Origin: Dehalococcoidia bacterium | Lineage (GTDB): Bacteria > Chloroflexota > Dehalococcoidia > GIF9 > AB-539-J10 | NCBI GenBank assembly: GCA_029857995.1 | Contig: JAOUFZ010000002.1 | Span: 1 to 33,523, forward strand | Length of the DNA stretch: 33,523 nt | Reading direction: 5' to 3' | Shown: one piece after another, positions 1-33,523 of the stretch | Position numbering within the stretch: position 1 is the first letter of the stretch | Layout of the letters: each line of letters starts with the position of its first letter | Made by a program: the position numbers and the translations under genes | The notes under the pieces: generated by a model | Seen by the model: the letters and a program-made list of their open reading frames with translations, nothing else | Database searches by the model: none | Told to the model about the DNA's origin: nothing

Positions 1-161
1 TGCACGCTATAGAGGAGCTGGAATTCGTCAAGTCCAATGAATCGACAAGCGTACCTTTGCATCCCAAGGAGACCAGTCCGAATTTGCTCCAGTATACACT
101 GGTACTCCTGTGAACTGGTCCCCCCGGCCAGATTGTTATGCACGGTACCTCTAATTATCTG

Positions 162-575
162 CTATGTTTCTATCGGATACCCGGCATCTACCCAGGCTTC
201 ATATTCACCTTCCAGCCGGTACACATTCATGAATTCAGCATCCACCAGCTTCTGCGCCCCCTGTCTTGACGCGCTCTCAGAATGACAGTAGACCAGATAC
301 GTGGCGTTCTTGTCCAGCATTGGCATCGCCGCATCGAGAGACCCATCGCCCAGGTAGTAGTTTACTGCTCCCGGTAGGTGTCCCGCCTCGTAAGCAGGTG
401 AAACATCGATGATAATTAACTCCGAGTTTTCGTCGATCATCTCTTTGGCCTCGGCGGGCGATATATCCGTATAATTACCCGCCGGCTCTTGCGGCGTGCA
501 ACCTACTGTTATTCCTACTGTTATTACTGAAGCTAAAAGTAGAATCCCAACCATAATACGTAGTCTCATTTTCAC
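162..575 (-). CDS. Rhodanese-domain sulfurtransferase, predicted lipoprotein
   Basis: 137-aa ORF. The N-terminal signal peptide ends in a lipobox-like VGC (MKMRLRIMVGILLLASVITVGITVGC). Single rhodanese fold with active-site loop YCHSESASR and C-terminal LEGEYEAWVDAGYPIE. SD-like GAAGGA lies upstream of ATG 575. Confidence 0.85.
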   Translation of the reverse strand: MKMRLRIMVGILLLASVITVGITVGCTPQEPAGNYTDISPAEAKEMIDENSELIIIDVSPAYEAGHLPGAVNYYLGDGSLDAAMPMLDKNATYLVYCHSESASRQGAQKLVDAEFMNVYRLEGEYEAWVDAGYPIET

Positions 576-689
576 TCATCCTTCGAGATTTCATATTGAA
601 CACTGTTAATAAACAACGCTCAACCCTGTTTTTTTGTTGGATTGGATCGACCACGGTTATATATAGTCTATCGACTGGGATATGGAATA

Positions 690-730
690 GTCATAAAATA
701 GAAGTCAGCAAAGTTACAAAACTATGACAT
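690..730 (-). promoter_or_regulatory. Copy A of a conserved 41-bp motif (GTCATAAAAT-N10-AAAGTTACAAAACTATGACAT on the + strand), 114 nt upstream of the rhodanese gene
   Basis: Same architecture and length as 1941-1981, 2260-2300 (reverse complement) and 12662-12702. It is oriented the same way relative to the downstream gene in all four cases. Confidence 0.6.
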
Positions 731-922
731 TCTGGAGTTAGTCGTAGGCCTGATTGGTACGGTGTCCCTGGGGAATTCGTCCCTGAGCAACTTATGGGCA
801 CCGCCATCCAGAATTGGTGTCTACAACAAGTAGGACCCGTCTCCAGGCCGCAAGAGACTGCTTTGTCGTCTCTTGCAGCCTGGCCAGTATCTGAGTGCAC
901 GCTGCAATCGAAGCCTGAGGTC

Positions 923-1111
923 TTATGCCTGCTTGATTATTGTCTTCATCTGTTTCATCATCTTGGGGTCATTAAGCTGTTCATCGGTGTAGCGGTGCAC
1001 CTCTTTGGCATGCTTTGCCGCCTGTGCAAGCACCTCTTCCTTGGTTTCGCCCCGGGCGACGAAAGGGCAAGTAGTCTCCCCGGCGTCCCGACAAGCCAAC
1101 GTGTAAGCCAT
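923..1111 (-). CDS. DUF1059-like small metal-binding protein
   Basis: 62-aa ORF MAYTLACRDAGETTCPFVARGETKEEVLAQAAKHAKEVH...; Cys pattern and length are typical of DUF1059. Strong SD AAGGAGGTG lies 5 nt before the ATG. Confidence 0.75.
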   Translation of the reverse strand: MAYTLACRDAGETTCPFVARGETKEEVLAQAAKHAKEVHRYTDEQLNDPKMMKQMKTIIKQA

Positions 1112-1189
1112 TTTTCACCTCCTTGCTTCTTTAGCTTTGCATCAGCGTTGTAATCAATTGAAAGTGCTTATGTTTACTTTTCTGCAAAC

Positions 1190-1206
1190 GTTCTCTTGAA
1201 GAGAAC
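1190..1206. promoter_or_regulatory. Perfect 17-bp palindrome GTTCTCTTGAAGAGAAC, possible operator upstream of the DUF1059-like gene
   Basis: 7-bp arms around a 3-nt centre, about 80-95 nt upstream of ATG 1111. No flanking T-tract on either strand, so it is not a convincing intrinsic terminator. Confidence 0.3.
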
Positions 1207-1233
1207 AATTCCAAATAACGATTGTGAAGTATA

Positions 1234-1524
1234 TTACTCTGTTCCAGCTCTTCTCTTTAGAATTTCGCGACCATCCTGGACTATCCTCGTCTCGGCATGT
1301 GCTATCTCGTAAGCTGGAGCAAGGAATTCCTCGATTTTCTGGGCAGAGTCGGTCTCGACTACAATGTAGAGGGTGTGAGCCGGCGCGTCCACCCAGACGC
1401 CAACCAATCTAACTCCAGACTGCTCAGCACTGCTGAGCAGTCTGCCGAAGGTGGCACGGGCTTTTTCCGGATTGTGGTAAGGGCATGTCCCCGGTGTGTG
1501 GACATGAGTAATGTGAAATAACAT
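1234..1524 (-). CDS. Small hypothetical protein (about 96 aa, alpha/beta type)
   Basis: ORF MLFHITHVHTPGTCPYHNPEKARATF... preceded by GGGAGGGAGGAAG SD. No family recognised with certainty. Confidence 0.65.
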   Translation of the reverse strand: MLFHITHVHTPGTCPYHNPEKARATFGRLLSSAEQSGVRLVGVWVDAPAHTLYIVVETDSAQKIEEFLAPAYEIAHAETRIVQDGREILKRRAGTE

Positions 1525-1574
1525 TTTCTCTTCCTCCCTCCCTGTTTATTAGTTCAATCTTGGCAAGCTACCTG

Positions 1575-1865
1575 TTAGAGCTGTACTGCAACTTCGTATA
1601 TCTCGACCTTAGGTGGTTGGGCAGTTGCTTCCCAGACATATTGCGCCCGGAGGCGTTTGGCAGCCTCGGCACTGGCATTAAGGTCAGCCTCAGTCTCCCG
1701 CAGGGCGATGCCCATCTGCTTGCCTGTCTTTCGGTCAACCAACAGGTATGAGTCCTTAAACCCCTTCATATTCCTGGCTTCGGGAAGGACTGTCTCCCGC
1801 ATGAAACGGACCGCTTCGTCAATTCCCGCTGGTGACCCCTCAGTCATGGTTACTCTTGCGAACAT
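1575..1865 (-). CDS. Ferredoxin-like (Dabb/ABM-type) small stress-related protein
   Basis: The ORF track starts at 1883, but AAGGAG sits 7 nt before the second ATG (1865, MFARVTMTEG...). The sequence (...MKGFKDSYLLVDRKTGKQMGIALRETEADL...) resembles monooxygenase-like Dabb domains. Confidence 0.6.
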   Translation of the reverse strand: MFARVTMTEGSPAGIDEAVRFMRETVLPEARNMKGFKDSYLLVDRKTGKQMGIALRETEADLNASAEAAKRLRAQYVWEATAQPPKVEIYEVAVQL

Positions 1866-1940
1866 TTCGCAGCTCCTTTCCATTAGTAATGTTTTACAGC
1901 TGATGCACTACAACGATTGTAGCAATAGCAGTGTTAAAAG

Positions 1941-1981
1941 GTCATAAAATTGCATCAATAAAAGTTGCAAAGTTATGTCAT
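1941..1981 (-). promoter_or_regulatory. Copy B of the 41-bp motif, about 75 nt upstream of the 1575-1865 gene
   Basis: GTCATAAAAT-TGCATCAATA-AAAGTTGCAAAGTTATGTCAT. Confidence 0.6.
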
Positions 1982-2259
1982 TTTGTTATGGGCTAGTTTA
2001 TATGAAAAGGGACACACTTCTTCAGCTATAACGCTTACAAAGGGTGTCCCCACATTCGTTCCACTACTCCTCCCCTTCGATCACTTTCGCTAAGTTGCCC
2101 ACTTTACTTGGAGCCCTCATAATATCACGAGGAGCTCAGGAACCTTCCTTCACTTGCACTTTTTACTTTAACAGTATCCCACCTCCCTTTTTCAATATAA
2201 TTCTAGACTCATGGGTAGCCTGCGTCTGTGACTCTTATCGCTTTGAGATTAGGTGCAAA

Positions 2260-2300
2260 ATGTCACACTTTTGTAATTTTTCCCATCGATATTTTATGAC
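2260..2300 (+). promoter_or_regulatory. Copy C of the 41-bp motif (inverted), 174 nt upstream of the SDR gene
   Basis: ATGTCACACTTTTGTAATTTT-TCCCATCGAT-ATTTTATGAC. This is the reverse complement of the other copies, matching the + strand orientation of the downstream gene. Confidence 0.6.
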
Positions 2301-2474
2301 TTCTCCACAGCAGGCGAACTATAATTTCAATCGGAGCGTGTCCGTGTTGCTAAGTCGCGCCCTGTAATTTCGTTCAAGTCTGGAGACTGGTTGGAGTAAG
2401 GAAATGCGGAAGCGTTGCGAGATTACCTTTCTAACGTGATTCGGCATATCATAAGACCAAGGAGGTGAAGAAAC

Positions 2475-3230
2475 ATAAGGCTAAATAACAAAACAGCGAT
2501 TGTAACTGGGGCTCGGAGAGGAATAGGGCGTGCCATTGCCTTGGCTCTGGCCAGAGAAGGAGCCAATGTAGTTGTGAGTGACATAAGCCAAGAAGATTGC
2601 CAGAAGGTTGTTGATGAGATAGAAGAGCTGGGGAGAAAAGGATTGGCACTCAAGTGTGAGGTCAGCTCCAGCGACGACGTCGAGGATATGGTCAAGAGAA
2701 CAGTGGCAGAGTTTGGCAGAGTTGACATCCTGGTAAACAATGCAGGAATCTTAACTTTCAAGCCGTTCCTGGAGCTTACGGATGAAGACTGGGACAAGAC
2801 TTTAAATGTAAATCTCAGGGGGCAGTTTCTCTGTGCTCGGGCTGCTGGCAGAGTCATGATCAAGAACAAATGGGGGCGCATCATTAACATCGCCTCAATC
2901 TCTTCCGGTGGATGTGGCATTGCCTTTCCTCTCATAGCTCATTACACGGCATCAAAAGGTGGTGTAATGGCTCTCACCGAAGCACTTGCACTGGAGCTTA
3001 CTCCCCAAGGCGTAAATGTGAACGCGATTTGCCCCGGGGCGATAGATACTGACATGTCTAAAGGAGTCAAGGAAGGCGGTCAGTTGGCGCAGGTGCTGGC
3101 AAGAATTCCTAAGGGAAGACTGGGACAACCGGAGGAAATTGCTAGCCTTGCCGTTTTTTTGGCATCCGAGGAGGCTGATTATATAAGTGGGGCTGCCATT
3201 GTTATTGATGGTGGGTGGCTAACATCATAG
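2475..3230 (+). CDS. Short-chain dehydrogenase/reductase (FabG-like)
   Basis: Rossmann motif TGARRGIG, NNAG, YTASK catalytic motif and PG..DT. The first canonical in-frame start (TTG 2541) lies after the TGxxxGIG motif. The in-frame stop is at 2466 and GGAGGTG is at 2461-2467, so ATA 2475 is the most plausible start. Confidence 0.85.
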   Translation: MRLNNKTAIVTGARRGIGRAIALALAREGANVVVSDISQEDCQKVVDEIEELGRKGLALKCEVSSSDDVEDMVKRTVAEFGRVDILVNNAGILTFKPFLELTDEDWDKTLNVNLRGQFLCARAAGRVMIKNKWGRIINIASISSGGCGIAFPLIAHYTASKGGVMALTEALALELTPQGVNVNAICPGAIDTDMSKGVKEGGQLAQVLARIPKGRLGQPEEIASLAVFLASEEADYISGAAIVIDGGWLTS

Positions 3231-3277
3231 CCTATTGATAAGTGTCGCCTCTACGGCCAAAAACATAAGCGCTGGGG

Positions 3278-3463
3278 GTGTTCTATAATGGGGGACACCA
3301 TGCCGGGCTTGGTGCGAGCACTCTGCTTCGGGTTGGTTATCCGAGTGTCTACAATGTCCCCGATAGCGTAAAGGGATGGGTAGCTGCTGGTTTTCCTGTC
3401 ACCACTGGCGAGGCTCTTGAGTACCAGGCAAATGGAGTTCGGAGGGAGTATGAAGAAATATGA
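3278..3463 (+). pseudogene. Truncated rhodanese-domain remnant (C-terminal half only, active-site Cys replaced by Asn)
   Basis: VFYNGGHHAGLGASTLLRVGYPSVYNVPDSVKGWVAAGFPV matches the rhodanese active-site loop through the C-terminus. An in-frame TAA at 3266 and the SDR stop at 3230 leave no room for the N-terminal half. It overlaps the next gene by 14 nt. Confidence 0.45.
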
Positions 3464-4823
3464 TGTCATTGTCATCGGCTCAGGGTGCGGAACTAATATT
3501 GTCGACGAAGCCCTATCCCATGGCCTAAGTGTGGCACTTGTGGATAAAGGCCCACTTGGAGGTACCTGTGCCAATCTGGGCTGTATACCATCCAAGATGC
3601 TCATATTCGCTGCTGACAGAATAGCCGAGATACAGGGAGCCAAAAAGCTGGGCATTGAAGCCGCGACAAAAAATATTGACTTCAATTTCATCATGGAGCG
3701 CATGAGAAAAGTCGTACGGGAAAGTCAAGAACACATGAAGCAAGAACTCTCCCACGTAGAAAATCTAGACTTCTATGAAGGCGAAGGACACTTTGTTGCT
3801 GATTACACCATCGAGGTTACTGGTAAAAAAATAAAGGGCGATAAGGTTTTCATCGCTTCTGGCTCGCGCCCCCTGATACCGCCAATAAAGGGTCTGGAAA
3901 GCCTGGGCTATCTTACCAATGAGACAGTGCTACAACTGAAGGAGCGGCCGGACAACCTCATAATTATCGGTGGGGGCTATATTGCAGTGGAATACGGCCA
4001 CTTTTTTGCCGCCATGGGAACCAGGGTAAATATTTTGGAAATGGCAGACCGGCTCGTCCTTGCTGAAGAACCAGAAATAGCGGAGATTCTGAAGAAGGAG
4101 TTAGGCCGGCGCATGGATGTTTACACTGGCGTCCAAGCTGAGGCGGTGAAGAGTAATGGGCATGATGTAACCGTTGTTGTAAACGATTTAAAGGGTGGCG
4201 GGCATAAGGAATTCACGGCACAGAGAATCCTGATGGCCGTGGGTAGAAGGTCTAATGCCGACCTGCTAAAGTTAGAAAATACTGGTGTGGAGGTTGATAA
4301 AAGAGGCTTTATCAAGGTTGATGAGTACCTTGAAACCACTAAGAAGAACATATTTGCTGTGGGGGATATCAACGGTCAGCAGATGTTTACGCATGTAGCC
4401 AACGTAGAAGCATCGCTGGCTGCCGATAATGCCATCCATGGCAGCAAAATAAAGATGGACTACAGCGCTGCTCCCCATGCTGTCTATTCCTACCCCCAGA
4501 TTGCATCCGTAGGAATGACTGAAGAAGCTGCCAGAAAAGCACACAAGGTCCTGATCGGCAAGGCCAAGTATTCAGACGTGGCCCAGGGTGAGGCCATGAT
4601 GGAGGAAAATGGCTTCGCCAAAGCTATCGTAGAGGCGGATACGGGAAAGATATTAGGTTTTCACATTATTGGCCCCTACGCGCCTATTCTGATTCAGGAA
4701 GTGATAAATGTCATGGCATCTGGCGGTGGCATTGACCAGATACAAACAAGCATGCATATCCATCCCGCTGTCACCGAGCTAATACCTCAGGTGTTAAGTA
4801 ACCTGAAGAACACAATGTCATGA
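3450..4823 (+). CDS. Class I pyridine nucleotide-disulfide oxidoreductase (dihydrolipoamide dehydrogenase / mycothione reductase-like)
   Basis: GGAGGGAG SD before ATG 3450. FAD motif VIGSGCG, redox-active disulfide GGTCANLGCIPSK, NAD motif IIGGGYIAVE, and C-terminal dimerisation motif HIHPAVTE. Confidence 0.9.
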   Translation: MKKYDVIVIGSGCGTNIVDEALSHGLSVALVDKGPLGGTCANLGCIPSKMLIFAADRIAEIQGAKKLGIEAATKNIDFNFIMERMRKVVRESQEHMKQELSHVENLDFYEGEGHFVADYTIEVTGKKIKGDKVFIASGSRPLIPPIKGLESLGYLTNETVLQLKERPDNLIIIGGGYIAVEYGHFFAAMGTRVNILEMADRLVLAEEPEIAEILKKELGRRMDVYTGVQAEAVKSNGHDVTVVVNDLKGGGHKEFTAQRILMAVGRRSNADLLKLENTGVEVDKRGFIKVDEYLETTKKNIFAVGDINGQQMFTHVANVEASLAADNAIHGSKIKMDYSAAPHAVYSYPQIASVGMTEEAARKAHKVLIGKAKYSDVAQGEAMMEENGFAKAIVEADTGKILGFHIIGPYAPILIQEVINVMASGGGIDQIQTSMHIHPAVTELIPQVLSNLKNTMS

Positions 4824-4966
4824 TTACCAGAACAGAAGATAATGGCGCGTGAGCACGGTAGCGAGTCAATTGTCGAGCTAGGAGACTTTTGGCTTCTCGC
4901 CGGTCGGCAAACAGTTCAGGGCTATGCGACAGGATGCGTAATTTCCCCATGACCAAGCTCCAATTT

Positions 4967-5554
4967 CTAAACACTTTTCTTACCATGAAACAATTCACTT
5001 CCGGCACCGGGGTATACTATACGCTTTGATGCGGGAGTAGATGTAGCGACCCCGGGCCATATTCCACTCTGCGGCTGCGGTCCCTCAAGTGTTATTCCTG
5101 ATGGTGCCCCATCTCTCATCTGAGGTTCTTTTCTGATGTTAACCCTCGCCACATTGTGTGAGAATTCGATAGGGATACCGTTTGGGTCATGGGCGTAAAT
5201 CGAGTGAATGAATCCGTGGTCAATAACGTCTGATACGGGAAAACCCGCGGCCTCTAGCTTGTCCTTCAGCGACCACAGGTCATCTTCCGTTTCAACACCG
5301 AAAGAGACATGGTCGAAGATGAAAGGGCCTCTAACCGGGCGTCCATGCTCCTTTTTGGCCACAGGCTTAACCCCAGCCCACTCAAAAAAGGCGATGAGGT
5401 CAGTCTCCGAAATCTCAAAAAAATAGTGTCGGTATCCCGGTTGCCCCAATCCGGCAACCAGACGCATACCCAGCAGGTCCCTCCAGAAACGTATGGTCTT
5501 GTCCATATCTCCTGTAGCCATAGCCAGGTGATTTACTCCATTAAAACTGACCAT
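4967..5554 (-). CDS. VOC family (glyoxalase/bleomycin resistance/dioxygenase fold) protein
   Basis: 195 aa; VNHLAMATGDMDKTIRFW...HYFFE...FDHVSFGV...HSIYAHDPNGIPIEF, typical paired beta-alpha-beta-beta-beta modules. Confidence 0.8.
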   Translation of the reverse strand: MVSFNGVNHLAMATGDMDKTIRFWRDLLGMRLVAGLGQPGYRHYFFEISETDLIAFFEWAGVKPVAKKEHGRPVRGPFIFDHVSFGVETEDDLWSLKDKLEAAGFPVSDVIDHGFIHSIYAHDPNGIPIEFSHNVARVNIRKEPQMRDGAPSGITLEGPQPQSGIWPGVATSTPASKRIVYPGAGSELFHGKKSV

Positions 5555-5582
5555 TTATGTATTCCTCCTTGCCATCTCGAAG

Positions 5583-6071
5583 TTATGCCCCACCCCTAAG
5601 TCTGCCTGCCATATATACCAGTTCACTGAGATGTTTCTTTTCCTCGCTGGTTATCACGTCTACGATTTCTTGATCCTGTCTGGGCATCATGCCCCTCATC
5701 TCTGAATAGAACAGAATAGAATCTTTCTCAAAAGCGATGCCAATTTCTAAGGCTTCTACGTCTGTAATCGATTTTCTCCTCAAGACAGTCTGTGCTCGTT
5801 CCCCAGCGAAGATACTGGTTTCAGCTAGGTCCCTGATATACTGGTAGTGTTCCCCAGTTTGCTTTTGGTAAGGTCGATAGCCACCAAGACGGGACAGCAT
5901 ATCATGAAAGTTATTCTCATGTTCCCTCTCCCGGGCAGCAAGTTTGGCAAAAACGTCCCCTATCTCTTTGTTTCTATTAAGTCGAGCTGCAACCTCGTAG
6001 AAGAAGCGTCCGTTCTTCTCGATCTCGATTGCCAATTCCAGAAATTCCTTACCGATTGATATTTCAGACAT
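5583..6071 (-). CDS. Ferritin-like / rubrerythrin-family diiron protein
   Basis: 162 aa; ELAIEIEKNGRFFY...AAREREHENNF...AFEKDSILFY...SEEKKHLSEL shows two E...ExxH-type half-sites. GGAGGTAGAAG SD. Confidence 0.8.
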   Translation of the reverse strand: MSEISIGKEFLELAIEIEKNGRFFYEVAARLNRNKEIGDVFAKLAAREREHENNFHDMLSRLGGYRPYQKQTGEHYQYIRDLAETSIFAGERAQTVLRRKSITDVEALEIGIAFEKDSILFYSEMRGMMPRQDQEIVDVITSEEKKHLSELVYMAGRLRGGA

Positions 6072-6096
6072 CTTCTACCTCCTTGAACTCTTTTCC

Positions 6097-6276
6097 TTAC
6101 TCATGGGAGTGGTGCTTGGCTGAAGATCCCTCACAGCACCCTGGCTCTCCCGGATGACCGCAACAGTTCTGTCTTCGCCAAATCTTTATGAAGTTGTTGC
6201 GAAACACTAGTTTGAGCTTTCTTCCCAGAGGCATGGGCACTGACATATTGGTGAAAAACGCTTTTACTGTTGGCAT
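6097..6276 (-). CDS. Small Cys-rich protein (59 aa, C-terminal CCGHPGEPGCC motif), function unknown
   Basis: AGGAG lies 8 nt before the internal ATG 6276 (MPTVKAFFTNMSV...); the longer track ORF (to 6339) lacks an SD. Sits between korB and the rubrerythrin-like gene on the same strand. Confidence 0.55.
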   Translation of the reverse strand: MPTVKAFFTNMSVPMPLGRKLKLVFRNNFIKIWRRQNCCGHPGEPGCCEGSSAKHHSHE

Positions 6277-6392
6277 ATTACAAGCTCCTAAGAATATTCC
6301 TTGTTCATCAACCCTAGGTAACGCTGCGTATTGCTTCATTTACTGACCTATTCTCATATCGGTCACCTTCCTATTGTCGAAATCACGTCGAC

Positions 6393-7244
6393 TCACATAA
6401 ACTCCGCCAGGAGTTTCTCAACTCGACGGGGGTCAATTATCTGTTTCACCAGCGGCCCCTCGCTCAGAGCCGGTAGCTGATCTTCGTAAACCAGCAAATC
6501 TCCTTTGTAGATGACCCCAATAGGAATCTTCTCTCCCCATTCAAGTGCCTTTTCTATTGCTGCCTTCTTGTCGCTGGGGTCATAGCTTTCGTCTTCCAGC
6601 TTATACACCCGTTCCGCATACCACTGGAAGGTATTTTTATGGTTGAACGAGATGCAGGGTTGCAGAATATCGATGAGGGCGAATCCCCGATGAGTAATAC
6701 CCCTTTTAATAAGGTTGGAAAGGTGGTCTATATCCCCGGCGAAGCCTCTACCGACGAAACTGGCACCGCTGACGATCGCCAGGGCGATAGGATTTACCGG
6801 GCTAGCTGCTCCGTAAGGCGTCGTCTTGGTGATAAAACCGACATCACTGGTGGGGGATGCCTGTCCCTTGGTCAGCCCATAGACCTGATTATTATGTACC
6901 AGGTAGGTAATATCATGGTTGCGACGGGCAGCATGGAGAAAATGGTTGCCTCCCTCGCCATAGGCATCCCCATCGCCGCTGATGGCGATGACTATCAACT
7001 CAGAATTGGCAATCTTGGCGCCGATAGCTGGCGGAACCGGTCTGCCATGCAGGGAGTTGAACACGTTGCCTCTGGTGTAGTGAGGTAGCTTGCCTGCCTG
7101 GCCGATACCAGAGACCAGTAAGACCTGATGAGGTTCAATCTCCATCTCAACCAGTGCTCTATTTAATGCCTGCAATATGCCGAAGTTGCCGCAACCTGGG
7201 CACCACGCCGGCTTCAGTCCAGCATAATCAGAGACTGTAACCAT
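6393..7244 (-). CDS. korB: 2-oxoacid:ferredoxin oxidoreductase, beta (TPP-binding) subunit
   Basis: 283 aa; WCPGCGNFGIL cluster/TPP motif and GDGD..GEGGNH TPP-Mg site. Starts 3 nt after the alpha subunit stop. Confidence 0.92.
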   Translation of the reverse strand: MVTVSDYAGLKPAWCPGCGNFGILQALNRALVEMEIEPHQVLLVSGIGQAGKLPHYTRGNVFNSLHGRPVPPAIGAKIANSELIVIAISGDGDAYGEGGNHFLHAARRNHDITYLVHNNQVYGLTKGQASPTSDVGFITKTTPYGAASPVNPIALAIVSGASFVGRGFAGDIDHLSNLIKRGITHRGFALIDILQPCISFNHKNTFQWYAERVYKLEDESYDPSDKKAAIEKALEWGEKIPIGVIYKGDLLVYEDQLPALSEGPLVKQIIDPRRVEKLLAEFM

Positions 7245-7246
7245 CT

Positions 7247-8962
7247 TTAGCCCCTCTCCTTTCTCACTGCTTGGGCGATAAAGGCTGGTGTAAAGGGCCG
7301 CCCATCGTATTTCAGGATTCGACCGCTAACATCATATCCCGTTTCTGCCTTCATGAGGCGGGCAAGCTGTCCCGTAGCATTGTTTTCAATGGCGTAGCTA
7401 TTTCGGGCCTTACTGACAGCATCGGCTACTGCCTTCGCCGGGAAAGGCCATAGTTCATTGAGGTGAAGCATATTGACGCTGGCGTCTTCCTTGCACAGGA
7501 TATCCACTGCCTCATGGATAGCTCCATAAGTGCTGCCCCAGCCTATAAGAGTTGTTTCCGCCTTTTTAGGACCGTACTTCTTTGGTGTGCCGATTTCCTC
7601 TTTAAGTGAAAAAAGCTTTCGCAGTCTTTTCTGCACCTGTGCCGTCCTCTCCCCAGCATCTTCCGTGAGGTGTCCTTCCTCATCGTGCTCGTCGCAGTCG
7701 GTGACCACCAGTGCCTTGCCCAGACCAGGGAAGGCTCGGGGAGAAATACCGGACTTTGTTACCCTGTGTCTCAGGTACTCCAAGGGGTCATCCTCTTTCT
7801 CTGAAAATAACATGCCGCGGTCGATGCTTACCTGCGAGAGGTCTAATGGGTCAACGGTGGCATAGGAGCTTGCCAGATGCTGATCGGTTAAAATAATAAC
7901 CGGCAGTTGATATTTTTCTGCCCAATTGAAAGCGTTGATCGTTACCCAGAAGGCATCTTCAATGGTAGCCGGTGCCAAGACAGCCCTGGGGAAGTCGCCG
8001 TGGTGGGCATGAAGCACAAACTGAAGGTCACCCTGTTCCGTTCGGGTGGGCAGGCCTACAGCTGGACCCGGTCGCTGCCCATCAATTATCACTATCGGTG
8101 TCTCAGTGATGCCCGCCAGCCCTATGCCTTCTACCATGAGGCAAAGGCCGCTGCCAGAGGTGGCAGTCATGGCCCTGACACCAGCGTAGGCAGCCCCAAT
8201 AGCCATGTTGATGGCAGCTATCTCGTCCTCAGCGTGGACCATTACCAAATCGAATTCTTTTGATTTGGCTGCCATATATTCCATGATAGAGCTGGCAGGG
8301 GTCATAGGATAGGCAGCCATGAATTTGCATCCTGCGGCAATCGCCCCCAGAGATATTGCCTCGTTGCCGGTGAGCAGCATTCTCTTAGCCTCAGAGAGGG
8401 GCTTGAGCTTACGAAGGTTGCCTTTCTGCTCAGACTGGACATAGTCGTATCCCGCCTTTGCCGCTGCAATATTCCTATCGGCAACTTCGCCCTTCCCGAA
8501 CCAGTCTACCAGAACCGTATTTAGTATGTTCAGATCATATTTTACCGCTGCCAGGACAGCACCGAGGGCCACGGTATTGATCATGAGCTTGGCTCCAGCC
8601 TTCTCCTCGGCCAGCTTCTCCAGCGGTATGCTGAAAAGGCTACCATTATTACCGCTGATTCCCTTTACCTTTTCTCCATCGAAAATGATAATGCCTTGAG
8701 TAACCATATTCGGTTGGTGCAATTCGATACTGTCCATGTTAAGTGCAATCAGTATGTCCACGTCTTCGGCAATGGCATCTACCTTGCCGTCACTGACTCT
8801 GACACGGAAGAAGTTATGTCCGCCTCTAACTCTGGACTCGTAATCCTGGTCAGCGAAGATATGGTAACCGCCGCGGGCAAAGACTTTAGCCAGCAGGAAT
8901 CCTACCGACTGCACTCCTTGTCCAGCTTCTCCGCCCACCATGAAATTAAAATCAACAGGCAT
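7247..8962 (-). CDS. korA: 2-oxoacid:ferredoxin oxidoreductase, fused gamma-alpha subunit
   Basis: 571 aa. N-terminal gamma-like domain (GGEAGQGVQSVGFLLAKVFARGGYHIF...RGG), then alpha domain (AAYPMTPAS...TATSGSGLCLM). Confidence 0.9.
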   Translation of the reverse strand: MPVDFNFMVGGEAGQGVQSVGFLLAKVFARGGYHIFADQDYESRVRGGHNFFRVRVSDGKVDAIAEDVDILIALNMDSIELHQPNMVTQGIIIFDGEKVKGISGNNGSLFSIPLEKLAEEKAGAKLMINTVALGAVLAAVKYDLNILNTVLVDWFGKGEVADRNIAAAKAGYDYVQSEQKGNLRKLKPLSEAKRMLLTGNEAISLGAIAAGCKFMAAYPMTPASSIMEYMAAKSKEFDLVMVHAEDEIAAINMAIGAAYAGVRAMTATSGSGLCLMVEGIGLAGITETPIVIIDGQRPGPAVGLPTRTEQGDLQFVLHAHHGDFPRAVLAPATIEDAFWVTINAFNWAEKYQLPVIILTDQHLASSYATVDPLDLSQVSIDRGMLFSEKEDDPLEYLRHRVTKSGISPRAFPGLGKALVVTDCDEHDEEGHLTEDAGERTAQVQKRLRKLFSLKEEIGTPKKYGPKKAETTLIGWGSTYGAIHEAVDILCKEDASVNMLHLNELWPFPAKAVADAVSKARNSYAIENNATGQLARLMKAETGYDVSGRILKYDGRPFTPAFIAQAVRKERG

Positions 8963-9300
8963 TAATCGCCTCCAGATTGACTCTTCTTATGTTTGTCGAT
9001 AACCTCATCCACCCACTTCATGGCAGCAATCATTGTGGGGAACCCTGCCGTAGTAAATGCTAGGAGCACAGCGTGGCGAAGCTCCTCGGCGGTCATGCCT
9101 TCCTCAAGCGCTCGCCGGGCATGTGACTTTACCCCACCTTCTGAACTCAAGCCAATGGCAATGCCCAGCTTTATCAGTCGCCTTGCTTTTTCATCCAACG
9201 GCCCCCAGTCATGACATTTGACGGCTAGTTCGTCATAGGCTTTAGCTATCTCAGGAAATTGGTGCTTGAATCCTTTGTAGATATCCGGCAAATAAGTCAC
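8962..9300 (-). CDS. Carboxymuconolactone decarboxylase / AhpD-like family protein
   Basis: GGAAGGAGA SD lies 6 nt before GTG 9300 (VTYLPDIYKGF...). CMD-type helices ...LDEKARRLIKLGIAIGLSSEGGVKSHARRALEEGMTAEEL. Its stop overlaps the korA ATG (TAATG). Confidence 0.8.
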   Translation of the reverse strand: MTYLPDIYKGFKHQFPEIAKAYDELAVKCHDWGPLDEKARRLIKLGIAIGLSSEGGVKSHARRALEEGMTAEELRHAVLLAFTTAGFPTMIAAMKWVDEVIDKHKKSQSGGD

Positions 9301-9463
9301 GGTACATCTCCTTCCAGTCAAGGCCTATGGCCATCCAAAGAGCATTAACGACGGAACTGACTGTATGATCACCTCCTGGGTTCTAAAATTGCCTTCATGC
9401 TCTGCTCCTCAGCAACAATGTCTCCAAGTAAGACAGACATAGTCATCTCTGATAAACGCTTCG

Positions 9464-9859
9464 CTATGACATCTTGATTTCTTTGCTTGACTGCCAAAGA
9501 CCGTGGATATTGCACAATGCACTGGCGTAGATAACCCCGGGCTTGCCCGTCTTCATCGACAAGCTGACTTCATGCTGAGTGTATATTGAGCTTTTATCCG
9601 GTCCCTCTACCGATTCCCCGTGGGCGGCAAACTCAAAGTGCCCTATCTGGTAGGTAAACTTTTCCCCGTCCGGGTGGAAGTAAACCGAAATCCATCGGAT
9701 ATGGTATTCGGTTGTATTGGGATGAGCTATCTCTTTCCCCAGAGTTACCTTCACCGGAAAGAACTCACTGGCTTTCACTTTGTCCGCGCACTCTATTACC
9801 GGGACATGCTTCTCCATCTTCCAGTCCGCGCTTTGAAAAAGTCCTCCAAATTGTTTCAT
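9464..9859 (-). CDS. sor: Superoxide reductase, 1Fe type (neelaredoxin)
   Basis: 131 aa. EKHVPVIE, KEIAHPNTTEYHIRWI and CNIHGLW iron ligands. Near-collinear with the Pyrococcus-type SOR as I remember it. Confidence 0.92.
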   Translation of the reverse strand: MKQFGGLFQSADWKMEKHVPVIECADKVKASEFFPVKVTLGKEIAHPNTTEYHIRWISVYFHPDGEKFTYQIGHFEFAAHGESVEGPDKSSIYTQHEVSLSMKTGKPGVIYASALCNIHGLWQSSKEIKMS

Positions 9860-9912
9860 TCCATTCCCTCCTCCCTAGATATCTGCACATATTTTGATCT
9901 TCTTATATTTGC

Positions 9913-10428
9913 CTATATGCCGGGTACGCACCCAGGTGCTCTGACCATTAATACGGGAACACAACTGGCTCTGAGGACTTTGTCGGCAACGCTGCCATAA
10001 GCCCAGCGACTCGGGCCGGAGCGGCCGTGACTGGACATGACAATAATGTCAGCACCATTTTGCTCTGCGTAAGAAGCAATCGCCTCAGCAGGAGGCCAAA
10101 AGAGCACCTCCGTGTGTACCTTGACTCCTTTAGATTCCAATTTCTCGGCTATCCTGCCGAGATACCTTTCGGCCTGCTTCTCTTTCTTGCCGAATGCTTC
10201 CGGTACAAGTCGTTGAAGTGGTGGCTGGATGGAGCTCCCCCAGCCACCACCTGAGCGAATAAATGGCTCGGTTGAGCCCTTGACTGCTCTATAGCCTTGA
10301 ACGCGCTCAGTGACACTGACCAATATGACCTCTGTTGTGTCGCAGCCCTTAGCCAATTCTTCTGCATGAGGAAGTGCGCACTCGGCCAATTTAGAGCCAT
10401 CCAGCGCAACCAAGATCTTTTTGTACAT
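9913..10428 (-). CDS. Universal stress protein (UspA family), paralog 1
   Basis: MYKKILVALDGS...VMSSHGRSG...GSVADKVLR...[21 protein letters not shown]. Confidence 0.9.
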   Translation of the reverse strand: MYKKILVALDGSKLAECALPHAEELAKGCDTTEVILVSVTERVQGYRAVKGSTEPFIRSGGGWGSSIQPPLQRLVPEAFGKKEKQAERYLGRIAEKLESKGVKVHTEVLFWPPAEAIASYAEQNGADIIVMSSHGRSGPSRWAYGSVADKVLRASCVPVLMVRAPGCVPGI

Positions 10429-10449
10429 CTTTGACCTCTCTTTTCACTT

Positions 10450-10965
10450 TCAAATGCCGGGCACACAGCCCGGTGCTCTAATCATTAACACCGGGATGCA
10501 ACTGGACCTCAGAACTTTGTCGGCAACACTGCCATAGGCCCACCGGCTTGGACCGGAGCGACCATGGCTCGCCATGACAATCAGGTCACATCCATACTGT
10601 TTAGCGTAGCCGACTATTGCCTCGGTAGGTTTCCAAAGAAGTACCTCTGTACTTACATTGATTCCCTTGGCTGCCAGGGTTTTAGCTATTCTGTCAAGAT
10701 ACCTCTGTGCCTGCTTCTCTTTCTTGCCGAATGCTTCCGGTACAAGTCGTTGAAGTGGTGGCTGGATGGAGCCCAGCCAGCCACCCCCCGAGCGAACGAC
10801 TGGCTCGGTTGAGCCCTCAACTGCTCTATAGCCTTGAACGCGCTCGGTAACACTGACCAAGATGACCTCTTCCGTGCCACAGCCTTTAGCCAACTCTTCC
10901 ACATGAGGAAGTGCAGACTCAGCCAACTTGGAGCCATCTAATGGAACTAGAATTTTCTTGTACAT
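10450..10965 (-). CDS. Universal stress protein (UspA family), paralog 2
   Basis: GGAGGG SD before ATG 10965 ([12 protein letters not shown]...). Roughly 80% identical by eye to paralog 1, with a 63-nt identical tract. Same APGCVPGI tail. Confidence 0.9.
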   Translation of the reverse strand: MYKKILVPLDGSKLAESALPHVEELAKGCGTEEVILVSVTERVQGYRAVEGSTEPVVRSGGGWLGSIQPPLQRLVPEAFGKKEKQAQRYLDRIAKTLAAKGINVSTEVLLWKPTEAIVGYAKQYGCDLIVMASHGRSGPSRWAYGSVADKVLRSSCIPVLMIRAPGCVPGI

Positions 10966-10985
10966 CTTGCCCTCCTTTCCTTGCT

Positions 10986-11450
10986 CTAAATACCAGGCAC
11001 ACAACCTGGCGCTCTCACCATCAAAACTGCCACACAGGCGGAACGAAGAACCTGGTCAGCCACACTACCCCAGGCCCAGCGACTTATACCGGAGCGTCCG
11101 TGTGTGGCGATGGCGATCAGATCCATTGAGTTTTTGGTAGCATAGTCAGCGATGCTTTCCCCTGGTGTGCCGGTTATTACTTCTGGCTTGACGGATACTC
11201 CTTCATATCGAGTCCGTTTGATCAGCTGGCTCAGGTAGCTCTCCGCAGCCGCTTTATTATCTACATCAATGCTATTTATAGTTTCCTGGCTGAGACAACC
11301 GTCATAGTCGCAGAACTGGTGAAAAGGCTCGTGCACGCGGAGAAAAATAACTTCTTCCACCCCACACCCTTTTGCAACAGACTCCACGTGAGGAAGTACA
11401 CACTCCGCCAGTTCCGAGCCGTCCAATGGCACCAAAATCTTCTTGTACAT
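10986..11450 (-). CDS. Universal stress protein (UspA family), paralog 3
   Basis: [16 protein letters not shown]...ATHGRSG...GSVADQVLR...[20 protein letters not shown]. Lacks the about 20-aa insertion found in paralogs 1 and 2. Confidence 0.9.
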
Positions 11451-11550
11451 TTGGACCTCCTTCTGATATTTTTACACGATTGGTCTGATACAGCTCAGGT
11501 TTGCATTTTTGTTCCTAGCATGTAATTCCCTCCTTCTGACATATCCTGAT

Positions 11551-12069
11551 TCATAGTAAAGCCTCGATTATTGCCTTATTGAATTTCGGCAGGTCAGCAG
11601 GTTTACGCGCGGTTATGATATTGCCATCCCTGACCACCGGCTCATCAACCCAGATAGCGCCGGCATTTTTCAGGTCTACCGCTACCGAAGGCCATGAAGT
11701 TACACGGCGCCCTTTGACTATATCGGCTGAGATCAGAAGCTGGGGGCCGTGGCAGATTGCGGCTATTATCTTGCCCTCAGCATGCGCCTTCCGTATCAAA
11801 TCAACCATCGGCTGGTGCAGGCGCATCTTGTCCGGAGCATAGCCGCCGGGGACAATTATGGCATCAAATTGACTGGCTTCAACCTTATCGGCCGTTGTGT
11901 CTACCGTCACCTTGGCCGAGCCTCTCTTTCCTGTGTAACTTCTCTTCGAGCCGCTGCCCACAATTAGCACACTAGCACCTGCGTCTTTCATCGCTCGCAG
12001 CGGTTCCGTGAACTCGGAGTCTTCAAAATCTTCCTCAGCCAGAATGGCAATGTGCTTTCCCGCAAGCAT
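11551..12069 (-). CDS. DJ-1/PfpI family protein (type 1 glutamine amidotransferase-like intracellular protease/deglycase)
   Basis: 172 aa; nucleophile elbow AAICHGPQLL and VPGGYAPD. AAAGGAGA SD. Confidence 0.9.
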   Translation of the reverse strand: MLAGKHIAILAEEDFEDSEFTEPLRAMKDAGASVLIVGSGSKRSYTGKRGSAKVTVDTTADKVEASQFDAIIVPGGYAPDKMRLHQPMVDLIRKAHAEGKIIAAICHGPQLLISADIVKGRRVTSWPSVAVDLKNAGAIWVDEPVVRDGNIITARKPADLPKFNKAIIEALL

Positions 12070-12111
12070 ATGTGTTATCTCCTTTCTGAATTGGTCATCC
12101 TTCTCCTAGTG

Positions 12112-12417
12112 TTAGCCTTTTCTTAACCTCCTTTTACGCGGTGTCGTATCACTTGAAGTAAGGAGGTCAAGTGAAATCTCATTATCTCGAGTGATTAACA
12201 GACGCAGGTTTTCGGTGATGCCATCAATGCATCCAAGGATCGGCATTATCGCTTCAGCCAGGCTTTGCCTGTCTGCAGCTTCAACCGCAACAATGATATT
12301 GGGGTACCCTTCCAGCTGGTCGGCAAGAATAACCCCTGCCCTGCTCTGCAGCATGTGAACCGCGTATTGGCAGCTCCGATCTACAATATCAAGCAACATG
12401 TATACTCTCACGCTCAT
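12112..12417 (-). CDS. Small protein resembling a stand-alone Lrp/AsnC ligand-binding (RAM-like) domain
   Basis: 101 aa; VRVYMLLDIV...GVILADQLEGYPNIIVAVEAAD...ITENLRLL. Its ATG overlaps the upstream ORF stop (ATGA). Confidence 0.5.
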   Translation of the reverse strand: MSVRVYMLLDIVDRSCQYAVHMLQSRAGVILADQLEGYPNIIVAVEAADRQSLAEAIMPILGCIDGITENLRLLITRDNEISLDLLTSSDTTPRKRRLRKG

Positions 12418-12602
12418 TTATTTGCACCTCTTCCTTCGCCCATGATTTCTGAAATATGCCACGCTTCAATAAGATTGGACTCGAAGCAATTCAGGGTTGC
12501 CCATCCAGAGCAGAAGAGCACCAGCCCATGACCATCGAAAATGGAACGCACTTTTGTCCCGTTTAGAGACTGAGCTTGTAGATATTGGGCTAGTACAACC
12601 AC
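12414..12602 (-). CDS. Hypothetical small protein (62 aa)
   Basis: GTG start with GGAGA 9 nt upstream, ATGA coupling to the next gene, and motif copy D 59 nt upstream. No family recognised. Confidence 0.35.
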   Translation of the reverse strand: MVVLAQYLQAQSLNGTKVRSIFDGHGLVLFCSGWATLNCFESNLIEAWHISEIMGEGRGANK

Positions 12603-12661
12603 TGTGGATTTTCTCCAAGACTACTTCGGTAGGGATATTCTATAAAGTAGGCAATGGAAAA

Positions 12662-12702
12662 GTCATAAAATGTAGGCAGAAAAAGTTACAAAACTATGAC
12701 AT
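12662..12702 (-). promoter_or_regulatory. Copy D of the 41-bp motif, 59 nt upstream of ORF 12414-12602 and 38 nt downstream of the response-regulator stop
   Basis: GTCATAAAAT-GTAGGCAGAA-AAAGTTACAAAACTATGACAT; the conserved blocks are identical to copy A. Confidence 0.6.
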
Positions 12703-12739
12703 TTGGGAGAGTATTGGAGAGGTTGGATAGAAATCAGCT

Positions 12740-13438
12740 TCAGGCAGAAGGCACGTCCATCATGTAGCCTGTCTTAGGTATCGTACGAATGAGCTTGGGA
12801 CTATCAGGTTCACTTTCTATCTTTTCTCTTAGCCGGCTAATCCATGTGCGCAGTATCTGTACATCGTCCCGATACTCAGGCCCCCAGATTCGTGTTAGAA
12901 GGTCACTATAAAGTATGAGCTTCCCGGCATTCTGGGCAAGCTCACTTAGTAGAAGCCATTCGATGCGGGTCAAGCGAGTTTCTTTCCCTCGCAAAATAAC
13001 AAGGTGCTTTTTGAAATCAATGACTAAATCACCCAGAGAAAGTTGATCACGGATTTTCCGTGTCCCATCTGGTGTTAGGCGCCGCCTCACCGCCTCAATT
13101 CGTGCCACCAATTCATCGGGGTTGAAAGGCTTGGCCAGATAGTCATCGGCACCAAGGGTAAGCCCCTTTACCTTATCTGCGTTTGTTTCCTTAGCGCTGA
13201 GGATGATAGTTGGTATTGGGGAAAAGGTGCGGAGTTCTTTCAACGTCTCAAAACCGTCCTTTTTGGGCATCAAGATATCAAGTATCACCAGGTCTGGCTC
13301 CTGCGTTTGTACCTGCTCCAAAGCCTTTACGCCATCGCTGGCGGTAAAAACCTCATAGCCTGAGGCTTTCAGCTTGGAGCTGAGGAAGTTCAGAATACGT
13401 TGCTCATCATCGACTACTAGGATACGAAACTGTCTCAT
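12740..13438 (-). CDS. OmpR/PhoB-family response regulator (receiver plus winged-helix)
   Basis: 232 aa; ILVVDDE, DLVILDILMPKKDG, ILSAK and C-terminal trans_reg_C motifs (LTRIEWLLLSEL...RTWISRLREKIE...IRTIPKTGY). Confidence 0.92.
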   Translation of the reverse strand: MRQFRILVVDDEQRILNFLSSKLKASGYEVFTASDGVKALEQVQTQEPDLVILDILMPKKDGFETLKELRTFSPIPTIILSAKETNADKVKGLTLGADDYLAKPFNPDELVARIEAVRRRLTPDGTRKIRDQLSLGDLVIDFKKHLVILRGKETRLTRIEWLLLSELAQNAGKLILYSDLLTRIWGPEYRDDVQILRTWISRLREKIESEPDSPKLIRTIPKTGYMMDVPSA

Positions 13439-13518
13439 AATATTGTGTTATACATACTCCTGCGCTCAAAATAATAATCTGCGCATGCAAGCAATGTCAA
13501 CCATCTACTTTGTTTTTG

Positions 13519-13547
13519 TTGACTGGGAGGCAAGGCGCAACTAGAAT
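13519..13547 (+). promoter_or_regulatory. Sigma70-like promoter for the histidine kinase (TTGACT-N17-TAGAAT)
   Basis: -35 at 13519-13524 and -10 at 13542-13547, 45 nt upstream of ATG 13593. Confidence 0.45.
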
Positions 13548-13592
13548 ATGAACAATTGACCTGATTAGTAGAGTGATACAAGGAGGATGCCA

Positions 13593-15650
13593 ATGGAAGA
13601 TGAACTTAGAAACAGTGGTATTGATGTGCTTGGCGCCGTACCCTGGGGTACCCACTTCTGTCAGTTTTATAAGACCAAGCAGGACCTAATTGACACACTT
13701 GTCCCTTATTTCAAAGCAGGCTTAGAGAGTAATGAATTCTGCATGTGGGTTACTTCTGAACCACTCATGGTAGCCGAGGCACAAGGGGCCATCAGAGCAG
13801 CAGTTAGTGATTTCGATAAGTACCTGCGTGAAGGACAGATAGAGATAATCCCGTACAGCCAATGGTATCTGCTGGGGGGCACTTTTGATGATGACCGCGT
13901 GCTCGCCGGCTGGATCAGCAAGGTAGAGCAGGCTCTGGCCAGAGGCTATGACGGGCTGCGGCTGACGGGCAACACCTTCTGGCTGGAAAGGAACCAGTGG
14001 CATAGTTTCACGGAATATGAGTCTAAGGTGAACAACATAATCGGTCGGTACCGGATGATAGCAGCGTGCACCTACAGCCTCGATAGATGTGATGCCGCCG
14101 CTGTACTCGACGTGGTCAAGAACCATCAGTTCGCCCTGATTGAACACGAAGGCAAGTGGGATATCATCGAAAGTGCTATCTACAGGCAAGCAAAACAAGC
14201 ATTGGCAGAGAACGAACAAAATCTGAACAGTGCTCAGGCTGTAGCTCATACCGGTAGCTGGCGTCTGGATGTCCAGCGCAACCAGCTTCTGTGGTCCGAC
14301 GAGACTTACCGAATCTTCGGCATCCCCAAGGGAATGCCTATGACTTATGAAACTTTCCTCTCAAGCGTTCACCCTGAGGATCGGAAATACGTTGACCGGA
14401 AATGGATGGCGGCTCTTCACGGCGAGCCATACGACATTGAGCACCGTATCATTGTGGACGATGAAGTGAAGTGGGTTTGCGAGATGGCCGAACTAGAGTT
14501 CGATTCAAAGGGTGAGCTTAAAGGCGGTTTTGGAACTGCTCAGGACATCACCAAGCGCAAACAAGTGGAAGATGAACTCAGAGTCAAAGCCTTCGCCGTT
14601 ACTTCATCTGCCAGTGGCATTGCTATTACGGACCTGGATGGCATTGTGACCTATGTGAATCTTGCCTGTCTCAGCATGTGGGATTATGAACAAGAAGAAG
14701 AGGTGCTTGGTAAGCATGCTATCAACTTCTTTGCAGATAAGAATGAGTTTGGTGTGACGCTGAAGGCAGTCTTGAAGGAAGGTGTGTGGCAGGGCGAAGC
14801 CAAGGCTAGGCAGAGTGATGGGTCAACTTTTGATGTGCTGGTCTTGGCAAACCTGGTTGCCGATGCTGATGGCAAACCCTTCTGTATGATGGCTTCCTTT
14901 GTGGATATCACCGAACGTAAAAGACTTGAACAACTTAAAGATGAGTTCATTGGACTCGTATCCCATGAATTGCGGACGCCATTAACTGTAATCGGCGGCT
15001 GTTTGAGTACTTTACTCACCGAGCGAACTCGCTTGTCACCAACTGATGTAAAGCAACTAACCAAAGATGCCCTTCTAGAAACCGAGGCTCTCTCTCAACT
15101 GATAGAAAACCTGCTGGAGCTTTCACGAGTACAGGCTCAGAAACTGGCTCTTTACCTGGAACCAATTGACATCAAAACCCTGGTTAGAGATACGCTATCC
15201 AAGATAAAACGGCAAGTCACTGGACGCCGGTTCGTTACTTCTTTCCCTGACAAGCTTCCGTCAATAAGCGCCGACCCATTAAGGATTGAACGAGTACTGT
15301 ATAACCTGCTGGACAACGCAGCCAAATATTCTCAGCCGGGCACTCAGATAAAAGTCTCAGTTAATCCAGAGCCAGAGCGTCTGGTCATAGGAGTCAATGA
15401 TCGGGGTAGAGGTCTATCCCCCAGTGAGCAGGCTAGAATCTTTGGCCCATTCCAGCGCCTTGAGAATAACAGGCCTGACCAGACCAGAGGGGCTGGGCTC
15501 GGCCTGATGGTTTGCCTGAGATTAGTGGAAGCCCATGGTGGGGAAATGTGGGTGGAGTCTAAAAAAGGCAGGGGGTCAACCTTTTTCTTCAGTCTGCCCC
15601 GTAGAAAAGGAACAGATGCAGGTAAGGTTAGCCTTGACACAGCAAAATGA
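13593..15650 (+). CDS. Sensor histidine kinase: MEDS-like N-terminal domain, two PAS/PAC domains, HisKA, HATPase_c
   Basis: AGGAGG at 13581-13586 favours the second ATG (13593). N-terminus HFCQFYKTKQDLIDTLVPYFKAGLESNEFCMWV resembles MEDS. PAS/PAC region (WSDETYRIFGIP...HPEDR...DITKRKQ). H-box SHELRTPLT. N/G boxes (LDNAAKYS, DRGRGL, GLGL). No predicted TM segment. Confidence 0.9.
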   Translation: MEDELRNSGIDVLGAVPWGTHFCQFYKTKQDLIDTLVPYFKAGLESNEFCMWVTSEPLMVAEAQGAIRAAVSDFDKYLREGQIEIIPYSQWYLLGGTFDDDRVLAGWISKVEQALARGYDGLRLTGNTFWLERNQWHSFTEYESKVNNIIGRYRMIAACTYSLDRCDAAAVLDVVKNHQFALIEHEGKWDIIESAIYRQAKQALAENEQNLNSAQAVAHTGSWRLDVQRNQLLWSDETYRIFGIPKGMPMTYETFLSSVHPEDRKYVDRKWMAALHGEPYDIEHRIIVDDEVKWVCEMAELEFDSKGELKGGFGTAQDITKRKQVEDELRVKAFAVTSSASGIAITDLDGIVTYVNLACLSMWDYEQEEEVLGKHAINFFADKNEFGVTLKAVLKEGVWQGEAKARQSDGSTFDVLVLANLVADADGKPFCMMASFVDITERKRLEQLKDEFIGLVSHELRTPLTVIGGCLSTLLTERTRLSPTDVKQLTKDALLETEALSQLIENLLELSRVQAQKLALYLEPIDIKTLVRDTLSKIKRQVTGRRFVTSFPDKLPSISADPLRIERVLYNLLDNAAKYSQPGTQIKVSVNPEPERLVIGVNDRGRGLSPSEQARIFGPFQRLENNRPDQTRGAGLGLMVCLRLVEAHGGEMWVESKKGRGSTFFFSLPRRKGTDAGKVSLDTAK

Positions 15651-15720
15651 AACTTATCATCTTTGATCTGGATCAGACACTATATGGCAACCCTAGCTCT
15701 TGAAGACAGCCTTGCCAAAA

Positions 15721-15822
15721 GGTGGCGTACATCCTAAAATAGTAAGCGAAAGGCTGGGGCACGCCAATAATGGCATTACCCTTGATACCTATAGCCATAT
15801 CTTGCCGGGGTTGCAAGAAGGA
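15721..15822 (+). pseudogene. C-terminal remnant of a tyrosine recombinase (phage-type integrase)
   Basis: GGVHPKIVSERLGHANNGITLDTYSHILPGLQEG contains the LGH...Y(catalytic)SH box. There is no upstream ORF. A possible further piece (IRHYMATLALE) lies in another frame at about 15675-15707. The frame runs into the tRNA. Confidence 0.6.
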
Positions 15823-15854
15823 ATAATGGCAAGGAGTTGTGACCTAGCTAGCTC

Positions 15855-15930
<76 letters not shown>

Positions 15931-15964
15931 AGTAGCCAATTTAGCTTCAAAATCTGGTCCGGAG

Positions 15965-15986
15965 GCGCCCGAAAGGGCGCTTTTCT
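15965..15986 (+). terminator. Rho-independent terminator after tRNA-Lys
   Basis: GCGCCC-GAAA-GGGCGC hairpin followed by TTTTCT. Confidence 0.7.
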
Positions 15987-16078
15987 GGTTAATCCGACCG
16001 TTTGACTGTTAGATTTCAGGTGACTTTTGCATCTAATTTTAAAGCTGGAAAAAGTGTTTCAGAGGCTGAGGACACTGT

Positions 16079-16125
16079 GCTGACTTTTAGTCAGCCGATT
16101 CAGGATTCGAGTCCCTGGCGGCTCA
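16079..16125 (+). repeat. Degenerate direct copy of the tRNA-Lys 3' half (anticodon arm to discriminator), att-like
   Basis: 41 of 47 positions are identical to 15881-15927. The anticodon position reads TTT. No 5' half, no D-arm and a disrupted T-stem. Confidence 0.7.
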
Positions 16126-16155
16126 TTTCAGATACTGAATTGCGTTGGATAATAG

Positions 16156-17289
16156 CTATTTGGGTGTTGAGAGTGTCCCGAACTGGGCGTGGGTGCGAAG
16201 AAAGCGGGCTACGTCTTCCCGGTTTATCATTCCAATGACTTTCCCTGCTTCCATTACAGGGATGTGATTGGTATTTTCCCCACTCATTTCCTGGAGCACG
16301 CCCAAGAGGTCTTGATCAGCATGAGCTACCTTGAGTTTGTTCGCTGGAGTCATGATATCTTGTACAGTGGTGGTTACCCAACCGGTGCGTGGGACTTTCT
16401 TTATCTGCTGCAGGGTAACCATACCTTCCAGCTCAGCTCCCCAGCTTATCAGGAAGCAATCTCGTCCTGTGGGCAATACATATTGCTCGACCAGCTCCGT
16501 TAAGTTCATGTGGGGAGGGACTAAGGGACTAGCATAGTCCGTCACCTGGCGTGCCGTGATACCGATAAGGGCATCGCGGAGCAAAACCTGCTGGTAACTG
16601 CCTCTGGCCGCATCACGGAGAAACCAGCCAATGAATATTAGCAACAGGCCATTAAACCACGGCAGGAATGGAGTAAAAATACTGGTAATGCCTACAGCCA
16701 TAAGGACATAAGCTATCCCCTGTCCCACTTTGGTAGCGATGCGGGTTGCTCTATGGTAATCGCGGGTCCTTTGCCACACGAAGGCACGAAATATTCTGCC
16801 TCCGTCTAATGGAAAACCGGGGATTAAGTTAAATACAGCTAAAAACACATTTATCCAAGCTAGCCACCACATTGAGCTAGCGGCCAGAATTTGATTGGTT
16901 GCGGCCAGTAGAAGATGCAATCCATAGAAAATGCCAGCTATAGCCAGGCTGGTTAAAGGGCCAACTATGGCTATTGAAAGCTCTGCTCTGGGGGTGGTTG
17001 CTTCCTTAGTTATCTGAGAGACACCGCCGAAAATAAAGAGGGTAATCTCTTTAACCGGGATATTGTTACGAATAGCCAGGATGCTGTGGGCTAGTTCATG
17101 GGTAATGACGGAAGCAAAAAAGAGCAAACTGGTTAATATGCCTAAAATTATCCTCTGCTCTATGGGGTAAGTTTGGTCTACGACGGAAAACACGAGTAAA
17201 AAGGTAACCCAGGCAAAGATGATAAACCAGGTATAATGGAGTCGCAGGGGAATACCAAAGACCCTACCTAAGCTTATATTACCCTTCAT
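16156..17289 (-). CDS. Site-2 protease family (M50) zinc metalloprotease with C-terminal CBS pair
   Basis: HELAHS zinc motif, NLIPGFPLDGGR motif, multiple TM segments and CBS-like C-terminus. ATG 17289 overlaps the agmatinase stop (ATGA). Confidence 0.88.
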   Translation of the reverse strand: MKGNISLGRVFGIPLRLHYTWFIIFAWVTFLLVFSVVDQTYPIEQRIILGILTSLLFFASVITHELAHSILAIRNNIPVKEITLFIFGGVSQITKEATTPRAELSIAIVGPLTSLAIAGIFYGLHLLLAATNQILAASSMWWLAWINVFLAVFNLIPGFPLDGGRIFRAFVWQRTRDYHRATRIATKVGQGIAYVLMAVGITSIFTPFLPWFNGLLLIFIGWFLRDAARGSYQQVLLRDALIGITARQVTDYASPLVPPHMNLTELVEQYVLPTGRDCFLISWGAELEGMVTLQQIKKVPRTGWVTTTVQDIMTPANKLKVAHADQDLLGVLQEMSGENTNHIPVMEAGKVIGMINREDVARFLRTHAQFGTLSTPK

Positions 17290-18212
17290 TGCCCTTCTTG
17301 CGGCACGGCACAACCGATAAACCTGTAAGCTAATTTAGCCAGTAGAAAAGCGCAAGAACCTGGCCCTTCCTGGGGGCAAAATTCCATTAAATCGAAGCCC
17401 ACTACATGCTTGTGAAGGGCAACTCCTTCTATTATATCCAGGACTTGCCGCCATGACATGCCGTCGGGCTCGGGGGTGCCTACTGCCGGCATAATGGAAG
17501 GGTCAAGGACATCTACATCTAAGGTGACATAGACATCTTCAGTAAGCGAGTCCGCTATCTGGTCAATGGAATCTGTATTCGATGCTAGGCCAGACATATA
17601 GAAAGGCGTCAGCTTGTTTTGCCTCAGGAATTGTTTCTCTTCCCAGCTAAGGCTGCGTACTCCTACCTGGGAGATAGGGCAAAGCTCGAAGATGCGCCGC
17701 ATAACACAAGCCTGACCATATTTGGTTCCCAAATATTCATTTCGAAGGTCAGCATGAGCATCTAGCTGCAACACGGAAAGTGCGGGAAATGCTTCATTGA
17801 AGGCTCGAACTGCTCCTAAAGAAAGGGAGTGCTCTCCACCGAGCAGCAGTACAAATTTCTCCTTCTGTATTAAGCCTTTCACCACTGTATAAACTCTGTC
17901 AATCATATCCTGGGGGCTGCTCAGCAATGGTTCTACCTGGGGCAGGGTAGAAATGCCAACCTTGTATATCTGGCGGTCCAGCTCTAAATCGTAAAGCTCC
18001 AAATACTGGGAGGCGTCGATAATAGCTTGCGGGCCATGGCGAGAGCCGCTTCGCCATTCGCTGGTGCTATCGTAGGGGACAGGCAGAATGACAGTCTTGG
18101 CTTGCTGTAGATTTGAATAGGGTGCTTCTAGTCCGGCAAAAACCTGGTGCGGCAGGAATGTCCCTTCATGCCAACCAGCAAAGGGCTCAGGGTGACAGTC
18201 ACGCTCGTTCAT
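17286..18212 (-). CDS. speB: Agmatinase (ureohydrolase/arginase family)
   Basis: GGEHS, DAHADL, SLDVDVLDP-type (TLDVDVLDPS) and GFDLMEF Mn-ligand motifs. The start is uncertain: ATG 18212 overlaps the upstream gene by 14 nt, while TTG 18272 overlaps it by 74 nt. Confidence 0.85.
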   Translation of the reverse strand: MNERDCHPEPFAGWHEGTFLPHQVFAGLEAPYSNLQQAKTVILPVPYDSTSEWRSGSRHGPQAIIDASQYLELYDLELDRQIYKVGISTLPQVEPLLSSPQDMIDRVYTVVKGLIQKEKFVLLLGGEHSLSLGAVRAFNEAFPALSVLQLDAHADLRNEYLGTKYGQACVMRRIFELCPISQVGVRSLSWEEKQFLRQNKLTPFYMSGLASNTDSIDQIADSLTEDVYVTLDVDVLDPSIMPAVGTPEPDGMSWRQVLDIIEGVALHKHVVGFDLMEFCPQEGPGSCAFLLAKLAYRFIGCAVPQEGQ

Positions 18213-18600
18213 GGTAGATAAAACTTCGGGGGTTTCCCACCGCTGTCTCTGCTTTGGGCCATTCTCTGTCAATTAGACAAGTGCGGAGCTTAACCAGCTC
18301 GAATCCCTCTTGAAAATCCTCTATTGCTTTGTCGGTGTCAAAATCCTTACAGGAGAAGACATCTATGTTAACGTAATTCCGCTCAACAAAGGTATGGATG
18401 CCAATGTGACTTTCCGCTATGAAGACGAATCCTGATATTCCCCAATCCTCTAACACTGGTCCTAGGTATCTAAGCACGTATGGAGGTGAAATCCTGGTCA
18501 TTCCAATCCTGGCGGGATAGTTTTCCAACCACTTCCGAAGGAAATCTTCGTCCCGGAGAATTTCTTGATTGCTGGAATAGCCGTCCATAATTAGGTGCAT
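18199..18600 (-). CDS. SpeH-type pyruvoyl-dependent decarboxylase proenzyme (AdoMetDC family; substrate uncertain)
   Basis: 133 aa; GISGFVFIAESHIGIHTF...NIDVFSC contains the E-S self-cleavage site of the small archaeal/bacterial AdoMetDC class. Its ATG overlaps the cinA stop (TAATG), with GGAGGT SD. Confidence 0.75.
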   Translation of the reverse strand: MHLIMDGYSSNQEILRDEDFLRKWLENYPARIGMTRISPPYVLRYLGPVLEDWGISGFVFIAESHIGIHTFVERNYVNIDVFSCKDFDTDKAIEDFQEGFELVKLRTCLIDREWPKAETAVGNPRSFIYHERA

Positions 18601-19820
18601 TAGACCTCCTCGAGCAGCATCTTTCTTAAATCAAACAGGGCGGCGTAAACTGCTCTTTGCTTCATTCTTGAACGATTTCCACGGAGCCGATGGGTGAAGG
18701 TTTGCTCGGATTTATCACAGCTTAAGCCTATATATGCTTCTCCGGAATTGTCATCGGAATTCGTATTACCCCCGACACCTATGCCGACATCGGTTCTCAG
18801 ATTCCTGCGTGCAGTCTCAGCCATTGCCTTAGCTACCCGAATGCTTTCCTTGCCATATCCATCCATAACGGCAGCATCCACGCCGCAAGCCATTTTAGCC
18901 TCATCACAGGAAGCCAGCAATCCTCCCTTGAAATAGGTGCAGCTTTCCCGGCCACTGGCAATGGTGCTGCATAAAAGCCCCTCGGTACAAGACTCCATAG
19001 TCGCCAAACTCCAGTTTTTGGCTCTGAGCAGTTCTCCAATGACGGAGCCCAGAGTATCATCGTCCACACCCCAAATATAGGGAGAAAGCACGTTGCGAAT
19101 TTGTTCTTCGCTTTGAGATATAAGGCGCTGCGCTTCTGTTTTCTCCTTTGCTTTGGCGGTAATACGCAGATAAACACCATCCGGGTTGATATAGGTAGCC
19201 AGAGTAGGGTTGGATAGTTTGGAAATATGCGCTACCATCTCATCTACCTTAGCTTCGGCCAGCCGAAAAGTCTTAATCACCCTGGATAGTATGACCTCTC
19301 CAGTTACTCTTTGCTCCAATTTGGGCAAAATGCCTTCTTGCCACATCATTTTCATCTCATCAGACGGCCCTGGTAAAGCTATAATTATGTGGTTGTCTTT
19401 CTCAACCCACCAGCCGGGCGCCGTGCCCATACGATTGGGGATTATTTGAGCCGAAGGGATAATAGTCGCCTGTCTTATATTGCTCTGTGGTATTTCCCCA
19501 AGATAGCGGCGGAGCAAATCCTGCAATTCTTGCCACAGTTTCTCATCGACTTTGAGTTCCTCATTGACTAGCTCGCTAATGGCCTCACGGGTAATATCAT
19601 CTTGAGTAGGTCCCAATCCCCCTGTGGTGACAATAATGTCTGCTCTCTTCCAGGCTCGTTTCAAGGTATCCACTAACCTTTTCTGATTGTCGCCTGCTGT
19701 GGAGATAAAATATAAATCGATTCCCAGCAAGGGTAATTGACTTGCTAAAAAGGAAGAGTTGGTATCAATTATGTTGCCCAGCAAGATTTCCGTACCAATG
19801 GGTATTATCTCTGCCTTCAT
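18600..19820 (-). CDS. cinA: CinA-family competence/damage-inducible protein (MoCF-like domain plus NMN deamidase PncC domain)
   Basis: 406 aa; MKAEIIPIGTEILLGNIIDTNSSFLA..., TTGGLGPTQDDIT, and C-terminal ...ESCTEGLL... PncC motif. Confidence 0.9.
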   Translation of the reverse strand: MKAEIIPIGTEILLGNIIDTNSSFLASQLPLLGIDLYFISTAGDNQKRLVDTLKRAWKRADIIVTTGGLGPTQDDITREAISELVNEELKVDEKLWQELQDLLRRYLGEIPQSNIRQATIIPSAQIIPNRMGTAPGWWVEKDNHIIIALPGPSDEMKMMWQEGILPKLEQRVTGEVILSRVIKTFRLAEAKVDEMVAHISKLSNPTLATYINPDGVYLRITAKAKEKTEAQRLISQSEEQIRNVLSPYIWGVDDDTLGSVIGELLRAKNWSLATMESCTEGLLCSTIASGRESCTYFKGGLLASCDEAKMACGVDAAVMDGYGKESIRVAKAMAETARRNLRTDVGIGVGGNTNSDDNSGEAYIGLSCDKSEQTFTHRLRGNRSRMKQRAVYAALFDLRKMLLEEV

Positions 19821-19853
19821 TTTCCACTCATAACCTGTCTGTTGACGGCTACT

Positions 19854-21149
19854 TCAGCATTTGGGTGCTGAGATGCCGAGGTATTCCTCTACTATCGCCA
19901 TGGCGCAATATTTGCCGCACATGCTGCAAGTCGCTCCGCTAGCTGGTATCCTGGCATGGATTTGCCGTGAGAGTTCTGGGTCCAGAGATAGTTCGGCTTG
20001 AGTCTTCCAATCAAAAGACTTGCGAGCTCTGGACATTTGTTCATCCCACTCTTTAGCACCTTTTACACCCTTGGCAATATCCCCGGCATGAGCAGCTATG
20101 CGAGAGGCGATCACACCTTCTTTAACATCCTGTATACCGGGGAGGGAAAGGTGCTCGGTGGGTGTAACATAGCACAAGAAGTCTGCGCCAGCGGCAGCGG
20201 CAATTGCTCCCCCAATAGCAGCAGTAATGTGATCGTAGCCGGCACCTACATCAGTTACTAGAGGCCCGAGGACATAGAAGGGTGCCCCACGGCAGAGGCT
20301 CTTTTCCAGTTGAACATTGGCGGCAATTTGGTCCAGTGGTAAGTGGCCAGGCCCTTCAACCATGGCTTGAACACCGGCTTCTCTGGCGCGTTCCACCAAT
20401 TCGCCAAGGATAATCAACTCTTGGATTTGAGCCCTGTCGGTGGCATCAGCCAAGCATCCAGGACGCAAGCCGTCACCCAGACTCAAAGCGAAATCATACT
20501 GGAAAGTCAAGTCCAGCAAGCGGTCATAGTATTGATATAATGGATTCTCCATGTCGTTATGGAGCATCCAGCCTATCAGGAAAGCTCCACCCCGGGACAC
20601 TATATCAGTCGTCCTACCCTGCTTTTTGAGTCTGGCCAGAGACGCTTGAGTCACTCCGCAATGGAGAGTCATAAAATCAACGCCGTCTTTGGCGTGTTCT
20701 TCTATCACTGCGAAAATCTCGTCCACAGTCATGTTTACGATGGCTCCACGATTCTCAATAGCTTCAATACCAGCCTGATAAATGGGCACCGTGCCCACAG
20801 GTACGGTACTGGCACGCATGATAGCCCTCCTGATAGCTGAAATATCGCCTCCGGTGCTCAGGTCCATCACAGTGTCAGCACCAAACTCGATGGTGGTCTG
20901 TAACTTCCTCAATTCCATGTTCAAATCACAGAAATCTGAAGATGTGCCTATGTTAGCATTGACTTTGGTTCTCAGGCCTCTGCCTATGCCACAAGGGATC
21001 AGATTTGTGTGATTAATGTTGGCCGGAATTATGATTTCACCCGCAGCTATGCCGCGGACGATAAAATCCGTCTGTACACTTTCCTTTTCGGCCACATGCT
21101 TTATCTGGGGTGAAACAGTACCTTTTCGCGCTAACTTCAGTTGGGTCAT
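19854..21149 (-). CDS. thiC: Phosphomethylpyrimidine synthase ThiC (radical SAM, short form)
   Basis: 431 aa; [29 protein letters not shown], and C-terminal CSMCGKYC (CX2CX4C cluster motif). Confidence 0.95.
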
Positions 21150-21185
21150 CTTTCTAGAACCTCATGTAACTCACAGCAAAAATAA

Positions 21186-21214
21186 AGTATAGAACAGGGC
21201 GATTCTCAATGCAA
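21186..21214 (-). promoter_or_regulatory. Sigma70-like promoter upstream of thiC (TTGCAT-N17-TATACT)
   Basis: -35 at 21209-21214 and -10 at 21186-21191 (minus strand), leaving only about 36 nt between the -10 element and the thiC ATG. Confidence 0.5.
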
Positions 21215-21266
21215 ACGCGCCCCGGCAATGAAAAGACAGATAAAAGCGAGGAACCCACAGGCAAGT

Positions 21267-21980
21267 TTAAGTTAAAGCCCTCAAGGTTTCCTTCTGTATC
21301 TTGAACAACTTGACTATGCCTTGCCGTGCCAAAGAAAGCAAGGCATCAGCGGTTTCCTTAGTGAAGGGTTTACCTTCAGCGGTTCCTTGAACTTCCACAA
21401 ATTCATTCTTGTCGGTCATTACCACATTGAAATCAACTTCGGCTTGATAATCCTCTTCGTAGCAAAGGTCAAGCAGCATATTGCCGTTCACAATACCCAC
21501 GCTGGTAGCGCCTATCATCCTGCTTAATGGCATAAATGGCAGAACGCCTTGTTTTCTTAGGTTATGGAAAGCGTGATATAGAGCAACGTATCCACCCGTG
21601 ACAGCCGCTGTTCTGGTACCGCCGTCTGCCTGCAACACATCGCAATCTACCATAAACGTTCGCTCTCCCAGTATGGCTAGGTTAGTCGCGGCTCTTAAGC
21701 TGCGGCCGATAATGCGTTGGATTTCTTGGCTTCTTCCCTCTGATTTGTCGCGCGGCGTACGAGTAATAGTGGAGCGAGGCAACATGGCATATTCTGCAGT
21801 GACCCACCCCTGGCCACCACCTTTGAGAAAGTGGGGCACCCTTTCGTCCATGCTAACGGAGCACAATACCCTTGTTTTCCCCAGTTCGATCAAAGCTGAA
21901 CCCTCGGCGAAACTCTGATACCCCAAGATTATGCGCACGGGGCGAAGTTCATTGTCAGCGCGGTTGTCTATTCTCGGCAT
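21267..21980 (-). CDS. rph: Ribonuclease PH
   Basis: 237 aa; RIDNRADNELRPV..., GSALIELGKTRVLC, QADGGTRTAAVTG. Confidence 0.95.
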   Translation of the reverse strand: MPRIDNRADNELRPVRIILGYQSFAEGSALIELGKTRVLCSVSMDERVPHFLKGGGQGWVTAEYAMLPRSTITRTPRDKSEGRSQEIQRIIGRSLRAATNLAILGERTFMVDCDVLQADGGTRTAAVTGGYVALYHAFHNLRKQGVLPFMPLSRMIGATSVGIVNGNMLLDLCYEEDYQAEVDFNVVMTDKNEFVEVQGTAEGKPFTKETADALLSLARQGIVKLFKIQKETLRALT

Positions 21981-22037
21981 ACTAGAAGAAGTATAGCAGA
22001 CTATTTTGCAGTCTGGCTATCTATTTTGAGCTGTTGT

Positions 22038-22247
22038 TCACCGCCGCCCTCTTTTCTGGTAGGTCTCAACAAATCTTTCTATGGAGCGGTCGTAAGTCCT
22101 TTCCACATCGTCGGGGAAAAAGCAGGCCGGTAGCTCGTCTGACCGCAAATGATACTTTAGACATTCGCAGCAAATGCCTTTTCTGTTGCATGGCTCATAG
22201 GTACAGTTACAGTTTGCCTTGTTTTGCTCTCGAGTGCACTCTCTCAT
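22038..22247 (-). CDS. Small Cys-rich protein ([21 protein letters not shown] motif), function unknown
   Basis: 69-aa ORF with 8 Cys in the first 50 residues and GGAAGGAG SD. Resembles a DUF-type Cys-rich family, name uncertain. Confidence 0.6.
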
Positions 22248-22403
22248 ATTCGCTCTCCTTCCATAGTTGTCTAGATTAATACTTCTTTGCTCCTACCTCG
22301 AAATGGTACCGAGTGGTTAGCATAGACGTAGCAAGCTGCCTCATTTTCACTAACATATGCTATCATATGCCAGAGTAGGAGTATTGGAAAGGCAGGCAGC
22401 GGG

Positions 22404-22916
22404 TTGCAGCTACCATTTGATGCTTATCTTGACATTGAGACTACAGGCTTGTGCTCGTTTTACGACGAAATAACCGTCATCGGCATCTGTTTGGCCTTTG
22501 ATGGTACGAATAAATTAGTTCAACTCGTGGGAAATGAAGTAACCAGAAGTAACTTGCTCAGGACCTTGCGCTGTGTGGAAACCATTTATACGTACAACGG
22601 CAGCCGATTTGATCTTCCCTTTATCAGCTTCCGGCTCGGGGTAAACCTGAGAGAGCACTTTCGTCACCATGACCTGATGCATGATTGCTGGAGGAACAAT
22701 TTGTATGGCGGGTTCAAGGTGGTAGAGCAGCAGTTAGGCATTCCTCGTCGGCTACGGGGTATCGGGGGTGCGCAGGCAGTGGTGCTTTGGTGGAGATATC
22801 AGATTGACCATGACAGAAAGGCACTGGATCTGCTATTGGAATACAACAAAGAAGACGTGCTTAATCTGCTGGCATTGAGGAAGAAACTGGAAAGGTTTTC
22901 AGAACCAATGTATTGA
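22404..22916 (+). CDS. RNase H-fold 3'-5' exonuclease (YprB-like)
   Basis: 170 aa; DIETTGL (Exo I), YNGSRFDLPF (Exo II), EYNKEDV (Exo III). TTG start; there is no in-frame ATG after the upstream stop at 22329. Confidence 0.7.
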   Translation: MQLPFDAYLDIETTGLCSFYDEITVIGICLAFDGTNKLVQLVGNEVTRSNLLRTLRCVETIYTYNGSRFDLPFISFRLGVNLREHFRHHDLMHDCWRNNLYGGFKVVEQQLGIPRRLRGIGGAQAVVLWWRYQIDHDRKALDLLLEYNKEDVLNLLALRKKLERFSEPMY

Positions 22917-22938
22917 TCTAAGGCATATCCTGTCGGTG

Positions 22939-23707
22939 TCAGCTCAACAAGAGCCCGAGCAAAGATCCTAAGAGTCGTGACAATCGCTTCAAGATTTCGC
23001 CCATAGCGGCCACTATCTCAGCCAGAGTCCAAAAGTCTTCTTGCACTTCGTCGCATGAAAAACCTTCATCGTGGCAATACAGGTCATTAAAGACCACGCT
23101 GATTTCATATTTATCCAGTCTGGAATCAAGATGCGATCCAGAAAAGAACGGCCGCGAGTACGATGAGAGTTGAGCAGGCGCTTGGGATTCTACCCTTCGC
23201 CACTCCCCATCGCGGTACCAATCTTCTATCACGAAGGCATGTCCATCCTCCTCACCATCAACACCGAGCGTCATATATCTGCTCCGCATCAATGCCATAG
23301 GCTCTAAGGAGGGAGCATAGTAGAGTAGAAAAGTCGTCGCAATCGCCGGTCAGGTAGGACAGCGTTTTTTGGGGTACTTGCCAATAGTCCTTCCCTCATC
23401 GTTCTCCACCAGATTCATACGCTATATTATCAGCGACCCAGTCTCGGATATCATCAAAGCCAGGTTGAGAGAGTGTGTAACGGGGGTCACCGAGGATATC
23501 TTGTAGAGCCTCCTTGACCGCCTGGCATTCGGGTGTGATGTAAGATTTGAATTCAGACTCTGTCGCCGGAAGTCAACTAGCAACAAGGCTCCCTGGGTAG
23601 ATGATGCGACTGACACTACTCAACCCAGACACGAGGAGCAAGCCAAGCAAAGCTCCACAAGCCAAAGCGAATAAGAAGCGCTTTTCTGGGCGCAAGGTTC
23701 CCGTCAT
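22939..23707 (-). pseudogene. Transglutaminase-like cysteine protease gene disrupted by two in-frame TGA codons and one frameshift
   Basis: One frame from ATG 23707 gives a signal-anchor (FLFALACGALLGLLLVSGL), then TGA (23573-23575), ...ITPECQAVKEALQDILG...DWVADNIAYESGGER, then TGA (23396-23398), then GKDYWQVPQKTLSYLTGDCDDFSTLLCSLLRAYGIDA (catalytic Cys box). It continues after a 1-nt shift near 23261-23300 in ORF 22939-23298 (...EDGHAFVIEDW...). Confidence 0.65.
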
Positions 23708-23751
23708 TTCAGTGATACCTGGTTTCTTTCCCAGGACTCAACCTGGGAATA

Positions 23752-24687
23752 TCATTTTCTCTTGACGGCTGATTTCACCAATTCTTCAATATCTGTGGGC
23801 GTCAATCCATATCTTTGAAGCAGTTCTTCAGCTTTGCCTGACATGGCATACCTGTCACCAAGATTGACGAATTCCATCGGCACTGGCTTCTCCTTGGCTA
23901 GTATCTGAGCAACTCGGCTGCCAAGACCACCTTGGGCTAAGTGCTCTTCGGCAACGACAACTGCGCCTGTCTCTGAAGCTGCTTTGACTATGGCTGCTTC
24001 GTCCAGAGGTTTAAGGGTATGTATGTTGATTACCCGGCAATCTATATTTTGTCTGGCTAAGATATCGGCCGCCTCCAAAGCCTTGGCCACCATGATGCCC
24101 GTGGCCATAATAGTTACGTCCTTGCCTTGTTTCATAGTCACTGCCTTGCCTAATGTAAAGTGATAGCCTTCGGGGTAGATAATCGGTGTCTTAGGGCGAC
24201 TTAGTCTGATGTAGAAAGGTCCGTAGGTATCTGCTGCTGCTCTTACTGCTACAGCAGTCTCTATAGCGTCTGCGGGAACGACCACGGTGAAACCAGGAAG
24301 GGCACAACACAACGCCAGATCTTCAATTGCTTGATGTGAAGTGCCATCCTCTCCTACGCTGATGCCACCATGCGTAGCTACGATCTTGACATTTAGATTC
24401 GGCTGAGAAATGCATAGCCTCAACTGGTCAAAACAGCGACAGACGACAAAAACAGCGAAGGTGCTGGCAAAGACGGTCTTACCCGAAGCAGCCAAACCAG
24501 CAGCTATACCGATCATGTTCTGCTCTTGCAGACCGCAGTTGAAGAAACGCTCAGGAAACTCCCGGGCAAAAAAATTAGTCATTGTTGAGGGCGACACATC
24601 GGCATCCAAGACAATAATGTCTTTGTTTTGTCTGCCTAGCTCTACCAGAGTTTTGCCGTAGATTTCGCGGGTAGACGCTTCAGCCAT
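23752..24687 (-). CDS. Transketolase, C-terminal (pyrimidine-binding) subunit
   Basis: 311 aa; FFNCGLQEQNMIGIAAGLA, THGGISVGEDGTSHQ. AGGAG SD. Confidence 0.92.
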   Translation of the reverse strand: MAEASTREIYGKTLVELGRQNKDIIVLDADVSPSTMTNFFAREFPERFFNCGLQEQNMIGIAAGLAASGKTVFASTFAVFVVCRCFDQLRLCISQPNLNVKIVATHGGISVGEDGTSHQAIEDLALCCALPGFTVVVPADAIETAVAVRAAADTYGPFYIRLSRPKTPIIYPEGYHFTLGKAVTMKQGKDVTIMATGIMVAKALEAADILARQNIDCRVINIHTLKPLDEAAIVKAASETGAVVVAEEHLAQGGLGSRVAQILAKEKPVPMEFVNLGDRYAMSGKAEELLQRYGLTPTDIEELVKSAVKRK

Positions 24688-24796
24688 ACTTACTCCTGTG
24701 CCCCATGAAAAATCCGCTTCACTCTTTTCAAGGGGAACCCCGGGATGTCAATCGCTAAATCTGGGGCCCACGAAAAACGGAGTCCTCCAGGGGTGG

Positions 24797-25696
24797 TCAC
24801 CCTAACTCCTTTAGTGCCTTTTCAGCTTCTTCCCGGGTAGGTGCTTTGCCGTGAAACACCACGTTGTTTTCCATGAAGCTAACCCCCTTGCCTTTAATAG
24901 TTCGGGCGGTGATCACAGTAGGCTTGCCTTTCATTTTGTCAGCTTTGAGGAAAGCAGCTAGGATTTGGTCAAAGTCGTGTCCGTCTATGTCAATAACATG
25001 CCAGCCAAAGGCTTGCCATTTCCGGATAAGAGGCTCAAGGTTCATAATGTCGCGAGTCCATCCGCTGAGTTGCATGCCATTGCAGTCAACCATAGCTGTC
25101 AGGTTATCCAGGTTGAACTGGGCTGCTGCAAGAGCTGCCTCCCAGGTCTGTCCCTCTTCACATTCTCCATCGCTAAGGAGAGCGTACGTTCGGTAGGTTT
25201 TAGAATCCAGCCTGGCAGCCAAGGCGACGCCAATGGCAAAGGACAGACCTATACCTAAGGAACCGGCCGACATTTCTACCCCGGGGGTGAGATTTCTATC
25301 GGTATGTCCTTGGAGGCGGCTATCCAGCCTTCTCAGCGTTGCCAGCTCTGCTACGGGAAAGTAGCCAGCTTCAGCCAGGGCAGCGTACAAGATCGGAGCA
25401 GCATGTCCTTTGCTCAATACAAATCGGTCACGCTCTGACCATTGCGGATTTTCGGGGTCATGGCGCAAAATTCTGAAATAGAGTGCAGTGATAATGTCGG
25501 CTGCTGACAGAGAGCCACCGGGATGCCCACTCCCTGCCGTAGCTATCATGGTGATTACATGACGGCGTAGCATTTTGGCCGTTTCCTTTAGCTCTGCCGT
25601 GGACAAGTTGAATTTGTTACTGGGGGAGGCGTTTCGAACGAATGCTCTCTTTGGCATGGGTTGAGTAGTACATTTTAACTCAAAATGGCTCACCAT
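24797..25696 (-). CDS. Transketolase, N-terminal (TPP-binding) subunit
   Basis: GSGHPGGSLS, LSKGHA, and LSDGECEEGQTWEA in place of the usual GDG. The start is uncertain (ATG 25696 or ATG 25657); neither has a clear SD. Confidence 0.9.
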   Translation of the reverse strand: MVSHFELKCTTQPMPKRAFVRNASPSNKFNLSTAELKETAKMLRRHVITMIATAGSGHPGGSLSAADIITALYFRILRHDPENPQWSERDRFVLSKGHAAPILYAALAEAGYFPVAELATLRRLDSRLQGHTDRNLTPGVEMSAGSLGIGLSFAIGVALAARLDSKTYRTYALLSDGECEEGQTWEAALAAAQFNLDNLTAMVDCNGMQLSGWTRDIMNLEPLIRKWQAFGWHVIDIDGHDFDQILAAFLKADKMKGKPTVITARTIKGKGVSFMENNVVFHGKAPTREEAEKALKELG

Positions 25697-25739
25697 GTCT
25701 AGGGTTACCGTGCTACCTTTGCACCAGGAGAGAGCATAT

Positions 25740-26375
25740 TTATGCTGAGGGCAGGAGAAAGTGTTTCAGTTGGGTCAAATCGCTAAGAGATTCCTGATGG
25801 TTTTCCCCCGACCTGTCAATATAGAAAGCATTTAGGCCAGCCTGCCGGGCATTGAGGAAATCAAACTGCCAGTTATCACCGATGTGGATGACCTGGCTGG
25901 GCTTGACGCCCATCTCTTCACATATCCTGAGGTAAAAATCAGGGTTTTTTACCTGTCTATAGTGAGAAATGGAAGAAAAAATTCGAACGAAGTAAGGTTT
26001 GATATCTCGGAGTAAGCAATGTAGTAGCTCTAGCGACGTACCTGAGGCAACGATCAGCTTATATTCGCTGGCTAAGGATGAAAGGACTTCAATTATCTCA
26101 GGATAATAGGATATCTTACTCAGGCAAGTTTGTATCACCGGCTCAGAAGAGCCCAAATCGAGACAGCTAAACCAATATTCGATATCATACCATTCCAGTC
26201 TATGGTCACCGACCTTGTTGTACTCGTCAGTAATACACTGCTTGGCTTGAGCAAGGTCAAGTCCCTTCTTCTTAGCGTAAAGCGCAGGGATGGCCTCGTG
26301 CCATATGGTCTCGCTGAAATCAGGTGTTACCAGTGTCCCCTCTGCATCAAAAGAGACTACTTCAATTTGCGTCAT
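25740..26375 (-). CDS. HAD-superfamily hydrolase
   Basis: 211 aa; motif I FDAEGTL, motif II VASGT, motif IV IGDNWQFD. Confidence 0.85.
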   Translation of the reverse strand: MTQIEVVSFDAEGTLVTPDFSETIWHEAIPALYAKKKGLDLAQAKQCITDEYNKVGDHRLEWYDIEYWFSCLDLGSSEPVIQTCLSKISYYPEIIEVLSSLASEYKLIVASGTSLELLHCLLRDIKPYFVRIFSSISHYRQVKNPDFYLRICEEMGVKPSQVIHIGDNWQFDFLNARQAGLNAFYIDRSGENHQESLSDLTQLKHFLLPSA

Positions 26376-26418
26376 TTTGAAATACCGATATTATCATGGC
26401 AAAGAGGCAAAAGTCTAT

Positions 26419-26447
26419 TTGCCTGTTTCCCTTCTCCACGATAAAAT
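26419..26447 (+). promoter_or_regulatory. Sigma70-like promoter (TTGCCT-N17-TAAAAT) placed for a leaderless radical SAM transcript
   Basis: The -10 ends 7 nt before ATG 26455, and no SD lies between them. Confidence 0.5.
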
Positions 26448-26454
26448 ACGCAAA

Positions 26455-27618
26455 ATGCCAAATCATTCAGTGACAGAAAAGCTGAGTCACACCTTCGAGC
26501 TAGGTCCTATCAGACCTCCCAGTGAAGCTTATTCTCTCTTGATAAGGGCGACCAGGAATTGTCCGTGGAATAGATGTCAGTTCTGCCCGGTATACAAGGG
26601 TAGCAAGTTTGAGCTGAGGGCAGTGGGGGAGATTATCAGGGATATTGAGGTAGTTAAGGCCATCAGCGAAGGTATCAAAGAAATGGCGTGGAAGGCAGGC
26701 TATGGGGACAGAGCAAGAGAAATGGCAGCGATGCTCTGTAATCAAGCCCAATATGGCCCATGTGTGGGTCATGTTGCTCAGTGGCTTGCGACAGGAGGCA
26801 AGACCGCCTTTCTCCAGGATTCTAATACCCTTATCATGCGCACTCCCGAGCTAATTCAAGTAATTACCTTGCTGAGAAAAACCTTTCCCAGCCTAAATAG
26901 AGTGACTACATATGGTCGGTCCCATACTGCAGCCAGAAAGTCGTTAGCGGAATTGAAAGACATCAAGGAGGCTGGCCTAGATAGGATTCACATCGGACTC
27001 GAGACCGGCTATGACCCTCTGTTGGCTTATATGGAGAAAGGCTGCACTGCCGAGAACCACATTGAAGGTGGGAAGAAGGTGAAAGAAGCGGGCGTTTCTC
27101 TGTGCGAATATGTTATGCCTGGGCTCGGGGGCAAGAAAATGTCTCAAGAGCATGCCCGGGAAACAGCCAGGGTGTTAAACGAGATTGCCCCCGATTATAT
27201 CAGGCTGCGCAGCCTCCACATCTCTCCGACTATGCCGTTGTGGGCTAAATTACAGGACGGAGATTTTGAACTGCAAACGGAGGATGAGGTGGTAAGAGAA
27301 ATAGCCGTTTTCATCGAAAACCTGCGGGTTACCGGCTATCTCAAAAGCGACCACATACTCAACTTATTGATGGAGGTAGAGGGCAAGATGCCGGAGGACA
27401 AGGAGAAATGCCTCAATATCATAGATAGGTATTTGTCTCTGCCGGATGAAGAAAGGCTCAATTTCAAAGTCGGCAGGCGGGCTGGTTTATATGATGGGCT
27501 AGGTGACCTCAGTGATAGCTACAAACATGACAGAATAGACCAAGCCATAAAACATCTCAAAGCACAGGGCAGCGATGTTGAAGAGGAGATACTCAGGCTG
27601 AAGAATAGCTTTATCTAG
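26455..27618 (+). CDS. Radical SAM superfamily protein, uncharacterised subfamily
   Basis: Start taken at ATG 26455 (MPNHSV...), because the longer track ORF overlaps the divergent HAD gene. Cys triad NCPWNRCQFC (CX4CX2C as read), then ...FLQDSN... and GLETG motifs consistent with a TIM-barrel rSAM core. Confidence 0.8.
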   Translation: MPNHSVTEKLSHTFELGPIRPPSEAYSLLIRATRNCPWNRCQFCPVYKGSKFELRAVGEIIRDIEVVKAISEGIKEMAWKAGYGDRAREMAAMLCNQAQYGPCVGHVAQWLATGGKTAFLQDSNTLIMRTPELIQVITLLRKTFPSLNRVTTYGRSHTAARKSLAELKDIKEAGLDRIHIGLETGYDPLLAYMEKGCTAENHIEGGKKVKEAGVSLCEYVMPGLGGKKMSQEHARETARVLNEIAPDYIRLRSLHISPTMPLWAKLQDGDFELQTEDEVVREIAVFIENLRVTGYLKSDHILNLLMEVEGKMPEDKEKCLNIIDRYLSLPDEERLNFKVGRRAGLYDGLGDLSDSYKHDRIDQAIKHLKAQGSDVEEEILRLKNSFI

Positions 27619-27749
27619 TGGGAGAATCGTGGCAAGAGGATTTGTCAACCTGAATCGTTTCAAGCATGGGCGGGCCATAAAGCGGACCAGCAAACAACAC
27701 ACCGATTTACAGAGTAAGAGAAAGACCAGAGGGAAGGAGGTTAAATTTA

Positions 27750-28109
27750 GTGGCTAGGATAAATGAACTTACCTTTGGCTCTACAGTAATCGAGGGCAGG
27801 AAATACCGCAGAGATGTTCTCATTTTTGCGCACGGCCCGGTGAAGAAGCGGAGAGGCGGCTTTTTGATGTTCGGCAGCCACGAAATTAAGGAACGAGAAC
27901 TGGAGGAATTGAGCCCCCGGCAGCCTGAAGTGATAATTGTCGGTACCGGAACAAATGATGCTGCTCCTATAGCCGCCGAGGCGGAATGCTGGGCTAAGGC
28001 AAACAATGTAAGGTTACTGGTTGAGCCGTACTATGACGCCATCGTCAAGCTGAATGAACTTATCGAACGACACAAGAAGGTTGCTACCCTGATTCACATA
28101 ACCTGCTGA
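27750..28109 (+). CDS. Mth938-like (DUF498/NDUFAF3-like) domain protein
   Basis: 119 aa; FGSTVIEGRKYRRDVLIF...PEVIIVGTGTND...L. GAAGGAGG SD 9 nt before GTG 27750. Confidence 0.65.
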   Translation: MARINELTFGSTVIEGRKYRRDVLIFAHGPVKKRRGGFLMFGSHEIKERELEELSPRQPEVIIVGTGTNDAAPIAAEAECWAKANNVRLLVEPYYDAIVKLNELIERHKKVATLIHITC

Positions 28110-28123
28110 CACACGGACTTATC

Positions 28124-28729
28124 TTAGGCTGATTCCCCTGTAATGCTCTCAGCTGTGTTTCTGGTGTTCTCTTTCACATGGATAAATAGGTAAACTAATT
28201 CCCTACTTACAAGTAAGAATAACCAGGCCAGGAAGGAGCCAATTATTCCCAACACAATCACGGAAACACCCATGCCTACACCTATCAGTTCAGCCTTCCA
28301 AACCATCAATCCACCATTCATGATTTCCAGTCCGAGGAGAATTGAAGCAAGAACCCCAATTATCAGTACTGCCCACCCCAAAACTCTCAAAACACTGGTC
28401 ACGTATGGCAAAAAACGATACTGCACCCGCTTAGGTCCTTTCCAAGTTTTCTGCAAAGCACGGTCTATCCTCCGAAAGGGCGGCAGCAGCCGCAATTTGC
28501 GAATACGTTTGTGTAACGAGGAACCAACCTTGCGGAACAGGGAACCAACCTTGCGGAACAGGGAACCAACCTTGCGGAACAAGGGGCCAACCTTGTGGAA
28601 CAAGGGACCGATCTTGCGAAACAAGGGACCAACCTTGCGGAAGAAGGAACCAATTTTGCGAAACAAGGGACCAACCTTGCGGAACAAAGTAACTACCTTG
28701 TGAAATACAGAGGAAATTACCACCTTCAT
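28124..28729 (-). CDS. Membrane protein: N-terminal basic heptad-repeat array ([LF]F[RH]K[VI]G[PS], 8-10 units) plus a 2-TM module ending in ENTRNTAE
   Basis: 201-aa ORF. The C-terminal half is paralogous to ORF 28759-29037 (LRVLGW...two TM...SRELVYLFIHVKENTRNTAE). No clear SD. Confidence 0.7.
   Translation of the reverse strand: MKVVISSVFHKVVTLFRKVGPLFRKIGSFFRKVGPLFRKIGPLFHKVGPLFRKVGSLFRKVGSLFRKVGSSLHKRIRKLRLLPPFRRIDRALQKTWKGPKRVQYRFLPYVTSVLRVLGWAVLIIGVLASILLGLEIMNGGLMVWKAELIGVGMGVSVIVLGIIGSFLAWLFLLVSRELVYLFIHVKENTRNTAESITGESA
28520..28708 (-). repeat. Nine tandem 21-bp units (consensus GGRACCAACCTTGCGGAACAR on the + strand) encoding the heptad array
   Basis: Units at 28520, 28541, 28562, 28583, 28604, 28625, 28646, 28667 and 28688 (degenerate). 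The first two are identical and the third differs only at its last base. Confidence 0.9.
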
Positions 28730-28758
28730 TTCACATAACCGCTAAGCTATTCATAAAT

Positions 28759-29037
28759 TCAGTCTTGGCTGGATTCCTCTGTAATGCTGATGCGCTCAGC
28801 TGTGTTTCTGGTGTTCTCTTCCACCTGAATAAGCAAGTAGAGAAGCTCTCTGGTTGCCAGCAAGAATAGCCAAGTCAGAAAAGAGAAAATTGCTCCGCCC
28901 ACCGCATATAATACACCTGTGACTCCACCCGTCCTAATTCCGAAAACAATCGAACCGATAACGCCAACGACCAGTATTATCCACCCCAGGATCCTCAGTA
29001 CAGCAGTCGCAAACCGTAGAAAAGGATACCTTTGCAT
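28759..29037 (-). CDS. Small 2-TM membrane protein with C-terminal ENTRNTAE motif
   Basis: 92 aa; LRILGWIILVVGVIGSIVFG...FSFLTWLFLLATRELLYLLIQVEENTRNTAE. AAGGAGG SD. Confidence 0.75.
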   Translation of the reverse strand: MQRYPFLRFATAVLRILGWIILVVGVIGSIVFGIRTGGVTGVLYAVGGAIFSFLTWLFLLATRELLYLLIQVEENTRNTAERISITEESSQD

Positions 29038-29055
29038 TTTGCCTCCTTTCTGTCC

Positions 29056-29607
29056 CTAAAGTTCTTTCAAATCTGATTCACATGACCTGCGCAATCTTGG
29101 ACTCTGTTCAAACTCGCCCCTCCCCAAGACGACAAGCACAATTGCTGCTATCGCAAGAGGCACGTTCAAAAGCACTGGAATAAACATAAGAGAGAAGATC
29201 GCACAAATAGAACCCGCAAGGGCCAGTCGCCACCTCTTCCTCTTTAAGGCAAAAACACCGCCCACTATGGCTACTATCCCAGTTGCTATCGCGATTGCAA
29301 ACACAGCTGCGACGATTCCACCCAGACCAAGCAACTCACGCATTGCCACCACAGCAATCGTTACCCACTGAGTTACACCTCCAACTCCAGCAACAATAGC
29401 TAGAATTCCGGCGGTTCTCGTCTTCCACGTCTTCCCTCTTGTTGCCTCGGCTAGTCGTACACGGCATTCGGTACAGATTTCAGTCAGGGGCGTTGTTGGA
29501 GCACCACACCGAGGGCAAAAACTGGTGCCAGCCATTGGCTTAGTTCCACAACTGACACAAGTTTCTGAAGCCGCTGTTAACTCTTTGCCGCAATTTCTGC
29601 AAAACAT
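29056..29607 (-). CDS. Double zinc-ribbon plus multi-TM membrane protein (paralog family 1)
   Basis: MFCRNCGKEL..CVSCG..FCPRCG..ICTECR gives four CxxC pairs, followed by 4 predicted TM segments and the conserved GGVFALKRKRWRLALAGSIC ... VLGRGEFE. Confidence 0.8.
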   Translation of the reverse strand: MFCRNCGKELTAASETCVSCGTKPMAGTSFCPRCGAPTTPLTEICTECRVRLAEATRGKTWKTRTAGILAIVAGVGGVTQWVTIAVVAMRELLGLGGIVAAVFAIAIATGIVAIVGGVFALKRKRWRLALAGSICAIFSLMFIPVLLNVPLAIAAIVLVVLGRGEFEQSPRLRRSCESDLKEL

Positions 29608-29852
29608 CACCTACTTCCCTTGCAGGCACTGGTGACTATCATTTCTGAATGAGCTTGCGTCCTTTCCGTCCTTAGAGTCTTTCAAACAAGATTCAGTAGT
29701 TGCCCGATTCATCAGGCACAATCGCATAACAAATTCTCACCCAACCAAATCTCTTGCTTGGTTGGCAACCCGGGGGTCTCACAAAATCCACGAGTTTTGC
29801 CATGTATCATAACTTGGGCAACCAGTCTAATACACATAGCTTGGAGGGAGTC

Positions 29853-30359
29853 TTACTCGAATTTCCCCTTCCCCAAAACGGTAAATACGATGGCCGGGAT
29901 GCCAAAGAGTATAGCAGGCGCCACAAGCGGTAATCCGATAGCAAAACCACAAATTGCGCCCGCTAGCGCGAAACCCCAGGCCCTCTTTCTGATGGCGAAG
30001 ATCCCGCCTACTATAGCTACTATGCTAAGAATGATCATCGGGGCGCCTATTAATGCACCCAAGCCAGCTACAAAAAAAGTCAGAAATCCTCCGACTACTG
30101 CCGAGATCATTCCAATAATCAGGCCAGGGACCCCGACAACCAAGTCCAGAATTCCCGCAGTCACTGGCATCCAGGCGCCACCTGTCGCCGCTGCTTTCGG
30201 TGCCACCTTAACGCCGCACTTAGTGCATATCTCCGTCATAGGAGTTGTTTGAGCACCACATCCAGGGCAAAAACTGGTGCCAGCCATTGGTTTGGCTCCA
30301 CAATTCATGCAGAATTCCGGACTGCCGGTTAACTCTTTACCACAATTTCTACAAAACAT
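29853..30359 (-). CDS. Double zinc-ribbon plus multi-TM membrane protein (paralog family 1)
   Basis: MFCRNCGKEL..CMNCG..FCPGCG..ICTKCG; TM module with GGIFAIRKRAWGFALAGAIC ... VLGKGKFE. GGGAGA SD. Confidence 0.8.
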   Translation of the reverse strand: MFCRNCGKELTGSPEFCMNCGAKPMAGTSFCPGCGAQTTPMTEICTKCGVKVAPKAAATGGAWMPVTAGILDLVVGVPGLIIGMISAVVGGFLTFFVAGLGALIGAPMIILSIVAIVGGIFAIRKRAWGFALAGAICGFAIGLPLVAPAILFGIPAIVFTVLGKGKFE

Positions 30360-30426
30360 TGTCTCCCTTCTTAAAAGGCTTTCTTAGCAACCACTATGCA
30401 GCCAATAATCTGCAGAATCTTAGACT

Positions 30427-30744
30427 TTACTTAAATTCGCGCTTACCCAAGGCGACGAATATAATGGCGAGTATCCCAAGAATAAACCAGGGACCAATGA
30501 GTGCACAGATAGACCCGGCAAGCGCCAGTCCCCAAACCCTTCTTCTTAAGGCATAGATACCACCTACTATCGCAATTACCCCAAATATGATTAACGGGGC
30601 GCCAATGGCACCAAGCCATCCCATCCCAATAAATGCACCCACAAAGCCAGCTACTGTGGCAAATATCGTGCCGAAAATCACCTGAAGAGCTCCTGCAATA
30701 ATGCCCAGTATGCCTGCGGTTGTCGGCTTCCATGTTTTTTCCAT
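30427..30744 (-). CDS. TM-only member of paralog family 1 (no zinc ribbon)
   Basis: 105 aa; KTWKPTTAGILGIIAG...GGIYALRRRVWGLALAGSIC...ALGKREFK. AAGGAGGG SD. Confidence 0.75.
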   Translation of the reverse strand: MEKTWKPTTAGILGIIAGALQVIFGTIFATVAGFVGAFIGMGWLGAIGAPLIIFGVIAIVGGIYALRRRVWGLALAGSICALIGPWFILGILAIIFVALGKREFK

Positions 30745-30927
30745 TTCTTATCCCTCCTTGTTCATTCTTGAATACGATATAGTTAAAAGCCTTCCTTGTC
30801 AATACCCCGAAACTCTAATAACGGCCGAGGCAACACGCTTGCCTGCGTAGCCTATCCCGGTGCTGTAACCACCACACTTTTTGTGTTCTCAGCAGCGACA
30901 AATCGTCATGCCCTTCAGCATCAGCAC

Positions 30928-31074
30928 TCACCAAAACAGCCAAGGTAGGAATGTTGTTACACCCACTGCGAATAGAATCACCGAGATTATCACAGATATT
31001 CCCAGGGTAATAAGAAACATCCGCCACCACAAACCCCAAGCTAATCTCCAGGTTGGCCTTACCTCATTATCCAT
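30928..31074 (-). CDS. Possible 48-aa Trp-rich small membrane protein (not in the ORF track)
   Basis: ATG 31074 is preceded by AAGGAGA (8-nt spacing). MDNEVRPTWRLAWGLWWRMFLITLGISVIISVILFAVGVTTFLPWLFW. First ORF downstream of the consensus promoter at 31155-31184. Confidence 0.4.
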   Translation of the reverse strand: MDNEVRPTWRLAWGLWWRMFLITLGISVIISVILFAVGVTTFLPWLFW

Positions 31075-31154
31075 CTGCTCTTTCTCCTTTTCTTGTTTTC
31101 TCCAGGTTTCAAGGCTCTCACTTGATTGAATAAATTCTGTGCGACCTTCAATTC

Positions 31155-31184
31155 ATTATAAGTATAGCTATTACTCGATGTCAA
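31155..31184 (-). promoter_or_regulatory. Consensus sigma70 promoter TTGACA-N18-TATAAT heading the membrane-protein cluster
   Basis: -35 at 31179-31184 and -10 at 31155-31160 on the minus strand. Both hexamers are perfect. Confidence 0.6.
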
Positions 31185-31330
31185 TATAGTTGAAGGGGAT
31201 TGTTTATTAGATAGCTCGTCGTGAGCTTATCGAACCATGAGCGGCACTCGAGAGCAGACTAGCTTGTCCTTCGACTGTGCTCAGGACGGGATGGGTTGCG
31301 AAACGGTCTTTCCAAAGGCTTCCATTTAGC

Positions 31331-32677
31331 TCAACCAAATTCCTTGACCATATAAGCGCCTTCCAGACGATAACCAAGGGAGCGGTAATACTCCCGGGCA
31401 CCGACACCGCTAAGGACCGATAACCTATCAGCCTTGGATTCCTCCCTGGCGATTCTTTCTGCCTCTCGGACCAACCTTTCGCCGAGGCCATGATGTTGAG
31501 CGCCTTGCTCTAGCCTTGTGCCCAGAGGAACTTCAGGACCAAAAATGTGTAGCTCCCTGACTATTGCTTTTTCCTCATTCACTCTCAACCTCAGCAAGCC
31601 GAACAATGTTTCATTCTCATCCTCGTACGAGAGGAAGATCTCTTTACCCCCCAGGGTTTCATAATCCAACCTGGTTAGCTGAGGCCCACCAATTAACCAA
31701 CCGTCCCTTCGGCGATGCCCATATTCACGGCAACGAATACAGTTACAGCGAACACCTGCCTGTTCCATCTTTTTTCTAATAGTCCCTCTCAGTGCTAAAT
31801 CCCGGCTGCCGGCAATGATGAATTTGCTGGGAATGTCCCGCATCAACCTGGAAATCCTCACGTATTTGGGAATCAAAATCTTGATAGCTACGAGCGAATC
31901 GATCATTACCTCATCACAATAGGGCTGATAGCGATTATCTCGATACCAAGTCTCTAACTCACTCCCCCGAACTACCAGCGTGGGGTAAAGCTTGAGCCCA
32001 TCCGGCCGAAAACGCGCGTCTTCAAACAGTTGCCGCGACAGCTCCAGATCATGCTCAGGCGTTGACCCCGGTAGACCAGGCATCCAATGATAGTAGACCT
32101 TAAAGCCACGGTCTCGTAATAGCCTGGTCGCAGAGATGACTTCAGCTACTCCGTGTCCCCTTTTTGTCAGACAATGAATCTCATCATCCAAAGTCTGTAC
32201 CCCGAGTTCCACCCTGGTGGTGCCGAAATCAAGCATCCGCCTTATCTCTTCCTCGCCGCAGAAGTCAGGTCTCGTCTCGATGCACAATCCTACGCAGCGG
32301 TGTTCAGTATTCTCATTCAATTTCTTGGCTTCCTGTAGACTGCTGGAAGTGATGCCGGTCAAAGCATCGTAGCAGTCCTTAATGAACTGATACTGGTAGT
32401 CCTGGGGATAATACAGAAAAGTGCCCCCCATAACGATAAGCTCTACCTTGTCCCGGGCATGTCCCATTTCGGCCAGTGTCTTGAGTCTGATCTCAACTTG
32501 TTTTTTGGCGTCAAACCCACAACTTCGAGCTCGGAGCACTGCAGGAGACTCCGCGGTATAGCTCTTGGGCGCCTCGGGGGAACTCGGGCAATAAACACAT
32601 TTACCGGGGCAGGGGAACGGCTTGGCCATAACTGCTACCGGGGTTACTCCGGAAATGGTTCGAGATGCTTTCTTCAT
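31331..32677 (-). CDS. elp3: Elp3-type radical SAM / GNAT acetyltransferase (tRNA U34 carboxymethyl-modification enzyme homolog)
   Basis: 448 aa. N-terminal SGVTPVAVMAKPFPCPGKCVYCP cluster motif, rSAM core (...ELGVQTLDD...), and C-terminal GNAT with acetyl-CoA motif QHHGLGERLVREAERIA. Same short architecture as the Dehalococcoides Elp3 as I remember it. Confidence 0.9.
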   Translation of the reverse strand: MKKASRTISGVTPVAVMAKPFPCPGKCVYCPSSPEAPKSYTAESPAVLRARSCGFDAKKQVEIRLKTLAEMGHARDKVELIVMGGTFLYYPQDYQYQFIKDCYDALTGITSSSLQEAKKLNENTEHRCVGLCIETRPDFCGEEEIRRMLDFGTTRVELGVQTLDDEIHCLTKRGHGVAEVISATRLLRDRGFKVYYHWMPGLPGSTPEHDLELSRQLFEDARFRPDGLKLYPTLVVRGSELETWYRDNRYQPYCDEVMIDSLVAIKILIPKYVRISRLMRDIPSKFIIAGSRDLALRGTIRKKMEQAGVRCNCIRCREYGHRRRDGWLIGGPQLTRLDYETLGGKEIFLSYEDENETLFGLLRLRVNEEKAIVRELHIFGPEVPLGTRLEQGAQHHGLGERLVREAERIAREESKADRLSVLSGVGAREYYRSLGYRLEGAYMVKEFG

Positions 32678-32711
32678 GGAATAATATGTTAAAGTTTACC
32701 AGAGTGTGTAT

Positions 32712-33386
32712 ATGGCCACAAACAGAGAAGTTTTCGACCAAATAGCCGAAAGCTGGTATCGGGTAAGGCATTGGCCCCTACTAAGAGAAGAGCTGGATGC
32801 CTTAGCAACAAGATGGCAAACCGGCAAGCTGCTAAATGTCGGCTGTGCTCACGGCCCCGATTTCTTGCCTTTCAGTCAGGGGGTCGAACTCTGGGGGGTG
32901 GATTCGTCCCCTGCTATGTTGAGGCAAGCTAGCAGGTATTCGGCCAAGTTCAAGTTTTATGTCAACCTGGTAGCTTCTGATGCGTTATTCCTGCCTTTCC
33001 GCGATAATACCTTCGATTGGGCAATATCAGTGGCCACCTACCACCATATCAAAGGCAGAGAACAGAGGGAAAAGGCATTCGTCGAATTAAAGCGGGTATT
33101 AAAGCCCGAGGGAAAGGCCTTTGTAACTGTGTGGAACCGGGGACAACCAAGGTTCTGGTTCAGGTCAGAAGAGCAACGAGTGCCCTGGAGACTGAAGGAG
33201 AAGACGGTTTACCGCTACTATCACTTGTTCTCTTATGGCGAGTTACGAAAGCTGCTAGTCAAAACTGGCTGGCAAATCATTAGTATGTCACCAGAGAAGT
33301 CCTACCATTTCCCTATAGGAGATTTCTCACGGAACATATGTGCCCTGGTAAAGAAGCAAGGCACCGCTCCGACTTCAGTTGTGTGA
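32712..33386 (+). CDS. Class I SAM-dependent methyltransferase, Trm9-like
   Basis: SAM motif LLNVGCAHG, LPFRDNTFDWAISVATYHH, FVTVWNRGQ, QRVPW and YRYYHLFSYGEL parallel yeast Trm9 blocks (DVGCGNG, FDFAISIAVVHH, WALEQ, VPW, YRYYHLYREGEL). Start is ATG 32712 (or GTG 32706). Confidence 0.8.
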   Translation: MATNREVFDQIAESWYRVRHWPLLREELDALATRWQTGKLLNVGCAHGPDFLPFSQGVELWGVDSSPAMLRQASRYSAKFKFYVNLVASDALFLPFRDNTFDWAISVATYHHIKGREQREKAFVELKRVLKPEGKAFVTVWNRGQPRFWFRSEEQRVPWRLKEKTVYRYYHLFSYGELRKLLVKTGWQIISMSPEKSYHFPIGDFSRNICALVKKQGTAPTSVV

Positions 33387-33523
33387 CACTTGGGCATGCA
33401 CACGAGTCGATATCGCGTGGTTCGGATAAGGCGGGTGTCTTCTGGACTTGCCCAGCCGCTCGAGAGGCCCCCTTGCTACGGGTTGGTTCTCTCATCGGGC
33501 GAGTTTCTTCCTGCCTTCACCTT

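Follow-up and report, generated by a model that had tools for sequence, protein, structure and literature searches.

A promoter module shared by redox and stress genes in uncultured Dehalococcoidia, and the adjacent OmpR/PhoB-type regulator as its candidate reader

Four copies of a 41-bp element stand in front of redox and stress genes in a genome fragment of a Dehalococcoidia bacterium. What are these elements, and which protein might read them? We addressed both questions in the window (the whole 33,523-nt stretch of DNA that was analyzed) and in related genomes. Dehalococcoidia are abundant in sediments, aquifers, and the subsurface and include organohalide-respiring bioremediation bacteria. 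To our knowledge, most of the lineages lack cultured members, and next to nothing is known of their transcription regulation.

Motif copies in the window and in other genomes

A search of both strands with the pattern ATGWCAYANYTTTGYAAYTTT-N10-ATTTTATGAC gave exactly four matches in the window (Table 1), confirming all four copies of the original prediction; 100 dinucleotide-preserving shuffles of the window gave none, even with three mismatches tolerated. With a weight matrix derived from 127 sites of other genomes, the four copies scored +54 to +94 bits; the next-best window position scored -22, and the shuffle maximum was -23. All four copies do point towards the downstream gene, and the motif-to-gene distances given earlier (57-174 nt) are about right. 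Two finer details had to be amended. Box A, described as ATGTCAYA, reads ATGACATA in copy 2; across a 101-site profile, motif position 4 is T in 88 sites and A in 11. The 10-nt spacer, described as the only variable part, is indeed variable at positions 23-31, but its first base (T22) is kept in 97 of 101 sites.

We scanned a genome collection, requiring an exact match at 21 positions of boxes B and C, and recovered 105 stretches, nearly all in Dehalococcoidia MAGs; about one was expected by chance, as estimated from the information content of the pattern and the size of the collection. Because the scan demanded exact matches at these positions, it underestimates the variability of the motif. 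The module was found in 59 species-level Dehalococcoidia assemblies (127 sites), and box B (TGTAAY) was kept in most of 25 extra sites found without constraining it. Copies in other genomes are biased in orientation and position relative to genes: the longest open frame shared the strand of the motif in 84 of 100 cases downstream and in 55 of 97 upstream, and the first conserved ORF lay at a median of 94 nt past the motif (downstream genes were defined by conserved-ORF clustering).

Table 1. Features of the promoter module, its four window copies, their target genes, and the two-component genes. Positions are window coordinates except where marked "motif"; motif position 1 is the A of ATGTCATA. 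The register of S1 is taken from the 101-site profile.
Feature	Position	Strand	Details
Box A	motif 2-7 (TGTCAT)		aATGTCATA
Box B	motif 13-18 (TGTAAC)		TTTGTAACTTTT
Box C	motif 36-41 (TATGAC)		ATTTTATGACTT
Weak -35-like element	motif 37-42		ATGACT; overlapped by box C
Sigma-70 -10 hexamer	motif 61-66		TAnAAT (TAnnnT); 18 nt after ATGACT, 19 nt after TATGAC
Predicted transcription start	near motif 73
S1	665..731	-	motif 690-730; -35-like ATGACT 689-694; -10 TAGACT 665-670; predicted start ~658
S2	1916..1982	-	motif 1941-1981; box B TGCAAC; -35-like ATGACC 1940-1945; -10 TACAAT 1916-1921; predicted start ~1909
S3	2259..2325	+	motif 2260-2300; -35-like ATGACT 2296-2301; -10 TATAAT 2320-2325; predicted start ~2332
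S4	12637..12703	-	motif 12662-12702; -35-like ATGACT 12661-12666; -10 TAGAAT 12637-12642; predicted start ~12630
S1 target	162..575	-	rhodanese-domain protein, lipoprotein-type signal peptide; likely ATG at 569
S2 target unit	923..1883	-	96/102-aa protein, DUF3303, DUF1059
96/102-aa protein	1575-1883	-	likely start 1865 behind AAGGAG
DUF3303 gene	1234-1524	-	S2 unit
DUF1059 gene	923-1111	-	S2 unit
S3 target unit	2475..4823	+	SDR, rhodanese-like ORF, disulfide oxidoreductase
Short-chain dehydrogenase (SDR)	2475-3230	+	ATA in start position
Small rhodanese-like ORF	3278-3463	+	S3 unit
Pyridine-nucleotide disulfide oxidoreductase	3417-4823	+	S3 unit
S4 target unit	4967..12602	-	unbroken run of minus-strand genes, in order: 45/62-aa Cys-containing ORF, 101-aa protein, DJ-1/PfpI, three USPs, desulfoferrodoxin, CMD/AhpD-like, 2-oxoacid:ferredoxin oxidoreductase alpha and beta, 80-aa ORF, rubrerythrin, glyoxalase
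OmpR/PhoB-family response regulator	12740..13438	-	receiver domain and winged-helix Trans_reg_C; candidate motif-binding protein
Regulator promoter	13471-13500		TTGACA-18-TATTAT
Kinase promoter	13519-13547		TTGACT-17-TAGAAT
Partner histidine kinase	13587..15650	+	MEDS-PAS-PAS-HisKA-HATPase; divergent from regulator

Anatomy of the module and comparison with known sites

The 41-bp repeats are the upstream half of a longer promoter module of ~67 bp that is kept across uncultured Dehalococcoidia. Beyond TATGAC, ~26 nt more are conserved in the 101-site profile: TTtT, an invariant A48, and TAnAAT at positions 61-66. Several positions are conserved though the scan did not fix them, namely, A0, ATGTCATA, T22, and TT at 42-43, as well as A48 (100 of 101 sites) and T61, A62, and T66 (90, 98, and 95 of 101). 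TAnnnT sits exactly at 61-66 in 114 of 131 sites (shifted registers gave only 0-15), ATGACT is found at the -35 position in 117 of 131, and a generic sigma-70 scan independently chose ATGAC[TC]-18-TAnAAT at S2, S3, and S4. Since the sigma-70 -10 sits at a fixed register 19 nt downstream, TATGAC is not the -10 and overlaps the -35; for this reason a transcription start just downstream of TATGAC, as once anticipated, is not expected, and the predicted starts lie ~31 nt downstream of it.

Boxes A and B are hexameric direct repeats 11 bp apart (TGTCAT-N5-TGTAAC), each followed by a T-rich tract. The four window copies and about 130 other sites keep this spacing. A further resemblance lies 23 bp (not 22) downstream of box B, where box C plus its T-tract agrees with box B plus its T-tract at nine of 11 positions; the sequence at 24-29, where another half-site would be expected between the two boxes, is degenerate. 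The direct repeat is the informative symmetry. The outer inverted repeat GTCATA...TATGAC to which attention had been drawn is real, but its left arm reads GTCACA in 20 of 101 sites with no compensating change. Tandem half-sites about one helical turn (10-11 bp) apart, placed at or upstream of a weak predicted sigma-70 -35, are the arrangement of OmpR/PhoB-type sites and promoters.

We compared the module with well-studied OmpR-family sites. The Pho box bound by PhoB reads CTGTCAT-AWAW-CTGTMAY, and boxes A and B (ATGTCAT-AGTT-TTGTAAC) agree with its two half-sites at six of seven positions each (PMC3465305). The E. coli PhoB-PhoR system likewise combines an OmpR/PhoB-family winged-helix regulator with 7-bp TGTCA-containing repeats at an 11-bp period and A/T-rich spacers; in the Pho regulon, as here, the binding site adjoins a poor -35 or takes its place and is common to many promoters of one genome. 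In Pho promoters, a single 18-bp box ends 10 bp upstream of the -10, whereas here the strongest repeats lie near -63 and a third box at -35. The targets also differ from those of Pho in E. coli, being oxidant and redox defense genes in uncultured Dehalococcoidia, and no phosphate genes (pst, phoA, phoU, ugp, phn) were found among the conserved families downstream of the motif. The WalR/VicR (YycF) site of Firmicutes, TGTWAH-N5-TGTWAH, has the identical hexamer-N5-hexamer layout; box B (TGTAAC) fits its half-site perfectly, and box A (TGTCAT) has one mismatch (PMC4168254). Unlike the present system, WalR serves cell-wall metabolism and is essential in Firmicutes, and its sites have two half-sites at variable position on either strand, whereas the module here has three parts and keeps a constant distance to the -10.

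Target genes and the adjacent two-component system

Across species, the genes behind the module encode DJ-1/PfpI, USP, desulfoferrodoxin, rubrerythrin, SOD, and flavodiiron proteins, together with Fe-S assembly, Hsp20, rhodanese, and related proteins; in several genomes, the motif also precedes genes for a CRP/FNR-type regulator and a LuxR-type response regulator. The content of this regulon is coherent across species. It resembles that of the PerR, OxyR, and Rex regulons (Clostridium, Desulfovibrio), which comprise rubrerythrin, desulfoferrodoxin, flavodiiron protein, SOD, and thiol/disulfide enzymes. Those regulators are one-component proteins on palindromic boxes, unlike the candidate two-component activator on direct repeats considered here. 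In the window, S2 and S3 stand back-to-back, 278 nt apart, a divergent pair also seen at three other loci (L018, L028, L051); the gene order after S2, whose 96/102-aa protein has no Pfam match, recurs at two (L053, L076). S4 begins 38 nt past the stop codon of the response regulator, and the gene order after this regulator-adjacent motif recurs at L191-L193. A window scan found no excess of terminator-like sites in the S4 unit, and a transcript could extend across 4967..12602.

The regulator upstream of S4 is the sole DNA-binding regulator found in the window. Its Pfam domains (Response_reg, 6.7e-32; Trans_reg_C, 1.8e-17) place it in the OmpR/PhoB family. The closest solved structures are Mycobacterium tuberculosis PhoP, E. 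coli KdpE, MtrA, RegX3, and RpaA, with full-length similarity at E-values of 1e-42 to 1e-44, a relationship at the level of family and not of orthology. All five are OmpR-family proteins that bind tandem direct repeats. The automated name KdpE is not supported, because no kdp genes were seen in the fetched loci or among the annotated downstream families. Each of the two-component genes has a near-consensus promoter of its own whose -35 is a proper TTGAC, in contrast to the motif promoters, and the motif is absent upstream of the regulator gene in the window, which hence lacks a classic autoregulatory site.

Orthologues of the regulator (63%-89% identity) occur within motif-bearing 8-kb tiles of 28 of the 59 species-level assemblies. 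At most of these loci, a motif copy begins 11-74 nt past the regulator stop on the same strand, and the genes downstream differ. A look-up starting from the regulator and blind to the motif, covering close relatives only (three homologues of 81%-83% identity), found a perfect motif 29-35 nt past the stop in four out of four loci. Across at least 28 species, the adjacent OmpR-type regulator, already named as a candidate, stays genomically locked to the motif; conserved synteny could be a partial cause of this adjacency. As a negative control only, we used OmpR-family loci that included 76 paralogous regulators at 35%-48% identity: among the matches listed, 432 kb around 80 such loci contained no motif at up to five mismatches. 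Two loci among the matches listed are incomplete at the regulator. In L111 (81% identity), the regulator is cut off by the contig end; in L112 (63%), it is N-terminally truncated beside a large reverse-strand ORF, and the kinase is convergent.

The recognition-helix segment WGPEYRDDVQILRTWISRLR is almost invariant among the regulator orthologues, in keeping with the near-invariant DNA motif. The N-terminal sensor of the kinase varies by lineage (MEDS, MASE3, GAF, or PAS). MEDS was ruled out as a universal sensor, since the kinases that partner the more distant orthologues have MASE3, GAF, or PAS modules instead. No N-terminal membrane domain was found in the window kinase, and with these sensor types the partner is not a PhoR-type membrane kinase. 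Because the sensor differs between lineages, the signal cannot be read from domain content; an oxidative-stress signal is suggested by the target genes only.

Competing readings and a working model

We consider it probable, judging from sequence and genome context, that the modules are regulator-activated sigma-70 promoters of an oxidative and redox stress regulon, read by the adjacent OmpR/PhoB-type regulator. The PAS histidine kinase would phosphorylate the regulator, which would bind boxes A and B head-to-tail, centred near -63, and probably also box C at -35. Bound regulator would then recruit sigma-70 RNA polymerase to a promoter with a poor -35 and an 18-nt spacer. The predicted outcome is a coordinated induction of oxygen, oxidant, and redox defense genes, among them those for desulfoferrodoxin, rubrerythrin, SOD, flavodiiron protein, DJ-1/PfpI, USPs, Fe-S assembly, Hsp20, rhodanese, and disulfide reductase. 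As part of the same reading, the four window promoters would control essentially everything from 162 to 12602, beside the two-component genes. A two-component activator on direct repeats is a conventional mechanism. The invariance of A48 has no explanation within this model.

Another protein might read the same sigma-70 promoters, be it a CRP/FNR-family, LuxR-type, or unlinked factor, with the OmpR-type regulator a mere neighbor or regulon member. A CRP/FNR-type gene is indeed the first after the motif in several species (L018, L007, L078), the OmpR-type regulator gene has no upstream motif in the window, and AAATGTCA resembles a CRP half-site. We nevertheless judge this unlikely: CRP-like genes occur in six to seven motif loci versus ~30 for the OmpR-type regulator, no CRP/FNR or LuxR gene accompanies the four motifs of the window, and boxes A and B are direct repeats and not the palindrome that CRP/FNR dimers need. 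A CRP/FNR-type palindrome TGTCA-N6-TGTAA in these boxes was rejected accordingly, its halves being direct and not inverted, and the window holding no CRP gene. That the same regulator acts on the same site as a repressor, occupying the -35 and blocking RNA polymerase until released by stress, is quite improbable as well. Box C does overlap the -35 position, where a site could serve repression equally well, and the OmpR-family protein VicR/WalR represses or activates depending on the site (PMC4168254). The core promoter is, however, intrinsically weak (ATGACT, 18-nt spacer), and its weak -35 is itself a piece of the recognition sequence that is conserved. Activators typically have their strongest half-sites upstream, as is the case here (about -72 to -55), and repressor sites are mostly over the -10 or the start site.

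The original prediction had also offered an ECF-type sigma promoter with TGTAAC (box B) as -35 and TGAC (box C) as -10, which would make A48 the start and box A an extra operator; we find this very unlikely. "AAC" is typical of ECF -35 elements, as in SigX/SigW/SigM-type promoters, and box B contains it; TGTAAC/TGCAAC resembles the hexamer of Bacillus subtilis SigX, SigM, and SigW promoters. This reading would also account for the purine that follows TGAC by 7 nt (100 of 101 sites), which the activator model leaves unexplained. Unlike in ECF promoters, though, the two elements are separated by 19 nt and not 16-17, and positions 35-39 read TTATG and not a CGT-type -10. The sigma-70 -10 fixed at 61-66 (114 of 131 sites) would have no role, the tight linkage to an OmpR-type regulator would be unexplained, and no sigma or anti-sigma gene, ECF type included, turned up either in the window or in the conserved gene clusters that follow the motif. 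Least credible of all is a dispersed, MITE-like repeat or a structured RNA element. In its favor, there is a 6-bp inverted repeat in the outer blocks, and for two of the copies (z of -2.9 and -3.3) the predicted fold is somewhat more stable than in shuffles. Against this, the boxes are invariant and the 10-nt spacer varies, orientation is tied to genes, a -10 hexamer follows at a fixed distance, the putative stem is broken without compensation in the 20 sites noted above, and the element lies upstream of the predicted transcription start. The RNA-structure reading was dropped, with folds of only -3 to -8 kcal/mol that are inconsistent between copies; an Rfam search of the window returned tRNA only and no match for the motif. 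MITEs would show near-identical copies over their full length, orientation-blind insertion, and terminal inverted repeats with target-site duplication; the variable spacer, the orientation bias, and the fixed -10 run counter to such an element. The core of the original prediction, a shared promoter-plus-regulator-site module that co-regulates redox and stress genes, is supported, and a dispersed repeat is effectively excluded.

A broader proposal, which we hold tentatively and as somewhat less likely than not, is that a single class-wide two-component master regulator governs oxygen and oxidant defense in the strictly anaerobic Dehalococcoidia through this unusually rigid tripartite ~67-bp module, with regulator and site frozen and the kinase sensor swapped, in place of a one-component sensor of the PerR/OxyR/Rex type. 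Under this proposal, A48 and box C may mark a second contact, to a further regulator protomer or to RNA polymerase, without counterpart in Pho or WalR sites. A full-text literature search found no description of the motif, the regulator, or a Dehalococcoidia stress regulon, though one may exist in print outside the papers covered.

The module provides a sequence handle for predicting an oxidant and redox stress regulon straight from MAGs, and a candidate master regulator open to in vitro study without cultivation. Its predicted transcription starts are checkable in existing metatranscriptomes. It also gives a physiological context to unknown proteins (DUF1059, DUF3303, the 101-aa and 77-80-aa proteins, and the 45/62-aa Cys-containing peptide). 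If the class-wide proposal is true, different lineages of Dehalococcoidia would feed different signals into the same stress regulon.

Motif copies and gene units in the window

We searched the 33.5-kb window with the pattern ATGWCAYANYTTTGYAAYTTT-N10-ATTTTATGAC and recovered exactly four matches, which open the promoter modules S1–S4. The core pattern alone led to the same four sites, and repeat finding also yielded them (families D8, D9, I1, and I2). No match with three or fewer mismatches was seen in 100 dinucleotide-preserving shuffles. A weight matrix built from sites of other genomes scored the four copies at +54 to +94 bits and the best other window position at −22, so the window holds four copies and no weaker ones. 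These results bear out the four 41-bp copies of the original prediction; its reading of box A as ATGTCAYA fails for copy 2, which reads ATGACATA, while the rest of the description stands.

Coordinates of motif copies, promoter hexamers, and gene units in the window
Feature	Coordinates	Strand	Description
S1 motif	690–730	minus	pattern match
S2 motif	1941–1981	minus	pattern match
S3 motif	2260–2300	plus	pattern match
S4 motif	12662–12702	minus	pattern match
S2 promoter	1945–1916		ATGACC-18-TACAAT, independent generic promoter scan
S3 promoter	2296–2325		ATGACT-18-TATAAT, independent generic promoter scan
S4 promoter	12666–12637		ATGACT-18-TAGAAT, independent generic promoter scan
S1 unit	162–575		rhodanese lipoprotein
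S2 unit	1883 down to 923		96/102-aa protein, DUF3303, DUF1059
S3 unit	2475–4823		short-chain dehydrogenase, pyridine-nucleotide disulfide oxidoreductase
S4 unit	12602 to 4967	minus	gene run without a break
Regulator	12740–13438	minus	OmpR/PhoB-type response regulator, directly upstream of S4
Kinase	13587–15650	divergent from regulator	histidine kinase, MEDS-PAS-PAS, without N-terminal membrane domain

Pfam scans resolved the leftmost 13 kb into a stress/redox gene block of four units, each opened by one motif copy. The S4 run comprises, in order, a small Cys-containing ORF, a 101-aa protein, DJ-1/PfpI, three USPs, desulfoferrodoxin, a CMD/AhpD-like protein, 2-oxoacid:ferredoxin oxidoreductase, rubrerythrin, and glyoxalase. 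No sigma factor or DNA-binding regulator besides the OmpR/PhoB-type one was found in the window by these scans.

Several local features were noted. The Cys-containing ORF (45/62 aa; 12414–12602) has a stop overlapping the ATG of the 101-aa protein (12112–12417; sequence ATGA). Pfam matches neither, and in several species (clusters 9 and 3) the pair is kept directly behind the motif copy beside the regulator; of all targets, these two may have the tightest linkage. The USP paralogs stand in tandem (9913–11450) with a 537-nt period, their repeated stretches 71%–79% identical at the DNA level. The short-chain dehydrogenase has ATA in start-codon place (within 2459–2480), 5 nt behind a strong AAGGAGGTG ribosome-binding site; a close relative (locus L018) has ATG at the equivalent position behind the same site, and the next in-frame standard start, TTG at 2541, would remove the Rossmann TGxxxGIG motif. 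A sequencing error, a down-mutation, or rare use of ATA as a start codon could account for this. The 278-nt back-to-back spacer between S2 and S3 (1982–2259) carries an inverted repeat, GGGACAC...GTGTCCC (∼2008–2051), and a similarly spaced divergent pair is also kept in loci L018, L028, and L051. Elsewhere, eight tandem 21-nt repeats (28488–28726) encode a 7-residue repeat within a 201-aa ORF (region 28124–30359), adjoined by paralogous zinc-ribbon membrane proteins (29056–29610 and 29853–30359) and more duplicated segments.

Module anatomy and conservation

We scanned one genome for each species of Bacteria and Archaea, fixing boxes B and C alone (TTTGYAAYTTT-N10-ATTTTATGAC; counting from the A that opens the motif, box A is 2–7, box B 13–18, and box C 36–41). 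The scan returned 105 stretches, against a chance expectation of ∼1 that we estimated from pattern information content and collection size. Nearly all were from Dehalococcoidales, Dehalococcoidia, or Chloroflexota MAGs; the few from other phyla, which have no box A, resemble chance hits. Among 101 unique sites, a set skewed to exact matches at 21 positions, positions left unfixed were strongly conserved (A0, ATGTCATA at 1–8, T22, T42, and T43), and A occupied position 48 in all but one. Another 25 sites, collected from fetched loci with box B left unconstrained, mostly keep TGTAAY.

Farther downstream, a hexamer at 61–66 was held as well (T61 in 90, A62 in 98, and T66 in 95 of the 101 sites). 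TAnnnT fell exactly at 61–66 in 114/131 sites and in 0–15 at shifted registers; ATGACT occupied 37–42 in 117/131. The hexamer has the signature of a sigma-70 −10, and together with the generic promoter scan this would place the 41-bp motif at about −72 to −32 of a putative sigma-70 promoter whose −35 is weak and whose spacer is long (predicted transcription starts at ∼658, 1909, 2332, and 12630). TATGAC, whose TGAC serves as −10 in an ECF-type reading, lies upstream of this fixed hexamer and is therefore not the −10.

By these sequence criteria, the element behaves as a promoter. The longest open frame was on the motif strand in 84/100 cases downstream versus 55/97 upstream, and the first conserved ORF started a median of 94 nt away (range 26–240 nt). 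Its spacer (23–31) varies freely while the boxes are constant, GTCACA occurs in box A of 20/101 sites without a compensating change in TATGAC, hairpin predictions vary between copies and are weak (−3.4 to −8.4 kcal/mol), and an Rfam search of the window matched tRNA-Lys only, with no RNA match at the motif. A dispersed repeat or RNA element is effectively excluded by these observations. An ECF-type promoter, one option of the original prediction, finds its sole attraction in the invariant A48, seven bases past TGAC; we consider it very unlikely given the 19-nt spacing, the fixed sigma-70 −10, the absence of a sigma gene nearby, and a linkage to the regulator that it leaves unexplained.

A48 itself (window 683, 1934, 2307, and 12655) lies between the −35-like hexamer and the −10 (∼−25), flanked by loosely conserved bases (TTtTycAT), and is left unaccounted for by a regulator/sigma-70 model. 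Seven motif contigs (L039, L079, L081, L097, L106, L045, and L021) came from MAGs labeled Deltaproteobacteria, Nitrospirota, or Brocadiaceae, and most also hold a regulator ortholog; mis-binning or mislabeling seems more likely than true presence beyond Chloroflexota.

Downstream genes and the linked regulator

ORFs downstream from the motif were clustered across species and representatives annotated, with MAGs read in 8-kb tiles. The gene set is coherent across species. It includes oxygen and oxidant defense (desulfoferrodoxin, rubrerythrin, Fe/Mn SOD, flavin reductase with flavodiiron protein, and disulfide oxidoreductase), Fe-S assembly (ferredoxin, cysteine desulfurase, and NifU), and general stress (DJ-1/PfpI, 17 instances; USPs; Hsp20 with P-type ATPase). 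Further members are rhodanese, SDR, 2-oxoacid:ferredoxin oxidoreductase, MTHFR, nucleotidyl transferase, the uncharacterized DUF1059, DUF3303, DUF488, and several small unknown proteins, and, in a few genomes, CRP/FNR-type or LuxR-type regulators. We take this to be the typical oxidative/redox stress repertoire of a strict anaerobe.

Using the window regulator as a tblastn query, we found orthologs (63%–89% identity) in ∼30 motif-bearing loci, representing 28 of the 59 species-level assemblies with a full site. In most, the motif begins 11–74 nt past the regulator stop on the same strand, and it is kept although the following genes vary by lineage (among them the small ORF with the 101-aa protein, nucleotidyl transferase, DJ-1, and a 77- to 80-aa protein). 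Starting from the regulator instead, with three homologs from a protein search (81%–83% identity, close relatives only) and contigs fetched blind to the motif, a perfect motif stood 29–35 nt past the stop codon in four out of four loci. As a negative control, 80 loci were fetched via a regulator-ortholog alignment, 76 of which encode OmpR-family paralogs (35%–48% identity); these 432 kb held no motif match at five or fewer mismatches. The recognition-helix segment is nearly invariant among orthologs, paralleling the near-invariant DNA motif.

The kinase N-terminal sensor varies by lineage: MEDS-PAS in the window lineage, L011, L055, and L191–L193; MASE3-PAS, with a membrane MASE3, in L022, L077, and L079; GAF-PAS in L082; and three PAS domains in L040. 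Only the PAS domain adjoining the kinase core is common to all, so the signal is unreadable from domain content. Recognition helix and motif stay essentially invariant while the paired kinase swaps its sensor. In the relative L194 (7633–9879 and 10734–10993), the MEDS-PAS kinase, probably a pseudogene, is split into five short ORFs; the motif next to the regulator has no TAnnnT hexamer, and 220 nt farther downstream a degenerate second copy has a good −10. Beyond the window's kinase, tRNA-Lys (CTT; 15855–15930) is followed 150 nt on by a 47-nt copy of its 3′ half (16079–16125; 87% identical), which resembles a scar left by an integrative element; the related locus L193 carries integrase, replication protein, and HTH genes (2089–7191) at the equivalent spot between M50 peptidase and histidine kinase.

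Candidate mechanism and relation to known systems

Boxes A and B form a direct repeat of hexamers with five bases between them. This is exactly the repeat geometry of the WalR/VicR consensus, TGTWAH-N5-TGTWAH (PMC4168254), of which box B is a perfect half-site; the boxes also fit the PhoB Pho box, CTGTCAT-AWAW-CTGTMAY (PMC3465305), with box A a near-perfect half-site. When the T-tracts are included, box C (TTATGACTTTT) agrees with box B (TTGTAACTTTT) at 9/11 positions, and natural box C variants read TATAAC, nearer still to box B. The regulator and kinase genes have near-consensus promoters of their own (TTGACA-18-TATTAT and TTGACT-17-TAGAAT, respectively), whereas the motif promoters have merely ATGACT and an 18-nt spacer, as would be expected of activator-dependent promoters.

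Sequence analysis establishes the module's anatomy, conservation, gene orientation, linkage to the regulator, and family-typical repeat geometry. We propose that the phosphorylated regulator would bind boxes A and B head-to-tail, centered at about −63, and probably also box C at −35, and that it would recruit sigma-70 RNA polymerase in response to oxygen, oxidant, or redox stress. Recognition by another protein, for instance the CRP/FNR-type regulator that some genomes have in the regulon, is unlikely, as boxes A and B form a direct repeat and no palindrome, and the window carries no such gene. That the regulator represses instead of activating is disfavored by the architecture, and we hold it to be quite improbable.

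Activation by the regulator would make the module work like a Pho-box or WalR-type promoter, although it belongs to neither regulon: its targets and kinase differ. Automated annotation names the regulator "KdpE" or "OmpR family"; no kdp genes occur in any fetched locus or annotated downstream family. Our literature search, incomplete in coverage, found no description of the motif or regulon. We rate the system as a putative uncharacterized two-component regulon whose newly defined promoter module is unusually rigid and is conserved across one bacterial class, most of it uncultured.

Follow-up and report, generated by a model that had tools for sequence, protein, structure and literature searches.

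The formation of cm5U by Elp3 is established for the archaeal and eukaryotic enzymes. Trm9 acts downstream of this product: yeast Trm9 and the methyltransferase domain of human ALKBH8 are the eukaryotic examples, HVO_1032-Trm112 of Haloferax volcanii (mcm5U) is the archaeal counterpart, and the Trm9 of both domains depends on Trm112. Bacteria have an xm5U34 pathway in MnmE and MnmG (with MnmC), a folate- and FAD-dependent aminomethyl route. They also have CmoM, a Methyltransf_11 enzyme that methyl-esterifies cmo5U, itself made by CmoA and CmoB, at U34.

Archaeal Elp3 is a stand-alone protein, found without Elp1, 2, 4, 5 and 6, and it clusters with a Trm9 orthologue in Sulfolobus solfataricus (PMC6144793, PMC5372719). 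Reviews place archaeal Trm9 in Sulfolobales and Halobacteriales only, and report that bacteria have no detectable homolog (PMC6144793, PMC5372719). For the crystallised Elp3 of Dehalococcoides mccartyi (DmcElp3; 5l7j, 5l7l, 6ia6), a 2020 review describes weak activity in vitro and notes that there is no direct evidence of xcm5U34 derivatives in Dehalococcoides (PMC7663514). A methyltransferase partner of DmcElp3 is not discussed in the Elp3 literature that we searched, which did not cover Glatt et al. (2016), and our searches returned nothing useful on Trm9 in Dehalococcoidia, on MnmE/MnmG in Dehalococcoides or on gidA. Here, we describe a bacterial locus in which an Elp3 gene and the gene for a Trm9-like methyltransferase (MT) stand back to back.

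Locus layout and the Elp3 gene

The window, by which we mean the whole stretch of DNA analysed (33,523 nt, from a member of the Dehalococcoidia), contains the features listed in Table 1. Elp3 begins with an ATG on the complement of 32675-32677, and the MT with one at 32712-32714 on the opposite strand. This confirms the coordinates given in an earlier sequence-only reading, which had described an Elp3-architecture ORF and a 224-aa class I methyltransferase with starts 34 nt apart. An in-frame GTG at 32706 would give the MT two extra residues; homologs begin at the ATG position.

Table 1. Features of the Elp3-MT locus, in window coordinates
Feature	Position	Strand	Description
Elp3	31331..32677	(-)	448 aa, with CPGKCVYC; matches TIGR01211, Pfam and 5l7j
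Spacer between Elp3 and MT	32678..32711	.	34 nt, holds the conserved palindrome TGTTAAAGTTTACCA
Palindromic element TGTTAAAGTTTACCA	32687-32701	both strands	Candidate shared bidirectional promoter or operator
Methyltransferase (MT)	32712..33386	(+)	224 aa from ATG; predicted Trm9-like class I SAM enzyme

Pfam places Radical_SAM (PF04055), Radical_SAM_C (PF16199) and the GNAT domain Acetyltransf_1 (PF00583) in the one Elp3 polypeptide, with the three-cysteine cluster motif in the radical-SAM domain. The match to the NCBIfam model TIGR01211 (ELP3) begins at model position 57 and reaches 566.6 bits, the cut-off being 350. The protein had earlier been called a divergent Elp3, a description that holds for the orientation of its gene and fails for its sequence. 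Residues 1-446 align with residues 1-457 of DmcElp3 (5l7j) at 618 bits (E 8e-185), and this alignment retains DKVEL, VRELH, QHHGLG (QHxGLG) and GAREYYRSLGY. The residues reported for acetyl-CoA binding and the active site of DmcElp3, namely K77, E386, Y441 and QHxGxG (PMC6367351), are conserved in the window protein.

The window Elp3 thus resembles DmcElp3 in its key residues and its short N-terminus, although it comes from a different, uncultured lineage of Dehalococcoidia; the closest locus that we found (L003) encodes an Elp3 91% identical to it. Judged by these alignments, it is the short bacterial form, which has no basic N-terminal extension, and it is a full Elp3, predicted to act as a tRNA U34 carboxymethyl (cm5U) synthase.

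The methyltransferase and its resemblance to Trm9

Domain libraries say little about the MT beyond its broad class. Pfam and NCBIfam return generic methyltransferase families only (Methyltransf_11, at E 2.6e-18, with Methyltransf_25 and Methyltransf_23), nothing rises above an NCBIfam cut-off, and the NCBIfam matches to UbiE/MenG are weak and sub-threshold. The sequence itself holds VGCAHG, FDWAISVATYHH, VWNRGQ, VPW and YRYYHLFSYGEL; these blocks had been proposed as shared with Trm9, and every motif quoted in that proposal is found in 32712-33386. The top PDB sequence match is Yarrowia Trm9 (5cm2_Z, E 5.7e-15, residues 18-197 aligned). The Trm9 alignment is full-length and takes in the C-terminal VPW and RYYH segment, whereas the other PDB matches cover the Rossmann core only.

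Comparison of predicted structures gave the same result. An AlphaFold model built from a 55-sequence alignment reached a pLDDT of 91.2 with a Rossmann-type strand order; a model from 18 sequences at ~80% identity reached 35 and was discarded. Foldseek ranked 5cm2_Z first with the model as query (E 8.4e-16, TM 0.83), and the lead of Trm9 over other class I methyltransferases was about 20-fold in E-value. On the question of Trm9 against small-molecule methyltransferases, which had been left to profile or structure comparison, the best match in both sequence and fold is therefore Trm9. Identity to eukaryotic Trm9 is low (~23-29%), the host is a bacterium, and the insertions of ScTrm9 and ALKBH8 are missing from the MT.

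Not every comparison favours Trm9, and the MT could instead be an unrelated enzyme acting on a small molecule or another substrate (UbiE/MenG-like), which adjoins Elp3 through gene order inherited within one bacterial class. The generic Pfam families and sub-threshold NCBIfam matches above fit this alternative. When a broad profile of the family is used, PH0226, matched in the core only, comes out just above Trm9, at 104 bits versus 100. Trm9 comes no higher than seventh among the PDB sequence matches of the D. mccartyi ortholog. JGI annotation calls many MT homologs ‘tRNA (uracil-5-)-methyltransferase TRM9’ and a good share ‘UbiE’.

Against it stand the residues that mutagenesis has identified in yeast Trm9, where changes at R29, D72, H115/H116, W145, W168, R241, Y243 and N271 inactivate or cripple the enzyme (PMC4678810). 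The MT retains all nine as R19, D64 (the SAM-binding acidic residue), H111/H112, W141, W159, R168, Y170 and N208; for N208 and R19, which the HMMER alignment does not reach, the positions were assigned from ungapped alignment of motifs and from conservation within the family. Within the MT family the nine columns are the most strongly conserved, invariant or nearly so in Dehalococcoidia, and they include C-terminal residues that the other PDB matches lack. An identical signature of 11 positions, the nine Trm9 residues plus F8 and Q145, occurs in 78 of the 82 Dehalococcoidia copies. The MT therefore shares with Trm9-Trm112 (5cm2) both the class I SAM fold and the catalytic and substrate-binding residues. 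We judge the unrelated-enzyme alternative improbable, also in view of the gene neighbourhood described below. From its sequence, the MT is most likely a bacterial Trm9-family enzyme, predicted to methyl-esterify cm5U34 to mcm5U34.

An alternative within tRNA modification is that the MT is equivalent in function to CmoM, esterifying cmo5U rather than the product of Elp3. The chemistry would be the same, since CmoM also yields a methyl ester on a carboxymethyl-type side chain of U34 and is likewise a Methyltransf_11 enzyme. Yet no chain named CmoM is found among the 26 PDB sequence matches of the MT, in which Trm9 comes first, and the conserved neighbour of the MT is Elp3, with no other gene conserved beside the pair. 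We regard this alternative as very improbable indeed.

It is also conceivable, though in our estimation unlikely, that Elp3 and the MT do cooperate on tRNA but lead to an end product other than simple mcm5U. The ester could be a step on the way to ncm5U or some other derivative, the group methylated by the MT could be a different one, or Elp3 could target a position other than U34 or another RNA. The ncm5U and mcm5U pathways of yeast are reportedly intertwined, which we count in favour of this alternative. No product of a bacterial Elp3 has yet been seen, and tRNA binding by DmcElp3, which has no basic N-terminus, is weak (PMC6367351, PMC7663514). Trm9 Y18 is replaced by F8 in the window MT, and distant members of the family have H, N or C at the position of H112. 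On the other side, the residues that position the carboxylate and recognise the uracil in Trm9 (the equivalents of R29, H116, R241 and N271) are all retained, and the related loci show no amidotransferase or other gene conserved alongside the pair.

The MT, if it is a Trm9, may also differ from the known ones in its partner. Neither the window nor 165 related loci yielded a Trm112-like ORF in two weak tests, a regular-expression motif and phmmer with YcaR and ScTrm112 queries. Of the six hydrophobic positions that contact Trm112, three carry charged residues in the window MT (K39, E59 and R97).

Conservation of the gene pair and its spacer

A test of whether the adjacency of the two genes is conserved had been suggested, and conservation was seen in three settings: the Dehalococcoidia, a complete D. 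mccartyi genome and a set of archaeal-type loci. Loci were collected in a genome scan with a 9-sequence MT alignment, the 48-sequence family alignment being too diverse. Of the 82 Dehalococcoidia loci, 74 have a divergent Elp3 gene upstream of the MT. Among the eight without it, four have <160 nt of upstream sequence; L029, L030, L031 and L034 have room upstream, yet no Elp3 nearby. The other genes of the window are common to at most 22 of the 82 loci, and the pair survives the complete loss of the surrounding synteny, which argues against simple inheritance of gene order. On the same count (≤22/82) we rejected as parts of the module the genes beside Elp3 for zinc-ribbon membrane proteins, a second radical-SAM protein, HAD and DUF498. 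These surveys also change the picture of bacterial Elp3 as rare, with Dehalococcoides as the case in point: in metagenomes it is a common gene throughout the class Dehalococcoidia.

The complete D. mccartyi genome CP019867.1 carries the divergent pair: its Elp3 shares 98% identity with the crystallised protein, and its MT, 43 nt away, shares 49% with that of the window. DmcElp3 thus has the same kind of divergent MT neighbour. A locus labelled D. mccartyi (L046) was rejected as the DmcElp3 locus; because its Elp3 is just 61% identical to DmcElp3, the true D. mccartyi protein was taken instead.

Beyond the Dehalococcoidia, Elp3 is divergent and upstream in ~25 loci of a subfamily around an MT labelled Pacearchaeota, while ~10 further loci of this archaeal-type subfamily have upstream room but no Elp3 nearby. 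Cluster look-ups supplied few organism names (P0134, Pacearchaeota; P0220, Thermoprotei), and the subfamily appears to derive at least partly from DPANN archaea. Its Elp3 proteins are 46-58% identical to that of the window, so the pairing recurs in a distant lineage, a second point against an MT unrelated to Elp3. The divergent pair in these DPANN-like loci, like that of the window, recalls the clustering of Elp3 with Trm9 known from archaea. Recurrence in 74 of 82 bacterial and ~25 archaeal-type loci indicates that the adjacency is not due to chance.

The spacer between the two genes contains a palindrome whose centre, at 32694, is the midpoint between the two start codons. It reads TGnTAAAGT on the top strand towards the MT and TGnTAAACT on the bottom strand towards Elp3. 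Of 69 distinct Elp3-MT spacers, 65 contain its core, AGT[CTG]TA[N]CA; the background in the same loci is about one occurrence per 12.9 kb per strand. Where genes have been inserted, Elp3 and the MT are both still downstream of the element. We therefore regard it as a candidate bidirectional promoter or operator common to the two genes, a feature that would not be expected of an unrelated neighbour. A consensus promoter scan picked another, weaker site.

A predicted two-gene module and its significance

An Elp3 gene back to back with a Trm9 look-alike suggests an archaeal/eukaryotic mcm5U route in Dehalococcoidia. The proposal that the two enzymes act in one mcm5U pathway gains support from the conservation of the Trm9 active site and of the linkage, and the pairing with Elp3 mirrors the place of Trm9 downstream of Elp3-made cm5U. 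With its radical-SAM and acetyl-CoA-binding domains, Elp3 would carboxymethylate U34 at C5 to cm5U. The MT, to go by its conserved active site, would then move the methyl group of SAM onto the cm5U carboxylate to form the methyl ester mcm5U, which might become mcm5s2U by thiolation. A short symmetric promoter-like element, from which transcription seems to run outwards into both genes, could couple their expression. We think it probable that Elp3 and the MT form such a two-gene tRNA module, with cm5U34 as the product of the first and mcm5U34 as that of the second.

The same divergent pair in the DPANN-like subfamily marks the module as archaeal in type, and its two genes may have arrived in Dehalococcoidia together. 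A wider proposal, which we advance only tentatively and hold to be somewhat doubtful as a whole, is that Dehalococcoidia including D. mccartyi place mcm5U (or mcm5s2U) on wobble uridines, instead of or besides the products of MnmE/MnmG, by means of an archaeal-type two-gene cassette with one symmetric bidirectional promoter and the first stand-alone (Trm112-free) Trm9. Elp3-MT and MnmE/MnmG would share the C5 target on U34 and the purpose in wobble decoding, whereas their enzymes and chemistry are unrelated, that of Elp3-MT being radical-SAM/acetyl-CoA carboxymethylation. An mcm5U route in bacteria is not described in the literature that we searched, in which a bacterial Trm9 homolog is denied, although the name TRM9 is already given to many of these proteins by JGI.

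Bacterial Elp3 serves as a structural model for Elongator, and its conserved Trm9-like neighbour offers a concrete answer to the question of its product and partners. Two soluble-looking prokaryotic proteins could be enough to rebuild the whole route from cm5U to mcm5U in vitro. Should the MT prove active alone, it would show how Trm9 works without Trm112. The pairing, if true, would give bacteria a second xm5U chemistry, and Elp3-MT is a candidate tRNA-modification module common to archaea and bacteria.

The gene pair and the identity of the methyltransferase

The final 2.2 kb of the window contain two divergent ORFs, one for Elp3, the tRNA wobble-U34 cm5U synthase, and one for a Trm9-like class I methyltransferase proposed to convert cm5U34 to mcm5U34. 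A 34-nt spacer separates the two start codons, the complement of 32675-32677 for Elp3 and an ATG at 32712 for the methyltransferase. All the sequence motifs cited in the sequence-only reading were found in the two ORFs. Only the orientation of the genes is divergent: in sequence the Elp3 is a typical Dehalococcoidia member, alignable over its whole length with crystallised Dehalococcoides mccartyi Elp3 (DmcElp3, 5l7j; 618 bits). Pfam identifies Radical_SAM, Radical_SAM_C and GNAT domains, and the NCBIfam ELP3 model matches with 566.6 bits, above its cut-off of 350. The match begins at model position 57, the N-terminus being short as in DmcElp3, and the DmcElp3 residues reported to be functionally important (PMC6367351) are also present.

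Domain libraries are uninformative for the identity of the methyltransferase, with Pfam giving Methyltransf_11, 25 and 23 and NCBIfam only sub-threshold UbiE/MenG-type matches. Among solved structures, the top sequence match is Yarrowia lipolytica Trm9 (5cm2_Z, E 5.7e-15), whose alignment spans residues 18 to 197, including the C-terminal VPW and YRYYHL segment; alignments to the next PDB matches, PH0226 and 2p8j, are confined to the Rossmann core. An AlphaFold model built from a 55-sequence alignment was confident (pLDDT 91.2, pTM 0.89), and a Foldseek search of the PDB again placed 5cm2_Z first (E 8.4e-16, TM 0.83, rmsd 3.1 A), with other class I methyltransferases trailing by just one to two orders of magnitude. 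For the window protein, both sequence and predicted structure support the suggested resemblance to Trm9. A broad family profile places PH0226 (core only) slightly above Trm9, and for the D. mccartyi ortholog Trm9 ranks 7th among PDB sequence matches. Eukaryotic-Trm9-like proteins such as P0226 (40% identity to Y. lipolytica Trm9) are found among the nearest 150 cluster representatives from a library of 1.84 billion proteins. In JGI annotation the name 'tRNA (uracil-5-)-methyltransferase TRM9' is given to many homologs and 'UbiE' to others; the NCBI name is 'class I SAM-dependent methyltransferase'.

In yeast Trm9, mcm5U formation requires R29, D72, H116, W145, W168, R241, Y243 and N271, with a contribution from H115 (Létoquart et al., PMC4678810). 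The HMMER alignment, checked against Yarrowia numbering, equates D64, H111, H112, W141, W159, R168 and Y170 of the window protein with yeast D72, H115, H116, W145, W168, R241 and Y243, respectively, and R19 and N208 were matched to R29 and N271 by motif and family conservation; yeast Y18 is replaced by F. Across 48 aligned family members, whose columns average 34% identity, the positions that never or hardly ever vary are largely these functional ones. An 11-position signature, made up of these nine residues together with F8 and Q145, is identical in 78 of 82 Dehalococcoidia copies and essentially retained across all 165 loci examined.

No ORF resembling Trm112, the partner of eukaryotic and archaeal Trm9, was found in the window or any related locus, a weak test confined to these loci. 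Of the six hydrophobic positions through which Trm9 contacts Trm112, three are charged in the window protein, which hints at independence from Trm112.

Conservation of the pair and its spacer

A scan with the methyltransferase alignment, using one genome per GTDB species, returned 275 relatives. The best 80, labelled nearly all as Dehalococcoidia or Chloroflexota MAGs, were combined with two metagenome loci. In 74 of these 82 loci the methyltransferase has a divergently transcribed Elp3 directly upstream, and the pairing is conserved across Dehalococcoidia, a complete D. mccartyi genome included. Four of the eight exceptions have <160 nt of upstream sequence. In the four genuine exceptions, the Dehalococcoidia loci L029, L030, L031 and L034, whose Trm9-like gene is 68-71% identical, no Elp3 was found within 1.9-10 kb upstream (10 kb on both sides for L031 and L034). 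L003, the locus most similar to the window, is syntenic with it over 9 kb (Elp3 91%, methyltransferase 81% identical). All-against-all ORF clustering revealed no third gene conserved alongside the pair, and window neighbours are common to few of the 82 loci (HAD and second radical-SAM gene 22, zinc-ribbon membrane proteins 15, transketolase 3).

Since the Elp3 of L046 (DYGU01000015.1), a MAG labelled D. mccartyi, is just 61% identical to DmcElp3, we searched with the crystallised sequence. The complete genome CP019867.1 encodes an Elp3 98% identical to it and, on the other strand across a 43-nt gap, a 224-aa methyltransferase with 49% identity to that of the window and the signature retained. 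The structural model organism carries the same pair, and the species label of L046 looks wrong. L063 (a 3.6-kb 'Calditrichales' contig) and P0475 (a 'Bacteroidota' Elp3) look like mis-binned Dehalococcoidia.

Spacers are mostly 30-280 nt long. The palindrome TGTTAAAGTTTACCA is centred at 32694, exactly equidistant from the two start codons. With TGnTAAAGT on its top strand and TGnTAAACT on its bottom strand, it looks like two overlapping extended -10 elements facing outwards. Its core, AGT[CTG]TA[N]CA, was found in 65 of the 69 distinct spacers; the background in these loci is about one per 12.9 kb on each strand. One group of loci keeps the element 10-11 nt from the methyltransferase start regardless of spacer length, the other group 9-31 nt from the Elp3 start. 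Four loci have one unrelated gene inserted between the pair, including an MFS transporter (L071) and an HNH-like ORF (L049), oriented so that both Elp3 and the methyltransferase stay downstream of the element. We infer that the element may serve both genes as a bidirectional promoter; it could also be an operator.

Other genes of the window

Elsewhere the window carries the unremarkable housekeeping genes of an anaerobe; besides those tabulated below, these are polyamine genes, ThiC, RNase PH and a split transketolase. Public annotations of contigs with the window's exact methyltransferase give the ORF at 26290-27618 a length of 399 aa, so its true start is probably further downstream.

Features of the window and their coordinates
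Feature	Position	Strand	Remarks
Oxidative and general stress cluster	4967-12069		glyoxalase-like, rubrerythrin, AhpD/CMD-like, desulfoferrodoxin, universal stress proteins, DJ-1/PfpI
2-oxoacid:ferredoxin oxidoreductase	6393-8962		two-subunit; flanked by stress cluster
Three universal stress protein genes	9913-11450		tandem
OmpR-type response regulator	12740-13438	-	divergent from histidine kinase
MEDS-PAS-PAS histidine kinase	13587-15650	+	
tRNA-Lys(CUU)	15855-15930		sole tRNA gene; after histidine kinase
HAD hydrolase, uncharacterised radical-SAM protein, DUF498	25740-28109		recur near the pair in ~22 loci
ORF	26290-27618		442 aa; overlaps HAD gene by 86 nt
Three paralogous small membrane proteins	29056-29610, 29853-30359, 30427-30744	-	tandem, just downstream of Elp3; two with N-terminal double zinc ribbon (MFCRNCGKEL...), third transmembrane half only; zinc-ribbon proteins adjoin Elp3 in ~15/82 related loci
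Elp3	31331-32677	-	448 aa; CPGKCVYC
Palindromic AT-rich element	32687-32701		within spacer 32678-32711; conserved in Elp3-methyltransferase spacers
Methyltransferase	32712-33386	+	224 aa

Archaeal parallels and significance

Homologs at ~35-43% identity include one labelled Candidatus Pacearchaeota by NCBI, and an archaeal-type pilin adjoins one locus of this subfamily. A metagenome scan with the subfamily returned 80 loci: in ~25 a divergent Elp3, 46-58% identical to that of the window, lies upstream, and in ~10 there is upstream room and Elp3 is absent from it. More distant methyltransferases with the Trm9 signature showed no Elp3 linkage. Clustering of Elp3 and Trm9 genes in Sulfolobus and mcm5U in Haloferax are already published (PMC6144793, PMC5372719, PMC7663514). 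Given these cases and the recurrence in DPANN-like loci, the module is of archaeal type, and co-transfer into Dehalococcoidia is plausible. On one DPANN-like contig (L083), a 377-aa mTERF-like-repeat protein (PF02536, E 1e-15; 5811-6944, minus strand) lies between Elp3 and the Trm9-like gene; organelles are the best-known setting of mTERF repeats.

That Dehalococcoides has an Elp3 is not new, and automated annotation already gives the neighbouring gene the name TRM9. A 2017 review found no genes similar to Trm112-dependent methyltransferases detectable in bacteria and limited archaeal Trm9 to Sulfolobales and Halobacteriales (PMC5372719); a 2020 review described xcm5U34 derivatives in Dehalococcoides as without direct evidence (PMC7663514). 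Our literature search found no paper naming Trm9 together with Dehalococcoidia. We regard the pair as a bacterial example of an already described type of system; its moderate interest lies in opening the role of bacterial Elp3 to direct testing.
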